The notes under the pieces: generated by a model | Database searches by the model: none | Seen by the model: the letters and a program-made list of their open reading frames with translations, nothing else | Told to the model about the DNA's origin: nothing | Origin: a bacterium | GTDB lineage: Bacteria; Patescibacteriota; CPR2; UBA1875; CAIMLA01 | DNA length: 64,000 nucleotides | NCBI GenBank assembly: GCA_037129835.1 | Contig: JBAXUE010000005.1 | Location: 13,975-77,974 of the forward strand | Reading direction: 5' to 3' | Made by a program: the position numbers and the translations under genes | Shown here: in pieces, positions 1-64,000 of the stretch | How the letters are laid out: the number at the start of each line of letters is the position of its first letter | Numbering within the stretch: the first letter of the stretch is position 1

Positions 1-504
1 TTCGATTAATTCACCGGCCGCTGTGTAAGTAAAAGTACGCAAAGGATTAATACTATCACCTGATAGGTCCTTGGTGATGTTACTAGATTTACCGGCTCTA
101 TAGAGATAGGCTTCCGCCTTGCCAGTCTGTGTTACGTAAATAACGCTATCAGAGATAACTGCAAGTACTGCATTGATGTTATTAAGCCAGCCGATATTTC
201 CCTGATGGGTAATTTCTGCTAAGCTTTCGTTTATCTTGGTAAGAGCAATTTCAAAACTAGACATAGGGTCTCTGTTTAGATCGAGGTAAAATTCACTGTG
301 GAAGGCGTCTGTGATAACCTCTGCGACTTCTTCAGCACTTTCAGACGAAGCTTTCACATTTATTAATGCATAAATAGAGCCATGATTTCTCTCATCGCCA
401 TCGTTTGGAATATGTTCGTAAGCAACCGCGATACCTTGGTGCTTGCGACCTCTTTTTGATTCGCTAAGAATCTTTGCAGTTCTAGCGATTAGTTTTTTTC
501 GCAT
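1..504 (-). CDS. PP2C/PPM-like domain protein, partial (continues beyond left edge)
   Basis: Minus-strand ORF read by hand (ATG at 504..502, AAGG 8 nt upstream). Its translation contains a ...NAVLAVISDSVIYVTQTGKAEAYLYRAGK... segment resembling the PPM motif GSTAvv..vaNvGDSRayl. Catalytic residues look degenerate. Not in the ORF track because it runs off the window. Confidence 0.35.
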   Translation of the reverse strand, partial: MRKKLIARTAKILSESKRGRKHQGIAVAYEHIPNDGDERNHGSIYALINVKASSESAEEVAEVITDAFHSEFYLDLNRDPMSSFEIALTKINESLAEITHQGNIGWLNNINAVLAVISDSVIYVTQTGKAEAYLYRAGKSSNITKDLSGDSINPLRTFTYTAAGELIE

Positions 505-671
505 TAGTAAGGCCTTAATACTTGTCAAACTATAACATTTTTATATGTGTTTGACAAATATTTATTAACTTTTAATTAATTCTATTGCCTCTTTGAATAT
601 TGAGTGTAAGATGATGTCACGAAGGTGTCATTCCTTAGTTCCTACTAGATGATCCGGGAAGGGAGATCACG

Positions 672-1535
672 ATGAAAGAGGTAAATCTCTGCGTCGATGG
701 TGTTCGAATCCTGGCGAGCAGTCAGGGGGTCAAAATAGAATCCGTCAAGGATTCAACCAAATATTTTCATCTGGATTACGATTGGATTACGTTGCTTGTG
801 GTCAACGAAGAAATAGTTGACCGCTTTCTCAGGGCCGTCGATGATGGCCTAGCGACAACGCTGTATCTCGGATATGAGCCAAGCGAAAAAGAGCTCAAGG
901 AAGGGATTCTGCCAGAAACTCCGATGCTTACCTTGCATGTCTGCAAGGATAAGACGTGGAGATTCGGCTTCGTCGATCGACCTAGTCGAAAGATGTCGCG
1001 ACGAAGGCAATGGTTGAGAGTAGATGGAATGCGGTTTTTCAGCATTCTCTTTGCTGCCATCGGCTATCGCTACGAGAACACTGTAGTCGACACTGAAACA
1101 GCGAAGCTCAGTCAGATGTTTTGGATTGTCACCGGCCATCATAGTGATCCGGCGATGGAGTACGTCATCAACCCGCGGGCAATGCTCTTTGAGTATTCTC
1201 CGGGAGACAAGATCGCTATTCAGCGCGACAAGGGCGACTTCTGGGAAAACATCGCAGATCTTTGCGAGGTTATCACGGACAGTGATATTTCAAGTTCGGT
1301 CATGGATTACCAACCGGACGAAGAACTCTCTACAAGCACTGTCAATGTCGTTAAGATAAGCGACAGTGTTCTCAGTATTGAGCTTTTGGATGGCGACTTC
1401 CTTTGGGACTCGATTGAGTTTCCCATCGAGTCCTTGCAGATGTTCAATGTGATAAAGCCGAGGTTTTGGCCTCAGTCGAGCGGATCTACTGTCACCTTCA
1501 GCTTCATTGACGAAGATGACGACGACTCAATCTAG
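672..1535 (+). CDS. hypothetical protein (GC-rich island, acidic C-terminus)
   Basis: 287-aa ORF with GGGAGAT RBS 6 nt upstream. Local GC ~50% versus ~35% for flanks. No recognisable motifs. Confidence 0.5.
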   Translation: MKEVNLCVDGVRILASSQGVKIESVKDSTKYFHLDYDWITLLVVNEEIVDRFLRAVDDGLATTLYLGYEPSEKELKEGILPETPMLTLHVCKDKTWRFGFVDRPSRKMSRRRQWLRVDGMRFFSILFAAIGYRYENTVVDTETAKLSQMFWIVTGHHSDPAMEYVINPRAMLFEYSPGDKIAIQRDKGDFWENIADLCEVITDSDISSSVMDYQPDEELSTSTVNVVKISDSVLSIELLDGDFLWDSIEFPIESLQMFNVIKPRFWPQSSGSTVTFSFIDEDDDDSI

Positions 1536-1583
1536 AGAGGGGGTATCTACTTTTGTAAAAGTTGCGTCACTCTGAAGGGGGAG

Positions 1584-1811
1584 GTGTTTCGGTTGGATTC
1601 CACGTATAATCTGGTTCTGTTCGGTTCGTTTTTACTGTTTCTGGCCGTTGTGACCGTCGGTATCACTCTGCTTTTCAAGCGGAGTGAGAGGTGCAGCGAG
1701 ATCGAAGGCGACTTCGATCAGCTCTATCCGGCCGATCTGGACGATGTTGAGGACCAGTTGTCACCAATGGCGGCTTTTATGCCGGCGGTATCTACTAGCC
1801 CTCATCGCTAG
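1584..1811 (+). CDS. small hypothetical membrane protein
   Basis: GTG start preceded by AAGGGGGAGG. One hydrophobic helix (LVLFGSFLLFLAVVTVGITLLF). Co-oriented with 672..1535 in the same GC-rich island. Confidence 0.3.
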   Translation: MFRLDSTYNLVLFGSFLLFLAVVTVGITLLFKRSERCSEIEGDFDQLYPADLDDVEDQLSPMAAFMPAVSTSPHR

Positions 1812-1933
1812 GTCTGTAACATTCATTCTTGCCTCGCGAAAGGAGGTAATACGCCCGGGATATCGCGTTAGCGGTACCCGGGTTTTGGTTTTGTATACTA
1901 GTTTTGTATATCAAAAAATACTAGAATATTATT

Positions 1934-2302
1934 ATGAATTATTATCGTTCGAACGAAGTGATAATTAAAACTTCGGACAATAGTTCTCGGCCGTACACTC
2001 GAACAATAACAAAAAGACAACACCCTAATTATTGTTCGAACGAAGTGAGAACTAAAAAATGGCATTGGTATGTCTACATTTTGGAATGTCTAGACGGTCT
2101 TTATTACACTGGAATGACATGGAACGTTGAAAATCGATTGGAACAACATTCTCTGGGTTTCGGCTCTAAGTTTACATCCAAACATGGGTTTAGGCAGATT
2201 CGGTATGTTGAAGAATTTTCAGATATTACTTCTGCTCGGGAAAGAGAAGTCCAACTAAAAGACTTTAGTCGTAAAAAGAAAGAAGGACTTTGGAATAATT
2301 AA
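1934..2302 (+). CDS. GIY-YIG nuclease superfamily protein (YhbQ/UPF0213-like); true start probably internal (GTG 2045)
   Basis: YVYILECLDGLYYTGMT...RLEQH matches the GIY-YIG core. The first 37 codons run through two copies of a non-coding repeat motif (YRSNEV twice), so the ~86-aa product from GTG 2045 is more plausible. Confidence 0.65.
   Translation: MNYYRSNEVIIKTSDNSSRPYTRTITKRQHPNYCSNEVRTKKWHWYVYILECLDGLYYTGMTWNVENRLEQHSLGFGSKFTSKHGFRQIRYVEEFSDITSAREREVQLKDFSRKKKEGLWNN
1944..1970. repeat. ATCGTTCGAAC-GAAGTGATAATTAAAA motif copy (GTTCGAAC palindrome family)
   Basis: Direct reading. Related to copies at 2031, 2343, 14463, 44780, 45328, 45429 and 45743. Confidence 0.6.
2031..2058. promoter_or_regulatory. 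ATTGTTCGAAC-GAAGTGAGAACTAAAAA motif copy, ends ~2 nt before an ATG
   Basis: Same family. Half-palindrome CGAACAATAAC also present at 2000..2010. Confidence 0.45.
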
Positions 2303-2342
2303 GGAGTAGTTCTCAGCCGCATACTAGAACAATAATATATTT

Positions 2343-2370
2343 ATCGTTCGAACTACGTGAGAACTAAATC
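2343..2370. promoter_or_regulatory. ATCGTTCGAAC-TAC-GTGAGAACTAAATC motif copy, ends 4 nt before the start of ORF 2374
   Basis: Same family. Inverted partner AGTTCTCAG at 2307..2315. Confidence 0.45.
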
Positions 2371-2373
2371 AGA

Positions 2374-2634
2374 ATGACGAGAAACATGTACACAGATATA
2401 AATAAAAAAATAAAAGTAATCGCGTTGTTTGAAAATGGGAAAATAATTCCCAAGATTTTTAGGTGGCAAAATCGTGATTACAAAATCAAAGAGATCAGCT
2501 TGGCTTATCAGGAGAGAGAAGGTCGGTCGATAAATTATTTTTTCGGCGTTGAGACTGAGGACGGCAACGTTATGAAGCTTCGCTACAATGACGAGAAGCT
2601 TACTTGGTGGCTGCTAGAGACTTGGGTAGACTAA
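2374..2634 (+). CDS. hypothetical protein (86 aa)
   Basis: ORF directly downstream of the repeat motif. No recognisable family. Sits immediately upstream of the ATP-grasp gene. Confidence 0.5.
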   Translation: MTRNMYTDINKKIKVIALFENGKIIPKIFRWQNRDYKIKEISLAYQEREGRSINYFFGVETEDGNVMKLRYNDEKLTWWLLETWVD

Positions 2635-2664
2635 TACTTTAAAATTCTTTGTAGCTCGTATATC

Positions 2665-3972
2665 ATGACTTGTATGGATCCATTAATTTATCAAAAAGTA
2701 GGTACGGAAAAAGATAAGACATATTTCTTAACATCTTTGACTAATCGGTTTGATTTTGTTACTGACATGTTTCGCAAAGAGCTAGAGATTAGGTACGGTG
2801 GCTTGTTTGAGCCTATATATATTTATCAAAATTATCCAGCACCCAAATACGAAAAAAATAATTACATAGTCGTTAATGGGAAATTGGGAAACAAAAAATC
2901 GTTTATAGTTGGCGAAGAATATGAAGATCTTAATATCTACTTAAGTAACTCACGGCAATTTAGTTTTTTAATTGATAATATCTTGACGAATCAAGACAAA
3001 ATATTTATGGTTGGTTTCACTAATTCTTTTCTAAACATCGATTGCGATAAGATTATATATGTTGGCCCGAAACCTAAAATAGCCACATATTTTGATAATA
3101 AACTGGAGCAATTGAAGCTATTTCAAAAAATTGGTGTTAGCCATCCACAATTTCGGTTTTATGACGATATTAATCAATTGGAAAAAGAAAAATTTCCTTT
3201 ATATCTAACTTCTTGTTTTTCTAGCGGTGGAATTGAATCTGGTTTAATAAATAACTACCATGAGGCAAAAAAATTTGTTTCTACTTGGCGTGAATATACC
3301 AAAGATAAAATAATAGTAACCGAGCTTATAGATGGGGCAGAATACTTTCCTAATTCGGTAGCAATTGTTGATAAAGAAAAGGCAGTATCACTTATAGTTT
3401 CTGACCAGATTTTATCTGGGAATGCCTATATTGGAAATATTTTTCCTAGTAAGCTCTCAAGAGAAGTTGTATCGAATATACATAAAATGACTGAGAAAAT
3501 TGGCGAACACCTAAGACTACAAGGATATCGAGGTATGTTTGGGTGTGATTTTATTGTCAAGGGTGAAGAAATTACTGTTCATGATTTAAACCCTCGTCAC
3601 CAAGGGGGTTATTTGATTAATAATCTTCAATATATACATAATGAATTAGTGAGGGCAGAAATATCGACCAGCCTAGATGAAGTAGTTTTAATCGAGAGAA
3701 AAAAGGTAACGTCTGCATATTTCCTGGCTCATATTAAGGTTAAGCTCCATGACAGAAAAGAGCACGTGCTTCTTAGTGAAGTTAATATTAATTCTGAAAA
3801 TACACCAACCACTGAAATTGGTAAAGAATATATGACGTCATTCTATAAACAGGGCTATAAGATCCAAGATACCTATCCAGGATATCTGATAAAATCCGGA
3901 AATAATTATGAGAGCCTAATCGATGAAATAAAAAAAGATGCCGAAAGGCACTTAAATGAGTTGGTGGATTAA
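2665..3972 (+). CDS. ATP-grasp superfamily protein (carboxylate-amine/peptide ligase-like)
   Basis: IVTELIDGAEYFPNSVAIVD and GMFGCDFIVKGEEITVHDLNPR resemble the ATP-grasp central and C-terminal motifs (E-x-i-x-G, G-x-x-G-v-D-f-i, NPR). Confidence 0.6.
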   Translation: MTCMDPLIYQKVGTEKDKTYFLTSLTNRFDFVTDMFRKELEIRYGGLFEPIYIYQNYPAPKYEKNNYIVVNGKLGNKKSFIVGEEYEDLNIYLSNSRQFSFLIDNILTNQDKIFMVGFTNSFLNIDCDKIIYVGPKPKIATYFDNKLEQLKLFQKIGVSHPQFRFYDDINQLEKEKFPLYLTSCFSSGGIESGLINNYHEAKKFVSTWREYTKDKIIVTELIDGAEYFPNSVAIVDKEKAVSLIVSDQILSGNAYIGNIFPSKLSREVVSNIHKMTEKIGEHLRLQGYRGMFGCDFIVKGEEITVHDLNPRHQGGYLINNLQYIHNELVRAEISTSLDEVVLIERKKVTSAYFLAHIKVKLHDRKEHVLLSEVNINSENTPTTEIGKEYMTSFYKQGYKIQDTYPGYLIKSGNNYESLIDEIKKDAERHLNELVD

Positions 3973-3975
3973 TAA

Positions 3976-4317
3976 ATGAGTATTTGGAAAAATCATCGCA
4001 AAGAACCATATTATACCTTTGTAAAAAATGGTCAAAAGACCGTAGAGGGTCGTTTGATTAAAGGTAAATATGCAGAGATGAATGTCGGAGATCATATTGT
4101 CGTCCAAAAAGAGGACGAGAGCGAAAGCTTTGAAGTTGAGATTACTGCTCTTAATAAATATTTAACCTTCCGCGATATGCTCATGAGTGAAGGACTTACA
4201 AATGTTCTGCCTGACGCTGGTGACGTAGATGACGGTGTTTCTATTTATCGCCAGTTTTATACCAAAGAACAAGAAGTAGAATATGGTGTTATTGCGATAA
4301 AAGTTATCTTAGTTTAA
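3976..4317 (+). CDS. ASCH domain protein (YqfB-like, possible N4-acetylcytidine amidohydrolase family)
   Basis: GQKTVEGRL...GDHIVV...FEVEITAL...IYRQFYTKEQEVEYGVIAIKVI mirrors E. coli YqfB (KTITIRD...GDVLRV...TIEVTAT...IYPGQTQFYVIEFK). Confidence 0.6.
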   Translation: MSIWKNHRKEPYYTFVKNGQKTVEGRLIKGKYAEMNVGDHIVVQKEDESESFEVEITALNKYLTFRDMLMSEGLTNVLPDAGDVDDGVSIYRQFYTKEQEVEYGVIAIKVILV

Positions 4318-4372
4318 TTGTTTTGTTTTAATACATTTGTTATTATCAAATAGTAATAATAAGGAGATAGAT

Positions 4373-4906
4373 ATGCCACCAGAGAATCCGTTTGACCCAT
4401 CGCAACAAACCGCGGAAGCGGATGAGAAAAAAATAAAACAACAGGCACAAATTGATGAAATGGCTAGTGACCTCCATGAGGAATGGAGAGCTCCACGGAA
4501 ACAGGAAGACGGTACTTATGAGCCAAGAATGAAAGAAACCCGTGATCAGGCTTGGATTGAGAGAACTGGAGCTGAAACACGTCTTGATGATCGGGGTCGA
4601 GTTACATCAGAAGTTGATATAGCCAATACGGAATACAAAGATTTGCCAAGCGAATGGCAGGCGGAAAATAAAGTTTCTGCGGAAGTCTCCTTGGATTTGG
4701 TAAATATTGCAATTGAAGCTGGGAAGCCCCTTGACGAGGGACTTATCGAGGATGTGAGCGCCGTAGTTCACGAAAAGTGGTTAGAAAGAAATGGTGAATG
4801 GGCACCCGAGGAACAGAAAAAGCCTTATTCTGAATTGTCTGAGGAAGAAAAAGAAAAAGACAGAATCTTCATTCGAAAAGCGATTACAATAGCGACAAAA
4901 GAATAA
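4373..4906 (+). CDS. hypothetical acidic protein
   Basis: ATG at 4373 with AAGGAG 6 nt upstream. The track start at 4337 has no RBS. E/K-rich, no motifs. Confidence 0.5.
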   Translation: MPPENPFDPSQQTAEADEKKIKQQAQIDEMASDLHEEWRAPRKQEDGTYEPRMKETRDQAWIERTGAETRLDDRGRVTSEVDIANTEYKDLPSEWQAENKVSAEVSLDLVNIAIEAGKPLDEGLIEDVSAVVHEKWLERNGEWAPEEQKKPYSELSEEEKEKDRIFIRKAITIATKE

Positions 4907-4940
4907 GTTACTGTAATTATTATAAATTGTGTTTACTAGA

Positions 4941-4972
4941 AAATTCTCGCATAAAAAACGAGAATTTTTTTA
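4941..4972 (+). terminator. rho-independent terminator
   Basis: AAATTCTCG-cataaaaaa-CGAGAATTT hairpin followed by TTTTT. Confidence 0.55.
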
Positions 4973-5164
4973 TGAGAACGATACTTCTTATAGACATGAA
5001 CCCCTACCTTGCTACCCGTTGACTGGGGCTGAGAGATTTGGTAGTGGTTTATTATTAAGGTTACTTTTATAGACACAAATGGTAAACGGTGTTAGATTAA
5101 CCATTGCAGTGAATGTTAGTATCTTGAAAACTTTTTTCTTATCCGAACAACCCTAGGAGGGTTT

Positions 5165-7492
5165 ATGTCTGACAAGCTTCCGATCGACGCTTATGAGAAA
5201 GAAATCAAGGAAGCAGTCATGGCCCATCAGGTTGTGATTGTTGAAAGTCCTACTGGCTCAGGCAAGACGACTCGTATTCCTCGCTTTTTGTTAGGGATAG
5301 AGGGTCTGTCAAGTCTGGGCATGATCGGCGTTACGGAGCCAAGGAAAAACGCCACGACCTGGGTAGCACATTTTGTAGCTACTGAGCTCGGGGTGGAAGT
5401 TGGCGAAGAGGTGGGTCATCAGATCCGTTTCAATCGTAGGGTCGGTCCTCAGACGAAGATCAAGTTCATGACAGATGGAATACTACTACGAGAGATTCAG
5501 GAGGATCGTTTTCTCCGGGCCTATTCTGCAATCGTTGTAGATGAGGCTCATGAGAGAAGTCAGAATATCGACTTCATCTTGGGATTGCTGAAAAGCGTTC
5601 TGGTGAAGCGCCTTGACCTCAAGGTCATCGTGACGTCTGCCACTATCGACACAAAGAAGTTTTCGAACTTCTTCGACGGGGCACCGGTCATCAAGGTTCC
5701 GGGGCGTCTCTATCCGGTAGAAGTAATCTATCGGCCGGTGACACTGCCCCAGGACAAGCAGAAGTGGTCGGAAACATACACCACTGCTGCTGCAAGGCTG
5801 GTTCGTGAAATACACCAGCATCAGGCGAAAGGTGATATCCTCGTCTTTATGCCAGGTCTGGATGACATCAACTTGACGATAACCACGCTCGAGGAGATGA
5901 AACTAGCGGGGCTGGAAATCTTCTCTGCTCATAGTGATATGTCAGCAGAAGATATGAACAGGATTCACGAAGACTATCCAGGACGACGAAAAGTAATTGT
6001 TGGAACCAACATCCTGGAGACAAGTGTCACAGTTGACGGACTGGTCTACGAGATAGACTCTGGCTTTGTGAAGCTGGCAGGATACGATACTCTTTTGGGT
6101 CTCGCCTCTCTAATCAGAGTCGAACATTCCCAAATGGGTTGTCTGCAACGTACCGGACGAGTGGGTCGAACCCAAGCCGGTTACTGCTATCGCCTCTTCT
6201 CAGAAGCAAATTTCCTCGCAAGACAGATACACACTTTGCCCGAGATTCTCCGTACGGAGTTGGCTTCTGTGTTACTGTCGATGAAGTCTCTCGGGATACA
6301 CAATGTACGCAAGTTTGATTTTGTAGATTCACCAGACAAAGTGTCTCTACAAATCGCTCACAAGACTCTGGCGAGACTCGGAGCTATACAGCTAGGGGGT
6401 AATCTGACAACTGTCGGAACCCTCATGGCGAAGCTACCTGTCGAACCTCAGTCAAGTGCCATGATCATCGCTGGCGATGCACGTGGCTGCCTTGATGAGA
6501 TATTGACCGTGGTCGCTTTTAGATCACTTGGCCGATTGTTTCATCGTCCCAGGGGAAAAGAAGAACAGGCAGACAAGGCCAAGCAACAGTTCGTTGTTCA
6601 AGGCTCAGACTACCTTACTTCGCTCAAAGTCTGGAATCACTTCCTCGTAAACCACAAAAGTCGCATCTGGGCCAGAGATCATTTTCTCAACTACCATCTC
6701 CTGTGTGAGGTGGGGTTGCTGCGAGAGCAGCTGACCAAGGAGCTGATAGCAAGTGGCTTCGAGATCACGAGTAACCCAGACCCGATACAGATTGCCAAGT
6801 GCATTACCGTAGGTCTCATCGAGAACGTCTGTAAACGTAACGGGTCAAAGAGCTTTAGGTACACAAACGGGACGAATGGTTTATACGTCTTCCCGGGATC
6901 GGTGGTTTGGGGGAGTAATCCTCGTATGTTCGTCTGTAATCAGATCCGCAACAATGGCTCTAAGTCATATGGTGTGGACTGTCAGGCGATAAAACCCGAG
7001 TGGCTCTATGAAGTCGCTTCACACCTCTGTACTAATGTGATAGAGGCAGGAGGAATAACTTACGACACAGTGGCAAATGCCTATACTGTGACAAGTAGGG
7101 TACATTTCGATGGACTGGGGCGTATTTGTAGTCTTGAAACTACAAGCTACCCAGGAGATCCGGATCACCAGAAGCTACGGCGTCTCTATGCAAGAGATAT
7201 AGCCTGGGAGAGTTTTCTGGGCGCTTATCCCGAAATGCTGGTTTTCCCAGGTTCAAGTAAGGACTTCGACGTAGGCGATCCGCAAGTGATCATAGAGACT
7301 GATTCTAGTCTCGAGCACCCGTGTATCGAGGTTCTCGGTTACCCGTATGTTCGTCAAGAACTTCATCCTGACGGATCTACAAAATATCTTCAGGGTTTCA
7401 CCAAGTATGAGCCGACGGCAACAGAATATACCCGTCTTGCCAAGAAGGCTTGGGAACTCTCAGAATCGCCACGGGCGAATAAAGTCGGATAA
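5165..7492 (+). CDS. ATP-dependent DEAH-box helicase, HrpA/HrpB family
   Basis: AGGAGG RBS. Motifs SPTGSGKTT (Walker A), VVDEAHERS (DEAH), TSATID. 775 aa is closer to HrpB length. Confidence 0.8.
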   Translation: MSDKLPIDAYEKEIKEAVMAHQVVIVESPTGSGKTTRIPRFLLGIEGLSSLGMIGVTEPRKNATTWVAHFVATELGVEVGEEVGHQIRFNRRVGPQTKIKFMTDGILLREIQEDRFLRAYSAIVVDEAHERSQNIDFILGLLKSVLVKRLDLKVIVTSATIDTKKFSNFFDGAPVIKVPGRLYPVEVIYRPVTLPQDKQKWSETYTTAAARLVREIHQHQAKGDILVFMPGLDDINLTITTLEEMKLAGLEIFSAHSDMSAEDMNRIHEDYPGRRKVIVGTNILETSVTVDGLVYEIDSGFVKLAGYDTLLGLASLIRVEHSQMGCLQRTGRVGRTQAGYCYRLFSEANFLARQIHTLPEILRTELASVLLSMKSLGIHNVRKFDFVDSPDKVSLQIAHKTLARLGAIQLGGNLTTVGTLMAKLPVEPQSSAMIIAGDARGCLDEILTVVAFRSLGRLFHRPRGKEEQADKAKQQFVVQGSDYLTSLKVWNHFLVNHKSRIWARDHFLNYHLLCEVGLLREQLTKELIASGFEITSNPDPIQIAKCITVGLIENVCKRNGSKSFRYTNGTNGLYVFPGSVVWGSNPRMFVCNQIRNNGSKSYGVDCQAIKPEWLYEVASHLCTNVIEAGGITYDTVANAYTVTSRVHFDGLGRICSLETTSYPGDPDHQKLRRLYARDIAWESFLGAYPEMLVFPGSSKDFDVGDPQVIIETDSSLEHPCIEVLGYPYVRQELHPDGSTKYLQGFTKYEPTATEYTRLAKKAWELSESPRANKVG

Positions 7493-7512
7493 GAAAGGAG
7501 TACATGAACGGT

Positions 7513-7545
7513 GGGGTCCTCTATGGGCCCCGCCGTTTTTCTTTT
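7513..7545 (+). terminator. rho-independent terminator
   Basis: GGGGTCC-tctat-GGGCCCC stem (one G-U pair) then GCCGTTTTTCTTTT. Confidence 0.5.
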
Positions 7546-7586
7546 GTATACTAATATTGTCAACGTACGTATATTACAATATCTCT

Positions 7587-8798
7587 ATGAGACAAATATT
7601 ACATATAGATATGAACTCTTACTTTGCGACGGTCGAGCAACAAGCGAATCCCAAACTTCGTGGTAAGCCAGTGGCAGTTCTCGGGAGTAAAGCAAAAAGG
7701 ACGATAATAGTAGCGGCCAGTGTAGAAGCGAAGAAATTTGGAGTCAAAACCGGTACCAAAATAGAAGATGCTCCGAAGCTTTGCCCTGATATTATATTTG
7801 TTCACGGGGAACAACGAAAATATTCTTGGGTTACGAAAAAGTTTATTGAAATCTTTGAAGATTATACTGATAAGGTGGAGATTTTTTCAATAGACGAAGC
7901 ATTTTTAGATGTAACGGCTACGGAAAAGATATACGGCGGCGTCGAGATAATAGCAAAAGAGATAAAGCGTAGAATCAAAAAAGAAATCGGTGAATATATT
8001 ACTTGTTCTGTCGGTATTTCTCACAATAAGTTTCTAGCAAAGACTGGTAGCGACCTCAAAAAACCAGACGGACTTACCATTATTAACATGGAGAATAAAG
8101 ATGAGATATTGCTTTCACTTCCACTCCATGAATTTTGTGGTATTGGTAGAAGGATCCGGTCTCGCTTATCTATGCTAGGAGTCGAAAATACTCAGCAACT
8201 TCGTGACTATTCCAACATACTTCTAAATAAAGAATTTGGTATTGCTACAGGCGAAAAATTGAAGAGAATGGCGCATGGTATGGATAGTTCACCGGTGATT
8301 TCTCGGCACGATAGGGCTGACGCGAAGTCATATGGACACTCAAGAACCCTGAATAAAAACGTCACCGATAGAAATGAGATAAGAAAGCACATTCTCTTAC
8401 TTTCAGAAAAGATAGGCACTAGGATGCGTAAAGACGGTATGATGGGCCGCGAGGTGGGTATCTGGCTTCGATACGGAGACTTTGGAGGATCAGGTGAACG
8501 ACATCGCGGTGGTAAGTGGACCCATGACGAACTAGAAATATATGATTCAGCTTCAAAAATACTAGCTAAAATCAAACTACGAGCACCTGTTCGGGCTATC
8601 GGGGTCTATATTTCGCAGGTACAGAGGAATAACCATGTATCTACTAGTCTTTTGGATGACGATAAAATAAACGACAAAATACTTGCCACTATGGATGCAG
8701 TGAATAATAGATTTGGCGAATCCGTGGTAACTCGTGCTCGTCTTGCTGGCACTAAGTTAAAAGTGATAGTTTCTGGAATGGGAAGAGATAAGTTCTGA
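7587..8798 (+). CDS. dinB: DNA polymerase IV
   Basis: MRQILHIDMNSYFATVEQ...SIDEAFLDVT matches the Y-family polymerase N-terminus. The track ORF begins at 7347, but the conserved start is the ATG at 7587. Confidence 0.8.
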   Translation: MRQILHIDMNSYFATVEQQANPKLRGKPVAVLGSKAKRTIIVAASVEAKKFGVKTGTKIEDAPKLCPDIIFVHGEQRKYSWVTKKFIEIFEDYTDKVEIFSIDEAFLDVTATEKIYGGVEIIAKEIKRRIKKEIGEYITCSVGISHNKFLAKTGSDLKKPDGLTIINMENKDEILLSLPLHEFCGIGRRIRSRLSMLGVENTQQLRDYSNILLNKEFGIATGEKLKRMAHGMDSSPVISRHDRADAKSYGHSRTLNKNVTDRNEIRKHILLLSEKIGTRMRKDGMMGREVGIWLRYGDFGGSGERHRGGKWTHDELEIYDSASKILAKIKLRAPVRAIGVYISQVQRNNHVSTSLLDDDKINDKILATMDAVNNRFGESVVTRARLAGTKLKVIVSGMGRDKF

Positions 8799-8850
8799 CG
8801 ATAAAATAAATTATTAGCTCAAAATCATTCTGTTTGCTAGAATTAGTAAG

Positions 8851-10734
8851 ATGAAGCAAGAATTAAAAAAAGAACTTGATCTAATATATAATTATTTTTG
8901 GCTGGAAAATGGTCTAGTTACTTTGTTTATATTTACAATGGCTATAAAGGCAATATTACTGAACTTTATAATAACCGATAATCTACCTGTTATATTTATC
9001 GACGGAGCGGTAGGTAATATACTTATCTGTTTCTTTATCTTGTATTTACCATTATTTTTCGTGAAAAAACCAAAAAATATATTAGCGATATTATTAACAA
9101 CCGCATTAACGGTTATCTTGATTGCCGATTTGATATATTACCGATATTTCAATATATTTTTATCTATTTCTCAGTTAGCAGTCTCTAAGCAAGCTTTTAG
9201 TGTTGTGCCGGCGATAATAGATAAATTTAAAATAATAGATTTATTATTTTTCTCGGATGTGATTATTGGGACAATCTTATTATTTACGAACAAAAAGGAA
9301 AAATATATAGTAACAAGAAGTAATAGTAAACAAATGGTTATTTTGCTATTTGCAATATTGCTGACATCAAGTATTTATCTTTTAGTTCTTAATAATAATG
9401 TATATGGCTCAGATTTAAAGACTAATTATTTTTCCAGTCATTTTATGTCATTGAGGTTCGGTTATTTTGGAACTCATTTAATTGAAACATGGATGTTTCT
9501 ACAAGAAAAAGAAGTAAAAATAACTTCTAATGAGAAGAAAGAAGTAAAAGATTTTATTTCTAATAATTCAATAAAACAAAAAGACAATCAATTTACCGGT
9601 ATCGCGAAAAACAAAAATATTATTATGATTCAAGTAGAGTCACTTACGAGTGCTGTTATAGGTAAGACCGTTGAGGGACAAGAAATCACCCCCAATATCA
9701 ATAATCTTATTGATGGGTCATATTACTACTCGAATCATTATACTCAAATTGCTGCGGGGGGGACATCTGATACAGATTTGGCAGTAAATACTTCGTTATA
9801 CCCTTTACAAAAAGAGCCTGCATTCGTTTTTTATGGAAATGTAAATTATAGCTCTTTGGCTAATGATTTAGTTAATGACAATTACCATACTTATTCCTAT
9901 CATGGATATGATGCAGATTTTTGGAATAGGAAGGTTGCTTTCTTATCTCTAGGTTACGAAAATTCATTTTTCGGTAATACCTACGATAAGTTAAATATAA
10001 GTATGAACATGGGCATTAACGACAAAAATTTTTTTGATCAAACATTAATAAAAATGAAAGACCAGTTAGAACCATATTTCAGTTATATTATTACACTTTC
10101 AAGCCATACACCATATTCCATTACAAAAGAAGATAGTTATCTAAAAATAGATGAAAAAAAATATTCAAATGACGGGTATGGATATATGCAGAACATTCGT
10201 TATACTGATCAGGCAATAGGTGATTTTTTAACTAAACTTAAAAATAATGATCAATATGAAGATAGTCTGATATTATTGTATGGCGACCATGGACCGGCTA
10301 TAGATAGTCTCATTTTTGATAAGGGACGTTTAGATAAAAATAATCCAAACCTTTTTGGTGTTCCGCTTGTTGTCAAACTTCCAAATCAAAAAGTAGCAGA
10401 AGTTAATGATATCGCATCATCTCATTTAGATATTATGCCAACAGTTTTGAATTTAGTTGGTATCAAATCGAATTCCAACATGTTTGGAAGGGATTTATTC
10501 GGTTCAGAAGAACCGTGGTTTGAAGTAATGGATCATTATTTCAAAAAATCTTATATAAAAGGTGATCTAAAATTAACTATAAGTAATTCTGAAGAAAAAC
10601 AATGTTTTGTGCGTATTAACAAAACTTATCAAGGGATTAATTTAAGTAGGTGTGATTCTGTTGTTGGTAACTTATTAAATATAAGAGAAAATACTGAAAA
10701 ATTGATAAAGAATAATCTTTTTAGTCTTAAATAA
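8851..10734 (+). CDS. LTA-synthase/sulfatase family membrane protein (alkaline-phosphatase superfamily)
   Basis: Five N-terminal TM helices. Extracytoplasmic domain with SSHTPY and LLYGDHGP motifs typical of LtaS/MdoB-type enzymes. Confidence 0.65.
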   Translation: MKQELKKELDLIYNYFWLENGLVTLFIFTMAIKAILLNFIITDNLPVIFIDGAVGNILICFFILYLPLFFVKKPKNILAILLTTALTVILIADLIYYRYFNIFLSISQLAVSKQAFSVVPAIIDKFKIIDLLFFSDVIIGTILLFTNKKEKYIVTRSNSKQMVILLFAILLTSSIYLLVLNNNVYGSDLKTNYFSSHFMSLRFGYFGTHLIETWMFLQEKEVKITSNEKKEVKDFISNNSIKQKDNQFTGIAKNKNIIMIQVESLTSAVIGKTVEGQEITPNINNLIDGSYYYSNHYTQIAAGGTSDTDLAVNTSLYPLQKEPAFVFYGNVNYSSLANDLVNDNYHTYSYHGYDADFWNRKVAFLSLGYENSFFGNTYDKLNISMNMGINDKNFFDQTLIKMKDQLEPYFSYIITLSSHTPYSITKEDSYLKIDEKKYSNDGYGYMQNIRYTDQAIGDFLTKLKNNDQYEDSLILLYGDHGPAIDSLIFDKGRLDKNNPNLFGVPLVVKLPNQKVAEVNDIASSHLDIMPTVLNLVGIKSNSNMFGRDLFGSEEPWFEVMDHYFKKSYIKGDLKLTISNSEEKQCFVRINKTYQGINLSRCDSVVGNLLNIRENTEKLIKNNLFSLK

Positions 10735-10749
10735 CTATTGATTTATTCT

Positions 10750-11285
10750 CAAATATATAGTAAAATCCCATCTTGTGCGCGATAGCGCACGTATATATTT
10801 GGTGGGGTAGTTTTAACTACTAGAACGACTTAATTAATCTCGGTAACAGGGGTGGGCGCGCGCATGAAATGGGGGTGCGTGCTCATTTCTCCCTTGCGGA
10901 GATAATAGTTAAGTAAGTGGGGGTGAAAGGCCCTTCCCTGCCACCAATTTCCCTATCTGCCACTTTATGTGGTTTGTACCTGTCGCTTTTGCGACGAAAC
11001 TAGGCTTTCCTCGTCGAGAATCTCTCGACGAAAGAAAGAAGCCGTCTTCGGTTGAATGGTCGCAGGGCGATCAGAACCTAACTGACGGCGTCAGTAAGTC
11101 TCTTTCGGCTTTCGCCGGCCGCTTGAGAATCTGCTCTCTGTGTCGGCGGGTACCAGAACCCCTGGCACGTCAGTGCGCAAACGATGCAAGTATTTGCTCG
11201 CAAACCGCACACTGGCCCCAAAGGTCTTCGCTTGAGTAATCAGCGAAGGCCCGAGGGGCCTTTCGCATTAAAATATTAGATTTTT
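10750..11285. other. GC-rich hairpin-dense non-coding island; candidate structured ncRNA (unassigned)
   Basis: ~55% GC against ~35% background. Many perfect short hairpins (CGTCGAGA-atc-TCTCGACG, CTGACG-g-CGTCAG, GTCGC-tttt-GCGAC, CCAC-tttat-GTGG, GGCCC-gag-GGGCC). Only a 90-aa low-complexity ORF. No RNase P P4 or SRP consensus found. Confidence 0.3.
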
Positions 11286-11509
11286 GTCATCCTTGCGAAG
11301 GCGAGGATCTCTGAGGTAATAAGAATTAATTTGATTTTGATTATTTTCTATTATCTATTTTCTCTTGAAAAAAAATGGAGTTAAGTTCAAGAAAAATCGA
11401 ACTCCTTCGTCTCTGCACTGAATTTTCAAACAAATTGAATAATTCCTTACATTCGACGATAGTTGGGTGTGTGGCACCGAAGCGATTTTTCATAAAAAGT
11501 AAAAGAATA

Positions 11510-12223
11510 TTACCTAGGTTTTTTAATAGCCGTCGTGGTAAGATTCGGTCCTAATAAAAACCAAAATTTATGTTTAAATCCAGATGTTTGGATTTGAGTA
11601 AATCCTGTTTTCCTTAAGAGCTGTTTCATCTCTGTTTTGGTCCAAGCATGAAAGTACCTGGTAGTCGTAACGATCGTGTCTGATCTTTTCCAAGGCATAA
11701 AAAAATCTCCAAGTGGGAGCTTGTTATCTGATAAGAAAGAGGCCCGGATTTGTTTGAGATATTTCGATTTATTCCAAAAATACCAATTTGTAAAAAATAT
11801 TTGTCCTCCTGGTCTAAGTATTCTTGATATCTCTTTGAGAGCTTCTATTCGTAACTCCTTACTCGGAATGTGGTGAAGAGTAGCGATACAATAGATGACA
11901 TCAAATTGGCCGTCTTCAAAAGGAGTTTTGAGCAGATTGCCAGCCACAAAATCGCCTTTTGGATATTTATTTTTGGCGATTTTGATTAAGTCGGGGCTTA
12001 GATCAAGTCCTGTATATCGAGCACCCTTCGACGTAAGGAATTCGTAAAGACGTCCATTTCCACATCCAAGGTCTAGAACATTCATATTTTTGAGCGCAAA
12101 TGATTCCGTGGCTTTTTCTATATCCGCCCATACATAATAACGAGTCCTAGAAAAGTGTTCCGATATTAGGTTATAATCATCACGGGTCTTAGTTATTAAA
12201 TTGTGAGCATATTTTTTATTCAT
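11510..12223 (-). CDS. class I SAM-dependent methyltransferase
   Basis: VLDLGCGNGRL (motif I) and DVIYC (motif II). Confidence 0.75.
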   Translation of the reverse strand: MNKKYAHNLITKTRDDYNLISEHFSRTRYYVWADIEKATESFALKNMNVLDLGCGNGRLYEFLTSKGARYTGLDLSPDLIKIAKNKYPKGDFVAGNLLKTPFEDGQFDVIYCIATLHHIPSKELRIEALKEISRILRPGGQIFFTNWYFWNKSKYLKQIRASFLSDNKLPLGDFFMPWKRSDTIVTTTRYFHAWTKTEMKQLLRKTGFTQIQTSGFKHKFWFLLGPNLTTTAIKKPR

Positions 12224-13901
12224 GAATATTAAAGAAGAAATTATTTATAAATTATTGGAAGCAAAAGCTTGTACACGAGGCGATTTTACTCGTGTGGTCG
12301 CTTCGGTGTATAAAAATGATAACACAAGCGGGTACCATTCGAATATGGAATTACGTTCTACGTACCAAATGCTTGTTGATTCTGGCGATATCGAAATAAA
12401 CGAAAACCTAGAAAAACTACTGATCACCAAAAAGATGCGTTCGCTCTCTGGAGTCTCCGTTATCACAGTTCTAACGAAACCGTATCCTTGCCCGGGTAAC
12501 TGTATATATTGCCCTACTGTAAAGAATGTTCCAAAGAGCTATTTGCCAGATGAGCCGGCAGTAATGAGGGCAATTCTCAATGATTATGACCCCAAGAAAC
12601 AAGTAGAAACTAGGATGGAATCCCTGGTCGGGCAAGGCCATCCTGTTGAGAAGGTGGAGTTAATCATAATAGGCGGTACTTTTTCACATTTACCCAAATC
12701 TTATCAGGAAGAGTTTGCGAAAAGTTGCTTTGATGCGCTAAACGGAAGCGTGTCAAAAAATTTGGTGGAGGCCAAAAAGTTAAATGAATTATCTATATCT
12801 CGATGTGTTGGCTTAACATTGGAAACCAGGCCTGACCATATTACAAAAGAAGAGGTGAAATGGTTTCGATATCTGGGCGCTACCAGAGTTGAGTTAGGTG
12901 TCCAAACTATCTATAACAATATTCTGCAGTTAAATAATCGTGGTGAAAAAATAGAAGACACTGTTCGAGCGACGAAACTGTTAAAAGACGCTGGATTTAA
13001 AATTTGTTATCACCTGATGCCAAATCTTTATGGCTCAGATTTGAAGAAAGATAAGCAAATGTTTGTTGAAATTTTCAACAATTCAGATTTTTGTCCAGAC
13101 TACATCAAAATATATCCCTGTATGGTAATTAATGGCACTGAACTATATAAACTTTGGCAAGAAGGAAAATATACATCATATACAGATGAAGAGTTATCAG
13201 AATTAATTTGCGATATCAAAAGAGAAGTACCTTATTGGATTAGGATTATGAGAACTATCCGTGATATTCCTGCGGGTAATATAGAATCAGGCTCTAAGGT
13301 GTCCAATATGCGCCAAAACATCCTTAAACAGGCAGAGGATGAGGGCTGGAAATGTCATTGTATTCGCTGTCGTGAAATTGGCGCAGGTCCGGCTTATTCT
13401 TCTTCGTCATCCTCATTCGAGCCTGAGCGAAGAGGTTCTCAGGCCTCAGAGCCGAATGGCCTGGTCACAAACCCAGGGATCTCTGACGGTCCATCCGAAG
13501 GAGATCTTCACCTTCGTAAGGATGACAAACCGATTATGTTTACAGACAAATACGATGCCAGTGAGGGAACAGAATACTTCTTAAGTTTCGAAGATGAAAA
13601 AAGAGAAAACCTTTATTCCTTACTCAGATTGAGATTAACGAACAACCAAACTATTGATGCTATTAGAAACTGCGCGATTATTCGAGAAGTACATACATAT
13701 GGTAAGGAAGTTGAGATTGGCAAAAAGGGGGACAATCAACACAAAGGATATGGCAGAAGGTTGATTGAAGAGGCTGAGAAGATTGCTAAATCTAATGAAT
13801 ACAAACAGATAGCGGTAATATCGGGGATCGGTGCCCGCGACTATTATCGCAAATTTGGTTATGAAGTTGTAGGCGAATACATGGTTAAAGAGTTGACATA
13901 G
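12222..13901 (+). CDS. Elp3-like radical SAM / GNAT acetyltransferase (tRNA wobble-uridine modification family)
   Basis: CPGNCIYCP radical-SAM cysteine triad, CHCIRCREIG, YDASEGTEYFLSFED and QHKGYGRRLIEEAE GNAT motif. Carries an in-frame ~120-bp GC-rich element (13405..13527). Confidence 0.8.
   Translation: MNIKEEIIYKLLEAKACTRGDFTRVVASVYKNDNTSGYHSNMELRSTYQMLVDSGDIEINENLEKLLITKKMRSLSGVSVITVLTKPYPCPGNCIYCPTVKNVPKSYLPDEPAVMRAILNDYDPKKQVETRMESLVGQGHPVEKVELIIIGGTFSHLPKSYQEEFAKSCFDALNGSVSKNLVEAKKLNELSISRCVGLTLETRPDHITKEEVKWFRYLGATRVELGVQTIYNNILQLNNRGEKIEDTVRATKLLKDAGFKICYHLMPNLYGSDLKKDKQMFVEIFNNSDFCPDYIKIYPCMVINGTELYKLWQEGKYTSYTDEELSELICDIKREVPYWIRIMRTIRDIPAGNIESGSKVSNMRQNILKQAEDEGWKCHCIRCREIGAGPAYSSSSSSFEPERRGSQASEPNGLVTNPGISDGPSEGDLHLRKDDKPIMFTDKYDASEGTEYFLSFEDEKRENLYSLLRLRLTNNQTIDAIRNCAIIREVHTYGKEVEIGKKGDNQHKGYGRRLIEEAEKIAKSNEYKQIAVISGIGARDYYRKFGYEVVGEYMVKELT
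13405..13527. mobile_element. RPE-like palindromic element inserted in-frame in the Elp3-like gene
   Basis: GTCATCC...CTGGTCACAAACCCAGGGATCTCT...TTCGTAAGGATGAC with inverted termini. GC-rich, encodes an S/G/P-rich peptide. Near-identical copy inside the AlkD-like gene. Confidence 0.5.
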
Positions 13902-13986
13902 CCTAAAAATATGTTAAAATAATCATCGAGTGATTCTAATCGGAATCAACTGGTAACAAACCGCCTATTATAGGGAGGTAAACCCA

Positions 13987-14331
13987 ATGGGTTTCCTAGA
14001 TAGTATTCTCGAAGTCGTCAAGAAGGCAGCAGTTGCAGCCATAACTCCGATCGTTGAGATTAACGTTTTGAAGGAGGACAGCGCATATGTAGCTATCTAT
14101 ACGACGGTATTGCCGACGTCAGCTTTCGGGCACGAGTGCTACGTTATCCGTCAAGGAAACGCTGCAATCACTATTGCTGGCATGTCCCGCAATGCACAAG
14201 TTCGTCTCGAGGCAAAGGTTCGCGAGACGTTTCGCAACACCCCGGAACCCGGCCTTATGGCTTTTCTGGAGGAGATTGTTTCCACAATGAAAGAGCTCGC
14301 CAATGGCGGACGTCTCTCTGGAGCTATCTAA
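13987..14331 (+). CDS. hypothetical protein (GC-rich)
   Basis: GGGAGG RBS. ~52% GC. No motifs. Confidence 0.45.
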   Translation: MGFLDSILEVVKKAAVAAITPIVEINVLKEDSAYVAIYTTVLPTSAFGHECYVIRQGNAAITIAGMSRNAQVRLEAKVRETFRNTPEPGLMAFLEEIVSTMKELANGGRLSGAI

Positions 14332-14336
14332 TACGG

Positions 14337-14390
14337 GCCCACACCCAGCACTGCTTTGGCAGTCTGCTCCGTGTGGGCTTTCTGCTTTTT
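14337..14390 (+). terminator. terminator-like hairpin
   Basis: GCCCACAC...GTGTGGGC stem followed by TTTCTGCTTTTT. Confidence 0.45.
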
Positions 14391-14462
14391 CAGACTCGAC
14401 GTAATTGTGAAATTATGATATAATTTTGCAGTTACATTGAGTTATTCTTCGAGTTTAGGAGA

Positions 14463-14490
14463 AGTTCTCACTAAACGTTCGAACAATAAC
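14463..14490 (-). promoter_or_regulatory. AGTTCTCAC-TAAAC-GTTCGAACAATAAC motif copy (reverse orientation), 20 nt upstream of typA
   Basis: Reverse complement reads ATTGTTCGAAC-GTTTA-GTGAGAACT, the same family as 2031/2343. Confidence 0.45.
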
Positions 14491-14510
14491 TTTTTATTTT
14501 GGAGAAAACT

Positions 14511-16328
14511 ATGAATATTAGAAACATCGCGATAATTGCTCACGTTGACCATGGCAAGACCACTCTTGTTGATGGCTTTTTGAAACAGACTAAACTTTTT
14601 CGTGAAAACGAAGCCTTGATGAGCCAATCTCTCATTATGGACTCTAGTGATCAAGAGCACGAAAGAGGTATTACAATAACTGCAAAGAATACCGCGGTTG
14701 TTTATAATGAAATTAAGATAAATATTGTCGATACTCCAGGCCACGCTGATTTTGGTGGCGAAGTTGAACGTACTCTAAATATGGCAGATGGCGCGATACT
14801 CGTTGTTGACGCCCAAGAAGGCCCAATGCCTCAGACTAAGTTTGTTTTACGTAAAGCCCTCGAACTGGGTCTCAAAATGATAGTTGTTATCAATAAAATC
14901 GACAAAAAAGATGCCAGAGTCGGCTACGTTATAGATAAAATACATGATCTCTTTCTTGATCTTGCGACCGATATGGATCAGCTTGAGTTTCCTGTATACT
15001 ACGCCATTGCCAAAGAAGGTAAATCTTGGGCAGAGATGCCAAATGATTTCTCAGAGCCAGCCGACTTGTCACCGATTTTTGATGCAATTATAAAATACAT
15101 CCCGGCACCAGATGCTGACAAAAATAAACCATTCCAGATGTTGGTAACCACTCTTGAGAGAGACAGCTACCAAGGCAAGTATGCTATTGGTAGAATTACT
15201 CGTGGATTCGCAAAACCAGGTCAGTCAGTAACTCTTATTTCTCGCGATGGTACAGTGGAAAACACACGAATTGATAAAGTATATATCAGCCAAGGTCTAA
15301 AAAAGGTTGAAGTGGTAACAGCAGAACCTGGCGACATTGTTTCACTTACAGGTATTAAAAATGCCTGTATCGGTGATACTTTGGCCGACTCTACCTTACC
15401 AGAAGCTTTGCCGACAATATCTATAGAAGAGCCGACTCTCAAAATGTCGGTTTCTGCGAATACTTCTCCTTTTGCAGGACGCGAAGGAAAATTTGTTACT
15501 GGACGTCAGATTTTGGACCGTATCAACAAAGAACTGGAAATAAACGTTTCATTAAAAATGGAAATTGGCGAAGAAGGCGATTACATCCTCTCGGGCCGCG
15601 GCGAACTACATTTGTCGGTATTCATCGAAACTCTACGTCGTGAAGGTTTTGAGCTTCAGGTTGGTAAACCCCAAGTAATTGTAAAAGAAATAGATGGCGT
15701 TAGGTGTGAGCCAGTTGAAGAATTAACAGTAGACGTAGCCACTGAATATGTTGGAGCCGCTACAGGTGAAGTTGGTCGCCGAAAAGGCGTTTTACTCGCC
15801 CAGCTTGATAATTCTGACGGAACAAGCCGTCTCGATTTTGAGATTACTACTCGTGGTACTTTGGGTCTCAGAAACCAGCTTCTTACTATGTCCAAGGGTA
15901 CTGCTGTGACAAATTCACTGTTTTTGCGCTTTGATCCTCTTGGTGGTTCTATGCCTAGATTACGAAACGGCGTTCTTATCGCTTCCGAATCGGGCAAAGC
16001 GGTTACTTATGGCCTTAATAATGCTCAGGCAAGAGGGACGGTATTTATCGGACCACAGATACAAGTTTATACAGGCATGATTGTCGGATTAAACACGCGC
16101 GATGAGGATATAGAGATAAATGTTACTCGTGAGAAAAAATTAACGAATACTCGGGCATCTGGCTCAGATGATACTCTTGCCCTGACTCCTCCAACTATTT
16201 TTAGCCTAGAGCAGTCACTAGACTTTCTTGAAGACGATGAGCTTCTAGAAGTGACGCCAGTAAGTCTGAGACTTAGAAAAAAATATTTAGATGGAAACGT
16301 GCGCAACCGATTGCGCAAAAGTAGCTAA
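14511..16328 (+). CDS. typA: translational GTPase TypA/BipA
   Basis: [31 protein letters not shown] and NKID G-motifs. ATG with GGAG RBS. Confidence 0.85.
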
Positions 16329-16369
16329 TACTAACTTAACACGTTAAGCCCATTACAAACTTTATTTCC

Positions 16370-16398
16370 TTGACAAGGGTATTAAGTGTTATTAAGCT
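16370..16398 (+). promoter_or_regulatory. candidate promoter TTGACA-N17-TAAGCT
   Basis: Shares ...GTTATTAAGCTTA... with the promoter of the paralogue at 17767. Confidence 0.35.
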
Positions 16399-16440
16399 TA
16401 GACTAATAACCCTCGTACTTAGTGATTTTAAAGGAGGAAA

Positions 16441-17688
16441 ATGGCTACTGAAGAAGATAAAGGAATTAAACCGCTAGAGGCTGTAGAAACAACTGATAAT
16501 ATGGAGTTCGCCCCAGCCAAAAAAGAAAAACTCAAAATACCCAAGAACTTATTTATACTGCTTCTAGTATGTGTCATCACAATACCAGGAGCATATTTAC
16601 TTTATAGATCATTTGCTTCAGTAACTCGGACGTTGGTTTGGAGCGACGAATTTGACGGTACTGCATTAAATTTAACTAATTGGAGAATGACAGCTCCTTG
16701 GGGAAATGTCGTCAATCCAAATGCAAAAGAACTAGAACACTATTATCCTAAAAATGTAACAGTTAGCGACAGTAACTTAAAATTTAATACAACTAACCTC
16801 GGAACAGATATTACTTATCCTTATGAATCAGGGGTAGTCACAACTAATTCCAAGTTCGGATATGGATACATCGAAATGAGAGCAAAGCTCCCAAAAGGAC
16901 AAGGAATCTGGCCGGCTCTATGGATGATTAATTTCGAAGACACTCACGAAATAGATATTTTCGAGATGCTTGGGAACGAACCAAATAAAGTATATATGAC
17001 ATATCATAATACCAATCAAGAAGTTTACCAATCTGAATATATTGGACCAGATTTTTCTGCTGACTATCATATTTTTGCGGTAGACTGGCAACCAACTTCA
17101 ATCACTTGGTATATAGATGGAGTCCAGAGAGGTCAATATACTGGGGCCATCAAGCCTGACCCTTTGTTTATTTGTGCAAATACTGCAGTTGGAGGTCTTT
17201 GGCCTGGTTCTCCAGATAGTACGACAGTATTCCCACAAAATTATTACATTGATTATATTAGATATTATCAACAGACTGATGCTGTCATCCCTACCCCCAC
17301 TTCTACACCTTCACCAACCGTTGCTCCCACGGCTACTCCGACCCCTACTCCTACACCAACCCCTACTATTACTCCTATTCCTACGCCCACTAAAGTTCTA
17401 ACACCCACCCCTACAATTACCCCAATGGCCGTTTCCATCTCAAGTCCCTTGAGCGGAGGAAAAGTAAGTACTACATCTCAGATTATTAAAGCAACCGTAA
17501 CAGGGCCTTATGCTGTCAAATCAGTAGTGTTCTATATAGACGGAGTAGTTAAGTCAACTGTAACTAAGTCCCCATATTCTTATACTTGGAAAACAACATC
17601 CGTTACTAGGGGAACCCATATTATCAAGGTCCAAGCTACTGATTCATTAGGCCGAACAGCCTACAAGCAGATAATAGTAACCAGATAA
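16441..17688 (+). CDS. glycoside hydrolase family 16 (beta-glucanase/laminarinase-like), membrane-anchored, PT-linker + Ig-like C-terminal domain
   Basis: HEIDIFEM matches the GH16 E-x-D-x-x-E catalytic motif. N-terminal signal-anchor. PTPTPTP linker. Confidence 0.75.
   Translation: MATEEDKGIKPLEAVETTDNMEFAPAKKEKLKIPKNLFILLLVCVITIPGAYLLYRSFASVTRTLVWSDEFDGTALNLTNWRMTAPWGNVVNPNAKELEHYYPKNVTVSDSNLKFNTTNLGTDITYPYESGVVTTNSKFGYGYIEMRAKLPKGQGIWPALWMINFEDTHEIDIFEMLGNEPNKVYMTYHNTNQEVYQSEYIGPDFSADYHIFAVDWQPTSITWYIDGVQRGQYTGAIKPDPLFICANTAVGGLWPGSPDSTTVFPQNYYIDYIRYYQQTDAVIPTPTSTPSPTVAPTATPTPTPTPTPTITPIPTPTKVLTPTPTITPMAVSISSPLSGGKVSTTSQIIKATVTGPYAVKSVVFYIDGVVKSTVTKSPYSYTWKTTSVTRGTHIIKVQATDSLGRTAYKQIIVTR
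17309..17681 (+). repeat. 373-bp direct repeat copy 1 (PT-linker + Ig-like domain coding)
   Basis: Identical by eye to 19979..20351. Confidence 0.85.
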
Positions 17689-17766
17689 TTTATCTTTGTG
17701 AGGAAGATGATACATCTTGGTCTTGATAAACGCGGCTATTTTTCCCTTTAATTAAACAAAAAATCA

Positions 17767-17795
17767 TTGACAACGATAGTGCATGTTATTAAGCT
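17767..17795 (+). promoter_or_regulatory. candidate promoter TTGACA-N17-TAAGCT
   Basis: Same architecture as 16370. Confidence 0.35.
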
Positions 17796-17835
17796 TAATC
17801 TAGTAACATGTATTATTGTATTTTGAAGGAGGACA

Positions 17836-20358
17836 ATGGCTACCAAAGAAGAAAAGGTAATTAAACCACCAAAGTCTATAGAGACAACCGACAAGATGCT
17901 CGTCTCTCCTGTCAAAAAGAAACTAATGATACCCAAAAACTTTTTAATACTGCTTCTAGTATGTGTCATCACAATACCAGGAGCATATCTACTTTATAGA
18001 TCATTTGCCTCGGTTGGGACACAAAGTACGACAGCTACTAATACGGTCGATAGTATCAATTACCCCAGAACGGTAGAATATTGGAAGGACTATACTGCAG
18101 CAGAAAGGGCCAAGGTAGACCTGCTTATTATGGAACCATATCAATATCCAACCGAAACAAATGCTGTTAGAGCGCTTAATCCAGCTACTAAGATAATGCT
18201 TTATGAAGACATTGTAGAGTTTGATTATAATGCCAATGTAGCACCAACAGAATATGTAAATGAGCGTCTAAACGAAGGTTCTACTGATTGGATATTGACT
18301 CAGGTGGGGACTACCTTATCGGCAAGTGTTGATGCCACAACGACCACTATCCCTGTGACCGAGACAACGAAACTTAACGGTACGACTACCGTAGCTTTGT
18401 TCAAAATTGGTGAGCTTGCATTAGTCGATCACGAATTAATGAAAATCACAGCAGTTGGCACTAATACAATAACAGTCCAAAGAGGAGTTGTTAAAAAGGC
18501 GGCTGTACATGCAGCTGGTGTTCGAACAGCGGCCTGTGTAACTTTTTGGCCAGGCAGTGTAGTAACCGATATGACCAAAGCTAGTTTAGCTGTAGATCTC
18601 GGTACCGGCTTCGGACCAGAAACATATTACCAGTGGCGGGCAAGAGTGACGGGGACTAGAGCGGTTACAGAAAAATGGGACGGTGTTTATATGGATAGGG
18701 CAGATGGCAATGAGTCGTGGGTAATATCAACTGGTTATGCTAGAAGCTTTGATCAGGCTCGTACCAATACTTTTGTATCAGACAAATATGCTGCTTTTAA
18801 CACCTCTTGGAATGATGGTGAGATGCTTTATTATAAAGCCCTTAGAGCCAAGGTTGGAGTAGATATGCCGATTTTTGGTAACAGGGCTATCACAGGCTCC
18901 GCGGATATAAACGGTAGTTTAATGGAGGGATTTCCAGATAGTCAGATAAGTTCAAAGTCATGGCATGATATGATTGTTGGTCCCAACCTAGTCGCGGGTA
19001 GAGATGTTACTGGGACTTCTGTAATAGCTCCATATTTTAATTGGGTGAAAAATTCAAGAGATCCAAAATTGAATATAATCAATACTTACGAATATGAAGA
19101 CGGTACCAGCACTACAAATCCTTTTATTGATCCTAATTTTAAACGAAATTATCAGAAAATGAGATTTGGGCTGACAACTACCCTTTTGGGAAATGGCTAC
19201 TATGGTCACTTCTCGGGGATAACGGCTAAAAGCAACGGCTTTGCTTGGTTTGATGAATATGACAATGCTGGAGCGGGCAAAGGGTATCTTGGCCAGCCGA
19301 TTGGCGATGCTTATCAAGTTATCCCATCTCTTACGACTCCAGATCTAGTTAACGGAACTGGCACTTTTAATACACAAGCGCAACTTGATAGTTGGGAGCT
19401 GTATAACCGAGCTGGCTATGCATCGACAAAAACCCTCGATTCCGGCGCGGCTAAAATAAATATTACCGCAGCGGCTGGAAGCTTTAACGGAGTAGGTTTT
19501 TCATACCAGCCTTTTCCCATTACTGTTGGAGTAGAATATACTTTAACGTTTAGAGCAAAGGCTGATAAAGTTGTTAATATATATGCTTCTGCAGAGAAGA
19601 ATAATCCCTGGGGCTTCTTAGCAGAGTATGATGATCTTGGTCTTACTACAGATTGGCAGACTTTCAATATCCCTGTTAAGGCAATTGATTCAAGCACCAC
19701 TGGGACTATGAATTTTCTGCTTGGTGGAACCACTGGCACTATCTGGCTCGACGACGTCAAGCTTCAGGAAGGAAACCGTGAAGTCTACCGTCGTGACTTT
19801 ACTAACGGCATCTCTCTAGTAAATCCCACCGAATCTGCCGTCACTATACCTCTCGGTGGTAATTTCCGTAAAATCAAAGGGACTCAAGTTCCATCTATTA
19901 ATGACGGTTCTATAGTATCGTCAGTTACTCTTCAACCAAAAGATGGGATAATCCTTCTGCGAGAATCTGTCCCTATATCTTCACCAACCGTTGCTCCCAC
20001 GGCTACTCCGACCCCTACTCCTACACCAACCCCTACTATTACTCCTATTCCTACGCCCACTAAAGTTCTAACACCCACCCCTACAATTACCCCAATGGCC
20101 GTTTCCATCTCAAGTCCCTTGAGCGGAGGAAAAGTAAGTACTACATCTCAGATTATTAAAGCAACCGTAACAGGGCCTTATGCTGTCAAATCAGTAGTGT
20201 TCTATATAGACGGAGTAGTTAAGTCAACTGTAACTAAGTCCCCATATTCTTATACTTGGAAAACAACATCCGTTACTAGGGGAACCCATATTATCAAGGT
20301 CCAAGCTACTGATTCATTAGGCCGAACAGCCTACAAGCAGATAATAGTAACGAAGTAG
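17836..20358 (+). CDS. membrane-anchored putative glycoside hydrolase with CBM4/9-like carbohydrate-binding module, PT-linker and Ig-like C-terminus
   Basis: N-terminus nearly identical to the GH16 paralogue. Central TIM-barrel-like region (WDGVYMDRADG). CBM-like segment (WQTFNIPVKA...GTIWLDDVKLQEG). Hydrolase family not assignable by eye. Confidence 0.55.
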   Translation: MATKEEKVIKPPKSIETTDKMLVSPVKKKLMIPKNFLILLLVCVITIPGAYLLYRSFASVGTQSTTATNTVDSINYPRTVEYWKDYTAAERAKVDLLIMEPYQYPTETNAVRALNPATKIMLYEDIVEFDYNANVAPTEYVNERLNEGSTDWILTQVGTTLSASVDATTTTIPVTETTKLNGTTTVALFKIGELALVDHELMKITAVGTNTITVQRGVVKKAAVHAAGVRTAACVTFWPGSVVTDMTKASLAVDLGTGFGPETYYQWRARVTGTRAVTEKWDGVYMDRADGNESWVISTGYARSFDQARTNTFVSDKYAAFNTSWNDGEMLYYKALRAKVGVDMPIFGNRAITGSADINGSLMEGFPDSQISSKSWHDMIVGPNLVAGRDVTGTSVIAPYFNWVKNSRDPKLNIINTYEYEDGTSTTNPFIDPNFKRNYQKMRFGLTTTLLGNGYYGHFSGITAKSNGFAWFDEYDNAGAGKGYLGQPIGDAYQVIPSLTTPDLVNGTGTFNTQAQLDSWELYNRAGYASTKTLDSGAAKINITAAAGSFNGVGFSYQPFPITVGVEYTLTFRAKADKVVNIYASAEKNNPWGFLAEYDDLGLTTDWQTFNIPVKAIDSSTTGTMNFLLGGTTGTIWLDDVKLQEGNREVYRRDFTNGISLVNPTESAVTIPLGGNFRKIKGTQVPSINDGSIVSSVTLQPKDGIILLRESVPISSPTVAPTATPTPTPTPTPTITPIPTPTKVLTPTPTITPMAVSISSPLSGGKVSTTSQIIKATVTGPYAVKSVVFYIDGVVKSTVTKSPYSYTWKTTSVTRGTHIIKVQATDSLGRTAYKQIIVTK
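19979..20351 (+). repeat. 373-bp direct repeat copy 2
   Basis: Identical to 17309..17681. Confidence 0.85.
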
Positions 20359-20481
20359 TCAATTTTAGCTTAATAAACCTTTATAACAATCTTATTTCTG
20401 TTGCCAAAAAGACGATTTTGTACTATAATGCCATGGCAAAACAGGAAAACAACATATTGTATGAGAGGGGGTTGATCCTGA

Positions 20482-20766
20482 GTGGTACCTATATATCTAG
20501 ACACGGGCGTTGTGTCGGCCGGAAGAATTGCTGTTGTCACCGCGCTTCCTATTTGCGAAGACGGTAACTTCAGTGCCATTACTACGAGTAGGAGAGTGGA
20601 GCTGCTCAGTATTTGCGATCGAGTAGCCCTGGTAAACCTAAGTGGTGAATTGTGTGTTGCAAGTACGGAACCAGGGTTTGAATACTTGCTGATGCTTGAT
20701 GCGAGGATAGTCATCCTGGGGGACCAACAGTGGGCCTTCATTGATAATATCCCTACGGCGAATTGA
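20482..20766 (+). CDS. hypothetical protein (GC-rich island)
   Basis: GTG start with GAGAGGGGG RBS. Competes with an antisense ORF at 20370..20741. Chosen because it is co-oriented with the next gene. Confidence 0.3.
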   Translation: MVPIYLDTGVVSAGRIAVVTALPICEDGNFSAITTSRRVELLSICDRVALVNLSGELCVASTEPGFEYLLMLDARIVILGDQQWAFIDNIPTAN

Positions 20767-20782
20767 AGGGAAGGTACATACG

Positions 20783-21226
20783 ATGAGTGATAGACCAGTA
20801 ATGCACTATCCTAGCCAAGAAGAGTTAGATCATCTCGAGGAATTGACTGTTGAGATCTCTGCACAGGCAGCGATACTCTACGGTCAGCTTCGCCGGCATG
20901 GTACGAACGTCGAGTTCGGGCTAGACGACTTCAGCGGTTGCAATACCACAACACGGCTTTTTGATGCTATCGACAAGATACGTACCAAGGGCCCGATCAA
21001 CGAAGTACTTGCATTCACCAACTGGATTGGTGAAGTGAAGCCTCATGCTCATGGCATATCTAACCAGTTTGACCAGGAGATCGAGCGATTTAGCGGGCAG
21101 CTTCTGACGCTACTCGAGGGAGATCTAGTATCGTCCGAGGATGCGCCATTCTTTTGGCGGACACTGTTGGTTCTAGTTAGCGCCGGCGTCGAGTCGGACA
21201 TCGTATCCAACATGCACTACTTGTAG
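20783..21226 (+). CDS. hypothetical protein (GC-rich island)
   Basis: ATG with GAAGGGAAGG RBS. ~50% GC. Confidence 0.5.
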   Translation: MSDRPVMHYPSQEELDHLEELTVEISAQAAILYGQLRRHGTNVEFGLDDFSGCNTTTRLFDAIDKIRTKGPINEVLAFTNWIGEVKPHAHGISNQFDQEIERFSGQLLTLLEGDLVSSEDAPFFWRTLLVLVSAGVESDIVSNMHYL

Positions 21227-21347
21227 TGCTATAGACCCAGCTGGGTCGGCAATAAGCGAAGGCTTGTCCGATTCGGGTGGGCCTTTTGCTTTTAATAAAT
21301 GTAAAATAAATGTACAATCAAAACATACTATATGTGAGGTAATATTC

Positions 21348-21578
21348 ATGGCACGGGAAAATTCAGATTTTGACCACGAAGACTTCAAAGAAAATGAACA
21401 TCAAAGTAGGCTACGACTTGATAAGTTGAAACGTACCTGGGGAATTAGTAACGCCGAGGAGCGCAAGGGAATGATTTTATCTGCAAAAAGTTATTTATCT
21501 AAGTATAAAACTTCCAGAGACCCAAATGAGCAAAGCAAAATTGATGCCTATAATGATTTTTTGAATTTATATAAATAA
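21348..21578 (+). CDS. small hypothetical protein
   Basis: Internal ATG of track ORF 21264..21578. K/E-rich. Confidence 0.35.
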   Translation: MARENSDFDHEDFKENEHQSRLRLDKLKRTWGISNAEERKGMILSAKSYLSKYKTSRDPNEQSKIDAYNDFLNLYK

Positions 21579-21714
21579 GATAAAGTGAGGTATATTTATT
21601 TTTAATAATCAATGGTTAATCTATAAGTTATCGCAGTTTTCGCTAACAAAGAGAGATTATAAGCAGGCGTTTATATTTTCTATATGCATATCTGCTATAT
21701 ATTTTTTTTATACA

Positions 21715-22263
21715 ATGTTTTTGTACAAGATGATGCCAATATTATATGAAAATATCGTTTTGGCAAATGATTACTTTTCGGCCTCGTTATTTAAGAATGT
21801 TAATTTTGGCTACTTCCCGATTGTTATAGCTTGGGTTATGGTGATTTTAGTCATATTTTTCACATATTTATTTATAGCTGATTTTTTTAAGGAATTAAAA
21901 AAAATATCAATTCTTGAGACAGAGACTATCGTACATGGCAGGCCGCTGTCAAAAAATATTGCCTTAAGAAAAATGTATTTAAAGTTTTCTATACTCTTTG
22001 GAATCATTTGTACTTATTATCTAAGTGTTTATCTAGTATTCCCATCGGTAATCAATGTTATAGTATTTACCAGAACGTTTATTTTGGATTTTACCTGGTA
22101 TATACAATTGGTTATATTATTCATCATTAGTGCTTTATTGTGGTTTGTGTATTTCCTGATACTATATTATATAAAGAATATGGTTGCCTATGAGAAACAC
22201 GTTCTTTATCTGGACATCAACCATGACGCGACGCTTCCTGCGGAAGAGACTTTTGAAGATTAA
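21715..22263 (+). CDS. hypothetical membrane protein (4 TM)
   Basis: Hydrophobic helices. No motifs. Confidence 0.5.
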   Translation: MFLYKMMPILYENIVLANDYFSASLFKNVNFGYFPIVIAWVMVILVIFFTYLFIADFFKELKKISILETETIVHGRPLSKNIALRKMYLKFSILFGIICTYYLSVYLVFPSVINVIVFTRTFILDFTWYIQLVILFIISALLWFVYFLILYYIKNMVAYEKHVLYLDINHDATLPAEETFED

Positions 22264-22301
22264 CGAAATAGGTTTAGAAATTGAATTAATCAGGAGCGAT
22301 T

Positions 22302-22691
22302 GTGAGAGAAACGTTAAATAATTTAACATTAAATGAAGCGGAAATAATTAAATTGTGGTCATCGGCGATCGGCAATGGCAAAAGTTCAGAAAATTGGAGT
22401 AACAAGAGTTATTTATCAGAAACTTTGCGTGGGCAGAATGGCGTCAGCGCTAAGATAGAGCTACATCCGGATACTCTGAACGGCCGACATCGCTTAGTCA
22501 TACAGGAATTTTCCGCTATCGAAGGTGACGAAAACTATTTGGATTGCTTACAGTTAGTTGCCCATACTTTGAGCGAATTAAACAAAAATGGTTTGCAGTT
22601 TATTGTACAAGCCCCAGAGGGTTACTCGGACGGTAAACAAATAAAGGCAGATATAGAAGCTTTGTTAACTCCCAGAAAGGAAAATAGATGA
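22302..22691 (+). CDS. hypothetical protein
   Basis: ORF. Its stop overlaps the next start (ATGA). Confidence 0.5.
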   Translation: MRETLNNLTLNEAEIIKLWSSAIGNGKSSENWSNKSYLSETLRGQNGVSAKIELHPDTLNGRHRLVIQEFSAIEGDENYLDCLQLVAHTLSELNKNGLQFIVQAPEGYSDGKQIKADIEALLTPRKENR

Positions 22692-23068
22692 ACGAAATTA
22701 TGAATCCAGAGCAACGAAGGATGGCTGATATAGAGCAAATGACTAGTGGTATCGTACTTTTGGATCGAGATTTAAAGCAGTTATATGATTTGCATGAGGC
22801 AGAAGATATAGAATTCGCAAGAGACGAAATTCAAGAACAAATTGATGAGTTAAAGGGAAAATTGTTTGAGAAGAGAAACTCTAAAGAAAACACAAAAGCT
22901 CTTAGGGGCTACATTGCCGATCATGCCGAAGAATACCAAGAGCTTATAGAGATGGGGTTGCCAGTCGATGAATACAGTATAGCTTATGACGCTTTTCAGA
23001 CAGAAAAAATCTCTGAGGAGTATCTAGAGATTTTGAGACGAGAAATAACTGAGCTTGTTGAGGAATAA
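22688..23068 (+). CDS. hypothetical acidic protein
   Basis: ORF, translationally coupled to neighbours. Confidence 0.5.
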   Translation: MNEIMNPEQRRMADIEQMTSGIVLLDRDLKQLYDLHEAEDIEFARDEIQEQIDELKGKLFEKRNSKENTKALRGYIADHAEEYQELIEMGLPVDEYSIAYDAFQTEKISEEYLEILRREITELVEE

Positions 23069-23071
23069 AGT

Positions 23072-23329
23072 ATGGATATTGAAAAAGAAATTATAGAAAT
23101 TAAGGCAAGGAATAAGCGAGTCGATGGGGACAAGGCTTGGGAAAGAAGTAAATTTCGCATTATTATTGTCTCACTACTTACCTATATCGTCGTCGTTATA
23201 GTATTTAATCTCATTGGTGTAGAGAGTTATCTTTTGTCAGCCCTTATACCAACAATCGGATATATATTGTCTACGTTCACTATACCTGTAGTAAAAAAAT
23301 GGTGGTTGAAAAATAGATATGACAAATAA
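23072..23329 (+). CDS. small membrane protein
   Basis: Two TM helices. Confidence 0.45.
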   Translation: MDIEKEIIEIKARNKRVDGDKAWERSKFRIIIVSLLTYIVVVIVFNLIGVESYLLSALIPTIGYILSTFTIPVVKKWWLKNRYDK

Positions 23330-23930
23330 GACGATAATTTTACTTTCATATTATGGCCCCGCTATGTCTTGGTTACTTGGTTACCTTTCGAAACGAAACG
23401 TTAAAAAAATCGCATATATTTTGAATGCAAAAAAACCTGTTTTAAAAAAAGATTATGATGAGATTCTAAAAGAAATAAAAATATTTGAAAAACATGGCCT
23501 CAATGTTGATGTTATTGACTTAGAAAAGACAGATGATTTAGAAGACAGATTGATGTTGAGTGGTGCTATATATGTAAAGGGCGGAAACACTTTTAAGTTG
23601 CTAAAGGCGATGAAGGAAACTGGCTTTGATAAAGTGATAACTAATATTATAGCCAAAGACGTTATTTATATTGGTGAAAGCGCCGGGAGCTATGTGGCAT
23701 GTCCAACTATAGAGATGGCTCATTGGAAACACCAAGATGCAAATAAAATCGGTCTTGAGGATTTAACAGCCTTAAGTTTAGTCCCATACCTACTGACAGT
23801 TCATTATAAAGATGAATTTAAAACAATAATCAATAATGAAATCAGCAAATCAAAGTATGAGGTTCGGATATTAAGAGATAATCAGTTGATATTAATAGAA
23901 AATGACAAACAGAGTATAATAGAAGTATAA
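23319..23930 (+). CDS. peptidase S51 family (dipeptidase E / cyanophycinase-like)
   Basis: GGNTFKLL and IGESAGS motifs (S51 nucleophile-Ser context). Confidence 0.6.
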   Translation: MTNKTIILLSYYGPAMSWLLGYLSKRNVKKIAYILNAKKPVLKKDYDEILKEIKIFEKHGLNVDVIDLEKTDDLEDRLMLSGAIYVKGGNTFKLLKAMKETGFDKVITNIIAKDVIYIGESAGSYVACPTIEMAHWKHQDANKIGLEDLTALSLVPYLLTVHYKDEFKTIINNEISKSKYEVRILRDNQLILIENDKQSIIEV

Positions 23931-23943
23931 AAAGGAGAATATA

Positions 23944-24468
23944 ATGGAAACTAAAGAAAGTTATTTAAAGGATCTAATGGGTCATGTAATGCAAATCATC
24001 TACATGATATTTTTAGGTGTTATCATCGCCCTCTTCTTTGGCTTAGGCATTGATACTTTTTATCCAGGGCCTAAAGAACCACTATATCCAACTATTTTGC
24101 AGGAAAAACAATATCAGTCATCCCCGACCATTCAAACTGTTGAAGAAAAAGTTGTTGAAAAAAAATTTAATCAAGAGATGGACCAATATAATAAAGACTT
24201 AAAGCCATATAGCCGGAACGTATCTATTATTGCAATTGTTCTTTCTATTGTTGCACTGATTCTTAGCCTCACAGTTCTTATCCGTTGGGAAGTGATAGCA
24301 AACGGAGTGATGCTTGGTGGTGTATTTACTTTGGGATATAGTATTATTATGGGAGCGCAGGCCGATGATCCAAAATTTAGATTTGCGATTATCACGGTTG
24401 GCGTCGTAATAGCGTTTGCTCTTGGATATTACAAGTTTATTTTACCAAACAGAGAACTTAAAAGATGA
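23944..24468 (+). CDS. hypothetical membrane protein
   Basis: Three or four TM helices. Confidence 0.5.
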   Translation: METKESYLKDLMGHVMQIIYMIFLGVIIALFFGLGIDTFYPGPKEPLYPTILQEKQYQSSPTIQTVEEKVVEKKFNQEMDQYNKDLKPYSRNVSIIAIVLSIVALILSLTVLIRWEVIANGVMLGGVFTLGYSIIMGAQADDPKFRFAIITVGVVIAFALGYYKFILPNRELKR

Positions 24469-24830
24469 TTGAAGGTAGCCTAAACATATTGCAAAATAAC
24501 CCAGAAGCTCAAAAAGTGGATAAAATGCTCAATGAGCTTGAGGCTGATATTCCTTATCGTGAAAAAGCCGAAAGAATATTAAACCGTACGGTAGAGGCAT
24601 ATTTATTGGCAGATGACGCTGGAAAAAGAATAATTTATGATAATGCGGTAGAAAAATCACGAACTGGTGAAGATCAAGTAGCTCAGCTAGCAGCAGCTAG
24701 GAATTTTTTAGTAAAAATAGAAAGTGGTGAGTTGGAACGTCCAACAGCGATAGATGCTATAAATATAGTCGAAGAAATCGGAGATAATATCCAGAGGGCT
24801 CCAAATCAAAATAATCCAGAGAATAACTAA
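24465..24830 (+). CDS. hypothetical protein
   Basis: ORF overlapping the previous stop. Confidence 0.5.
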   Translation: MIEGSLNILQNNPEAQKVDKMLNELEADIPYREKAERILNRTVEAYLLADDAGKRIIYDNAVEKSRTGEDQVAQLAAARNFLVKIESGELERPTAIDAINIVEEIGDNIQRAPNQNNPENN

Positions 24831-24844
24831 TAAGGGACATAAAG

Positions 24845-25090
24845 ATGGCAGAGAAAAAAACAGAAGAATTTGTGGTTGATGGTGAGCAAGTACTTGCCAA
24901 GGTAAAAGAAATTATTGCTGCTGGAAATGCTCGTCGAATAATTATTAAAAGTATGGAAGACAAAACTCTACTAGAGGTGCCCGTAACTATTGGAGTAGTG
25001 GTGGCGGTTATTGCTCCGGTTCTGGCCGCTATCGGAGCGCTCGCAGCTATAGTGACGAAGTGTAAGATTGTAGTCGAGAAGACGGTATAG
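24845..25090 (+). CDS. small protein with C-terminal hydrophobic segment
   Basis: 81-aa ORF. AAGATGG context. Confidence 0.4.
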   Translation: MAEKKTEEFVVDGEQVLAKVKEIIAAGNARRIIIKSMEDKTLLEVPVTIGVVVAVIAPVLAAIGALAAIVTKCKIVVEKTV

Positions 25091-25605
25091 TGAAAAAAGC
25101 AATTATTATTCACGCATGGGGGAGTGCATCTGGCGAGCACTGGTACCAAAAAGAGAAAAATATTCTAGAGCAAATGGGCTACCAAGTCTATGTTCCCAAT
25201 ATGCCCAAAACAAACAATCCTGTTCTATCAGAGTGGCTTCAAGTTATAGATAATTATAGACCAGATAAAGATACAATTATTATGGGTCATTCTTTGGGTG
25301 TTCCAACTATTTTGCGATTTTTAGAAAATAGTGATACGAAAATTGATAAAGCTATATTGGTAGCAGGTTTTACAAAAGACCTTGGTTTTGATGAAACAAG
25401 AAATTTTGTAGAAGAGCCTTTTTCGTGGGATAAAATAAAAACAAAATCAAGAAAATTTGTTGTTTTGAATCAAAAAAATGATCCGTGGGTACCGTATGAA
25501 GCAGGTCAGGAATTGGCGAATAATCTAGGGGTGGTTATAATTGGCGTAGACGGTAATAATCATTTTGATACAATGGATATAGATTTAATAAATAAGGAGC
25601 TATAA
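25090..25605 (+). CDS. alpha/beta hydrolase, YdeN/RBBP9-like serine hydrolase
   Basis: IIHAWGS...GHSLG nucleophile elbow. ~170 aa is typical of this family. Confidence 0.6.
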   Translation: MKKAIIIHAWGSASGEHWYQKEKNILEQMGYQVYVPNMPKTNNPVLSEWLQVIDNYRPDKDTIIMGHSLGVPTILRFLENSDTKIDKAILVAGFTKDLGFDETRNFVEEPFSWDKIKTKSRKFVVLNQKNDPWVPYEAGQELANNLGVVIIGVDGNNHFDTMDIDLINKEL

Positions 25606-26556
25606 TTGTCAGAAAAACTCGAATACCCAATTGCCCCTAGCAAAATAGAACGGTCTGAAGCAATGACCCCCACTGATATTAGAATAAAATCAGGGAATAC
25701 AGAAGCAGTTATTTCGCCTGAAATGGGTGGGTTGGTTTCGGTTTTCTCAATTGATGGAGAAAATATTCTTTATGAAAATAGTGAAGCATATAACGACCCA
25801 AATCAAAGAAAAATAAAGGCGGGCATACCGGTTCTATTTCCTTATGCAGGTCCGCGTAAGGGCGGTATTCAGCACGGTGGTGCGCGAGAAGTCCCAGTTT
25901 GGACATGGGAAACTTCTACAGAAAATTCCGTGACCCTATCACTTGATTCTGATCATATAAAAGATATTAAACTACCCTCTATGGTTAAGGGTGAAAAAGT
26001 TGGTGAATTTGATGGCACAATCACTGTTAAAAAGATTATAGACGGTGAAGAAAAAACCGAAACTCAAGACATAGTAGGAAAGCTTGAGGAACTATATGGC
26101 CTGGGCTATCGATTTGATTTTGAGATGAAAATTACAGTTTCTGAGGGTTCGCTGCGTTACGATTTTAAAATAAAAAATCTGAGTGGCAAAGATATGCCTT
26201 TTGCTCCTGGCTTGCATCCATATTTCAAGGTAGATCATACAAAACGAAGTGAGATTAAGACAAATCTTGAAAATTTTGATCTAGCAAGCAGCCTAAATGA
26301 TAATACACAAGTGGCCGAAAGACCAAATGATGGTCGGGTATTTGTTACACTGCCAGACGAGACAAAAATCGAAATCGACTCAAGCCCTGAATTTAAAAAG
26401 TTTGTTGGCTATGCAGAAACAGACGAAAGTGATTATATCTGTATCGAACCATTTGTAGCTCGACCTAGTAGTCCAGAAAAAGATGAAATAATGATAAAAT
26501 ATGAAGAAACAAAAGAATTATTTGTTGAATTTAGAGTTAGTAAAGAAAATAAATAA
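25606..26556 (+). CDS. aldose 1-epimerase family protein (hexose-phosphate mutarotase-like)
   Basis: GIPVLFPYAGP and later HPYF motifs typical of the galactose-mutarotase-like fold. Confidence 0.6.
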   Translation: MSEKLEYPIAPSKIERSEAMTPTDIRIKSGNTEAVISPEMGGLVSVFSIDGENILYENSEAYNDPNQRKIKAGIPVLFPYAGPRKGGIQHGGAREVPVWTWETSTENSVTLSLDSDHIKDIKLPSMVKGEKVGEFDGTITVKKIIDGEEKTETQDIVGKLEELYGLGYRFDFEMKITVSEGSLRYDFKIKNLSGKDMPFAPGLHPYFKVDHTKRSEIKTNLENFDLASSLNDNTQVAERPNDGRVFVTLPDETKIEIDSSPEFKKFVGYAETDESDYICIEPFVARPSSPEKDEIMIKYEETKELFVEFRVSKENK

Positions 26557-26564
26557 GGATATTA

Positions 26565-27257
26565 TTGGAAGATCATATACACATTTTAAAAAGAAAAATC
26601 GAATATAAGCAGATTTTTCAAGTAATACTCGGAATAATAATATACACAATATTAATCGTGGCATTTTATTTTGGTTGGCACGAAGGAATAATTCAAGAGT
26701 TTATTCACGAAGCTGGCTTTATCGCACCATTATTATATATTACAGTCGCATCGGGCAAGGCTATTTTTCCAATCATTCCAGGAGAAGTTTTGATAATAAC
26801 AGGTGTAGTTCTTTTTGGTCCTATTTGGGGTCTTTCGTATGCTCTTTTAGGTCTTACATTGGGTTCCACAGCTGCTTTTTTTCTAGCTAGAAGCTTGGGA
26901 AGAAGATGGGTGAAGTGGTTGCTTGGAGAAAAAAATTATCATAGGATTAATGATCTTTCCGGGGATAAAACAATATTTACTTTCTTTCTAGTTTATTTGA
27001 CCCCGGGGACTCCAGATGATTTCGTTACATATATAGCAGGCTTGACTAGTATCAAGTACTGGCAGTTTATCGCGATATGTATCATCGGTAGATTACCATC
27101 ATATATTATCGCCGTCATTGGCGGGGTGAGTTTAAAGACATTAGATTATCGGCTGATGTTTTTCTGGTGGGGAGTAATGTTTGTCCTAGTGGGATGTCTT
27201 TATTTATATAAAAAATACTTTCTTGATAAAAAACTAAAGGACATTTCTAAAAAATGA
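26565..27257 (+). CDS. DedA/TVP38/SNARE-associated family membrane protein
   Basis: IPGEVLIITGVVLFG...G(ST)xAxFxLAR(SL)LGR and later YLTPGTPDDFVTYIAGLT conserved DedA motifs. Confidence 0.75.
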   Translation: MEDHIHILKRKIEYKQIFQVILGIIIYTILIVAFYFGWHEGIIQEFIHEAGFIAPLLYITVASGKAIFPIIPGEVLIITGVVLFGPIWGLSYALLGLTLGSTAAFFLARSLGRRWVKWLLGEKNYHRINDLSGDKTIFTFFLVYLTPGTPDDFVTYIAGLTSIKYWQFIAICIIGRLPSYIIAVIGGVSLKTLDYRLMFFWWGVMFVLVGCLYLYKKYFLDKKLKDISKK

Positions 27258-28123
27258 CTTATGACGAAGTTATGCTTCGATTAGACAAACTAGCTAGTCA
27301 TGACCCAAAGGATTTGGCGGGCATGGCTCGTTTTGGCATCAACGTTGATAAAGCTTGGGTAATTAGTATGCCGAAGTTAAGAATATTAGCGAAAGAGATA
27401 CTCTCACATTACAAAATACAAAAAATTGATAATAATGTGTCATCCCTGGTCGCAAACCCAGGGATCTCTCCCGTACCATCCGACTTATCCAGCGTAGCTT
27501 TAGCGAAGATGAAAAGAGATCCTCACTTTCGTAAGGATGACACAATAAAGATCCAAGAGCTGCATACCCTCGCTCTAGAAGTTTGGGATTCCGGTATTCA
27601 CGAAGCTAGAATATTAGCTGGTTTGATTGATGATCCAAAGATGGTAACTGGGGAACAAATGGAGAAGTGGGTTCTAGGCTTTGATAGCTGGGATGTCTGC
27701 GACCAGACCTGCGGTAATTTGTTTGATAGGACAGAATTTGCCATAAAAAAAGCACACGAATGGTCAAAAAGATCCGAAGAATTTGTAAAAAGAGCAGGTT
27801 TTGTCTTAATGGCTGGACTTGCCGTTCACGACAAAAAGCTTGAAGACAACGTCTTTATAGAATTTTTAGATATTATAAAACGTGAGTCTGGTGATAAGCG
27901 TAATTTTGTACGCAAGGCTGTGAATTGGGCTCTACGGAGTATTGGTAAATCGAGGAACAAATATTTGTATGAAAAATCCATAAGGGTAGCTGAGGAGATC
28001 CTCGGTCAAGCCAAGGATGACAGCTTGGTATGGAGTGGCACAGAAATAAAGGCTATGAATTTCATCGCCGGTGATGCAAAAAGAGAACTAGAAAAAGATT
28101 ATATAAAGAATCGTTTTCTATAA
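27254..28123 (+). CDS. DNA alkylation repair enzyme (AlkD/AlkC-like HEAT-repeat glycosylase family)
   Basis: HEARILAG, WDVCDQ and VRKAVNWALRS motifs resemble the DNA_alkylation family. Carries an in-frame GC-rich element at 27437..27542. Confidence 0.55.
   Translation: MTYDEVMLRLDKLASHDPKDLAGMARFGINVDKAWVISMPKLRILAKEILSHYKIQKIDNNVSSLVANPGISPVPSDLSSVALAKMKRDPHFRKDDTIKIQELHTLALEVWDSGIHEARILAGLIDDPKMVTGEQMEKWVLGFDSWDVCDQTCGNLFDRTEFAIKKAHEWSKRSEEFVKRAGFVLMAGLAVHDKKLEDNVFIEFLDIIKRESGDKRNFVRKAVNWALRSIGKSRNKYLYEKSIRVAEEILGQAKDDSLVWSGTEIKAMNFIAGDAKRELEKDYIKNRFL
27437..27542. mobile_element. RPE-like palindromic element inserted in-frame in the AlkD-like gene
   Basis: TGTCATCC-CTGGTCGCAAACCCAGGGATCTCT...TTCGTAAGGATGACA. 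The core is near-identical to the Elp3 copy. Both are translated in the same frame (LVxNPGIS...H-RKDD). Confidence 0.5.
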
Positions 28124-28172
28124 AAGAGAAAGGGAGCCACGCTAGGCCACCTTTCTGGTAGTGCATGTCTCC

Positions 28173-28580
28173 CTATGTTTCGAAACGTCCTCGTCCGCGA
28201 TATTCTGTGTTCCCCATCTGTTTATTGACACGATTGACGAGACTGAAAGAGAAGTTGGCTCTGGTTTTGTGAGCTTGTTGCTCAGAGACGAAAGTATCGT
28301 CCCATTCCTTTCTGATACTCTTGAACTTCTTTCCATTTACGAAGTTCTGAAGATCCAGAAGGTCATTTTCGGTTGCTTTTTTCCAGATGCTAGTAACTAG
28401 CCGAACCCGAATGCCATTAATAGTGGCAAGACCCGCTTTTCGTAAGGGGCCATAGAGCGAATCTGGGACTCTGACAAGAGTCTTTTTTACCAAACCGTTG
28501 ACTGGATTGGTAAAAAGTATGCAAAGTGCAAGAATCAGCCGATGCTCTTGGTCAACATCCTTTAGGATATTGGGAACCAT
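28173..28580 (-). CDS. hypothetical protein (GC-rich island, possible remnant)
   Basis: 135-aa minus-strand ORF in a ~48% GC patch. Overlapping alternative ORFs on both strands. No motif recognised. Confidence 0.3.
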   Translation of the reverse strand: MVPNILKDVDQEHRLILALCILFTNPVNGLVKKTLVRVPDSLYGPLRKAGLATINGIRVRLVTSIWKKATENDLLDLQNFVNGKKFKSIRKEWDDTFVSEQQAHKTRANFSFSLVNRVNKQMGNTEYRGRGRFET

Positions 28581-28695
28581 TCCAGCCTCCTTCTAGTAGT
28601 AGGTACGTGCGAGGATTCTAGCACGAAAACACAAATTTTTCAACCATATACGGTATTTATATTAATTATAAATTAGTAATATTCTAATAATTAAT

Positions 28696-28724
28696 TTGAC
28701 ATCGTAATGTGTCGGTTTTAAAAT
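28696..28724 (+). promoter_or_regulatory. sigma70-like promoter TTGACA-N17-TAAAAT upstream of pyrG
   Basis: Exact -35 consensus with 17-nt spacer, then TAAAAT. Confidence 0.5.
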
Positions 28725-28786
28725 GTTGTTAGTAAAGAGGTGGATGTCCCAAAATTTTGGGGCATTTTAAGAATAGAGGGGGATAA

Positions 28787-30391
28787 TTGGGTAAGCAGAC
28801 AAAATTCATTTTTGTAACCGGTGGGGTTATTTCTGGTCTCGGAAAAGGGATATTAGCAGCCTCTATTGGCAACATCCTAAAAAGCCGAGGCTTTTCGGTT
28901 AATATGCAAAAATGTGATCCTTATCTGAATGTAGATGCTGGCACACTGAATCCTGGCGAACATGGTGAAGTATTTGTTACGGATGATGGAGCCGAGACAG
29001 ATCTAGACCTTGGACATTATGAGCGCTTTACCGATACACCGATGACGAAGCTTAGCTCTGTTATGACCGGTCGTATTTATACCCAAGTACTTGAAGACGA
29101 GAGAAAAGGTAAATATTTAGGTAAGACTGTTCAGGTTATCCCACATATAACAAACAAAATTCAGGAAAATATAATCAAAGCAGCTGGCGATTTTGATATT
29201 CATATTGTCGAAATAGGCGGCACTGTTGGTGACTATGAAGGCTTGCATTTTATAGAAGCTATTCGTCAGATGAGACGAAAAGTCGGCAGAGAAAACGTTT
29301 TGTATGCACATCTTGTATTTTTGCCTTTTATTGAATCCACAAAGGAGCTTAAGACAAAGCCAGCGCAGAATAGCGTCCGTGATCTTCTTCAGCTTGGCAT
29401 TCATGCAAATATTATAGGTTGCCGTGCAGACCATGAAATAGGAGAAGAGCATCTCTTAAAAATAGCTTTATTTTCAGACGTAGATAATCAAGCAGTCTTT
29501 CCACTTCCAACAATAAAGAGTGTTTATGAAGTACCAAGAAATCTAGAAAATGCAGGTCTGGGCGAGTATATTACTAATCATTTACATCTACCGAAGAGGA
29601 ATCTAAAAACAAATGGACTGGAACACTATGTCGATAGTCTAACCAAGCTTAAGGGTGAGCTACGCGTTGGCCTAATAGCAAAATATATGTCCAATGAAGA
29701 CACATACAAGAGTGTCAATGAAGCATTGCAGTCAGCAGCGGTTAATAATGGTACTAGTGGGAAAATTGTTTGGATAGATGCAGAAAAGATAGAAAAGCAT
29801 GGAGTTGAAATATTAGAAGGTCTCGACGGGATTATCGTTCCTGGTGGTTTCGGTAATAGGGGTACAGAGGGCAAGATAATGGCTGCTTGTTATGCCAGAG
29901 AAAACAACATTCCGTATCTAGGCTTATGCCTTGGGATGCAGATCGCGGCTATTGAGTTCGCAAGAAACGTTATCGGCTGGGAAGATGCAAATAGCGGGGA
30001 GTTTGATACCAAGACGACCCATCAAGTGATCCATATTATGCCAGAACAACGAGTGAATATGGAAGATACTAACTATGGTGCTACTATGCGCCTTGGTGCC
30101 TATCCGTGTGTTTTAGATAAGAAGTCTCGCTCTATTATTCTATACGGTACTAATAAAATCAGCGAGAGACATCGCCATAGATACGAATTTAATAATGACC
30201 ATCGTGAGGAGTTTGTCGAGAATGGTATGCTCTTTGCTGGTCTTTCGCCGGACCATCATCTTGTTGAAATTTTAGAGCTTCCTGAACATAAATTCTATGT
30301 CGCCGTGCAGTTTCACCCAGAGTTCAAGTCTCGCCCGGGCAAGCCACATCCACTTTTTGATGGTTTTGTAAAAGCAATATTAGGTAAATAG
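28787..30391 (+). CDS. pyrG: CTP synthase
   Basis: FIFVTGGVISGLGKG N-terminus. GATase domain GLCLGMQ...HRHRYE. TTG start with AGAGGGGGA RBS. Confidence 0.9.
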   Translation: MGKQTKFIFVTGGVISGLGKGILAASIGNILKSRGFSVNMQKCDPYLNVDAGTLNPGEHGEVFVTDDGAETDLDLGHYERFTDTPMTKLSSVMTGRIYTQVLEDERKGKYLGKTVQVIPHITNKIQENIIKAAGDFDIHIVEIGGTVGDYEGLHFIEAIRQMRRKVGRENVLYAHLVFLPFIESTKELKTKPAQNSVRDLLQLGIHANIIGCRADHEIGEEHLLKIALFSDVDNQAVFPLPTIKSVYEVPRNLENAGLGEYITNHLHLPKRNLKTNGLEHYVDSLTKLKGELRVGLIAKYMSNEDTYKSVNEALQSAAVNNGTSGKIVWIDAEKIEKHGVEILEGLDGIIVPGGFGNRGTEGKIMAACYARENNIPYLGLCLGMQIAAIEFARNVIGWEDANSGEFDTKTTHQVIHIMPEQRVNMEDTNYGATMRLGAYPCVLDKKSRSIILYGTNKISERHRHRYEFNNDHREEFVENGMLFAGLSPDHHLVEILELPEHKFYVAVQFHPEFKSRPGKPHPLFDGFVKAILGK

Positions 30392-30481
30392 CTAGCTTTA
30401 TTTAAATAAATATGAAAAGTATGTATTGACATACTTTAGTATTTTTTGTTATCATTAATTAGTTAATAAAAAGGAGAAGCG

Positions 30482-32158
30482 TTGGAAAAAATTAAAAGTC
30501 AAAAAATCTGCAAAGAAGAAAAAAAAGAAGGATTTTTCCAAAAATGGGGCACCGTCTTTGTTCTTTCGCTTGCTCTCGCGATTATCCTAATTGACGCAAC
30601 TCTTTTAAACGTTTCATTAACCACTTTGGTTAAGGATTTAAACACTAATTTCCAAAGTTTACAGTGGGTTATTACAGCATATTCATTGACTATAGCCGCA
30701 CTGACAATCACTGGCGGTCGCATTGGAGATCTATTTGGCCGGAAAAAAATGTTTATTTTGGGTGCTATAATTTTTGCTATTGGTTCTTTTATCGCCTCTA
30801 TAAGTCAAAACGTAACTCAGATGGTTATCGGCTGGTCTATTATTGAGGGTATTGGCGCAGCACTAATGATGCCCGCTACGGCATCACTTTTAGTTTCTAA
30901 ATACAAGGGTAGAGACAGAGGAATTGCATTCGGAATCTGGGGTGGTATAGCCGCCGCTTCTTCGGCTATTGGACCGCTTCTCGGCGGTTGGCTTACAACG
31001 AATTTTAGTTGGAGATATGGCTTCAGGATAAACGTATTTGTGGCCATTATACTTATTATTGGTTCTGTCTTAATTAATGAGTGTCGTGATGAAGAAGAAA
31101 AACCTTCATTAGATATTATTGGTGCAATCCTTTCTTCACTGGGGATGTTGGCCGTGGTATATGGTATTATCGAATCCTCAAAATATGGTTGGTGGTCTGC
31201 TAAAAAAGTCTTTGAGATTTTTGACAAAACTTTTAACTTTTCATGGGGTTTGTCGGTTACTCCTTATGCCCTTTTGGTTGGTGCAATTTTCTTAACACTA
31301 TTTATAATCTGGGAAAGAAGAGTTGAGAGAATCGGCAAAACACCGTTAGTGTCTCTTAAACTTTTCACTAACCGTCAATTTGTATCTGGAACGACAACTA
31401 CTGCAATTATGGCACTTGGACAAGCGGGATTAATATTCTCAATACCGTATTTCCTTCAAACTGTGCGAGGAGCAGACGCTTTTAATACCGGGCTTGCACT
31501 TCTGCCTATGTCAATCACAGCTCTTATCGTCGCACCTATAGGCGGCTTTATGTTGCACAAATATCCGCCAAAATTGTTTATCCAGTTGGGCTTAGTGTTT
31601 AATGCTCTTGCCTATATTATTTTGTACTTTACCCTAAACGTTAATAGCGTTGCGTCCGACTTTATCTTCGCGTTTGCCCTTATGGGTGTTGGGATGGGCC
31701 TTACTATGGCTACGATTAGTAACCTTACTCTTTCTGCCGTTTCAGTAGAACAATCGGGAGAAGCTTCCGGGGTAAATAATACTTTAAGGCAAGTTGGTGC
31801 TACTTTAGGGACTGCGATTATAGGGGCAGTAATGTTGGCTGCCGTAACTACAAATATTTCAGCTGGCATTCAGGATAGCAAAGTTATCCCAGCGGCCTTA
31901 AAAACAACAGCAGATGGCATGGTGGAAAATAATTCTATGGGATCAGGCTCTGGTGGTGAAATAAATATACCTAGTTTTATTCCAAATTCCGTAGGAATAA
32001 CCAAAGAAATAAAAAATATAAGCAAACAAGCGATCACTGACGCCAACAAAGAAGCACTTGCGTATGCAGTCGCCTTCGCATTCATCGGGCTATTGTCTTC
32101 TGTCTGGTTGCCAAATGGCAAAAATATAGAAGTAGGCAAGAGCCTAGCAAAGGAGTAA
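30482..32158 (+). CDS. MFS transporter, DHA2 (14-TMS drug:H+ antiporter) family
   Basis: GRIGDLFGRKKMFILG (MFS motif A). 14 predicted TM helices. Confidence 0.8.
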   Translation: MEKIKSQKICKEEKKEGFFQKWGTVFVLSLALAIILIDATLLNVSLTTLVKDLNTNFQSLQWVITAYSLTIAALTITGGRIGDLFGRKKMFILGAIIFAIGSFIASISQNVTQMVIGWSIIEGIGAALMMPATASLLVSKYKGRDRGIAFGIWGGIAAASSAIGPLLGGWLTTNFSWRYGFRINVFVAIILIIGSVLINECRDEEEKPSLDIIGAILSSLGMLAVVYGIIESSKYGWWSAKKVFEIFDKTFNFSWGLSVTPYALLVGAIFLTLFIIWERRVERIGKTPLVSLKLFTNRQFVSGTTTTAIMALGQAGLIFSIPYFLQTVRGADAFNTGLALLPMSITALIVAPIGGFMLHKYPPKLFIQLGLVFNALAYIILYFTLNVNSVASDFIFAFALMGVGMGLTMATISNLTLSAVSVEQSGEASGVNNTLRQVGATLGTAIIGAVMLAAVTTNISAGIQDSKVIPAALKTTADGMVENNSMGSGSGGEINIPSFIPNSVGITKEIKNISKQAITDANKEALAYAVAFAFIGLLSSVWLPNGKNIEVGKSLAKE

Positions 32159-32160
32159 TC

Positions 32161-32379
32161 ATGTTCCATAAACAACCAAAAATGTACGGAGTATCTAGTC
32201 TTGGCGAGAGAGGCCAGATAGTGATACCGGCGAAGATGCGTGAAGAAATTGGTCTAGAAAAGGGTGATAACTTTGTATTTGTTTCACGTGACAAATTTAT
32301 CGGAATGATTCGTGAGGAAGATATGACCGGTTATCTAAAGGAAATGCTCGACCAGATCGAAGATTTCAAGAAAGAATAG
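32161..32379 (+). CDS. AbrB/MazE/SpoVT family DNA-binding protein
   Basis: GERGQIVIPAKMREEIGLEKGD matches the swapped-hairpin AbrB-N domain. Confidence 0.55.
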   Translation: MFHKQPKMYGVSSLGERGQIVIPAKMREEIGLEKGDNFVFVSRDKFIGMIREEDMTGYLKEMLDQIEDFKKE

Positions 32380-32481
32380 CTAAAAACGAATTTGATTACG
32401 CGACTACGCCAAGTAAGGGATATCAGTTTCGTTTCTTGTAGTTATCTATCATAAAGCTTAGTTAATTGATAAAATAGATTT

Positions 32482-32955
32482 ATGTTACGAGATGATAAAT
32501 GGCTTTTCCAACTTTTTGATGATGTCTGGGACACCTTTTTTCCTGATGTGCCTCAAGAAAATGACGTAAAGATAGTTTGGGGTAGAAAAGCAAGAAGACG
32601 CCTCGGTTCAATAAAACATGGCGAAAAACGGCACGGAGAGCATCCACAGACAATAATTACTATAAATTCTCTTTTTAAAGACCCTTTTATACCAGATTAT
32701 ATTGTTACGGCGACTATAGCCCATGAGTTGGCTCATTATGCTCACGGCTTTGGCTCACCACTTGAGCGTAAGTTCGATAAACCTCATGAAGGCGGAGTAG
32801 TCCATAAGGAGCTAGAAAATCGCGGAGTCAATAAACTTGAAAAGATGCAAAAAAAGTGGCTCAAGGAGAACTGGACTGACTATTTGAACAAAAAAATGCC
32901 TCAAAAAACTTCTATAAGACGGATGAAGAGAAAGATATTATTCAAGTGGATATAA
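32482..32955 (+). CDS. SprT-like/DUF45-type zinc metallopeptidase (HExxH)
   Basis: TIAHELAHYAHG HExxH motif in a ~150-aa protein. Confidence 0.45.
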   Translation: MLRDDKWLFQLFDDVWDTFFPDVPQENDVKIVWGRKARRRLGSIKHGEKRHGEHPQTIITINSLFKDPFIPDYIVTATIAHELAHYAHGFGSPLERKFDKPHEGGVVHKELENRGVNKLEKMQKKWLKENWTDYLNKKMPQKTSIRRMKRKILFKWI

Positions 32956-33569
32956 AGGTTAAAATAATTCGAGTAGGCTTAGAGCGAACGAACTGCTACA
33001 TCGTTTCTGACAAAAATGGTAACACGTTCGTTATCGACCCCGGTGCAGAAGCAGATAAAATATTAGCTCAACTACAGGAAATAAAGAATATTAATCTTAA
33101 ATTTATCATTCTTACTCATGGTCATTTTGATCATGTTGGAGCAGTTGATGAGATAAAAAAAGTATATCCACATTGTATCGTCTATCTACCGGAATATGAT
33201 GAGGTTTTATATCGTGATTTGCCTGAGCAAGGTGCTTTCGTTGGGAGAGTCCTTATACCACAACATTCTGAGATAAACGCTGTTTCTGGCGGGCAATTTA
33301 TCAAATTTTGTGACGAGAATATAGAAATTATCGATACTCCTGGGCATACTCCAGGGGGTGTTTGCTACTTACTCGGAGGCAATCTGTTCACAGGTGATAC
33401 TTTGTTCTTTCATACGTATGGCAGAGTAGATTTGCCGCTCGCAGACCCTAAGAAAATGAAAGAGAGCCTAGATAAGCTTTTACGTATGTCGTCTGATTTG
33501 ACCGTCTACCCTGGTCATGGTCAAGCCACTACTATTGCCGAAGAGAAGGCGTATTACAAGTACTATTAA
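32946..33569 (+). CDS. MBL-fold metallo-hydrolase (glyoxalase II-like)
   Basis: ILTHGHFDHVG (HxHxDH) and later TPGHTPGG motifs. Confidence 0.75.
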   Translation: MDIKVKIIRVGLERTNCYIVSDKNGNTFVIDPGAEADKILAQLQEIKNINLKFIILTHGHFDHVGAVDEIKKVYPHCIVYLPEYDEVLYRDLPEQGAFVGRVLIPQHSEINAVSGGQFIKFCDENIEIIDTPGHTPGGVCYLLGGNLFTGDTLFFHTYGRVDLPLADPKKMKESLDKLLRMSSDLTVYPGHGQATTIAEEKAYYKYY

Positions 33570-33648
33570 GCTTGAAATATTATCATTTTGAGGCTATAAT
33601 GTTGCGGTCAGGCAATCGTGACAACAATCTCAAGGGGAGGCAGTTTGA

Positions 33649-33837
33649 GTGAACACGTATAAGTTTGTTCAGCTCGGATGTGGCGCTAGCATCTACTTTG
33701 CTGTTCTCTGTAACGGTAAGAAGATGAAGGGACTACGTAGCGAAAACTACGAAGGTATCCAGAAGAAGCTGGCACAGTATCTTCGGATAACCACAAGGCT
33801 CCATAGCGGCAAGTACAAGGTTATTCCTATCAACTGA
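33649..33837 (+). CDS. small hypothetical protein in GC-rich island
   Basis: GTG start 9 nt after AAGGGGAGG. ~50% GC. Competes with antisense ORF 33747..34013. Confidence 0.25.
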   Translation: MNTYKFVQLGCGASIYFAVLCNGKKMKGLRSENYEGIQKKLAQYLRITTRLHSGKYKVIPIN

Positions 33838-34058
33838 TCCAGTAGGAGAGATTGGGGGGGAGTCCCGTGCACTCCGGTAAGATGCACGAGATTGAACGTG
33901 TGGGGAAGTTTCGCCAGGTTCGTACCTGCAAATGCTTGCTCTTCGGTATCATAAGCTCTCTCGTTAAGGTCGGTAAACGGCCACAACGCCTCGTTCGTCA
34001 CTGATTGCCTCATCTACGGTCGTCCCTTTCTGGGGCGACCGTGGGGAGCATTATAAAA

Positions 34059-34640
34059 ATGGTAATATATAAATCTTTTAATAATCCTAAGCTCGTTAAG
34101 CTCATAAAAGATGGTGGTATCGGAGTGATACCAACAGATACTATTTATGGGCTAATTTGTTCTGCAAATGATAAGGAAGCGATTGACGCACTTTATAAAA
34201 TTAAAGGCAGAGATACGGATAAGCCTCTCATAATACTTATCTCAAATATTAAAGAACTAAAAAACTTCGGTGTATTACTTTCAAAAATACAATTCGATTT
34301 TCTTAAAAATAACTGGCCTGGTAAAAAAAGTATAATATTTAACGCCGAACTCGGGGAAAATGATTATTTGCAGAGGGGCTCAAATACTCTGACGTTTCGG
34401 TTGCCCGCAGATAATAAGCTTCTCTCTCTATTGCAAAAAACCGGCCCGCTTGTCGCACCAAGCGCAAATCCACAGGGCAAAAGTCCTGCTGAAAATATTG
34501 ATGATATTATGAACTATTTTATTGGTCAAGTTGACTTTGTCGTAGATGGTGGGAACATTACTGGAGTGCCTTCTACTCTAGTAAGCCTCGTCGGTGATAA
34601 GCCAAAGGTATTACGCCAAGGCGAAGAAAAAATTATATAG
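34059..34640 (+). CDS. tsaC: L-threonylcarbamoyladenylate synthase (TsaC/YrdC family)
   Basis: VIPTDTIYGL and later LVAPSANPQGKSP motifs. The ATG at 34059 fits the family N-terminus. The track ORF begins at TTG 34005 inside a GC hairpin. Confidence 0.7.
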   Translation: MVIYKSFNNPKLVKLIKDGGIGVIPTDTIYGLICSANDKEAIDALYKIKGRDTDKPLIILISNIKELKNFGVLLSKIQFDFLKNNWPGKKSIIFNAELGENDYLQRGSNTLTFRLPADNKLLSLLQKTGPLVAPSANPQGKSPAENIDDIMNYFIGQVDFVVDGGNITGVPSTLVSLVGDKPKVLRQGEEKII

Positions 34641-34720
34641 TTTCTAAAAATTATTATATATCTACCTAATGTTCGACAACAAAGGTATAATATATATAGT
34701 AATTAATAAAAGGAGGATAT

Positions 34721-34864
34721 ATGAAGTTATCTACCGGAAGAGGAATTCAATTTTTTAAGAAACCTTTTTTTGTTAATCACAAGAAGTATGCTCAAAATAT
34801 TTACAAATCGGGCAGAAATAATATTGGGAAAGTATATCAAAACCTACTTGGTAAAAAGAAATAA
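34721..34864 (+). CDS. small lysine-rich ORF (47 aa) upstream of mscL
   Basis: ATG 6 nt after AAGGAGG. Below the ORF-track length cutoff. Confidence 0.3.
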   Translation: MKLSTGRGIQFFKKPFFVNHKKYAQNIYKSGRNNIGKVYQNLLGKKK

Positions 34865-34873
34865 AGAGGCGGC

Positions 34874-35176
34874 ATGGGTTTAAAAGGCTTTATTAAATTT
34901 GTTCGTGAACAGGGCGTCGTGGGCTTAGCGGTAGGCTTTATTTTAGGAGGAGCTATCTCTGCAGTCGTTGCGTCGCTAGTAACCGATATAATAAATCCGC
35001 TTATCAGCGGAGTTCTTTCCAACACACAGCAACTTTATATTACCGTAGGAACAAGTAAAATTGCTTACGGAAGTTTTCTTGGAAGTATTATCAATTTTGC
35101 GATAATAGCTTTGGTGGTTTACAATATTGTTAGATTTTTTCACCTTGATACCTTCGATGAAAAAAAGAATAAATAA
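34874..35176 (+). CDS. mscL: large-conductance mechanosensitive channel
   Basis: FIKFVREQGVVGLAVGFILGGA...IINFAIIALVVY matches the MscL TM1/TM2 pattern. Confidence 0.85.
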   Translation: MGLKGFIKFVREQGVVGLAVGFILGGAISAVVASLVTDIINPLISGVLSNTQQLYITVGTSKIAYGSFLGSIINFAIIALVVYNIVRFFHLDTFDEKKNK

Positions 35177-35231
35177 CTCAGTTTTTTCTCAGCTATTTAT
35201 TATAAATTATTAAGTACAACCTCGGAGGAAG

Positions 35232-35894
35232 ATGCAACCAACACATAATAAATTACGTTTTGATATCGTCTTTATATTTATCTTACTAGCCATACCCATA
35301 GGAATATGGTTGATGATGCAACCTATTTCAGAACGTTTTAATACTTCAACGATGATACTAACCAGTATTGGACAGCTTACAGGCTTAGTAGGTATGACAC
35401 TGGTTGCACTTAGTATGATATTCCAGGTGAGATTGTCTAAATATTTTAACCTAGTTACCATTAAACCCACCGCTGTGACCGATATTCATCATTACTTAGG
35501 TGTTTATGGTCTTTTGTTGTTACTTATTCATCCCATTATTCTAGCTGTTCGATTTTTGCCCATTTCTTTGGCGCTTACTTCTAGTTTCTTATTTACTACT
35601 AATCTTATTAATTTGTCTGGCACAGTAGCTCTTTTTATTATGATCATATCGATATATGTATCGTTATTTGTACCTCGTACTTTTCGTTTCTGGAAGTTGT
35701 TGCATCAAATCATGCTTATTGCCTATGCCTTTATTTTATATCATTTATTATTCGTTAGCAGCGATATTACTAGAAGTGTTCCATTGAGATCATATATTTT
35801 GATTATAACAATATTGGGGGGAGTTGCTTTTGGATGGCAAAAAGTTTCTTATTATATTAATAAATTTGGTAAAAAAAATGAAATATCTAATTAG
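35232..35894 (+). CDS. polytopic membrane protein, ferric-reductase-like transmembrane (bis-His heme) domain candidate
   Basis: Six TM helices with paired His (DIHHYLG...LIHP; LLHQIM...LYHLLF) as in FRD/MsrQ-type heme b carriers. Confidence 0.4.
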   Translation: MQPTHNKLRFDIVFIFILLAIPIGIWLMMQPISERFNTSTMILTSIGQLTGLVGMTLVALSMIFQVRLSKYFNLVTIKPTAVTDIHHYLGVYGLLLLLIHPIILAVRFLPISLALTSSFLFTTNLINLSGTVALFIMIISIYVSLFVPRTFRFWKLLHQIMLIAYAFILYHLLFVSSDITRSVPLRSYILIITILGGVAFGWQKVSYYINKFGKKNEISN

Positions 35895-36198
35895 TATTAC
35901 AGCCTTTGTTATTTTAGCCGCTTTAGGGACAACGCTATTGGCAAGCCAGTTGATTGGAAGATATGGGAATGTTCGAAAGGTTACAGAATTGACTAAAAAT
36001 AAAAAGGAAATTATAAAAGTACAAAAAAATATCCAACCAACAGTAACTTCCGGCACAAGTGGCTCTGTTAGTAATGGTAATACTTCAGTAACGGTACCAT
36101 CTGTCACCACGAGCCCTTCTTCGACGCCAACTATCATCCACTCTGTAGAAAATTCGGAAGAAACTGATAGAGAAGATGAAGAGGAGAAAGATGATTGA
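35878..36198 (+). CDS. small secreted/anchored Ser-Thr-rich protein
   Basis: Internal ATG of the track ORF. Signal-anchor, then T/S-rich segment and acidic tail. Confidence 0.4.
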   Translation: MKYLISITAFVILAALGTTLLASQLIGRYGNVRKVTELTKNKKEIIKVQKNIQPTVTSGTSGSVSNGNTSVTVPSVTTSPSSTPTIIHSVENSEETDREDEEEKDD

Positions 36199-36691
36199 TA
36201 AAATTACAAAAATTTTATTTGTGACTGTGGTATTTATTTTTGTTGTTTCATTCTCTGGTATTGGAATAGCCGCACTTTTTGACAAAAGCGTAGTTCAAAA
36301 AGTTGTAAAAACGGTTGTTACCAAAGAAGTAGAAGAAGATGAATCGGTGGCGACCCCTGAGCCAACAAATATCACTTCTTCAAATACTACAAACACGGGT
36401 ACTACTCAACAAAATATAACTAATAGCCCTGTAACCCCAACTGTTACTACTGCACCAACGAGTAGTGGATATACACTGGCAGACGTTTCTGCTCATGGTT
36501 CAAGTAATGGTTGCTGGGTAGTATATTCAGGAAATGTATATGCCTTAGGTAGCTATCCATCATCTAGTCATCCCGCTGGGCCAAACATTCCCTGCGGAGG
36601 AGATATGACAAGCTTATTAAATTCTTCACATAATCATTCTGGTTTAGCAATTTCTCTACTAAAGAGTTTTTATAAAGGGCCATTAATCTAA
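36176..36691 (+). CDS. membrane-anchored cytochrome b5-like heme-binding domain protein
   Basis: YTLADVSAHGSSNGCWVVYSGNVYALGSY...HPAG parallels the cyt b5 fold (YTLEEV..H....CW..I.G.VYDVT.F..HPGG). N-terminal TM. T/S/N-rich linker. Confidence 0.55.
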   Translation: MKRRKMIDKITKILFVTVVFIFVVSFSGIGIAALFDKSVVQKVVKTVVTKEVEEDESVATPEPTNITSSNTTNTGTTQQNITNSPVTPTVTTAPTSSGYTLADVSAHGSSNGCWVVYSGNVYALGSYPSSSHPAGPNIPCGGDMTSLLNSSHNHSGLAISLLKSFYKGPLI

Positions 36692-36705
36692 TTTGGAGGG
36701 ATAAT

Positions 36706-36978
36706 ATGAGCGAGCAAAAAAAATATACTTTCGAGGAAGCAAAAAGAATTGGCGAAGCACTAGGCGTAGATTGGTCCAATTGGGACGTCGAACAATTTCG
36801 AAAAGGGATGGATGTGGAGCTTGAACATGGACAAGTTTCGCCACTTACCAATGTAACTGATGACGACCCACTACTTACGGGTAAAATAGCGCTCGCGCAT
36901 CTAAACGAGTTTCCGGACTATTATACTAGGCTAGAAGTACTAGAAGACGAAGCCGAAAAATTTTGGAAAAATAATTAA
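36706..36978 (+). CDS. hypothetical protein
   Basis: GGAGGG RBS. No motifs. Confidence 0.5.
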   Translation: MSEQKKYTFEEAKRIGEALGVDWSNWDVEQFRKGMDVELEHGQVSPLTNVTDDDPLLTGKIALAHLNEFPDYYTRLEVLEDEAEKFWKNN

Positions 36979-36998
36979 ATTATTCGAAAGGAGTCACA

Positions 36999-37514
36999 GT
37001 GAAAGCTTTTATTCCCGAAAAAGTACAGTTACCGGACAGAAAAGTATTAACTATTACGAGCATGGGTGACCCCAATAAGGTTGGCGAAGAAGTTTTTTCA
37101 GCCTTATACGGAACCGCTTTTGGAACTCGTTTTAAAGTATATAAACCCAAGGGACTAGAAGTAAAATTCGGCAAGCTCACAGCTCTATGGCCCGATGCTC
37201 ATTTGAAACCAAAAGATGAATGGACCGGTATTTGGGCAATACCAGTGCCAGACTTTTATGAAGAAAACGATTTAGTACAAAAAGACCCCGATAACTCTGT
37301 GAAAGTTGAGATATGGAAGGGTGGTACTTATGCGCAAGTACTGCATCTGGGGTCCTATAGTGAGGAAGAGCCTACAATAAAAACATTGCATGAGTATATC
37401 AAAGAGGAGTTTGGAATGGATATGAAGGACGTTCCTGGGATCCACGAAGAAGAATACCTTACTAGTCCTGATGCGAAGGTTGTTAAGACCATAATACGCT
37501 ACCGTATAAGCTAA
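36999..37514 (+). CDS. GyrI-like small-molecule-binding domain protein
   Basis: Length and spacing of aromatic/acidic residues suggest the GyrI/AraC-effector fold. Weak assignment. Confidence 0.35.
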   Translation: MKAFIPEKVQLPDRKVLTITSMGDPNKVGEEVFSALYGTAFGTRFKVYKPKGLEVKFGKLTALWPDAHLKPKDEWTGIWAIPVPDFYEENDLVQKDPDNSVKVEIWKGGTYAQVLHLGSYSEEEPTIKTLHEYIKEEFGMDMKDVPGIHEEEYLTSPDAKVVKTIIRYRIS

Positions 37515-37564
37515 ATATTTATTTGTATACTTGCTTTTGTTTATATATGAAATAAAATGTAACT

Positions 37565-38596
37565 ATGGATATAAACACTATTATTATTGTAGGTTTGATC
37601 GTCGTGGGTTTCGGAGCGCTGTTTTATTTCGTAAATCAGAAGTTCACTGAGCTAGCCAAGCCTAAAGAAGACGACAAAAGCCTTTTGTTGTTAAACCAAA
37701 ACATGCAAGGGCTTCAAGATAAGCTAGAAAATACCAAAGACCACTTGAATAGTCAGTTAGAAAAGGTAACACAAGTACTCAACGACGTCAAAGTTTCAAA
37801 CAGCCGGCTGACTGATTTCTCAAAACAGCTTGTAGGACTAGAGAATATTCTTAGAAACCCAAAACACAGAGGGGTTTTTGGTGAATATTTACTGGAAAAT
37901 TTACTAAGCAATGTCTTTCCCCCAGAAATATATGAAAGCCAGTTTGCACTTGGCAAAGACTCAGATGGTCGCGAAATCAAGGTAGATTTCATCATGCATG
38001 TAAATAAAGCTATTATTCCGATAGATTCCAAGTTTTCTATGGAAAACTATAACAAGTTTATCGGCGAAGAGAATAAACAACAAAAAGAAGAGTTTCTAAG
38101 GTTATTAAAAGGGGATTTAAAGAAGAGGATCGACGAAACAGCAAAATATATCAAGCCAAACCTCGGTACTACAGATTTTGCCTTTATGTACATTCCATCG
38201 GAGGCAATATATTATGATCTCCTTGTTAACAAAACGGGGTCTCTGGATACACTGAGTCTGATTGATTACGCCTATATAGAGAAAAAAGTTATTATCGTTT
38301 CCCCTACGACCTTTTTAGCTTACCTTCAAACTGTTTTGCAGGGCTTAAATTCACTAAAAGTGGAAAAATCGATAGAGGTAGTGGTTAGCAATGTAAAAAC
38401 GCTCCGCAAACACCTAAATTCTTTTACAGACAAGCAAGTAAAGGTGGGAAGAAGCTTGGTAACGCTTGTAAACTCTGTTAATGAGTCTGCCGGAGAATAC
38501 CGGAAGATAGACAAGGATATTACCAAGATTGCTGGCAAGGGAATAGGTTCTGAGGAAATAGTTCTGATCGATAAACCTTATTCCGAAGATGAATAG
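37565..38596 (+). CDS. rmuC: DNA recombination protein RmuC
   Basis: N-terminal TM and coiled coil. VFGEYLLENLL...VDFIM...IPIDSKF matches the RmuC core. Confidence 0.75.
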   Translation: MDINTIIIVGLIVVGFGALFYFVNQKFTELAKPKEDDKSLLLLNQNMQGLQDKLENTKDHLNSQLEKVTQVLNDVKVSNSRLTDFSKQLVGLENILRNPKHRGVFGEYLLENLLSNVFPPEIYESQFALGKDSDGREIKVDFIMHVNKAIIPIDSKFSMENYNKFIGEENKQQKEEFLRLLKGDLKKRIDETAKYIKPNLGTTDFAFMYIPSEAIYYDLLVNKTGSLDTLSLIDYAYIEKKVIIVSPTTFLAYLQTVLQGLNSLKVEKSIEVVVSNVKTLRKHLNSFTDKQVKVGRSLVTLVNSVNESAGEYRKIDKDITKIAGKGIGSEEIVLIDKPYSEDE

Positions 38597-38637
38597 TTGT
38601 TGCTGACGGGACAGCAATATTTTGTTATAATTTTGTT

Positions 38638-39018
38638 ATGAGTAAGAAAACCTTTATTCCTATTACGTTAACACTGGCTATCATTTCTGGCGCGTTCTTG
38701 TTGTATCTTTTTTATACACAGGATCCAAGATCTGGGAATACCGTTATCGCACTCTTTTTAATATCTGTCTTTGTTATGATAACCTCGTTTAGCTCGCTTC
38801 TACTTTTTTTATTTCGTATCATGTTTAGTGATAAGGAAATGGTTTACAGAAAAGCAAAGAATTCTTTACGTGAAGGATTTTTCTTAGCTGTTTATGCTGT
38901 TGCTTTACTTTCTTTAGGTGCAACCAGTCTCTTGACTTGGTGGGACTCACTACTTTTGGCTTTAAGTTTAGTACTATTTGAGATATACTTTTTATCAGGT
39001 AGGGAGAAAAAGTTATGA
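38638..39018 (+). CDS. hypothetical membrane protein
   Basis: Four TM helices. Confidence 0.45.
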   Translation: MSKKTFIPITLTLAIISGAFLLYLFYTQDPRSGNTVIALFLISVFVMITSFSSLLLFLFRIMFSDKEMVYRKAKNSLREGFFLAVYAVALLSLGATSLLTWWDSLLLALSLVLFEIYFLSGREKKL

Positions 39019-39380
39019 GCCAAGTACAACTAATAATAAGTGGTTTGATTTTATTTTTCTTGATTAATATATCAGTAACCACGGCGTTTATCTTTATATA
39101 TTTCAAAATAATAAAAGAAAAAAATAACCTCAAAGAAAAATTTCTACTTTCACTATTTTTATCAGCTGTAAACTATTTCATACAGATTTTAACTTTGATA
39201 ATTTTTTTTGCAGTTGGTCCTATCGGACTTTATTCTGCCGTTGCAGTAACATCGATGCTAGGCTACGCATTAATATTAAAGCACCACTATCATTTTGATA
39301 TTTTACGAATCGCAATAATCACATTTAGTCTTACGATACTTCTTAGCCCAGCCTGGATGAGACTACTCGGGATAAAATAA
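39015..39380 (+). CDS. hypothetical membrane protein
   Basis: Four TM helices. Stop abuts pheS (TAAATG). Confidence 0.45.
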   Translation: MSQVQLIISGLILFFLINISVTTAFIFIYFKIIKEKNNLKEKFLLSLFLSAVNYFIQILTLIIFFAVGPIGLYSAVAVTSMLGYALILKHHYHFDILRIAIITFSLTILLSPAWMRLLGIK

Positions 39381-40379
39381 ATGATAGATATAATTGAAAA
39401 AATTAGAAAAGAATTTGACGACGAAATTCAAGTGATAGATACTAGTAGTCTTGAATTTATTAAAACTAAATATATCGGTCGTAAAAGTCAATTAAATGAG
39501 ATTTTACGTTCACTAAAAGATGCAACAATAGAAGAACGAAAGATAGTCGGATCCAAGGCAAACGAGCTACAAAAACATATAGAGCAAGCTATTCTGGAAA
39601 AAGAAAATCAGTTTTCTTCTGTGACTGGGGACGCCCTAGACGTTACTTCTCCAGGTCGGACTTATCCTTTGGGGCATGTCCACCCAGTAAATCAGGTCGT
39701 AACAGAACTGGTTGGAATTTTCAAAAATTTAGGATATGAGGTAGCTGAGGGGCCAGAAATAGAGGATGAGTGGCACAACTTTGAGGCGCTTAATATGCCG
39801 AACAATCACCCAGCAAGAGATATGCAGGATACTTTTTATTTAAAAAACGGAGCAATTCCTAGAACCCAAACATCTTCAGTGCAGATTCGTTATATGGAAG
39901 ATAATAAGCCACCAATTAAGATCATTTCACCGGGAAAAGTCCATAGAAATGAGAACGAAGACGCTACACATAGCTGGGTATTTCATCAACTAGAAGGTTT
40001 GGTAATTGACGAAGGAGTAACATTCGCTGACCTTAAGGGGACGCTTGAATTAGTGGCAAAGAAAATATTCGGGCCAGATACAAAGACTCGTTTTCGACCA
40101 AACTTCTTTCCCTACACAGAACCAAGCGCAGAAATGGATGCTAGTTGTCCTCAATGTAATGGGAGAGGTTGTCGTTCCTGCGGTGGTACTGGTTGGCTAG
40201 AGCTTCTTGGCGCTGGTATGGTGCATCCTCAAGTCCTTCGAAATATGGGAATCGACCCAGAAAAATACAGTGGATTTGCTTTTGGATTAGGCATTGATAG
40301 AATCGCGATGATAAAGCATCAGATACCAGACGCTAGACTATTCTGGCACCCAGATGTAAGATTTTTGGAGCAGTTCTGA
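39381..40379 (+). CDS. pheS: phenylalanine--tRNA ligase alpha subunit
   Basis: Class II aaRS motifs (FRPNFFPYTEPS, GAGMVHP, FGLGIDRIAM). Confidence 0.9.
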   Translation: MIDIIEKIRKEFDDEIQVIDTSSLEFIKTKYIGRKSQLNEILRSLKDATIEERKIVGSKANELQKHIEQAILEKENQFSSVTGDALDVTSPGRTYPLGHVHPVNQVVTELVGIFKNLGYEVAEGPEIEDEWHNFEALNMPNNHPARDMQDTFYLKNGAIPRTQTSSVQIRYMEDNKPPIKIISPGKVHRNENEDATHSWVFHQLEGLVIDEGVTFADLKGTLELVAKKIFGPDTKTRFRPNFFPYTEPSAEMDASCPQCNGRGCRSCGGTGWLELLGAGMVHPQVLRNMGIDPEKYSGFAFGLGIDRIAMIKHQIPDARLFWHPDVRFLEQF

Positions 40380-40390
40380 CTGGAGACCCT

Positions 40391-40472
40391 GTCATTCCTG
40401 GTCGCAAGCCAGGAATCCACCCATATAAATATTTTATTTGAAATAGATTCCTGGCTTGCGACCAGGAATGAC
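40391..40472. repeat. perfect 27-bp inverted repeat pair (GTCATTCCTGGTCGCAAGCCAGGAATC ... GATTCCTGGCTTGCGACCAGGAATGAC) in the pheS-pheT spacer
   Basis: Direct reading. Each arm is itself a hairpin. Same GTCATYCC family as the in-gene elements. Confidence 0.6.
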
Positions 40473-40487
40473 AAAGAGGAAAAAGAA

Positions 40488-42869
40488 ATGAAACTACCCC
40501 TAAGCTGGCTAAAAGAATATGTTAAAACGAAGTATTCTGCAGAAGAAATTGCTGATAAGCTCACGATGGCCGGACTTGAAGTAGAGGAAATTATCCGAGA
40601 AGTTGTCTTTTCTGGTGTAGTTATCGGTGAGGTTATTGCCAAAGAAAAACATCCCAATGCAGATAAGCTCAATATAGCAAAGGTGAATGTTGGTAAAAAA
40701 AGTCTACAGATTGTTTGTGGCGCACCGAATCTTGCTGTTGGTCAGATGGTACCAGTCGCACTTGTCGGCGCAAAGCTCGGGGATTTTGAAATAAGCAAGG
40801 CTGTACTCCGTGGTGTTGAGTCAAATGGAATGATTTGTAGCGAACGAGAACTCGGCATCTCTGACGAGCACGAAGGTATTATGGTACTAGAAAAGGAAGT
40901 AGAAGTCGGTGGTGATTTCGGCGAATATCTTGGCAAAGACGAAGTTATCGATGTAAAAGTACTGGCAAATAGACCAGATTGCATGAGTATTCTTGGTTTG
41001 GCACGAGAAGTATCCGCCCTAACATCAGAAAAGCTTGTCGAGCCAAAGGTAAATATCAATGAAGTGGTAGGTACTGAGAAGATTGTTGTAAGAGTAGAAG
41101 ATTCCTCACTTTGCCCTAGATACGTTTCACGAATTGTTAAAAATGTGAAACTTGTTGGAACTCCAAAGTGGATGAAAGAAAGACTTCTTGCTTCTGGGGT
41201 ACGCTCGATAGATTTGTTTGTAGATATTTCGAATTATGTCATGCTTGAATATGGGCAGCCATTGCACTTTTTCGATTTAGATAAATTAACTGATCGTAGC
41301 ATCATAGTTAGATCGGCAAAAGAGGGCGAAACTCTTGTTACTCTTGATGGGCAGAACAGAAACCTAACAAAAGATAATCTGGTGATTGCTAACAAAAAGA
41401 TCCCAATAGCACTTGCGGGTGTAATGGGTGGAGAGACAACTGAAATTAGTAAAGATACTAAGAACATATTTATAGAAGCCGCGGTTTTTGATAAGGCAAG
41501 TATTCGTAAAACTTCACGTGCTTTAGGGCTTCGCTCTGAGGCAGTAGCTAGATTTGAAAAAGGAATCAGCCTAGATCTTCCCGATATTGCGATAGATAGA
41601 GCTGCCCAGCTACTAACTGAACTCGGACTAGGAGAAGTACAAAAAGGTAAAAATGACGTATCTGATGGGGCTACCCAGAAGCTAAATATTATTATAAACC
41701 CAAGCAAGCTAAATGCATTTTTAGGAACTTCCTACTCTAATAAAGAAATAGTTTCTACTCTTACTTCTTTGGGTTTCAAAGTTAGTGAGAAAACCAAATA
41801 TTCGTTGGATATAGTGATCCCATGGTGGAGGGTTGATATATTAGAGCCAGTCGATATTTATGAAGAAGTAGTGCGTATCATAGGTTATGAGAGTGTGCCT
41901 AGCACCTTGCCTTTCGCTGTCGCCGTCATACCGCAAAAAAATCAGTTTTTTGAATTTAGCCAAGTGGTTAGAAACACTATGGTTGGTGCGGGGTTTACAG
42001 AGATTATGACATATTCATTTGCCGGCGAAAAGGAGATCGGCTTAGTGAGCGCTGATGCCAAAGAAGCTTTGGAAGTAGCGAATCCTCTTGTAAAAGAACA
42101 GAAGTATTTGCGCACATCACTAGTTCCGAAAATGCTTGAATCCTTGGCAGCGAACCAGTTTAATCGAGATAGCTTACATTTATTTGAAATAGCCAAAACT
42201 TACCACAAAAATGGGAAAGATATACTTCCGAAAGAAAAAACTATTCTTTCTATCGGAGTCGTTGGGGGTACTGCTTGGCCCTTTAATTCAGTCAGCGGTG
42301 CTAATTTTTATGATTGTAAAGGTACAATTCAAAATTTACTCAAGAATTTGAAAATACAGGATGATTTGATCAGCTACAGGCCTGCAAGAGATTCTTTATT
42401 TGCCATAGGGCACAGTTGCGAACTTTTCTACAAAGATAAAGTTATTGGTCAAATCGGGGTAATATCTGTGAGTGCTGGCAATATATCGGGCCTAAAGAAA
42501 GCCGCTGCGACCGCAACTATTGATTTGAATCTGCTTTATTCATTATTACCACAAGTAGATCAGATATGTGCTGAAATTAGTAAATACCAAAAATCCGTAC
42601 GTGACATCTCGGTAACTGTGCCAAAAAATATATCAGCAGAAACTGTTCTGGATGCAACTAGAAATGCTGATGGCTTGATTCAATCAATAGATATCATCGA
42701 TATTTATGAGGGTAAAAACATTAATTCTGATGAGAAAAACATCACTATTAGGCTAGAGATATTTAGTTTTGAAAAAACATTGACCGAAAAAGATGTAGAT
42801 AATACTGTCAAAATATGTCAAAATATATTAATTATGTTGGGGGGAAAGCTTCGGGGTGTCGAAAAGTAA
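40488..42869 (+). CDS. pheT: phenylalanine--tRNA ligase beta subunit
   Basis: MKLPLSWLKEYV N-terminus, tRNA-binding and B3/4 domain patterns. 793 aa. Confidence 0.9.
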   Translation: MKLPLSWLKEYVKTKYSAEEIADKLTMAGLEVEEIIREVVFSGVVIGEVIAKEKHPNADKLNIAKVNVGKKSLQIVCGAPNLAVGQMVPVALVGAKLGDFEISKAVLRGVESNGMICSERELGISDEHEGIMVLEKEVEVGGDFGEYLGKDEVIDVKVLANRPDCMSILGLAREVSALTSEKLVEPKVNINEVVGTEKIVVRVEDSSLCPRYVSRIVKNVKLVGTPKWMKERLLASGVRSIDLFVDISNYVMLEYGQPLHFFDLDKLTDRSIIVRSAKEGETLVTLDGQNRNLTKDNLVIANKKIPIALAGVMGGETTEISKDTKNIFIEAAVFDKASIRKTSRALGLRSEAVARFEKGISLDLPDIAIDRAAQLLTELGLGEVQKGKNDVSDGATQKLNIIINPSKLNAFLGTSYSNKEIVSTLTSLGFKVSEKTKYSLDIVIPWWRVDILEPVDIYEEVVRIIGYESVPSTLPFAVAVIPQKNQFFEFSQVVRNTMVGAGFTEIMTYSFAGEKEIGLVSADAKEALEVANPLVKEQKYLRTSLVPKMLESLAANQFNRDSLHLFEIAKTYHKNGKDILPKEKTILSIGVVGGTAWPFNSVSGANFYDCKGTIQNLLKNLKIQDDLISYRPARDSLFAIGHSCELFYKDKVIGQIGVISVSAGNISGLKKAAATATIDLNLLYSLLPQVDQICAEISKYQKSVRDISVTVPKNISAETVLDATRNADGLIQSIDIIDIYEGKNINSDEKNITIRLEIFSFEKTLTEKDVDNTVKICQNILIMLGGKLRGVEK

Positions 42870-44697
42870 GCAGCTAGATGGAATAAACAATTCTGAGTCA
42901 CAAATTGTTACTGGCCAGGCTCAGTATCAAGAGCCTCTGCAAAATGCTGAGGAGCTTATTTCTGTTAAACAACCAAACGGTGCTGCCCCAAAAAATATTG
43001 TCATGCCCAAAAAACCCCACTTCCTTTTTAGAAAAGTTTTCCAAAAGAAATCAAAAGCAACATTAGAACAGGCGAAAAAACGAATAGTCGCCGACGCTCA
43101 AGAGAAAAGCGCAAAAAAACTAAAAGAGCCTATTGTAAAAACTTCAAATGCGGCTAAAGACAAGCAGAGCATTGAAGACATAACTAGCAAGGACTCTTTA
43201 TTTAGAAGTCATAAGAAGATATTTGTTCCTCTCTTTATTGTTGTTGCTATTTTGCTCCTGACAACAGGAGCTGTTGTGGGTGCGGCGTATGCCCACCAGA
43301 CAATATACGAAAATAAATTTTTCCCTGGCGTAATCGTTTGGGGAGAAAATGTTGGTGGCAAAACTACCAATGAAGCACAACTGATAATAAACAAAAAAAT
43401 AGACAGCTATAAGGTTGTTATCGGGGGACCTGACCAGGATTACTCTGCTAGTGCGAGCGATCTGGGGATACTGTTCGATTCTGAAAAAATGGTATTTAGC
43501 GCTTTTAACACCGGTAGAAAGGAGAGTTGGTTTAACAATTATTTGGTTCGAGCAAGGTTGTTTATTTCTTCGCTTGGGTGGGATCAGACTACTAAGCTTG
43601 TAGATTCGGCCTCTCTTGTGGTAAAGCCCGTATATATAGTTGAAGATACTAAGCTTACAGAATATCTGACTAAAATATCAGATAATATTAAGATAGATCC
43701 TCAAGACTCTCAGATTACTGTTACAGGGGCGACAACACAGTTGAAACCGGCTATATATGGACGCAAAGTTGATTTTGATAGCTTAAAAAATAGTGTAAAA
43801 TCTTCTATTGGATTGCTTAAAACTGATAAAATTACCGTTCAAACTACTAAAATACAACCTGCAATTGTTGATAATAGTGCTCAAGAAGTAATGGTACAGG
43901 CTGAAAGCGTAATGCAGAGACCTGTCATACTCAATTATCAGGGGCTTGATTACAGGCCGAGTCAAGAAACCGTTGCATCTTGGATCGCTTTCGCTAAAAA
44001 CCCAGGTGAAATCAAATATACTATAGTGCTAGATCAATCAAAGATGACAAATTACTTTTCTTTTCTCAAAAACAAAATTGATATTGAGCCGATTGGTCGC
44101 AATGTACGAGTTGAAAACGGCGTTAAGTCGACAGAGACTCAAGCAGGTAAGGATGGCCTCCGCGTTGATACTGCACTCCTTGGAAAGCAAATTGCTGAGG
44201 CCTTACCCGTTCAGCCTGATGTCGCTTTGGCAATACCGACATATGTCGAAACCTTTCAGACAAAATATGAAAATGTCGTTGTCGCAGACTGGGACAAATA
44301 TGTCGATATTAATCTCTCGACACAAACAATGCTTGCCTGTGAGCGGGGTGGAATAAACTGTCGAGAATGGAGAGTTATGACAGGTAAAAACAGTACCCCC
44401 ACACCAGTCGGCACTTTCTTAGTACTGGGGCGAACAGCTAATTTTTGGATGACTGGACTAGAGGGAACGCCAGAAGCTTATCGACTATGGGTGCCTTATG
44501 CTACTTGGTTCAAGGGTGGTGGGTATGCTATCCACAGTGCCAGCTGGAGAAACAACAATCCAGAATCTTCTAATGGTTTTGGCAATCAGTCTTATACTTG
44601 GAACGGTTCGCATGGATGTGTTAATTCACCGGACGACGCAGCTGCCTTTATATACAACTGGGCACCAGTGGGTACCCCTGTCACAGTCCATAACTAA
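42856..44697 (+). CDS. L,D-transpeptidase (YkuD) family protein with N-terminal TM and large extracytoplasmic domain
   Basis: C-terminal YkuD motif ...GYAIHSA...NGSHGCVN (catalytic Cys in SHGC). Confidence 0.75.
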   Translation: MSKSKQLDGINNSESQIVTGQAQYQEPLQNAEELISVKQPNGAAPKNIVMPKKPHFLFRKVFQKKSKATLEQAKKRIVADAQEKSAKKLKEPIVKTSNAAKDKQSIEDITSKDSLFRSHKKIFVPLFIVVAILLLTTGAVVGAAYAHQTIYENKFFPGVIVWGENVGGKTTNEAQLIINKKIDSYKVVIGGPDQDYSASASDLGILFDSEKMVFSAFNTGRKESWFNNYLVRARLFISSLGWDQTTKLVDSASLVVKPVYIVEDTKLTEYLTKISDNIKIDPQDSQITVTGATTQLKPAIYGRKVDFDSLKNSVKSSIGLLKTDKITVQTTKIQPAIVDNSAQEVMVQAESVMQRPVILNYQGLDYRPSQETVASWIAFAKNPGEIKYTIVLDQSKMTNYFSFLKNKIDIEPIGRNVRVENGVKSTETQAGKDGLRVDTALLGKQIAEALPVQPDVALAIPTYVETFQTKYENVVVADWDKYVDINLSTQTMLACERGGINCREWRVMTGKNSTPTPVGTFLVLGRTANFWMTGLEGTPEAYRLWVPYATWFKGGGYAIHSASWRNNNPESSNGFGNQSYTWNGSHGCVNSPDDAAAFIYNWAPVGTPVTVHN

Positions 44698-44779
44698 GAT
44701 AAGTAATTATATATGCATACCATTAGGTATTATTATTGTCATATCTTTACAGGATCTGCTCTCCTAGGGCCCAATAATT

Positions 44780-44880
44780 TATTGTTTGAAGTCCCGCAAC
44801 TGCCGGATCGAGAACTACTTCCCGCGTCATTTCTCAATCTAGTTGAGGACAGGCTCTAAACTAGATTTAGCTTGCCTGCG
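44780..44880. repeat. repeat unit R1 (ATTGTTTGAAGTCCCGCAACTGCCGGATCGAGAACTAC...CCTCAATCTAGTTGAGG...)
   Basis: About 90% identical to R2 at 45328. Confidence 0.6.
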
Positions 44881-45327
44881 GTAAGCAGGGATCCATTTCG
44901 TAATACTTTGATACTTTTATCTATAGTTATTCTGTATTTACCACTTTTTTAGTAAAAGTGGTGCAAAAAGCCCGAACTGTCGGATTCTCACAGAGTCAGT
45001 AACTCACTTATTCATGTTTAGTAAAATTAACTCCCCGGCTATTGCCGGTTCAAACAAAATTATTACCAAAATATTTATAAGTAAGCTACTTCGCTTCTCG
45101 AACCGATTGTTCGGATAGAAACCGCGTAAACTCCCACGAATTCGGGTATCGTGCGTCGTCTATAACCCCATTGTCATCCCTGGACGACTCGTCCATCGTA
45201 GCCTTGGTGAAGTTGGAAGTGGAGAGATCTAACACAATATTTACCGTCATCCTTGGCTTGCCCGAGGATCTCTCGCACCTCCCCGTCATTTCAAACTCAA
45301 TTTGGAGTCCGTATCCACACCTTTTTT

Positions 45328-45418
45328 ATTGTTCGAAGTCCGGCAACTGCCGGATAGAGAACTACTCCCCGCGTCATTCCTCAATCTAGTTGAGGACAGG
45401 CTCTAAACTTGATTTAGG
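45328..45418. repeat. repeat unit R2 (ATTGTTCGAAGTCCGGCAACTGCCGGATAGAGAACTAC...CCTCAATCTAGTTGAGGACAGGCTCTAAACT)
   Basis: Contains two hairpins (TCCGGCA-ac-TGCCGGA; CCTCAA-tctag-TTGAGG). Confidence 0.6.
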
Positions 45419-45428
45419 ATCTCTTTCA

Positions 45429-45455
45429 TATCGTTCGAATGCCAATGAGAACTAT
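45429..45455. repeat. ATCGTTCGAA-TGCCAA-TGAGAACTATA motif copy
   Basis: Same ATYGTTCGAA...GAGAACTA family. Confidence 0.5.
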
Positions 45456-45742
45456 AGATACACTTACTTATTTCCGTTCATTTCTTCTTGATAAGAAACG
45501 AACCAAACCTGCCTGCCGCAGGCGGGGAATCAAGAAAAATCCTCCTACGCACCAGAGCTTCGGACGGACAGGTCGAACTCCTTCTACTCGGCTCGTAATT
45601 TTGTTACCAATAATTACTCGACCTCGTAGATAGTCGGAGCTGTGAGCCCAAAGCGATTTTTCGTTAGGGATATACACTATCAAACCATATTTTCGAAACC
45701 CCCACGATCACCCCCTGGCAGTAAACAGAGGATCTCCTTTTT

Positions 45743-45780
45743 ATTGTTCGAAGTCCGGCGACTGGCGGAAGGAGAACTAA
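45743..45780. repeat. repeat unit R3 (partial): ATTGTTCGAAGTCCGGCGACTGGCGGAAGGAGAACTAA
   Basis: Third copy of the R1/R2 5' module. Confidence 0.55.
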
Positions 45781-45900
45781 TTCCCCACCTTTTCCCTTTC
45801 AGACAAGCTGTAAAAAGTAGATATATTATTAAAGGGAGTTTGCAATATCGACAAAAAATTTGCAACAATGGTAAACCTTGTAAAATGCGATGTTTTGTAC

Positions 45901-45929
45901 TTGATTAAGCTTCAAAAAGTATATAAAAT
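45901..45929 (+). promoter_or_regulatory. candidate promoter TTGATT-N17-TAAAAT for the giant gene
   Basis: Same -10 hexamer and spacing as the pyrG promoter. Confidence 0.4.
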
Positions 45930-45942
45930 GTATATATAACTT

Positions 45943-48900
45943 GTGAGGGTAATGAAACCTAGAAAAGCTCAATTCAGAGATGAACGAAAACGAGCTATGG
46001 TCAGACCTTCTGTGTTTGCTTATTTTAGTGTACGTAAAATATTACAAAAGGTTAAAAATTGGGCTTCGGAGAGCTATTTTGTGAGGTTATTCAGAACTTA
46101 TCGGTTATCCCCAGTGATGTTTGGAAAATCTAGGTCTCATAGGCAATTTAAGCCTCAAAAGGTGAGAATATCTATTATGAAGCGAATCCGTTTGTTTTAT
46201 TTTGAGTTATTATATCTACCACACCTCTTTGCTAGAAAACCGCACGACACTGCCTATAAGAATATTAAAATATATAAAAAATACATGGATCATCCTGCTT
46301 CGGGTCCGATAAACCGTTCTGTTGTGGCTGGGTTCTTGGCTTCGACCCTGATATTTTTGACACTTCAATATGTAATGCCAAATGTATTTAATCTTTTTAC
46401 CCCCAATAGGGTAGAGGCATCATCAACGCCGATAACTTGGACCAGTAATGCCGATTTCAATACAAATGCAGTGACCACTGGGACAGCCACCACTATATCC
46501 TCAACTAACGCGACCCCGAACATTATTGTGAGCAATAATCAAATGAAATTGAATACTGGCGCTGGGGTACCCATAGTCCAAACAAGTACATTTACAGTAC
46601 CGGCACTTGTAACAAGTATTAGTGTAAATATCTCCGGCGGCGGCGGCGGAGGTGGTGGTGGGGGTTATAGTTCTCGTCTTAGACAATATTCTGGTACTGC
46701 TGGAACTGCAGGTACTTTTTCAAGTATTAATGTCGGAGGGATGACATTTACTGCAAATGGTGGTAGTGGTGGTGGTGGTGGTTCCCCAAATACAACTACG
46801 CCTGGAGCAAACGGGGCTAGCGGTAGCACTCCTTTCAGCGGATATCCATCGCTAAGTGGGATTCCTGGCGGCGGTGCTGTCGGTGGAGCAGGTGGATCAG
46901 CATATGCCGCCATGTATATCGCTAGTGCTGGCGGAAGTGGCGGTGCTGGGGGAGTAATAACTGGCACAATTTCAGTTACGCCTGGTCAAGTCGTAACATT
47001 AGTTACTGGGATAGCGGGTCAAGGCGGCACAAGCCAGTCTTATTCTGGCTCTGGCTCTAGCGGCGGGGCTGGTTTATCTCAGGTAACTTACATATTGCCA
47101 TATAGACCAAGCGGCAATATTTCTGGACTAAAAGTAGATGCTGGTAATGGTGTGAACTATAACTGGGAAAGCATCAATTGGAAATCACAATCCTTGCCCG
47201 CAGATACTTCTATCTCTTTTCAAGTCAGAACTAGTGATAATAATGCAAACTGGTCGGCTTGGGGTGGTCCCTTTACCCAAACTGTGGCTGGTAGTATCTC
47301 TGGAACGGGCAGTATTTCTAGTATGGCGATGTCTCGATATTTAGAAATATATATAATCTTAAATTCACCATTGCAATACTCAACGCCCATCCTTGACGAA
47401 TTTACAATAAACCACAATTCTGTCGAGGCGCCCCTGAATAATGCGACGACACTTTCAAGGATAAATAATGTAAGGTTAAAAAAGTCGACAGGTGGCGAGT
47501 TACCCGCAGGTTCACCAGGAGGAACTACGAGTGAGACCGGCATAAAAGTCACTACAACTGGTCTAAGCTGTGTCGGATGTGCAGTCTCTTATAATCCTTT
47601 TGTCGAAGTGGAATACAAACCAGTCGGGACGGCATTTGACGGCGCTACCAATCTCTTTACGGGTACGGCTGATGGTACTAATACATCTGTGGCAACCATA
47701 AGTGGCCTTCCTACGAGCACTAGCTATCATCTGCAGATGAGGGCTAGAGATGCTCAGGGCAGGGCTTCTAATTGGGTACCATATGGCACGGCTCCAGAAA
47801 ATATTAATGAAGCAGATTTTATTATCGATCATGTTTCTCCTATAGGTTCGATTACTGGTTGGAAATCTAAAACTAATGTAGCAAATGTCTTGTATGGAGA
47901 TAAATACTACGCATCATCGCGAGATATTAAGATTGCTTTTACCGCAACAGATGCCGGTGGCTCGAATCTATCACATGTTCAATTTTCTAATGACGGTAAT
48001 AGCTGGGGGAGTGTAGCTTTGGCAAATGGGGTTGATGGGTTACCAAACACGATTGATGATGTATATACTTTTGTTTCTGACGGAACTAGTCCGATCACGG
48101 GTGCTTATTATGCTGGAGATATTCCTTGGCAGCTTACAGCAAATGACGGTCAAAAGTTAGTCTATTATAGAGTGGTTGATAATGCGAATAATCAAACACC
48201 TTCGTATGTTTGGAGTGTACAACAAGATTTCAACGGTATAACGCAAGGGACACTGGCTACGCTGAATAATATTGATCTCGTTACAAATCCAGACTCAATC
48301 GGAATCTCTACTTTATCGACACCGATCGTTCAAACTTATAGTACGCCTGGTGATTATAGTTTTGCTGTACCTGCTGATGTCGTGACGATGTCTGTTGAGG
48401 TTATCGGTGCTGGAGGCGGAGGTGATACACCAACTACTGGTGGTGCCGGGGGTCCATCGACATTGAGCATAAATGGAAATCCTTCATATTATGTGACTTC
48501 AAATGGTGGTGCAGGCGGTGGAGTAGTGGGAGGGACTTCGGTCGGTGGGTTTGCGGGGCTTACAGCTATAGATGGTCAAGGCGGTGCTGGTGGTGCTACT
48601 GGAACTGAATCAACATTTGTTCCAGCGGGCCCAGACTATGATGATTGTGACCCCCCTAATATAATAGGTTGGCATGATGCGCATTGGGACACTGTTTACT
48701 ATTCAAATGGCGGTGCGGGGGGTAAAGTAACAGGGAATATAACTCCAGTTACAGTGGCGGGGCAAACCTTATCTATAAATGTTGGTGCAGGTGGTGTGGG
48801 GGCAACCGATAGTGCTCCGGATAGTACAAACGCCGGTAATGGTGATAACGGGAGTATTAAAATTACTTATACTACACCTAGCGCTTTTCTGAAAGGAACT

Positions 48901-51900
48901 ATAGGAAATACCGGTGTCGGATTGCGAGTCGGTGATGAGACGAACGGGGTAAAACAAACATGGTCTAGCATGAACTGGTCAGCGACAGGCTTGAGTGCTC
49001 TAAATAAAATTGGCGTCAAGGTACGAGCTTCCGATGTATATGGCAGTGGAAGTTACGTAAATCCATCAAATAATACTAATAGTTTTTATTATTTAAGCTC
49101 TGGAACCTCCGGAGTGATTCCAATATCAGCAAGTATATCTAAGACGAAAACAATTGAAGTTCAGCTAGAGCTCAATGGAGATGGTCTGACCTCGCCGATA
49201 CTAAATGATCTATCTATATCTGCTCTACAGGATCCATCAGCAATCACACTAGAAAGTATTGCACCAACAGGAACGGTAGTCGTAAAGGACGCCACTACTA
49301 GTAGTACTACGTATGCAAAATCCAAAGCTGTTAAGCTTATCATGACTTCTTCGGATGCAGGTTCGGGGGTTAAGGATTTTCAGGTTTCAAATGACGGGAC
49401 TAACTGGGGTACATATACTGATGCAAGTGGAGTAATCTTGGATACAGTAGGAAACTGCACTACTCCAAAAAGTTGGGACGAGACAACCTTAACTTGTTTT
49501 AAGCCTTGGGATTCTTCCTATAGTTCCACGGGCTATACTGCCTGGAGCCTTGGTGGATCAGACGGGCCAAAGACTATTTATGTACGTTACCGAGACAACG
49601 CAGGTAATATTTCTGGTGCGTCAGGATTATATACAACGCCGAATACATACAGCTATACTGTACCGGCAGGTATTACTAGTCTGTATGTGGACATAATGGG
49701 TGGCGGTGGTGGTGGTTCAGCTCCTTACTTTACCTCTGGTTTTGGGGGTGGTCCATCGTCGATAACTGTTGGAGCTAGTACTTATACTGCAGCAGGGGGC
49801 TGTGGTGGTAGTGGTGAGTTTGGACCTGGAACTTGTTCTTCTTTGCCAACAAATAATATTGGATTAACAGTTGTTACTGGCGGCGGCGGTGTTGGTGGAG
49901 CACCAGAGTGTTCTGACGGTTGCGGTGAACCGGGGGCTCCTGGGGATAGAGTCTATGGAAATATCAATGTTACCCCTGGTCAAGTGATAACACTTATAGT
50001 TGGCGCTGGGGGTCTTCCTGGTGGGGGTTATGATGGGGAGCCATTGCCAGGTTCAGCTGGTTCAATTTCTTACAACGTTGGTGCAAAAGCAGATATTGTC
50101 CTTGACACTGCTGGTCCAACAGGAGGCACGATAACCTCCCCTGACGGTTTTATCACCGCTACTTCAAATGCTCTAGTGGTTAACGATGGCACAGATACAG
50201 CTAGCGGAGTTGATACAGCCACAAGGAAAGTCCAACGAAAATCAGCCACACTTTCTGCTGGCGTTTGTGGCAGTTATGGTTCCTTCGCCGATATTACCAC
50301 TACTGGAACTTATCCGAACTTTGTTGATGGGACAATCGCCTCAGATAACTGTTACCAATACCAATATTTGGTTTCTGACAAGGCCGGTCACCAAACTATT
50401 TATACAAGCACTGGTATTGCAAAGGTGGATAATGCCGGTCCTGCGGGTGGTTCTATCTCATATAATAGTGGTTATTTTACCGCTACCTCAATAGCCCTAA
50501 CTGCAAGTGATGGCACAGATACAGCTAGTGGTGTGAATATCGCAAGTAGAATAATGCAAAGAAAATCAGCAACGCTCTCGGCAGGAACATGTGGAGCATA
50601 TGGGTCATTCGCGACCATTACTCCTACCGGGTCTTATCCGAACTTTACAGACACGACGGTTGTAAATGCGAACTGTTACCAATATCAATATCTAGTATCA
50701 GATAATTCTGCCAATAGAAAGACCTACACCACAACAAATGTAGCAAGGGTGGATACGGTCGCTCCCACTACTACGGGTTCTATTACAGCCGGTACGACGG
50801 GAGCTAACGACTGGTACAAAGAAGATAATGTCACATATACTCTCATTCCTGCAGATGTAACTTCGACGGTGGCAACCACTATGTACTGCTTGGACACAAT
50901 CGGCAACTGTAGCCCAACCACAGTATTAACGACACCATTTCATATCACTCTTTCAACGGAGTCAGCGACAAACCATATACGTTACAAATCAACTGATAAT
51001 GCTGGGAATGTACAGACTGTTGTAGATTCCGGAGTTATCAAGCTAGACAAAACGGGACCAAACGGTTCGGTAACAGTAAATAGTGGTGATAAGGCCACCA
51101 ATGATCCTGAATTAAAAGCAAACCTAGCCTTTACTCTCAATGACTCACTTTCTGGTGTTGAGAAATATCAGATAGATAATAATGATAATGCTTGGCTACC
51201 ATCCACTCCTGTTGATATATCTACTTCGGGTGCTTCTATGTCTGGTACTTACCCAAATTGGCAGCTAGCACCTGCTGGTGATGGTAGAAAAGTAGTAAGA
51301 ATAAAACTTACCGACCTCGCTGGTAATGAGGTAACTAATATAACCAATTGGATTGCTTATGATACGACACCGCCAAGTTCTGTAAACACGATAGTTGTAA
51401 AAAACGGAGATAATCTTTCACAAACACTAGAAGCAAATGGACACTCGCAGGGATGGTATACATATAATAAACCACAGTTCAACTTTGGCGCCGTCGATGA
51501 TGAATCGGGTATCAAGGAATTTAAATATTGTTTCTACCGAGCTGCAGATGAGAACTGCGACTATAGTGTTAACACGCCAATACCAGCGATAGAAGAAGGG
51601 GAGACAAGTACCTATAAAGCAAACTATATGCCGACTCTTACGGACTTAAGACAAGGTGCTTTAACCTTTAAGGTAAAGGGTGTCGACTATGTCGGCCTCG
51701 AGTCTCCTGTTGCAACATATATCTATAAATATGATGTGACCTTACCAGGTAGGGTATCTGGTTTTTCCGCTTCGAAGGGAACAGAAGAAACAACAGTAAA
51801 GCTTACTTGGAATGTGGCAAATATTGATACTGGATACCAGGCGCCTATAGAACAATACAAGATTGAGAGACTGCTTGCATCCGAATATACCAGCGGACTC

Positions 51901-54900
51901 GGTGTAGACGGTAATTGGGCAGAAACAATAAACGGTACGAAAATGTATCCAAGTTATTATTCTATAGTCTTGGATACTGTAACTGATTCGGCTAAGATTC
52001 CAAAAATAGATAATATCTATAACTATCGTGACGAAACTATGGAAAATTCTACTAAATATATCTATCGTATCTCTGCAAAAGATTTTTCTAATACTACTCC
52101 TAACGATGGCTTTGGACCACCGCCTGTCAACGAGCCAGCGTTTGAGACTTATGGTTATACAAAGGATAGTAAGACTCCAGAGATAATGCCTTCCGGCGTG
52201 ACGGCGGATGTATGTGATGGGGCCAGTCTCTATAATATCGTTTCAAGCCCAACAGGTAATTGTACTGATCTCTCTAAGAGGGCCAAAGAGGTTAAGGTGT
52301 CTTGGTCGGGAGCTTCTGACAAAGGCTCGGGAATTGATTATTATGAAATCTATCGTCGAGAAGGCTATAGTAGCATGGATTTAACAGGTTGGACAGTGGT
52401 GGGGACATCCCCCGAAACAAATGATAGTCTTATTGTTAGACGAGTATTTTTTGATGAGACTGTGCTTGATGCTAAAAAATATTCATATCGTATTGTGGCT
52501 TATGATAATGCAAGGCCCATTCCTGCGAATAGTACAGATCTTATTTTGAATAATGACGAAACTGACGTCACGAATGCTACTATTATTCCAGCAGAAGTTC
52601 CCGACATCACCGCACCAATTGTGCCAGACGCATTTGGTATTTTACCGCTAGGTATTGATTATAATAATCCCGCAAAAGACGCAAACGGCGACCCCTTTCA
52701 GAAAGTAATGATCAGTTGGAAACAAACAACTGACAACTATGCAAACACCAGCATAACTTATGACCTTTACTTTAAGAACGTGGCCTCTGAGGAACCTTTT
52801 GAACAAATACATACCGAATCGTCGGAGCCTTACGACCCAGCTGTTATCCCTCCTGCCACGGAACCACCAACTAAATTATCGTTCTCTTATAGTCAGACAG
52901 GTCTAGAAGGATTAACATCGTATTATTATCAACTAAAGGTTACTGACTCGGACGGAAACACCGCCACTAGTAGTACTAAAGTAATAACTACGGGAAACAG
53001 CGCTGCACCAACACCTCCAACAGAAGTCGAAGTTAGAAATGATGTCAATTCTTTAACCAATGCGAGTACTCAGCTTGCAGTTTCATATCGAGGAAGCTGG
53101 TCTAGAAAGTGTAACTCAGTTACAAAGGCAAACTGTATTATCGGATACGAGGCATACCAAACAACCAGTAATATTTCTCCAGATATCGACGGCAGTCAGA
53201 CAGTAACTGATTCTGACAACTGTAGTTTGACTGAAACGCCAGATGATTGTTGGATAAGAATCAATAGTGCTACTCTTGTTAATAATCAAACACTAAACCC
53301 AATAGAAGATGAGAGATATACAAGCAAGAGAAGCTTTGTTGCAAATAATCTGATCTCGGCAACCAGGTATTATTATAGAGTTCGAGCAATCGATAATAGT
53401 ACAGATGTCGTCGGTGGATTGAAGTCAGCTTTTTCAACAACATTCGAAGAAACAAAACATAAAACAAATGACCTTCCGGATTCTGGCTGGGATATAACAA
53501 GGGACCTTACTCCTCCTCCACTTCCAATAGATGGTCTAGAAGTTAAGGTACGTGATACCCATCCAAATTCTACTTTGCTGAGAAACTTAATTAGTTGGAA
53601 AATACTAAGTGAAAAACCCTTAAGAAAGAAACTTCCTTATGAAACAGCTTATAACGCTACGACGAATCCAAAGGGCTGTAAAATAGTGGTTGTGAGCGGT
53701 GTAGACTACTGTAACGACTTTTATAGTTATGAAGTATATCGAGAAGTAGTGGACTCTAATGATAAAGTGATTTACGAAACTTCTACCCCGATAAAGACAG
53801 AGATTAACCCTGAGACGAATTTCTATATCGATGAGATTGGCAACACAGATCTTATCGGTGGTACGGGCAACAGCTCATTACTTATCGACGCCAAAATAAG
53901 ATACTATGTCAAAGTCGTAGATAGTTCTACTCATAATTTCAACTATCCAGATGGCTCTAGTATTAATGCGCTTCCAAATAAAACCGAGAGGCAAAATTCT
54001 GCCTATACTATTATTCCAGCCAAAGCGATACCTGCCGTTATCGGCAGTGTAAGCTTAACTGATGTTAGCGTTACGACAGCTGTTGTTGGTTGGGCTACGG
54101 ATCAAGATACAGATTCCCTCGTTCAATATAGAGTCAAAGGAAGCACCGGGGATTGGGTAACTGTAGGCCAAGTTGAGAGAAGTTCTTCACATTCCGTGAG
54201 ACTTATCGGAATGCTCCCAAATACGGCATATGAGTACAAGCTAGTTTCTAGAAATTATCTCGATAACAGAGCTTTGTATGTTGAATCTTCTGTTCCTGAT
54301 CTGGCAACTACTGGCTTCAATATTACACCGGGTACTGTAACAACCACTACTTCTACAACTGAAGTTAAATGGACTACTAATCTAGACGCTTCATCGGCCT
54401 TTGTCGAGTATCAACTTCAAAAACAACCAGGTGATGACCCTCAGGGAGGTACTGCTGGCGTAGAACCGGCGGCTCTTGCTGCAAGTCCTGCAAATCATAA
54501 GGTAATCATCAAGGGTCTACGTTCATCCAGGACTTATACCTACAAGATTAAATCTATATCCAAAGATGGTTATCTCGCCGAACATCCTGCCGGTGAATTC
54601 GCAACATTCAAGACCAGGTCTTTCGATTCGGCCCAGTTTACTCTCTCTCCTTCATCTTCAAATGTTGCAGAAAGAAATATTACAGCTACCACAGCCCAGA
54701 TAGTTTGGCAGACAGAGAATCCCACTACCTCATGGGTGGATTACTCTACTACCTCAGGTGTTTACGATGGTGCGGCGGGTAATAATGATTTAGTAAGTTC
54801 TCATGTTGTAGTAATAGATGGTCTTATTCCAGGTACGAAGTATTTCTACAGGGTTCGGGTAAAAGATGTCAATGAAGTAGAATATACGTCTCAGGAGTAT

Positions 54901-55611
54901 TCTTTCACCGCTATTCTTAAGCCAAAGATTGCTAATATGTCAGTTAGAGACATTACCCCATACTCAGTTACTATTTCTTGGGAGACAAATGTTGATACCG
55001 AAACGATTCTTAACTGGGGTACAACGGCTGCTTATGGCGAAAAGAGGGGTATTACGGGAGAGTCCAAGGCCCATCAGATAAAGGTAGATAATCTCTTAGA
55101 CAATCAAGAATATCACTATCAGATTGTAGCGAAAGATGAGACTGGTAATGAAGTTGTTGATATTGACAAGATAGTTAGAACGCCGCTAGATACCGATGGG
55201 CCCAAGATTACAAATGCCAAGGTTGATATCCTTCCAATGGGCGAGAGCGACAGTACATCCTCTATTATCGTTTCCTGGCAGACAAATAAACCTGCCTCTA
55301 CACAAGTTAAATATGGGGAAGGAATGCTTGGAGGAGAGTATGCGAATGAGTCTGTAGAAGACCCATCTCTTAACAATTCTCATACGGTTATCATCAAGGG
55401 CCTTAGACCTGCATCGACTTATCATTACAAGATGATATCTAAGGATAAGCGTGCTAATGTAACAGAATCCCAGGATTATACGTTTGTTACCCCAACCAAA
55501 GAAAAATCTATTCTTCAACTTATTCTTAAATCACTAGAAGACACCTTTGCTTGGACAGGAAAACTCAACCAGTTCTTTGGTAAGCTGGGCAATAGGTTTA
55601 TGGGACGGTAA
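45943..55611 (+). CDS. giant (about 3,200 aa) extracellular/cell-surface protein with signal-anchor, Gly-rich beta-repeat modules, tandem internal repeats and multiple FN3-like domains
   Basis: Uninterrupted 9.67-kb ORF. Hydrophobic anchor VVAGFLASTLIFLTLQYV near the N-terminus. Poly-Gly runs. Repeated ~120-aa units (ASDGTDTASGV...NCYQYQYLVSD twice). Many FN3-type Tyr-corner motifs (YYYRVRAIDN, YEYKLVSRN, YFYRVRVKD, YHYQIVAKD, YHYKMISKD). Exact start uncertain (GTG 45943, ATG 45952 or ATG about 46177). Confidence 0.8.
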   Translation: MRVMKPRKAQFRDERKRAMVRPSVFAYFSVRKILQKVKNWASESYFVRLFRTYRLSPVMFGKSRSHRQFKPQKVRISIMKRIRLFYFELLYLPHLFARKPHDTAYKNIKIYKKYMDHPASGPINRSVVAGFLASTLIFLTLQYVMPNVFNLFTPNRVEASSTPITWTSNADFNTNAVTTGTATTISSTNATPNIIVSNNQMKLNTGAGVPIVQTSTFTVPALVTSISVNISGGGGGGGGGGYSSRLRQYSGTAGTAGTFSSINVGGMTFTANGGSGGGGGSPNTTTPGANGASGSTPFSGYPSLSGIPGGGAVGGAGGSAYAAMYIASAGGSGGAGGVITGTISVTPGQVVTLVTGIAGQGGTSQSYSGSGSSGGAGLSQVTYILPYRPSGNISGLKVDAGNGVNYNWESINWKSQSLPADTSISFQVRTSDNNANWSAWGGPFTQTVAGSISGTGSISSMAMSRYLEIYIILNSPLQYSTPILDEFTINHNSVEAPLNNATTLSRINNVRLKKSTGGELPAGSPGGTTSETGIKVTTTGLSCVGCAVSYNPFVEVEYKPVGTAFDGATNLFTGTADGTNTSVATISGLPTSTSYHLQMRARDAQGRASNWVPYGTAPENINEADFIIDHVSPIGSITGWKSKTNVANVLYGDKYYASSRDIKIAFTATDAGGSNLSHVQFSNDGNSWGSVALANGVDGLPNTIDDVYTFVSDGTSPITGAYYAGDIPWQLTANDGQKLVYYRVVDNANNQTPSYVWSVQQDFNGITQGTLATLNNIDLVTNPDSIGISTLSTPIVQTYSTPGDYSFAVPADVVTMSVEVIGAGGGGDTPTTGGAGGPSTLSINGNPSYYVTSNGGAGGGVVGGTSVGGFAGLTAIDGQGGAGGATGTESTFVPAGPDYDDCDPPNIIGWHDAHWDTVYYSNGGAGGKVTGNITPVTVAGQTLSINVGAGGVGATDSAPDSTNAGNGDNGSIKITYTTPSAFLKGTIGNTGVGLRVGDETNGVKQTWSSMNWSATGLSALNKIGVKVRASDVYGSGSYVNPSNNTNSFYYLSSGTSGVIPISASISKTKTIEVQLELNGDGLTSPILNDLSISALQDPSAITLESIAPTGTVVVKDATTSSTTYAKSKAVKLIMTSSDAGSGVKDFQVSNDGTNWGTYTDASGVILDTVGNCTTPKSWDETTLTCFKPWDSSYSSTGYTAWSLGGSDGPKTIYVRYRDNAGNISGASGLYTTPNTYSYTVPAGITSLYVDIMGGGGGGSAPYFTSGFGGGPSSITVGASTYTAAGGCGGSGEFGPGTCSSLPTNNIGLTVVTGGGGVGGAPECSDGCGEPGAPGDRVYGNINVTPGQVITLIVGAGGLPGGGYDGEPLPGSAGSISYNVGAKADIVLDTAGPTGGTITSPDGFITATSNALVVNDGTDTASGVDTATRKVQRKSATLSAGVCGSYGSFADITTTGTYPNFVDGTIASDNCYQYQYLVSDKAGHQTIYTSTGIAKVDNAGPAGGSISYNSGYFTATSIALTASDGTDTASGVNIASRIMQRKSATLSAGTCGAYGSFATITPTGSYPNFTDTTVVNANCYQYQYLVSDNSANRKTYTTTNVARVDTVAPTTTGSITAGTTGANDWYKEDNVTYTLIPADVTSTVATTMYCLDTIGNCSPTTVLTTPFHITLSTESATNHIRYKSTDNAGNVQTVVDSGVIKLDKTGPNGSVTVNSGDKATNDPELKANLAFTLNDSLSGVEKYQIDNNDNAWLPSTPVDISTSGASMSGTYPNWQLAPAGDGRKVVRIKLTDLAGNEVTNITNWIAYDTTPPSSVNTIVVKNGDNLSQTLEANGHSQGWYTYNKPQFNFGAVDDESGIKEFKYCFYRAADENCDYSVNTPIPAIEEGETSTYKANYMPTLTDLRQGALTFKVKGVDYVGLESPVATYIYKYDVTLPGRVSGFSASKGTEETTVKLTWNVANIDTGYQAPIEQYKIERLLASEYTSGLGVDGNWAETINGTKMYPSYYSIVLDTVTDSAKIPKIDNIYNYRDETMENSTKYIYRISAKDFSNTTPNDGFGPPPVNEPAFETYGYTKDSKTPEIMPSGVTADVCDGASLYNIVSSPTGNCTDLSKRAKEVKVSWSGASDKGSGIDYYEIYRREGYSSMDLTGWTVVGTSPETNDSLIVRRVFFDETVLDAKKYSYRIVAYDNARPIPANSTDLILNNDETDVTNATIIPAEVPDITAPIVPDAFGILPLGIDYNNPAKDANGDPFQKVMISWKQTTDNYANTSITYDLYFKNVASEEPFEQIHTESSEPYDPAVIPPATEPPTKLSFSYSQTGLEGLTSYYYQLKVTDSDGNTATSSTKVITTGNSAAPTPPTEVEVRNDVNSLTNASTQLAVSYRGSWSRKCNSVTKANCIIGYEAYQTTSNISPDIDGSQTVTDSDNCSLTETPDDCWIRINSATLVNNQTLNPIEDERYTSKRSFVANNLISATRYYYRVRAIDNSTDVVGGLKSAFSTTFEETKHKTNDLPDSGWDITRDLTPPPLPIDGLEVKVRDTHPNSTLLRNLISWKILSEKPLRKKLPYETAYNATTNPKGCKIVVVSGVDYCNDFYSYEVYREVVDSNDKVIYETSTPIKTEINPETNFYIDEIGNTDLIGGTGNSSLLIDAKIRYYVKVVDSSTHNFNYPDGSSINALPNKTERQNSAYTIIPAKAIPAVIGSVSLTDVSVTTAVVGWATDQDTDSLVQYRVKGSTGDWVTVGQVERSSSHSVRLIGMLPNTAYEYKLVSRNYLDNRALYVESSVPDLATTGFNITPGTVTTTTSTTEVKWTTNLDASSAFVEYQLQKQPGDDPQGGTAGVEPAALAASPANHKVIIKGLRSSRTYTYKIKSISKDGYLAEHPAGEFATFKTRSFDSAQFTLSPSSSNVAERNITATTAQIVWQTENPTTSWVDYSTTSGVYDGAAGNNDLVSSHVVVIDGLIPGTKYFYRVRVKDVNEVEYTSQEYSFTAILKPKIANMSVRDITPYSVTISWETNVDTETILNWGTTAAYGEKRGITGESKAHQIKVDNLLDNQEYHYQIVAKDETGNEVVDIDKIVRTPLDTDGPKITNAKVDILPMGESDSTSSIIVSWQTNKPASTQVKYGEGMLGGEYANESVEDPSLNNSHTVIIKGLRPASTYHYKMISKDKRANVTESQDYTFVTPTKEKSILQLILKSLEDTFAWTGKLNQFFGKLGNRFMGR

Positions 55612-55666
55612 TATTATTGTATCGTTTGGAATATAGTTCATAATATAGAGTAAGCTAGGAGGAATA

Positions 55667-56104
55667 ATGCTACAAAATACACAAAATACACAAAACATAC
55701 AACCTCAAACTGTAGAAAATATACCGGAGGGAGCTGTCGAATTACCTCAAGTCCAGGTGGAACAAGCCATACCGGCCGTAGAAAGTACTGTCGTATCAGA
55801 GCAGCTACCTACAAATATTGTGAGTAATAATACAGTGCAACAAGCTAATGATGCTGTTGTTGCCCAAGCGACCGTTACGGCGGTGGCTGCCGTTTCTGAT
55901 ACACCAAGAGCACTACCTCCGGTAAAAATTAAAGATGATACCATAGAGCTAAAAGGTGATGATATATATCTCAGAGAGGTGAAAAGAGTTATTAAAGAAG
56001 ATGCTGAAAACCCAGAAAAGCAAGAAGAAGATGCTGAAACAATTCAGGTCGATTATATGGCAAATCATTTTGGGGTTAAAATGAAGAGAGAGGAAGATGA
56101 GTAA
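55667..56104 (+). CDS. hypothetical Q/T/V-rich protein
   Basis: ATG 6 nt after AGGAGG. Stop abuts the next start. Confidence 0.5.
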   Translation: MLQNTQNTQNIQPQTVENIPEGAVELPQVQVEQAIPAVESTVVSEQLPTNIVSNNTVQQANDAVVAQATVTAVAAVSDTPRALPPVKIKDDTIELKGDDIYLREVKRVIKEDAENPEKQEEDAETIQVDYMANHFGVKMKREEDE

Positions 56105-58585
56105 TTGTTAGTTGATATACTTCTTCTTTTATTGATTGGGACAATTGCTGTTACTGTTATAATAGTTTCTTTTGTAGTATTTAGACGTTCTAGATATTGG
56201 AAAAAACAGATGGAGCGTTCGTTGAAAATAGTCCCTTTGCTTATTTCAATTCCGCGTGATTCTGGTTCAAAAGACTATGAGGCGAAACAACGCGACGATA
56301 GAGAAGCAATGCACGAGGTGATATCGGTTGCCGAGAACTTCTATGCTAATATCACTACTTTATATGATAAATATAAGATTGTATCAAACTTTATGGTTGG
56401 AGCGCCACATATTACTTTAGAAATCGTAGCTAAAGAGCATGAGATATTCTTTTATATAGCGGTTCCTTATCCATATTTGGATATGGTGGAAAAAGCTATA
56501 AGTTCACAATATCCGGATTCATATATTGAAAGAGCTGCAGAACATAATATATTTAATAAAGATTGGGGAATCGATAAGGTATACGGGGGGGAAATACGCT
56601 CGACGAATAGTTTTTATTATCCCATCAGAACTTATCAGGAGCTAGACTCGGAGCCTCTAGAAAGTATTACAAACGCCATGAGTAAGCTAGAAAAAGATGA
56701 GGGCGCTTGTTTGCAAATTCTATTTCGTCCAGTAAGCCCTAGTATTACAAAAAAGGTTTCAAATATTTCAAGGAAAATGCAGTATGGTAAAAAAACAAAT
56801 TTTATTGATGAAATATTGAATGCAACTCTTTATAAAACGTCGCAGGAAGTGGCAGCAAAAGAGAAACCAGAGCTAACGCCAATGGAAGAAGAGGGGGTAA
56901 AAGCTATAGAAAAATGGGCCTCAAAACATATTTTTGAAGCTCAAATACGTGTTATCGCCTCATCATCTTCGTCAAGTAGATCTAAAGAAATTGTCACAAA
57001 TATTTATTCTACTTTCCATCAGTTTACCAACCAGAGTTTTAATGGTTTTACTTTCGTTCCGGCAAGAAACATAGAAGAACTTGCAACCGACTATATCTTT
57101 CGGTTTTTTGTTCACAGAATAGTCAGCTGGAATACGCAATTTCGGTTTTTCCGAGGTGCTAATGTCTGTTTGAACACCGAAGAGCTAGCATCCATCTATC
57201 ATCTACCAAACTTTTTAGTTAGAACGCCTGGAATAAGGTGGCTAGCTTCAAAAAAATCAGAACCACCAACGTTTATTTCACCCGATGGAGTTATAATCGG
57301 TCGCAGCAATTTTAGGGGAGAAGAGAAAGTCATTAGAATTTCTGAAAATGACAGAAGACGCCATGTTTACATATTAGGGCAGACCGGTACTGGCAAAACC
57401 ACATCTATGATTAACATGATTTTGTCTGACATTAAAGAAGGTAAGGGAGTTTGTTATATTGACCCACATGGTCAAGATCTTGTAGAACATATTTTGCCAT
57501 ATATTCCTAAAGAAAGAGCAGACGATGTTATTGTGTTTGCAGCTGCCGACACCGAAAGGCCGATAGGTATCAACCTTTTTACTGCGAAAACTCAGGAACA
57601 AAAAGACTATGTAATTCAAGAGTTGATAGGGATGTTTTACCGACTCTACGACCCTGGTCATCAAGGTATAGTAGGCCCTCGTTTTGAACATTGGTTTCGC
57701 AATGCAGCACTTACGTTAATGGCAGGTCCAACGCCTGGAACTTTTATAGAGGTGCCGAGAATATTTACAGATGATGAATTTTTAGCCGATAAACTTCAAT
57801 ATGTTACTGACCCGGTGGTAAGAAGCTTTTTTTTGAAGGAAATGGCAGAAACAAGTGACTATCATAAATCTGAAATGCTAGGTTGGTTTGTAGGTAAATG
57901 GAGTGCATTTATGACGAATATGACAATGAGAAATATTATAGGTCAAACAGAGTCAGCTTTTGATATTCGTCAGATTATGGATGACCAAAAGATTCTTCTT
58001 ATTAATCTTGCAAAAGGTCAGGTCGGTGAAGAAAATATGAAACTTTTGGGAATGATGCTAATTGCCAAAATTCAGATGTCGGCAATGTCGCGAGTTGATA
58101 TGCCAGAAGATCAAAGAAAAGATTTCTATCTATATGTGGATGAATTTCAAAATTTCGCAACAGATTCCTTTAGTTCGATACTGTCTGAGGCAAGAAAGTT
58201 CCGACTTTGTTTGACGGTTGGTAATCAGTTTATTGGCCAATTAACAGACGATATTAAGGAAGCCGTTTTTGGTAATGTCGGTTCACTAATGTGTTTTCGT
58301 ATCGGTAACGATGATGCCGAATATATGGCACATCAATTCGAGCCAGTTTTTAATGAACAAGATCTGATTAATTTGGAAAACTACAATAGCGTTACTAAAA
58401 TTTTAGCCAATAGTACCCCCACTAGACCGTTTAGTATGCAAGGCTATAATTACCCACCCGGAGCTAGCAAAGAGATTGGCGATGCTATAATTCAGTTATC
58501 GCGCTTGAAATATGGGCGTCCACGCGATATAGTAGATATAGAAATCCAAGAAAGAATGAGCATTCGAGAATCAGGAGGGAAATGA
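56105..58585 (+). CDS. membrane-anchored P-loop ATPase of the FtsK-HerA superfamily, VirB4/TraC-like (type IV secretion-type) architecture
   Basis: N-terminal TM, ~400-aa N-domain, then HVYILGQTGTGKTT (Walker A) followed by CYIDPHGQD, and FYLYVDEFQNF (Walker B) about 215 aa later. The spacing and position (Walker A near residue 430 of 826) resemble VirB4. Confidence 0.55.
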   Translation: MLVDILLLLLIGTIAVTVIIVSFVVFRRSRYWKKQMERSLKIVPLLISIPRDSGSKDYEAKQRDDREAMHEVISVAENFYANITTLYDKYKIVSNFMVGAPHITLEIVAKEHEIFFYIAVPYPYLDMVEKAISSQYPDSYIERAAEHNIFNKDWGIDKVYGGEIRSTNSFYYPIRTYQELDSEPLESITNAMSKLEKDEGACLQILFRPVSPSITKKVSNISRKMQYGKKTNFIDEILNATLYKTSQEVAAKEKPELTPMEEEGVKAIEKWASKHIFEAQIRVIASSSSSSRSKEIVTNIYSTFHQFTNQSFNGFTFVPARNIEELATDYIFRFFVHRIVSWNTQFRFFRGANVCLNTEELASIYHLPNFLVRTPGIRWLASKKSEPPTFISPDGVIIGRSNFRGEEKVIRISENDRRRHVYILGQTGTGKTTSMINMILSDIKEGKGVCYIDPHGQDLVEHILPYIPKERADDVIVFAAADTERPIGINLFTAKTQEQKDYVIQELIGMFYRLYDPGHQGIVGPRFEHWFRNAALTLMAGPTPGTFIEVPRIFTDDEFLADKLQYVTDPVVRSFFLKEMAETSDYHKSEMLGWFVGKWSAFMTNMTMRNIIGQTESAFDIRQIMDDQKILLINLAKGQVGEENMKLLGMMLIAKIQMSAMSRVDMPEDQRKDFYLYVDEFQNFATDSFSSILSEARKFRLCLTVGNQFIGQLTDDIKEAVFGNVGSLMCFRIGNDDAEYMAHQFEPVFNEQDLINLENYNSVTKILANSTPTRPFSMQGYNYPPGASKEIGDAIIQLSRLKYGRPRDIVDIEIQERMSIRESGGK

Positions 58586-60585
58586 CAAAGGAAGAAGCTA
58601 AATACCGAAAATCGCAGCAGTTATATCTAGACGCGGGGCGCAGATATACTGATTTGTTATTAAGGGTCTCGAAAAGCAATAGAAAATTATTACAGATTGC
58701 TACAGAAATTAAATCAATCGGTGATAATATCCATGTTTTTGATAGTCCTGTAATTACAAAAGCTTATAATGAAATTATCTCAAATTCACGAATATCGCCT
58801 GAATATCATGGTCTTGTAAAAGAGTTGGAAAAAGTAAAATCTGACCTCGATATTGCGAATTATCAACTTGTGAAAGACCGATTAAAATATTTTTTAGCAA
58901 AGTCCGGCGTTCCTTATACGCAAAATAATTATTCTCCAGAAAAACTTTTTTCTGTTGTTAATAATCCTAATTCTGGATTTCTTGAGAAGTTATCAGTCGC
59001 GGCTCCATATGTAGAGGATGAGATATCTAGGTTTGTTGACTTTATAGATAGCAAAGAAATTCAGATTAAAAATGGCAAAATATCGGCAGCTACTCGAGAC
59101 GCAAAAAATTATCTTCGTAATTTGGAATTAACCTTAATGACGCGGGTAAATAACTCTTTTATATCTGAGAAGAAGATCGATATTAAGGATTTGTATTCTG
59201 AAAAGTTGAATAACGGGCAAAAAGATTTATTTATAGATATGGCCACAGTAGGTGATCAGGAACATATCAGAGAGCTCGAAAGACGGCTATTATCTGGAGA
59301 TGTTACTATTGAAAAAGATCAGATATCACCATTAACGACCAAGGGGAAGCGTTACCTTGATTTACTGGATGAAGAATTTACAAGTCTTTTAGAAAAAAAG
59401 CTGGAAGAAAAACTGATAAATAATAATAATTTATCAAGAAGTGGCAACAAAGTTTTGAACGATATATCCCGTTTAGTAGATGAAAAAGAAGAAATAAATC
59501 TTAAGCATAAAAATTTCAGTAAACGTATTCCGCATGCAAAAGCGTATAGAATGCTTTCACAAAAATATGATAATGACTTAAATGGGATCAAGCTAGATAA
59601 GCAGAACATCCTAAACCAGATAGACGCAATATCTTTATCGGCCATCTCAATTAAAAAGAAACTGTTACTAACGACAACGAGACAGGATGTGTCTATAAAG
59701 GATTCTATATTGCTTGCTTCAGCTTTAGCTTATCTCGGGATTTATGAAAACCAATTATCACATGATGTTTCTGTGTTGGCGGGTAAGCTTGACATAGACG
59801 GTGATTTTGAATCAGATAGATTCAAAGATATTAAGTTTGAAAAGTCAGAAAAAAGCTTTGATTCTCTGTTTGATTCTACCTTGAGTAAAGAGCTAAAGAA
59901 AAAAACAGCTTTTCAAAAAAATCTTGATTTAGTTATACATGAATATGTTTATACTTCTAAGGAATATAAAGACTTTGAAGCTCTTTGTAGCAAGCAAAAT
60001 TTATTGAAAATGAAATTAGCCGATATCGCCATAAATCAGGACTCTTTATATTCAAACTTCTCCCTTTCCGAGAGCCTTTTAGTAGAAATAATTGAGCTTG
60101 AAACAAAGAAAAAGTTACTTGTTACAGAATTACTGCACCAAGCGGACTTGGCACATAAAAAGATTTGGCTCGATAAAATTAAAAAAGATAATAACACATA
60201 TATTGATACGAACTTCGATGGGCATAACATTTTATCGAAAGATTATGCAAGAAAAATCAATGAACAGTTATTTGAAAGATTTGAACTGGAAATAAAAAAA
60301 GTTGCCGAAAAACATCATAAATTACAGCAAAAACACCCGGATGAATTTTATGATTATCTCAAAAAATCTTCACAGCGAGTTAAGAACGGTGAGGATGTCT
60401 CTAAAGTATCAAAGGATATGCTCAATTCATGGAATTGCTATAACGATGATTATGTCATGCTATTAGACGAGATCAATACTGACATGAAAAGGTTAGAAAG
60501 TTACCTGGGTACGTTTGGTGAAAAGTCGCGAAAAGAGATTGAAAAAAATCTAATTTTAGATATTCGCAAAAGAGTAAGAATGTAA
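58582..60585 (+). CDS. hypothetical K/E-rich coiled-coil protein (667 aa)
   Basis: Start overlaps the ATPase stop (ATGA). No TM, no enzymatic motifs. Confidence 0.55.
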   Translation: MTKEEAKYRKSQQLYLDAGRRYTDLLLRVSKSNRKLLQIATEIKSIGDNIHVFDSPVITKAYNEIISNSRISPEYHGLVKELEKVKSDLDIANYQLVKDRLKYFLAKSGVPYTQNNYSPEKLFSVVNNPNSGFLEKLSVAAPYVEDEISRFVDFIDSKEIQIKNGKISAATRDAKNYLRNLELTLMTRVNNSFISEKKIDIKDLYSEKLNNGQKDLFIDMATVGDQEHIRELERRLLSGDVTIEKDQISPLTTKGKRYLDLLDEEFTSLLEKKLEEKLINNNNLSRSGNKVLNDISRLVDEKEEINLKHKNFSKRIPHAKAYRMLSQKYDNDLNGIKLDKQNILNQIDAISLSAISIKKKLLLTTTRQDVSIKDSILLASALAYLGIYENQLSHDVSVLAGKLDIDGDFESDRFKDIKFEKSEKSFDSLFDSTLSKELKKKTAFQKNLDLVIHEYVYTSKEYKDFEALCSKQNLLKMKLADIAINQDSLYSNFSLSESLLVEIIELETKKKLLVTELLHQADLAHKKIWLDKIKKDNNTYIDTNFDGHNILSKDYARKINEQLFERFELEIKKVAEKHHKLQQKHPDEFYDYLKKSSQRVKNGEDVSKVSKDMLNSWNCYNDDYVMLLDEINTDMKRLESYLGTFGEKSRKEIEKNLILDIRKRVRM

Positions 60586-60737
60586 GCTAAAATTATTTGC
60601 TTTTGTGCTTGAATTGAGCTAGAATAATAGTATCAAAAAGAGTGCATTTTTATATATTTAATATCACATCATTTTAGAATCTTGAGAGCGATAATATTGC
60701 TCAAGGAATTCTTAAATTGTGGCTAAGAAAGAAGGCT

Positions 60738-62810
60738 ATGGTAGATAAAACAAAGACGGTAAAATACGATGCTTCATCAATCCAAGTTCTCGAAGGACTT
60801 CAGGCTGTTCGTAAGCGACCTGGAATGTATATCGGTGGTACTGGCAAAGAAGGTCTCCATCATCTTATCTGGGAGATCGTCGACAATGCTATTGATGAGG
60901 CAATGGCTGGTAGATGTGACAACATAGGTGTAATTCTTCATGCCGATGGCTCAGTTTCAGTTTCAGACAATGGCGCAGGTATACCAGTTGATAAACATAA
61001 ACAGACAGGTAAAAGTGCTTTAGAAACAGTTATGACCATACTTCATGCAGGCGGTAAATTTGGCGGCGGCGGCTACAAAGTATCTGGTGGTTTACACGGT
61101 GTCGGAGTTTCTGTAGTAAATGCACTTTCTACATACGTCAAGGCAGAAGTGCGTAAAAGTGGTAAGATTTGGGTACAAGAATATAAAGATGGTGGTAAGC
61201 CGGCTGGTCCGCTTAGAAGTATTGGTGAGACAGCAGAGACCGGGACTATTATCACTTTTATACCAGACCCAGAAATTTTTGAAACTGTAGATTTTGACTA
61301 CAAGGTAGTTTTAGACAGGATTCGCCAGCAGGCTTATCTTACAAAGGGTGTAAAAATAAAACTTACAGACGAGAGAATAAGCGAGAGTTATGCATTTTAT
61401 TTTGAAGGTGGTATCAGATCATATGTAGACCATCTTAATCGAACGAAATCAGCTATCAACGAGCCGATATTTTATGTTGATAAGTCGCTAGACAATGTTA
61501 ATGTAGAGCTGGCTGTTCAGTATACAGATGGTTATACAGACAACGTCCAGACATTTGCTAATAACATTCATACTCCAGAGGGTGGGACGCACCTTACGGG
61601 CTTTAGAACTTCTTTGACGCGCACCCTGAATGATTATGCTAGGAAAAATTCGCTTCTTAAAGACAATGAAAGTAACCTTACGGGTGATGACGTGCGCGAA
61701 GGATTGACAGCAGTTATCTCAGTCAAGCTTGCTGACCCACAATTTGAAGGGCAGACAAAGGCAAAACTCGGAAATCCAGAAATATCAAATATCGTTCAAA
61801 CTGTTTTCACTGAGTATTTTTCATATTATTTGGATGAGAATCCCAATGAAGCTAAGAAAATTATAAATAAATGCTCGCTCTCTGCACGTGCCAGACTGGC
61901 TGCTAGGGCTGCTAGAGATACAGTTATCCGTAAGGGCGTTCTCGAGGGGATGACCTTACCAGGCAAGCTCGCTGATTGTTCTAGTAAAAACGCTGAGATA
62001 TCAGAGATATATATCGTAGAGGGAGATTCAGCTGGAGGCTCGGCAAAACAAGGTCGTGATCGCCGCTTTCAGGCCATATTACCACTACGTGGGAAAATCC
62101 TTAATGTAGAACGTGCCCGTATGGATCGGATGCTTTCTTCTGACGAGGTAAAAGCGCTTATTATTGCCCTTGGTACTGGTATTGGTGAACAGTATGATCC
62201 ATCAAAGCTACGTTATCATCGAGTAATAATAATGACAGATGCCGATGTAGACGGAGCACATATCCGTGCTTTACTTTTGACGCTATTTTATCGTCACTTC
62301 CCAGAGCTTATTTTAAACGGAAATATTTACATCGCTCAGCCTCCCCTGTACAAGGTTCAAAAAGGAAAACAAAAATTTTGGGCTCACGATGAAGCAGAAA
62401 AAGACGAAATACTCGCAGAAATGCTTCAGAATATGAAAACAAAGCCTAGCAAAACAGAAGACGGACTCTTTGAAATTAAGGAGCTTGGTGCAGATACTCA
62501 AGAACCTGAAGACAGTGAAGAGTCGGCAGAAAACGAAGATTTGTCAGAATCTCAAGGTGATGATAATTCAGAATCGGAAATCAAAATTCCTGGGGTTTCC
62601 ATACAGCGCTACAAGGGTCTTGGTGAAATGAATCCAGAACAACTATGGGAGACAACAATGGATCCAGAAAACAGGATTCTGCTTCAAGTTACCGCTGAAG
62701 ATGCGGAAAAGGCAGACGAAATTTTCACTATTCTAATGGGGGACGAAGTCGAACCACGGAAGCGCTTTATACAGACACATGCAGCAAACGTAAAAAATCT
62801 GGATATTTAG
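60738..62810 (+). CDS. gyrB: DNA gyrase subunit B
   Basis: [29 protein letters not shown] ATPase, Toprim EGDSAGG and [10 protein letters not shown] motifs. Possible TTG start at 60717. Acidic low-complexity insert near the C-terminus. Confidence 0.9.
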
Positions 62811-62832
62811 AGAAGATTATCGCTTCCTTTCT

Positions 62833-62856
62833 GTCATTCCCGCGAAAGCGGGAATC
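62833..62856. repeat. GTCATTCC-CGCGAAAGCG-GGAATC hairpin element downstream of gyrB
   Basis: ATTCCC-N8-GGGAAT palindrome with GTCATTCC head. Same family as 40391. May act as a terminator, although no T-run follows. Confidence 0.45.
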
Positions 62857-62905
62857 TATATCCAAAAATTAGTAAGAATGATCGGGAAGGAACAAAGGAG
62901 AAAAT

Positions 62906-64000
62906 ATGGCAAAAGAGAAAAAATTATTAGACGAAAAAATGTTTGGTGAAGAGATCGGTTATGTTAAGGAGAGAGACCTTTGTACCGAAATGAAAGAGAG
63001 TTTCCTGGATTATGCCATGTCGGTTATTGTCTCTAGGGCTCTACCAGATGTAAGGGATGGGCTTAAGCCAATTCATAGACGTATTTTATATGCAATGAAT
63101 GATACGGGCGTTCGTTCAACAGCGAAATATCGTAAATCCGCAACCATAGTCGGTGAAGTTATGGGTAAATATCACCCGCATGGTGATTCGGCTATCTATG
63201 AATCCATGGTCCGAATGGCTCAATACTGGTCAATGAGATATCCAATGATAGACGGTCAGGGTAACTTTGGCTCGATGGATGGTGATAGTGCAGCTGCGAT
63301 GCGCTATACGGAAGCACGTATGGCCAAGCTAGCGGACGAAATGCTTGGAGATATCGATAAAGACACAGTGGATTTTGTCCCAAATTACGACGGTAGTCAA
63401 AAAGAACCATCAGTAATGCCGGCCAAACTACCTAACTTACTTTTAAATGGACAACTAGGTATAGCTGTAGGTATGGCAACTAATATACCGCCACACAATC
63501 TCGGTGAGCTCGTAGACGGGATAATCTCGCTTATCGACGAACCTGATTCTACTGTAGAAGATTTGATGAAATACGTTAAAGGGCCAGACTTTCCAACAGG
63601 CGCTCAGATCTATGACCCAGAAATCATCAAACAGGCCTATGCAACAGGACGCGGTTCGATAATCATGCGAGCAGTCGCGGAAATAGAAGAGGATCATAGG
63701 GGATTACAACGAATAATCGTTTCCGAGATCCCATATCAGGTTAATAAGGCTACTTTAATAACTAAAATAGCAGATTTAGTTAAAGAAAAAACAATAGTAG
63801 GTATTAGTGATATTCGCGACGAGTCCGACCGCAAGAATCAAGTTAGAATAGTTGTCGAGCTCAAGAAAGATGCTTTTGCTAGCAAAATATTGAATCAACT
63901 GTATAAGTTTACTCAGATGCAATCAAGCTTCGGGGTTAACATGATCGCTCTTGTTGATGGTATCCAGCCACGTATCATGACCTTGAAGGCTATCCTTGAG
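62906..64000 (+). CDS. gyrA: DNA gyrase subunit A, N-terminal part (continues beyond window)
   Basis: ATG after [35 protein letters not shown] and later YHPHGD motifs. Confidence 0.9.

Follow-up and report, generated by a model that had tools for sequence, protein, structure and literature searches.

The gene examined here encodes a HEAT-like-repeat protein, and a palindromic element lies in frame inside it. Both were analysed together with the window, that is, the whole 64-kb stretch of DNA around them (Table 1). The initial annotation had named the host an AlkD-like DNA-repair gene with an in-frame insertion. The insertion and the family stood. The protein was closer to AlkF than to AlkD, and its nearest solved structures were those of Bacillus cereus AlkF (1t06, 3zbo). 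NCBIfam returned no name for the AlkF-like protein or for a GIY-YIG protein encoded in the window. The element occupies 35 codons of the open reading frame 27254-28123, and the encoded peptide is SSLVANPGISPVPSDLSSVALAKMKRDPHFRKDD.

Table 1. Positions of the composite element, its sister copy, their host genes and related units in the window
Feature	Position	Strand	Description
AlkF-like host gene	27254..28123	+	289-aa protein of the PF08713 HEAT-like-repeat "DNA alkylation repair" family
Composite palindromic element	27438..27542	+	105 nt; two TGTC-tagged REP hairpins arranged as an HH (tags-outward) heterodimer, with a spacer
Left hairpin unit	27438..27468	+	tag TGTC, stem ATCCCTGG, loop TCGCAAAC, stem CCAGGGAT, tail CTC
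Spacer between hairpin units	27469..27515	+	47 nt; contains a ~30-nt module (…CCAGCGTAGCTTTAGCGAAGATGAAAAG)
Right hairpin unit, inverted orientation	27516..27542	-	TGTC, ATCCTTAC, gaaa, GTGAGGAT, CTC; one T·G pair
Solo hairpin unit within AlkF-like gene	27995..28022	-	encodes EILGQAKDD
Elp3 gene, host of sister copy	12222..13901	+	TIGR01211
Sister copy in Elp3	13405..13527	+	123 nt (41 codons), in frame; linker between radical-SAM and acetyltransferase domains
Nested palindrome of Elp3 copy	13413..13460	+	48 nt; TCATTCGAGCC…GGCTCTGAG…CGAATGGC; interrupts the left-unit stem
Solo intergenic unit	11285..11311	+	TGTC ATCCTTGC gaag GCGAGGAT CTC
HH homodimer of related unit, pheS-pheT spacer (intergenic)	40390..40473		TGTC ATTCCTGG tcgcaag CCAGGAAT
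Degenerate copy	45172..45230	+	tag and stem start TGTCATCCCTGG, then spacer-like module and GAGAGATCT
Solo intergenic unit	45245..45272	+	CGTC ATCCTTGG cttgc CCGAGGAT CTC; within a 1.2-kb hairpin-repeat mosaic
Unit TGTCATTCCCGCGAAAGCGGGAATCTAT	62832..62859	+	22 nt past the gyrB stop

Anatomy of the composite element

Two inverted hairpin units of about 27-31 nt, separated by a 47-nt spacer and with outward-facing tags, made up the element. A unit consisted of a (T/C)GTC tag, an 8-bp stem beginning with AT (A-T and T-A pairs), a loop of 4-8 nt and a CTC tail. The ends were TGTCATCC at 27438-27445 and GGATGACA at 27535-27542. The start had been placed at 27437, one base too far to the left, and the end at 27542 was correct. 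The inverted termini had been described as perfect over 8 bp. They were perfect, and their true length was 10 bp (TGTGTCATCC at 27436-27445 and GGATGACACA at 27535-27544). The ~30-nt spacer module was missing in the Elp3 copy, present in a copy from a related locus (L009) and degenerate at 45195-45225. The GC content of the elements was 0.50-0.57, compared to 0.38-0.39 in the host genes. When the flanks of the seven composite copies were read, none had a flanking direct repeat, and hence none had a target-site duplication. For the copy at 27438-27542, no empty counterpart turned up; the sole closely related strain available was 100% identical there. This copy was 100% identical across four independent assemblies from different samples of lake time-series metagenomes (L001, L002, L012 and L013), so it is not an assembly artefact. 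It was confirmed that 27438-27542 is a real repeated DNA element.

Comparison with the sister copy in Elp3

Alignment of 13405..13527 against 27437..27542 gave two shared blocks, which were not of low complexity. One was a 39-nt block with 87% identity (27445-27483 against 13460-13498). The other lay at the right end and read GAGATC.TCAC.TTCGTAAGGATGACA. A match of 36/40 had been reported for the first 40 nt. The similarity was real; the figure was about 34/40 and needed a 48-nt gap, because the Elp3 copy holds the extra nested palindrome at 13413-13460. This nested sub-element was also present in the right arm of another copy (L008). The 24-nt core occurred twice against 0.00 expected in shuffles, and the 15-nt right end three times against 0.17. 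The AlkF-like and Elp3 copies were translated in the same frame, giving …LV[A/T]NPGIS…KDD. In one strain (L011), the Elp3 flanks were 97% identical, yet an unrelated palindrome occupied the Elp3 site, and this replacement did not carry the same left tag.

Hairpin units in the window

The motif GTCATCC-N8-16-GGATCTC occurred five times in the 64-kb window against 0 expected, and there were variants besides. Sixteen distinct units were tabulated from the window and related loci. The MAFFT alignment of the units placed pairs 7-8 out of register, so these pairs were counted by a script in which the registers were explicit. For 13 of the 16 units a register-safe alignment was used; its outer six stem pairs were 97.4% paired, a value reached by 0 of 500 shuffles. 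When the partner column was slid in this 13-unit alignment, pairing fell to 20-53%. The inner four pairs were of several Watson-Crick types over all 16 units, with 62 of 64 cells paired compared to a permutation mean of 41.5. Eight wobble pairs were found among the 16 units, and all were T·G on the tag strand. Most solo units, like the right unit, had loops of 4-5 nt, compared to 8 nt in the left unit and 7 nt in the 40390 unit. Overall, the unit was shown to be a repeat that is dispersed and conserves its structure.

The homodimer in the pheS-pheT spacer had perfect 28-nt arms and a 28-nt spacer. In the case of the solo unit inside the AlkF-like gene, complementarity to the intergenic copy 45246-45272 was 96% (26/27), and its GAG ATC CTC end encoded the conserved E-I-L of a helix. 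An ORF for an 85-aa single-domain GIY-YIG protein was located at 2045-2302. Its flanking hairpins belonged to another family, and its best solved relatives were UPF0213 proteins. Rfam gave nothing at the gathering threshold in the window; the only matches were sub-threshold, at chance level and in two repeat-rich spacers. No tRNA genes were found in the window.

Distribution and variation among orthologues

Five in-frame copies were identified: those in the AlkF-like and Elp3 genes of the window, and those in QueA, a MiaB-like methylthiotransferase and a DHH phosphoesterase on related metagenome contigs. One further composite copy was located in non-coding (intergenic) DNA. All five in-frame copies used one sense frame, which was free of stops in every copy, and they were 105-126 nt long. 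The length of every copy was divisible by 3. The composite was rare: 185,579 species genomes (a set in which the source genome is absent) yielded one match and the JGI metagenome collection four. IMG/VR viral contigs contained no match to the core pattern, and blastn did not detect the element in a plasmid collection. From 5.8 billion proteins, nine word-sharing candidates were retrieved with a profile built on the five insert peptides, none of them significant. When the 44-aa Elp3 insert was compared with 1.84 billion representatives using phmmer, the single match was weak and fell in a protein of 5,579 aa. As a protein motif, the composite is therefore not widespread.

Homologues of the host protein were compared at the same positions. 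Many orthologues lacked the insert, and others carried different tagged repeats at the same sites. Orthologues with and without the insert were interleaved in a neighbour-joining tree, which was poorly resolved and was used solely to show this patchy distribution. At the same site, three orthologous loci (L003, L004 and L005) had CGTC/TGTC-tagged units of other kinds, and these lay in two different frames. Different tagged families were also found in the same linker of Elp3 orthologues. The elements were mosaic: the arm holding one sub-element was the left in one copy and the right in another, and a further copy (L010) differed in its right arm.

Position in the host protein and the encoded peptide

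The AlphaFold2 model of the AlkF-like protein had a mean pLDDT of 88. Only residues 59-88 fell below 50, and the remainder averaged about 95. The insert was predicted to be mostly coil between the confidently predicted helices H39-52 and H94-111, with a short low-confidence helix at residues 78-88. This agreed with the loop in a helical HEAT-repeat protein that had been proposed from the sequence, as a predicted low-confidence, mostly coil stretch between helices. The Elp3 and MiaB-like inserts lay in inter-domain linkers. These predictions indicate that the insertion site is compatible with the host fold, in a surface or loop position.

Between the AlkF-like and MiaB-like copies, 14 of 105 nt differed. 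Ten of these positions fell in the spacer; the right unit contained three and the left unit one. The differences spared the hairpins, and they comprised eight nonsynonymous and two synonymous codon changes. The NPGIS and KDD motifs were invariant among the insert peptides. The encoded peptide was not conserved and lay in a poorly ordered excursion between helices. Since the changes between copies were mostly nonsynonymous and selection would only filter copies for 3n length, an open frame and a tolerant site, we infer that the 35-residue peptide is a tolerated passenger and no designed module.

Discussion

Rather than being a single unit, the element comprises two tagged REP hairpins and a spacer, and this class has already been described. 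We consider it likely that the gene contains a copy of a short repeated element from the CGTC/TGTC-tagged REP class of DNA repeats. The initial annotation had argued for mobile or recombining DNA and against convergent protein evolution. Support for this came from further copies of the same composite, three in other unrelated genes and one in non-coding DNA, from the building-block hairpin scattered through intergenic DNA of the window, and from the many insert-less orthologues. The mostly nonsynonymous changes that spared the hairpins and the low-confidence coil stretch pointed in the same direction.

The element would spread or be exchanged as DNA, probably single-stranded, by means of its hairpins. 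This spread may be assisted by recombination between copies and by an enzyme whose gene lies elsewhere, and modules would be swapped and nested between copies. Selection would act as a filter, with copies in essential genes surviving only with a 3n length, a stop-free frame and a tolerant loop or linker. Pfam searches of essentially all ORFs of at least 100 aa gave no transposase or other mobilising-enzyme candidate for this repeat family in the 64-kb window, so its movement is inferred. A single old insertion with later replacement, instead of repeated insertion, could also underlie the recurrence at identical protein sites.

It is possible, though we would not call it likely, that the copies were not transposed at all. 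An old REP insertion at each site would have been overwritten by gene conversion or template switching from the REP family currently abundant in the genome, with shared tags and tails as homology; the DNA would then be recombining, not mobile. Such overwriting would fit the different tagged families at the same two AlkF-like sites and in the same Elp3 linker, as well as the mosaic elements, with arm switching of a sub-element and the altered right arm of L010. It would also fit the second AlkF-like site, where the motif xQxDD is common to many orthologues, yet the DNA of the window is 26/27 complementary to 45246-45272. Native codons at both sites (GAG ATA CTC at site 1, GAG ATC CTC at site 2) resemble the REP tail GAGATCCTC. 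However, overwriting does not account for how the element first reached five unrelated genes or non-coding DNA. The tags in two reading frames at the same site of different orthologues, and the L011 replacement palindrome without the same left tag, also speak against it. It is compatible with the preferred explanation and does not exclude it. An unlikely alternative is that the hairpins are kept for a cell function and that coding insertion is secondary. They might be sites for a small single-strand-specific nuclease of the Ssn-type GIY-YIG kind that limits or steers recombination of incoming DNA, or they might act as mRNA hairpins modulating stability or translation. The units have an NTS/SRM-like layout (conserved 5' GTCAT flank, stem, ATC end), and one fits the SRM pattern exactly; compensatory changes maintain the stems. 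The restriction of all eight wobbles in the 16 units to T·G on the tag strand suggests that one strand is folded, although these pairs may descend from one subfamily and not be maintained independently. The window does encode the 85-aa single-domain GIY-YIG protein flanked by hairpin repeats, but these are of a different family, the closest structures are UPF0213 proteins, and both hairpin units of 27438-27542 fail the strict SRM pattern.

A selected protein module, such as a linear motif or flexible linker that arose by convergence or exon-like shuffling, is very improbable. The five genic copies do share one reading frame with invariant NPGIS and KDD, but the invariant residues are exactly those encoded by hairpin stems and tags. 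The excess of nonsynonymous changes (8 against 2), the non-coding copies and solo units, the pLDDT below 50 in the insert region, and the lack of a protein family from the five-peptide profile or the Elp3-insert phmmer search also argue against a module. The probability of an assembly or binning artefact, or of a chance palindrome, is practically negligible. The sources were metagenome assemblies, and one related contig was binned with Coriobacteriia; nevertheless, the same element was recovered in four independent assemblies, and the chance expectation of the motifs was 0.

In the preferred reading as an intragenic copy of a tagged repeat, the case differs in several respects from those known. 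In-frame palindromic repeats have so far been regarded chiefly as an oddity of Rickettsia and a few Proteobacteria, and the same tagged-hairpin class appears to decorate housekeeping proteins of a candidate-phyla-radiation bacterium. The case stands out by the many relatives whose orthologues bear different repeat families at the same loops, by two strains with 97% identical flanks that are wholly different at one site, and by the hairpin-flanked GIY-YIG gene nearby. For annotators, such repeats would account for many peculiar Ser/Pro/Asp-rich inserts and false antisense ORFs in Patescibacteria proteins. They also offer a natural system for asking how CGTC-type repeats spread without a known transposase, and whether the recently described Ssn nucleases are involved. 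It is rather doubtful that the tagged REP hairpins of Patescibacteria are currently active, possibly site-directed, with hairpin-flanked GIY-YIG nucleases as the cutting or moving machinery. The targets may be native GAGATNCTC strings that mimic the REP tail, for example, or hairpin-prone single-stranded DNA, and targeting may act instead of mere filtering by selection. If this were true, the repeats would continuously remodel disordered loops of housekeeping enzymes in reduced genomes.

Comparison with known systems

An intein, intron or other excised segment was rejected, since an always-open frame and a 3n length would be needless in such a segment. Like bacterial MITEs, the element is short, has terminal inverted repeats (10 bp and perfect here), is of non-coding origin and is occasionally fused in frame. 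Unlike MITEs, it showed no target-site duplication in seven copies, its ends are themselves autonomous hairpin repeats, and a related insertion sequence was not seen; a DDE-type MITE was ruled out by the lacking target duplication. As in REPINs, two inverted REP hairpins form a foldable, non-autonomous element of about 100 nt without target duplication. REPINs are essentially extragenic, unlike the coding copies here. In contrast to the GTAG-tagged REPs of the REPIN/RAYT system, the tag was (T/C)GTC, and the window held no RAYT (IS200/IS605-like) gene; no Y1-transposase domain was found in window ORFs of at least 100 aa. GTAG REP/RAYT was ruled out by the wrong tag and the lack of a RAYT.

The NTS/SRM hairpins and the Ssn family of single-strand nucleases were described by Chenal et al. 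2025 (PMC11893778). These hairpins have oriented flanks, (C/T)GTCAT on the 5' side and ATC on the 3' side, and cluster near particular genes (PMC11893778). The units studied here shared the same oriented flanks and the clustering near particular genes. Ssn is a GIY-YIG nuclease (cd10448) whose gene is flanked by the motif, and it cuts single-stranded DNA just upstream of the tag; it was shown to cut hairpins, not to move them (PMC11893778). A hairpin-flanked small single-domain GIY-YIG gene is likewise present in the window, but the repeats around it are of another family than the units of 27438-27542. Only 62832-62859 matched the SRM pattern HGTCWYN(0-2)YYVSBRHN(0-5)WNVSBRGN(0-2)RNCYNB (PMC11893778) exactly in the window (1 against 0.09 in shuffles), and the two hairpin units of 27438-27542 did not match its strict form. 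A term search of that article found no mention of in-frame coding copies (PMC11893778).

The closest likeness in unit structure was to the CGTC-tagged REPs of Di Nocera, De Gregorio and Rocco (2013), a class that includes Neisseria dRS3/NTS, with CGTC-1 being dRS3, and in which CGTC-1 and CGTC-4 are R. conorii RPE-6 and RPE-4 (PMC3733652). These REPs have an unpaired 4-nt tag (CGTC, often TGTC), an 8-9-bp stem starting with A-T and T-A, a loop of 4-5 nt with other lengths in some families, and a tail that is mostly CCA (PMC3733652). In the present case, 16/16 units carried GTC after T (mostly) or C, and the 8-bp stems had A-T as pair 1 and T-A as pair 2 in 16/16 each. The loops spanned 4-8 nt. 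The tail was CTC (CTA or CCA in a few units), not CCA, and the stem core, ATCC, had one base less than that of dRS3-type units (ATTCC). The known REPs occur predominantly as HH dimers with often structured spacers of 20-100 bp, and heterodimers are common (PMC3733652). Tags-outward dimers were likewise found at 27438-27542 (47-nt spacer), 13405-13527 and 40390-40473 (28-nt spacer). Some known copies are intragenic, notably in DNA-repair and tRNA-modification genes, where they encode 20-40 residues, and no transposase is adjacent (PMC3733652). The copies described here also lie inside genes of the DNA-repair and tRNA-modification type without an adjacent transposase. The 2013 survey listed five phyla, mostly Alphaproteobacteria (PMC3733652); the host here differs in being a Patescibacteria bacterium.

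The Rickettsia palindromic elements (Ogata et al. 2000, as summarised in PMC10969869 and PMC3733652) are palindromes of about 100-150 nt that lie in frame in unrelated housekeeping genes. They have one conserved frame and peptide and insert compatibly with the fold, and they also occur in non-coding DNA (PMC10969869, PMC3733652). The elements described here similarly lie in frame in five host genes, use one frame, measure 105-126 nt and have a non-coding copy, and their host also has a reduced genome. A host-dependent lifestyle is likely for this reduced-genome host, as for Rickettsia. The sequence families and the phylum are different, and only a handful of composite copies was detected. Different families reuse the same orthologue sites here, and a close strain differs at one site. 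Sequence membership in RPE-1…RPE-10 is unlikely because the phylum differs. The phenomenon is the same as that of the Rickettsia palindromic elements, here in a new phylum, the Patescibacteria of the candidate phyla radiation.

Anatomy of the element

Sequence inspection of the insert in the AlkF-like gene gave AATG TGTCATCC CTGGTCGCAAACCCAGG GATCTC … GAGATCC TCACTTTCGTAA GGATGACA CAAT. The stretch from TGTCATCC to GGATGACA comprised 35 codons (105 nt) and kept the frame of the ORF. The initial annotation had placed its start at 27437 with perfect 8-bp inverted termini. The termini were present (27438-27445 and 27535-27542), but the true start lay one base rightward, and the inversion was perfect over 10 bp (27436-27445 against 27535-27544). 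The element is a pair of oppositely oriented small hairpin units with a 47-nt spacer, not a single palindrome. It was identical across four independent assemblies. Whole elements, taken as single strands, folded better than shuffles (z ~ -3). A minus-strand 60-aa ORF at 27363-27545 was a by-product of the palindrome and not a gene, since one antisense frame of the element was likewise stop-free.

Coordinates of the element, related units and other features
Feature	Position or locus	Context	Details
Host ORF of element	27254-28123	AlkF-like gene	
Left unit	27438-27468	element	TGTC + ATCCCTGG + loop tcgcaaac + CCAGGGAT + CTC
Right unit	27516-27542, minus strand	element	TGTC + ATCCTTAC + loop gaaa + GTGAGGAT + CTC
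Solo unit	27995-28022	within AlkF-like gene	
Solo unit	11285-11311	non-coding	
Solo unit	45245-45272	non-coding	
ATTCC-stem variant	40390-40473	pheS-pheT spacer	perfect inverted pair, 28-nt arms
ATTCC-stem variant	62832-62859	22 nt past gyrB stop	TGTCATTCCCGCGAAAGCGGGAATCTAT
Elp3 copy	13405-13527	Elp3 gene, 12222-13901	
Composite	L006, L007	QueA gene	long, Elp3-type form
Composite	L008	DHH phosphoesterase	48-nt sub-element in right arm, not left
Composite	L009	MiaB-like methylthiotransferase	between UPF0004 and radical-SAM domains
Composite	L010	non-coding	right unit differs
GIY-YIG ORF	2045-2302	hairpin cassette, 1981-2366	85 aa, single-domain, GTG start
GC-rich island	10770-11270		~500 nt
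300-nt direct repeat	17303-17602 and 19973-20272	genes 16441-17688 and 17836-20358	99% identity
Hairpin mosaic	44700-45940	non-coding	1.2 kb
Fibronectin/Ig-domain ORF	45943-55611	immediately downstream of mosaic	3,222 aa

Conservation of the unit stems

The strict pattern GTCATCC-N8-16-GGATCTC gave five matches in the window and none in shuffles. In 13 aligned units, pairing in the six register-safe stem pairs was 97.4%, which none of 500 shuffles equalled. When the partner column was slid, pairing in these units was 20-53%. An explicit-register count was made on 16 units drawn both from the window and from related loci. Their inner four pairs varied (CTGG/CCAG, TTGC/GCGA, TTGG/CCGA, TTAC/GTGA, TTGT/ACGA, CAAA/TTTG and others), and 62 of 64 inner-pair cells were paired (mean under permutation, 41.5). 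All eight wobbles were T·G on the tag strand. The unit stems covary.

Copies in other genes

The Elp3 copy (13405-13527) was aligned pairwise with the element, and two blocks were in common: one of 39 nt at 87% identity, and the right end, GAGATC.TCAC.TTCGTAAGGATGACA. The 24-nt core occurred twice against 0.00 expected, and the right end three times against 0.17 expected. The similarity reported earlier was upheld; its figure of 36/40 was nearer 34/40 with a 48-nt gap. The gap was needed because the Elp3 copy had an additional nested palindrome (13413-13460). This sub-element of 48-52 nt, TCWTTCGAG…CTGAG…CTCAG…CGAATGRC, was also found on the reverse strand of L008, within the copy. It was located in the left arm in the Elp3 and QueA copies and in the right arm in the DHH gene, which suggested that one small palindrome can enter another, by insertion or by recombination.

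Public collections were scanned with a 21-nt core, and matches were few. The MiaB-like copy was of the AlkF-gene type (87% identity across 105 nt, without indels). The 14 differences between these two copies were 1 in the left unit, 3 in the right unit and 10 in the spacer, with 8 nonsynonymous and 2 synonymous codon changes. Conservation falls on the hairpins and not on the peptide. All five genic copies used one reading frame (…LV[A/T]NPGIS…KDD), the sole sense frame stop-free in all copies; a second sense frame was also open in the Elp3 and QueA copies. Length was divisible by three in 7/7 composites, and their GC content was 0.50-0.57 compared to 0.38-0.39 for host genes. No direct repeats indicating target duplication were found at the flanks of any composite copy. 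The 1.7-kb contig of L006 (JBAXEO010000304.1) was deposited under a Coriobacteriia MAG. It was probably mis-binned, because it matched the Patescibacteria-type locus L007.

Host proteins and turnover

The host protein had been called AlkD-like. Kinship to this repair family was correct, as the protein is a PF08713 member, but the nearest solved structures by both sequence and fold were 1t06 and AlkF (3zbo), not AlkD itself. As had been proposed, the insert was predicted to form a loop in a helical protein. In the AlphaFold2 model (mean pLDDT 88), it occupied residues 62-96, flanked by helices 39-52 and 94-111, and pLDDT was below 50 only at residues 59-88. The insert peptide is a passenger within a predicted disordered excursion.

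Among the closest 33 AlkF-like homologues, the insert was absent from the distant and several close ones. In others, one or both of two recurrent positions held an insert, 9-56 residues long and typically finishing in (D/N)D. Read as DNA, the inserts of three orthologous loci were other CGTC/TGTC-tagged hairpins with tags outward, in two reading frames (GTC ATT… and G TCA TT…). In a rough tree, proteins with and without insert were interleaved. Elp3 homologues were alike, with inserts at the linker past CIRCRE and in other loops. By the names of these Elp3 homologues, the lineage belongs to Patescibacteria. In a close strain (Elp3 at L011, 1131-2771), the Elp3 flanks were 97% identical to the window, and the exact site of the 123-nt Elp3 element held an unrelated palindrome, GGGTCCGACCC…GGGTCGGACCC…TATGACA. 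This comparison indicated that the insert had been replaced recently. The 105-nt element was unchanged in the AlkF-like gene of the close strain.

Possible mechanism

These results showed a dispersed, structure-conserving hairpin family, with composites in several genes and spacers. The initial annotation had argued for a mobile or recombining DNA element and not a convergent protein. This was essentially right, given the copies in unrelated genes and spacers and the differences between orthologues and strains. The element may spread or be exchanged via its hairpins, most likely as single-stranded DNA, and the enzyme acting on it would be encoded elsewhere. None of the sizeable ORFs in the window had a transposase domain. 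Recombination among copies might contribute too, as suggested by the swapped and nested modules. Selection would retain only stop-free copies of 3n length in tolerant loops.

The reuse of the same sites across orthologues suggested that sites might be refilled by gene conversion or microhomology-guided events instead of transposition. The match of the solo unit in the AlkF-like gene to an intergenic unit at 26/27 positions pointed the same way, although an xQxDD motif at this site was common to many orthologues. Native GAG ATA CTC at the element site and GAG ATC CTC at the solo-unit site both resembled the REP tail GAGATCCTC, so microhomology at both insertion sites is possible. The former was located just upstream of the element (27395-27410) with 8/9 identity to the latter, which comprised the REP tail and stem start and encoded the conserved E-I-L of a helix. 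In contrast, two reading frames at one site and arrival in unrelated genes favoured fresh insertions.

Other features of the window

The hairpin mosaic contained modules from both repeat families, with a ~93-nt block three times (44778, 45325 and 45738) and TGTC/CGTC units at 45172 and 45245. An Rfam search of the mosaic gave no match. Paired hairpins of the second family, which recurred in this 44.7-45.9-kb spacer, bracketed the GIY-YIG gene on both sides (TAGTTCTC…CGAACAATAA and TTATYGTTCGAA…GAGAACTA). The best solved relatives of the GIY-YIG protein were UPF0213 (1zg2, 1ywl). The GC-rich island (49-55% GC against 27-39% in its surroundings) folded far more stably than shuffles (z = -7.65) and had a terminator-like hairpin at its end. 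Rfam gave no family above threshold for the island, a candidate structured RNA of new type. The 300-nt repeat coded for Big_7 C-terminal domains of adjacent glycoside-hydrolase-like genes, which suggests recent duplication or gene conversion.

Comparison with known repeats

The element is real as a feature. It is of moderate interest for its occurrence in Patescibacteria, the reuse of sites across orthologues and turnover at the strain level. A literature search found no paper tying such repeats to Patescibacteria. It is not categorically new, because its class has been described, as the CGTC-tagged REP superfamily of Di Nocera et al. (PMC3733652). These REPs have an unpaired CGTC tag, 'changed to TGTC … in many repeats', short loops and tails, and no dedicated transposase. 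HH dimers (tags outside) with 20-100 bp spacers predominate, heterodimers are frequent, and copies inside genes are concentrated in DNA-repair and RNA/tRNA-modifying genes. CGTC-1 is Neisseria dRS3, and CGTC-1/-4 are Rickettsia conorii RPE-6/RPE-4 (PMC3733652). The element was similar in tag, presence of a short tail, HH layout, heterodimer form and intragenic copies, but departed in tail sequence (CTC), loop length and host phylum.

SsnA, a small GIY-YIG nuclease, binds and cleaves the single-stranded form of NTS (CGTCATTCCCGCGMAVGCGGGAATCYRG), a longer motif that contains dRS3; the motif usually flanks genes of such nucleases (Chenal et al., PMC11893778). The GIY-YIG cassette resembled NTS-ssnA-NTS in its hairpin-nuclease-hairpin layout; its hairpins, however, were of the second family, and the best solved relatives of its protein were UPF0213. 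Within the window, the SRM degenerate pattern fitted exactly only the variant past gyrB, which was almost equal to the Neisseria NTS consensus. Neither unit of the element fitted the pattern, because the stem core was shorter by one base.

Rickettsia palindromic elements are described as in-frame in unrelated housekeeping genes, with one conserved frame and tolerated loop positions (PMC10969869). The in-frame, single-frame, loop-sited behaviour of the element matched this description. We therefore place it among the tagged-REP / RPE-like elements as a new member, with the features of the CGTC-tagged REP superfamily and the behaviour of the Rickettsia elements.

What the first reader, a model, noticed from the sequence alone, without database searches (positions are those of the whole stretch)
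45901..60585. Operon of a 3,222-aa giant surface protein, a small Q/T-rich protein, a membrane-anchored VirB4/FtsK-HerA-type ATPase and a 667-aa coiled-coil protein
Seen in sequence: four co-directional ORFs with no intergenic terminators. The second and third abut (TAA then TTG) and the third and fourth overlap (ATGA), so they are probably co-transcribed from the TTGATT-N17-TAAAAT promoter at 45901. The first product is a giant extracellular protein (signal-anchor, poly-Gly beta-repeat modules, internal 120-aa tandem repeats, about ten FN3-like domains). The third has one TM helix, a 400-aa N-domain, then Walker A GQTGTGKTT followed by IDPHGQD, and Walker B LYVDEFQNF 215 aa later. That is the VirB4/TraC/HerA layout of type IV secretion and conjugation ATPases. 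No VirB6, VirD4, VirB11, relaxase or pilin genes are visible in the window, and gyrB/gyrA follow immediately. Inference: a minimal ATPase-driven apparatus coupled to a giant adhesin-like protein. It could export or display the giant protein, act in DNA uptake, or be a remnant of an integrative element. Such an arrangement is not a described canonical T4SS.
Basis: partly seen in the sequence, partly recalled or inferred. Interest (0 to 1): 0.8.

Follow-up and report, generated by a model that had tools for sequence, protein, structure and literature searches.

The report
Patescibacterial T4SS-type coupling ATPase pair
The ATPase is a chromosomal, phylum-wide member of the type IV secretion "coupling protein" family with a VirB4-like front half. 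It always travels with a small partner gene, and both are essential in a cultivated relative. The giant surface-protein gene next to it is only a recent neighbour.

Summary
The four ORFs, their junctions and the ATPase motifs are real. The four-gene "apparatus" is not conserved.

**What is conserved.** Only the small gene (55667-56104) and the ATPase gene (56105-58585) stay together. 57 of 70 informative Patescibacteria loci carry such a small co-directional ORF directly upstream.

**What is not.**
- The giant gene is missing from the same syntenic slot (RmuC-PheS-PheT-YkuD-small-ATPase-...-gyrB-gyrA) in all four close relatives examined.
- The 667-aa protein belongs to a tiny family of 7 clusters among 1.84 billion representatives.

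**What the ATPase is.**
- Its C-terminal half passes the Pfam thresholds of both T4SS coupling-protein families (TrwB_AAD_bind, T4SS-DNA_transf). No VirB4 model passes.
- The same unit occupies the coupling-protein position next to a separate true VirB4. It is fused on a Bacillus conjugative plasmid and split into two genes on haloarchaeal plasmids.

**Experimental link.** By synteny, the Southlakia epibionticum orthologues (SEML1_0141/0142) are both scored essential in published Tn-seq data and are not discussed in the paper's main text.

**Reading.** Most likely this is the unlinked coupling ATPase of the patescibacterial T4SS, or an exapted derivative. It is a new variant of a known kind.

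The parts
55667..56104 (+). Small partner gene (145 aa). The protein is acidic and cytoplasmic, with no hydrophobic segment. Its N-terminal part is disordered. Its C-terminal part (about aa 88-140, nt 55928-56086) carries a conserved helical motif of the type DLIEKEWVxKAKxIV..DDPY....DYxKKRY.
   Evidence: - ORF and ribosome-binding site.
- A local jackhmmer search links it to the ORF directly upstream of the ATPase in 26 Saccharibacteria-type loci.
- A profile search finds at least 4,028 protein clusters, none with a Pfam domain.
- Reverse look-ups from two such proteins both land directly upstream of a DUF8128 ATPase.
- The orthologue by synteny, SEML1_0141, is scored GD/ES/ES in Tn-seq.
56105..58585 (+). 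ATPase gene (826 aa, TTG start directly after the small gene's stop codon). Layout: membrane anchor, then a VirB4-N-domain-like DUF8128 domain, then a coupling-protein-type P-loop domain.
   Evidence: More than 4,850 homologues were found.
56108..56185 (+). N-terminal transmembrane helix (aa 2-27), followed by the basic stretch RRSRYWKK. By the positive-inside rule the rest of the protein is cytoplasmic (inference).
   Evidence: Hydropathy and the model's helix 2-27. The public gene call (P0001, 791 aa) starts at M36 and drops this helix, whereas homologues of 817-820 aa cover it.
56210..57289 (+). DUF8128 domain (aa 36-395), which has a VirB4/TrwK N-terminal-domain-like fold.
   Evidence: - Precomputed PF26449 hit on the identical protein.
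- AF2 model of the domain alone: pLDDT 84, pTM 0.84.
- Foldseek: the top 14 hits are all TrwK/VirB4 chains, E about 1e-6.
- Homologous to a stand-alone 391-aa ORF directly upstream of the coupling-protein gene on haloarchaeal plasmids (E 6e-18).
57290..58564 (+). P-loop NTPase domain of the coupling-protein type (aa 396-820). Motifs: Walker A at nt 57377-57403, DPHG at 57458-57478, Walker B at 58130-58156.
   Evidence: - Pfam: TrwB_AAD_bind 37.5 bits (cut-off 20.5); T4SS-DNA_transf 24.1 bits (cut-off 20.1).
- Family profile against PDB sequences: DotL 1e-6, TrwB 3e-6, HerA 2e-3.
- Motif positions.
57593..57940 (+). Seven-helix insertion (aa 497-612) inside the P-loop domain. It sits where the all-alpha domain of TrwB-type coupling proteins sits.
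58582..60585 (+). Clade-specific 667-aa all-helical cytoplasmic protein. Its start overlaps the ATPase stop codon (ATGA). It evolves very fast.
   Evidence: - Only 7 clusters among 1.84 billion representatives.
- 30% identical in L084, where the ATPases are 69% identical.
- The downstream proteins of L085 and L003 also overlap the ATPase stop but show no detectable homology.
- L086 has adenylosuccinate lyase at this position instead.
45943..55611 (+). Giant secreted or surface protein gene. It is adjacent to the conserved module but not part of it, and is a lineage-specific insertion between the YkuD gene and the small gene. The true start is probably M116 (nt 46288), which gives a Sec-type signal peptide ending in VEA|SS (inference).
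   Evidence: Domains and repeats. Absent at this position in L003, L084, L085 and L086.
44776..45785 (+). Three direct copies of a 48-93 nt repeat in the 1.25-kb non-coding spacer upstream of the giant gene. In relatives this spacer is only about 50-200 nt long.
   Evidence: 0 matches expected by chance. No Rfam match.

Best explanation
**What it is.** The conserved unit is a two-gene module: a small acidic partner (145 aa) and an 826-aa membrane-anchored ATPase. The ATPase belongs to the type IV secretion coupling-protein lineage (VirD4/TrwB/TraD-like P-loop domain with a helical insertion). Between its single membrane anchor and the motor domain it carries a cytoplasmic domain (DUF8128) with the fold of the VirB4 N-terminal domain.

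**How it most likely works (inferred).**
1. The protein assembles as a ring at the cytoplasmic face of the membrane.
2. It uses the VirB4-like N-domain to dock onto the membrane parts of the patescibacterial T4SS. That system is of the monoderm MPF-FATA type and is encoded elsewhere in the genome.
3. It uses ATP to recruit and feed substrates, protein or nucleic acid, into or out of that channel.
4. The small partner acts as an adaptor or regulator through its conserved C-terminal helices.

**What is shown.** Family placement, the fold of both halves, the conserved gene pairing, vertical inheritance in a housekeeping neighbourhood, and essentiality of the syntenic orthologue pair in S. epibionticum.

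**What is inferred.** Ring assembly, docking to the T4SS, the nature of the substrate, and the role of the small partner.

**The other two genes.** The giant surface-protein gene is an unrelated recent insertion. The 667-aa helical protein is a fast-evolving, clade-specific add-on, possibly a substrate or accessory factor.
For: **Family placement**
- Both Pfam coupling-protein families score above their cut-offs, and no VirB4 model does.
- The best NCBIfam hits are TraD/VirD4-type coupling proteins.
- The family profile hits DotL and TrwB first among solved structures.
- The N-domain matches VirB4/TrwK only.

**Relatives on mobile elements occupy the coupling-protein position beside a separate true VirB4**
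- B. subtilis plasmid NRS6116_2 has a fused 913-aa protein, 23% identical over aa 97-754 (E 2e-35). It is followed directly by a relaxase-family gene and by TcpD/TcpE/TcpF genes.
- Haloarchaeal plasmids carry VirB6-like, VirB4-like, stand-alone DUF8128 and coupling-protein genes in a row.
- This agrees with the published MPF-FATA ancestry of the patescibacterial VirB4 (PMC12102498).

**Conserved pairing**
- 57 of 70 loci have a small co-directional ORF ending within 130 nt upstream.
- The small proteins of 26 Saccharibacteria-type loci are homologous to the window's.
- The reverse look-up from the small protein family lands on the ATPase.

**Vertical inheritance**
- The same housekeeping synteny is kept.
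- The NJ tree follows class taxonomy, and the paralogue group is separate.

**Essentiality**
- SEML1_0142 is scored ES/ES/ES and SEML1_0141 GD/ES/ES. The T4SS cluster SEML1_0006-0019 is also essential and was said to lack a recognisable coupling protein.
Against: - No T4SS component lies within 64 kb here, or within +/-10 kb in the relatives.
- Published counts give VirD4-type homologues in 2,918 genomes but VirB4 in only 2,417 of 3,035, and only 148 t4cp genes lie near virB4 (PMC12102498). Some genomes may therefore have this ATPase without a T4SS.
- SEML1_0142 is called essential already at T0, like the replication genes. Most T4SS genes are called GD at T0. The two phenotypes need not share a cause.
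- Linkage to gyrB-gyrA is conserved across two classes and is unexplained by a secretion role.
- Scores against the curated TraD/VirD4 equivalog models are far below their cut-offs (43 against 366 bits).
- Orthology to SEML1_0142 rests on synteny, length and annotation. I could not align its sequence.
Confidence: 0.5

Rival explanations
1. Exapted, T4SS-independent translocase. The pair descends from a conjugative coupling protein but now works alone at the membrane in an essential housekeeping process. Candidates are handling of DNA or RNA (uptake of host nucleic acids, or a chromosome-related task linked to gyrase) or export of a different cargo.
For: - It is never linked to virB4. It is linked to gyrB-gyrA in the window clade and in Saccharibacteria.
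- T4CP homologues are more widespread than VirB4: 2,918 against 2,417 genomes. The authors themselves raise exaptation.
- SEML1_0142 is essential from T0, like gyrB and primase.
- Having its own VirB4-like N-domain plus a membrane anchor could make it self-sufficient.
Against: - S. epibionticum keeps a canonical essential FtsK with 4TM, alpha, motor and gamma domains (SEML1_0096). The ATPase is therefore not a replacement for FtsK.
- No channel-forming partner is encoded next to it. The small partner has no membrane segment.
- All characterised relatives of this motor type act with a T4SS.
- Gene linkage to gyrase may be neutral synteny.
Confidence: 0.3
2. One reading: a minimal four-gene apparatus in which the ATPase exports, displays or serves the giant adhesin-like protein.
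For: The four genes are co-directional and tightly spaced, with ribosome-binding sites and no terminator-like sites between them.
Against: - The giant gene is absent from the same slot in four close relatives.
- It is absent from all 80 distant loci. Only 2 of them hold any other ORF of at least 1,500 aa within +/-10 kb, and not adjacent to the pair.
- The giant protein has a Sec-type signal/anchor.
- A 1.25-kb repeat-bearing spacer marks the giant gene as an insertion.
- The 667-aa gene is confined to a tiny clade.
Confidence: 0.04
3. A decayed remnant of an integrative conjugative element or plasmid that has left an orphan transfer ATPase behind.
For: The closest relatives outside the phylum are on conjugative plasmids. 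No other transfer genes are nearby.
Against: - The gene is full length, with invariant catalytic motifs across 71 diverse homologues.
- The housekeeping synteny is conserved across classes.
- The tree follows taxonomy.
- The syntenic orthologue is a core, Patescibacteria-enriched, essential gene.
- There is no integrase, relaxase or tRNA gene in the window.
Confidence: 0.03
4. A divergent true VirB4, meaning a second assembly or energising ATPase of the T4SS rather than a coupling protein.
Against: - There is no hit to CagE_TrbE_VirB, AAA_10, TIGR00929 or TraC. VirB4_plasma scores 17.7 bits against a cut-off of 590.
- No VirB4 sequence appears in the profile-against-PDB list.
- On plasmids, this unit coexists with a separate bona fide VirB4 and sits beside the relaxase.
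Confidence: 0.1

Closest known systems
Type IV coupling proteins (VirD4 / TrwB of R388 / TraD / DotL; Pfam TrwB_AAD_bind PF10412 and T4SS-DNA_transf PF02534)
   Same: - Membrane-anchored P-loop ATPase of the FtsK-HerA superfamily.
- Walker A followed by a DPxG motif, Walker B DE, and a helical insertion in the motor domain.
- Both Pfam families score above their cut-offs.
   Different: - One transmembrane helix instead of the usual two.
- A 360-aa VirB4-like cytoplasmic domain lies between the anchor and the motor.
- Chromosomal, vertically inherited and unlinked to any T4SS or relaxase gene.
- Paired with a small soluble partner.
- Scores far below the curated TraD/VirD4 equivalog cut-offs.
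VirB4 / TrwK (R388) / TraC / TcpF
   Same: The overall N-domain plus RecA-like C-domain architecture and a length of about 800 aa. The N-domain fold matches TrwK uniquely.
   Different: No VirB4 sequence model matches. A true VirB4 is present in addition in the related plasmid systems, and elsewhere in patescibacterial genomes according to PMC12102498. The upstream partner is soluble, not a VirB3-like membrane protein.
DUF8128-type coupling ATPase of Bacillus subtilis plasmid NRS6116_2 (WP_144625398.1, annotated as a DUF87 protein) and the split pair on haloarchaeal plasmids (e.g. Halomontanus rarus WP_317175933.1 + WP_317175934.1)
   Same: The same two-domain unit, alignable over both halves. 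The motif at the end of the N-domain is shared (L-x-x-E-E-L-A/S-x-I/V-x-H/R-x-P).
   Different: - These are plasmid-borne, inside conjugation clusters with VirB4, VirB6/Tcp genes and a relaxase.
- They share only 23-26% identity with the window protein.
- The haloarchaeal version is split into two genes.
- No counterpart of the small acidic partner was noted.
SEML1_0141 / SEML1_0142 of Southlakia epibionticum ML1 (Wang et al. 2023, Table S1)
   Same: The same gene order (small ORF, ATPase..., gyrB, gyrA) as my Saccharibacteria loci, which form the sister group of the window clade. Both genes are essential.
   Different: - The ATPase is about 190 aa longer at the C-terminus, with a TraG-D_C-type match.
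- Two minus-strand genes (DUF5353, DUF11) lie before gyrB.
- There is no 667-aa partner and no giant gene.
- The sequence itself was not available to me.
HerA (DUF87) helicase/translocases
   Different: The N-domain is VirB4-like, not a HAS-barrel. There is no NurA, Sir2 or other HerA partner nearby. The protein is membrane-anchored.

Membership tests
Type IV coupling protein (VirD4/TrwB/TraD) | Motor domain matches the family's sequence models | tested here: met
   - TrwB_AAD_bind scores 34.5-37.5 bits (cut-off 20.5) and T4SS-DNA_transf 24.1 bits (cut-off 20.1).
- The family profile hits DotL at 1e-6 and TrwB at 3e-6.
- The NCBIfam equivalog cut-offs are not reached: SXT_TraD scores 43 bits against 366.
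Type IV coupling protein (VirD4/TrwB/TraD) | N-terminal membrane anchor | tested here: met
   One hydrophobic helix (aa 2-27) followed by a basic stretch. Classical members have two helices.
Type all-alpha domain check: Type IV coupling protein (VirD4/TrwB/TraD) | All-alpha domain inserted in the nucleotide-binding domain | tested here: inconclusive
Type IV coupling protein (VirD4/TrwB/TraD) | Encoded with, or functionally tied to, a T4SS and/or a relaxase | tested here: not met
   There is no T4SS or relaxase gene in the 64-kb window or in the +/-10 kb flanks of the relatives. The feature is met for the plasmid homologues. A T4SS elsewhere in this genome could not be checked.
Type IV coupling protein (VirD4/TrwB/TraD) | Hexameric ring that recruits substrates to the channel | not testable with these tools
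   This needs biochemistry or structure determination of the complex.
VirB4 (CagE_TrbE_VirB / TraC / TcpF) | VirB4-type N-terminal domain | tested here: met
VirB4 (CagE_TrbE_VirB / TraC / TcpF) | Sequence match to VirB4 family models | tested here: not met
   No CagE_TrbE_VirB, AAA_10, TIGR00929 or TraC hit. VirB4_plasma scores 17.7 bits against a cut-off of 590.
VirB4 (CagE_TrbE_VirB / TraC / TcpF) | Sole VirB4-type ATPase of its T4SS, next to VirB3 | tested here: not met
   In the related plasmid systems a separate true VirB4 is present. The upstream partner here has no membrane segment.
Pfam DUF8128 (PF26449) | Match to the family model over the N-terminal half | tested here: met
   A precomputed hit is on record for the identical protein P0001 and for nearly all 120 listed homologues. 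The model is not in the local Pfam copy, so I could not re-score it.
HerA / DUF87 | DUF87 motor plus HAS-barrel N-domain and a nuclease or effector partner | tested here: not met
   DUF87 scores 25.2 bits against 23.2, which is marginal. The N-domain is VirB4-like. No NurA or Sir2-type neighbour is present.
FtsK/SpoIIIE | FtsK_SpoIIIE motor, 4TM N-domain, gamma domain | tested here: not met
   FtsK_SpoIIIE scores 15.8-16.8 bits against a cut-off of 24. There is no gamma domain. A canonical FtsK exists separately in S. epibionticum.

The most novel reading that the evidence does not exclude
The small-partner plus DUF8128 ATPase pair is the missing, essential coupling module of the patescibacterial T4SS. 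It would be a living intermediate between VirB4 and VirD4: it keeps the VirB4 docking domain but has a coupling-protein motor. Under this reading the hypervariable gene that is translationally coupled downstream (the 667-aa protein here, and unrelated-looking proteins in sister genomes) encodes cargo delivered to the host cell. That would give the first handle on what this essential secretion system transports.
Probability: 0.25. Interest if true: 0.8.

Novelty: new variant of a known kind. Interest (0 to 1): 0.55.

Why it matters
Patescibacteria make up a large share of uncultivated bacterial diversity. Their T4SS is the first T4SS shown to be essential for its owner's growth, yet its cargo and its coupling ATPase are unknown. 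The Cell 2023 study states that no coupling protein is recognisable. The 2025 survey treats "the" t4cp of S. epibionticum as non-essential.

The evidence here separates two paralogue groups.
- The gyrB-linked group has a VirB4-like N-domain and an obligatory small partner. By synteny it is the essential one (SEML1_0141/0142).
- The sigma-factor-linked paralogue (SEML1_0293) is the dispensable one.

This gives a concrete candidate that can be tested genetically in a tractable organism, either for the energising or substrate-selecting step of the system or for a new exapted function.

It also assigns a fold and an evolutionary origin to Pfam DUF8128. The domain would derive from the coupling unit of monoderm and archaeal conjugation systems, fused on a Bacillus plasmid and split on haloarchaeal plasmids.

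For this window specifically, the result is deflationary. The giant protein and the ATPase are neighbours by accident.

Tried and rejected
- **Sequence models on the N-domain.** Pfam and NCBIfam find nothing for the N-domain, even at E <= 10.
- **AFDB search.** The afdb50 library was unavailable.
- **Literature.** A search for DUF8128 returned no papers.
- **Small upstream ORFs of other classes.** I tried to link those of Microgenomates and Parcubacteria (three further clusters) to the window's small protein by hhalign. Probabilities were below 1%, so only their position and architecture are shared, not demonstrable homology.
- **Downstream proteins of L085 and L003.** I tried to link them to the 667-aa family. 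hhalign probabilities were 1-5%, so no homology can be claimed.
- **FtsK-replacement idea.** Rejected, because S. epibionticum has an essential canonical FtsK.
- **Promoter at 45901.** Not above chance.
- **Non-coding RNA.** Rfam finds nothing in 44000-64000, and no tRNA gene is in the window.
- **Self-BLAST of the giant protein.** It returned nothing usable. The repeats were verified by direct alignment instead.

Full report

- 45943-55611: 3,222 aa
- 55667-56104: 145 aa
- 56105-58585: 826 aa, TTG start
- 58582-60585: 667 aa
- gyrB follows at 60717.

The junctions are as described.
- An AGGAGG ribosome-binding site precedes the small gene.
- The small gene's TAA is followed at once by the TTG of the ATPase gene.
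- The ATPase stop overlaps the next start (ATGA), behind an AGGAGGG site.
- No terminator-like site on the + strand falls in any gap.

The ATPase motifs are present: Walker A at aa 425-433, IDPHGQD at 452-458, and Walker B at 676-684. They are 251 aa apart, not 215. The protein has a single N-terminal hydrophobic helix followed by a basic stretch.

The giant protein has one hydrophobic segment, three Gly-rich modules, a 2 x 108-aa tandem repeat (62% identical) and FN3 / purple-acid-phosphatase-N type domains.

The proposed promoter is a 9/12 match. Such matches are no more frequent than in shuffled sequence, 51 against 46 +/- 7.6.

The rest of the window is housekeeping, all on the + strand, with no T4SS, relaxase or integrase gene and no tRNA. 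It includes CTP synthase, Sua5, RmuC, PheS/PheT, a YkuD L,D-transpeptidase, BipA and DinB.

**2. Which genes belong together?**

The ATPase has more than 4,850 homologues. Those carrying a source name are labelled Patescibacteria.

Four relatives with 56-70% identical ATPases keep the same neighbourhood: RmuC, PheS, PheT, YkuD, small ORF, ATPase..., gyrB, gyrA. None of them has a gene between YkuD and the small ORF. The giant gene is therefore a lineage-specific insertion, together with its 1.25-kb spacer that carries three copies of a 48-93 nt repeat.

In 80 loci from GTDB species representatives the family spans Saccharibacteria, Berkelbacteria, Doudnabacteria, Microgenomates and Parcubacteria.
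- Only 2 of the 80 hold any other ORF of at least 1,500 aa within +/-10 kb, and none adjoins the pair.
- 57 of 70 loci with enough upstream sequence have a co-directional ORF of 60-220 aa ending within 130 nt of the ATPase start. Most gaps are -13 to +30 nt.

The small proteins of 26 Saccharibacteria-type loci are homologous to the window's. They share a disordered N-terminus and a conserved C-terminal helical motif of about 55 aa.
- A profile of them retrieves at least 4,028 protein clusters with no Pfam assignment.
- Two look-ups starting from such proteins land directly upstream of a DUF8128 ATPase followed by gyrB-gyrA.
- In other classes the upstream ORFs form three further clusters. They share the architecture but show no detectable homology.

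The 667-aa protein has only 7 clusters among 1.84 billion representatives.
- It is 30% identical in L084, where the ATPases are 69% identical.
- In L085 and L003 a large helical protein also overlaps the ATPase stop but is not detectably related.
- L086 has adenylosuccinate lyase there.

The conserved module is therefore the small partner plus the ATPase. The 667-aa gene is a fast-evolving, clade-specific addition.

**3. What is the ATPase?**

*Sequence.*
- The C-terminal half exceeds the cut-offs of both Pfam coupling-protein families: TrwB_AAD_bind at 37.5 bits against 20.5, and T4SS-DNA_transf at 24.1 against 20.1.
- It only marginally exceeds the DUF87 cut-off. No VirB4 family model matches.
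- The best NCBIfam hits are TraD/VirD4-type proteins, far below equivalog cut-offs.
- A 71-sequence family profile hits DotL (1e-6) and TrwB (3e-6) first among all PDB sequences, then HerA (2e-3), and no VirB4.

*Structure.*
- It scores almost equally against HerA (22.7) and the VirB4 C-domain (22.7). The fold alone does not discriminate.
- The model has a seven-helix insertion (aa 497-612) where coupling proteins carry their all-alpha domain.
- The N-terminal 360 aa (Pfam DUF8128 by precomputed hits) match nothing by sequence.
- The 14 best Foldseek hits are all TrwK chains, E about 1e-6 and probability 1.0.

The protein is thus a hybrid: membrane anchor, VirB4-type N-domain, and coupling-protein-type motor.

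**4. Relatives outside the phylum**

A tblastn search against plasmids finds the same unit on mobile elements.
- On B. subtilis plasmid NRS6116_2 it is a fused 913-aa "DUF87" protein, alignable over aa 97-754 (E 2e-35). A replication-relaxation family (relaxase) gene follows directly, then TcpD, TcpE and a TcpF-type VirB4.
- On haloarchaeal plasmids it is split. A 391-aa ORF homologous to the N-domain (E 6e-18) directly precedes a 1,026-aa coupling protein. Next to them lie a VirB4-like ATPase and a VirB6/TrbL-like protein.

In both cases a separate true VirB4 is present, so the DUF8128 unit occupies the coupling-protein slot. This fits the published conclusion that the patescibacterial T4SS derives from the monoderm/archaeal MPF-FATA class (PMC12102498).

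**5. Link to experiments**

The published findings are these.
- Quinonero-Coronel et al. 2025 found 5,713 VirD4-type homologues in 2,918 of 3,035 patescibacterial genomes, only 148 of them near virB4. They noted that "the" S. epibionticum t4cp is non-essential.
- Wang et al. 2023 state that the essential T4SS of that organism lacks a recognisable coupling protein.

Table S1 of Wang et al. shows two such genes.
- SEML1_0142 is a 1,019-aa "TraM recognition domain" protein, core and Patescibacteria-enriched. It is scored ES/ES/ES, with 11 of 114 input insertions retained.
- The 139-aa ORF directly upstream, SEML1_0141, is scored GD/ES/ES with 0 of 9 insertions retained.
- Downstream follow a 193-aa and a DUF11 535-aa gene on the minus strand, then gyrB and gyrA. 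This is exactly the order in my Saccharibacteria loci.
- The other gene, SEML1_0293, lies next to a sigma-like gene and is scored NE/NE/NE. It corresponds to the separate paralogue clade seen in L007, L016 and L020.

In an NJ tree the window clade is sister to the gyrB-linked Saccharibacteria group. By synteny and phylogeny, the window pair is therefore orthologous to an essential gene pair that the main text of that paper does not mention. I could not align the SEML1 sequences themselves.

**6. Mechanism**

The best-supported reading is a coupling-type ATPase anchored in the membrane. Its VirB4-like N-domain would dock it to the membrane components of the T4SS encoded elsewhere. The small partner would act as adaptor or regulator. 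I give this a confidence of about 0.5.

The main rival, at about 0.3, is that the pair has been exapted to a T4SS-independent essential task.
- It is never linked to virB4.
- It is more widespread than VirB4.
- It is essential from the first time point.
- It is linked to the gyrase genes in two classes.

An FtsK-replacement role is excluded for S. epibionticum, which has an essential canonical FtsK. The other three readings are poorly supported: the giant-adhesin apparatus, an ICE remnant, and a true second VirB4. The reasons are given above.

**7. Verdict**

- The family is catalogued (Pfam DUF8128; T4CP counts in 2025) but not characterised.
- The VirB4-like N-domain, the obligatory small partner, the plasmid-borne fused and split relatives, and the overlooked essentiality make it a new variant of a known kind. 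It is of moderate to good interest to T4SS and CPR specialists.

Noticed in passing
window 44776-44870, 45323-45417, 45738-45785: Three direct copies (88-94% identical) of a 48-93 nt repeat lie in the unusually long 1.25-kb non-coding spacer between the YkuD gene and the giant gene. The repeat occurs nowhere else in the window and has no Rfam match. It may mark the insertion that brought in the giant gene.
   Followed up: partly
window 56105-56209: The public gene call for the identical protein (P0001, 791 aa) starts at M36 and so omits the N-terminal transmembrane helix. Homologues of 817-820 aa include the helix, which supports the TTG start at 56105.
   Followed up: partly
window 46288 (M116 of the giant ORF): The first 115 codons of the giant ORF are highly basic and precede the only hydrophobic segment. 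Starting at M116 would give a classical Sec signal peptide (MDHPASGPINRSVVAGFLASTLIFLTLQYV...VEA|SS). The annotated 3,219-3,222 aa length may therefore be too long.
   Followed up: no
L016 14470-18551; L020 12817-17193; L007 3587-6163: A second paralogue of the ATPase (858-1,073 aa, with TrwB_AAD_bind and TraG-D_C matches) forms its own clade. In L016 and L020 a 346-aa gene precedes it. In L016 that gene encodes Sigma70_r4 plus HARE-HTH domains (only the L016 copy was scanned). This mirrors the pairing of SEML1_0294 and SEML1_0293 in S. epibionticum, where the sigma-like gene is essential and the ATPase paralogue is not.
   Followed up: partly
L003 5030-7918; L014 and L021 (PheT ORFs of 941-962 aa): In some relatives the PheRS beta subunit is about 150-170 aa longer than here (793 aa). 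In L003 it carries a precomputed NlpC/P60 peptidase domain hit inside PheT. This is an odd fusion, next to the YkuD L,D-transpeptidase gene.
   Followed up: no
L087 16368-17651 (Halomontanus rarus plasmid): On the haloarchaeal plasmid, a protein with an NrS-1 polymerase helix-bundle domain follows the coupling-protein gene directly. This suggests a primase-polymerase is tied to the transfer genes.
   Followed up: no
L004-L028, L058-L076, L089, L090 (Saccharibacteria loci): Saccharibacterial orthologues are 910-1,110 aa long. They carry a C-terminal extension of about 100-280 aa that the window protein (826 aa) lacks. Two minus-strand genes, of about 190 aa and of 430-870 aa (a DUF11/PKD/Y_Y_Y surface protein where scanned), usually sit between the ATPase and gyrB.
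   Followed up: partly
window 60717 vs 60738: The gyrB ORF is listed from a TTG at 60717, but an in-frame ATG at 60738 is seven codons downstream. The public call in L001 is 690 aa against 697 aa, which is consistent with the ATG start.
   Followed up: no
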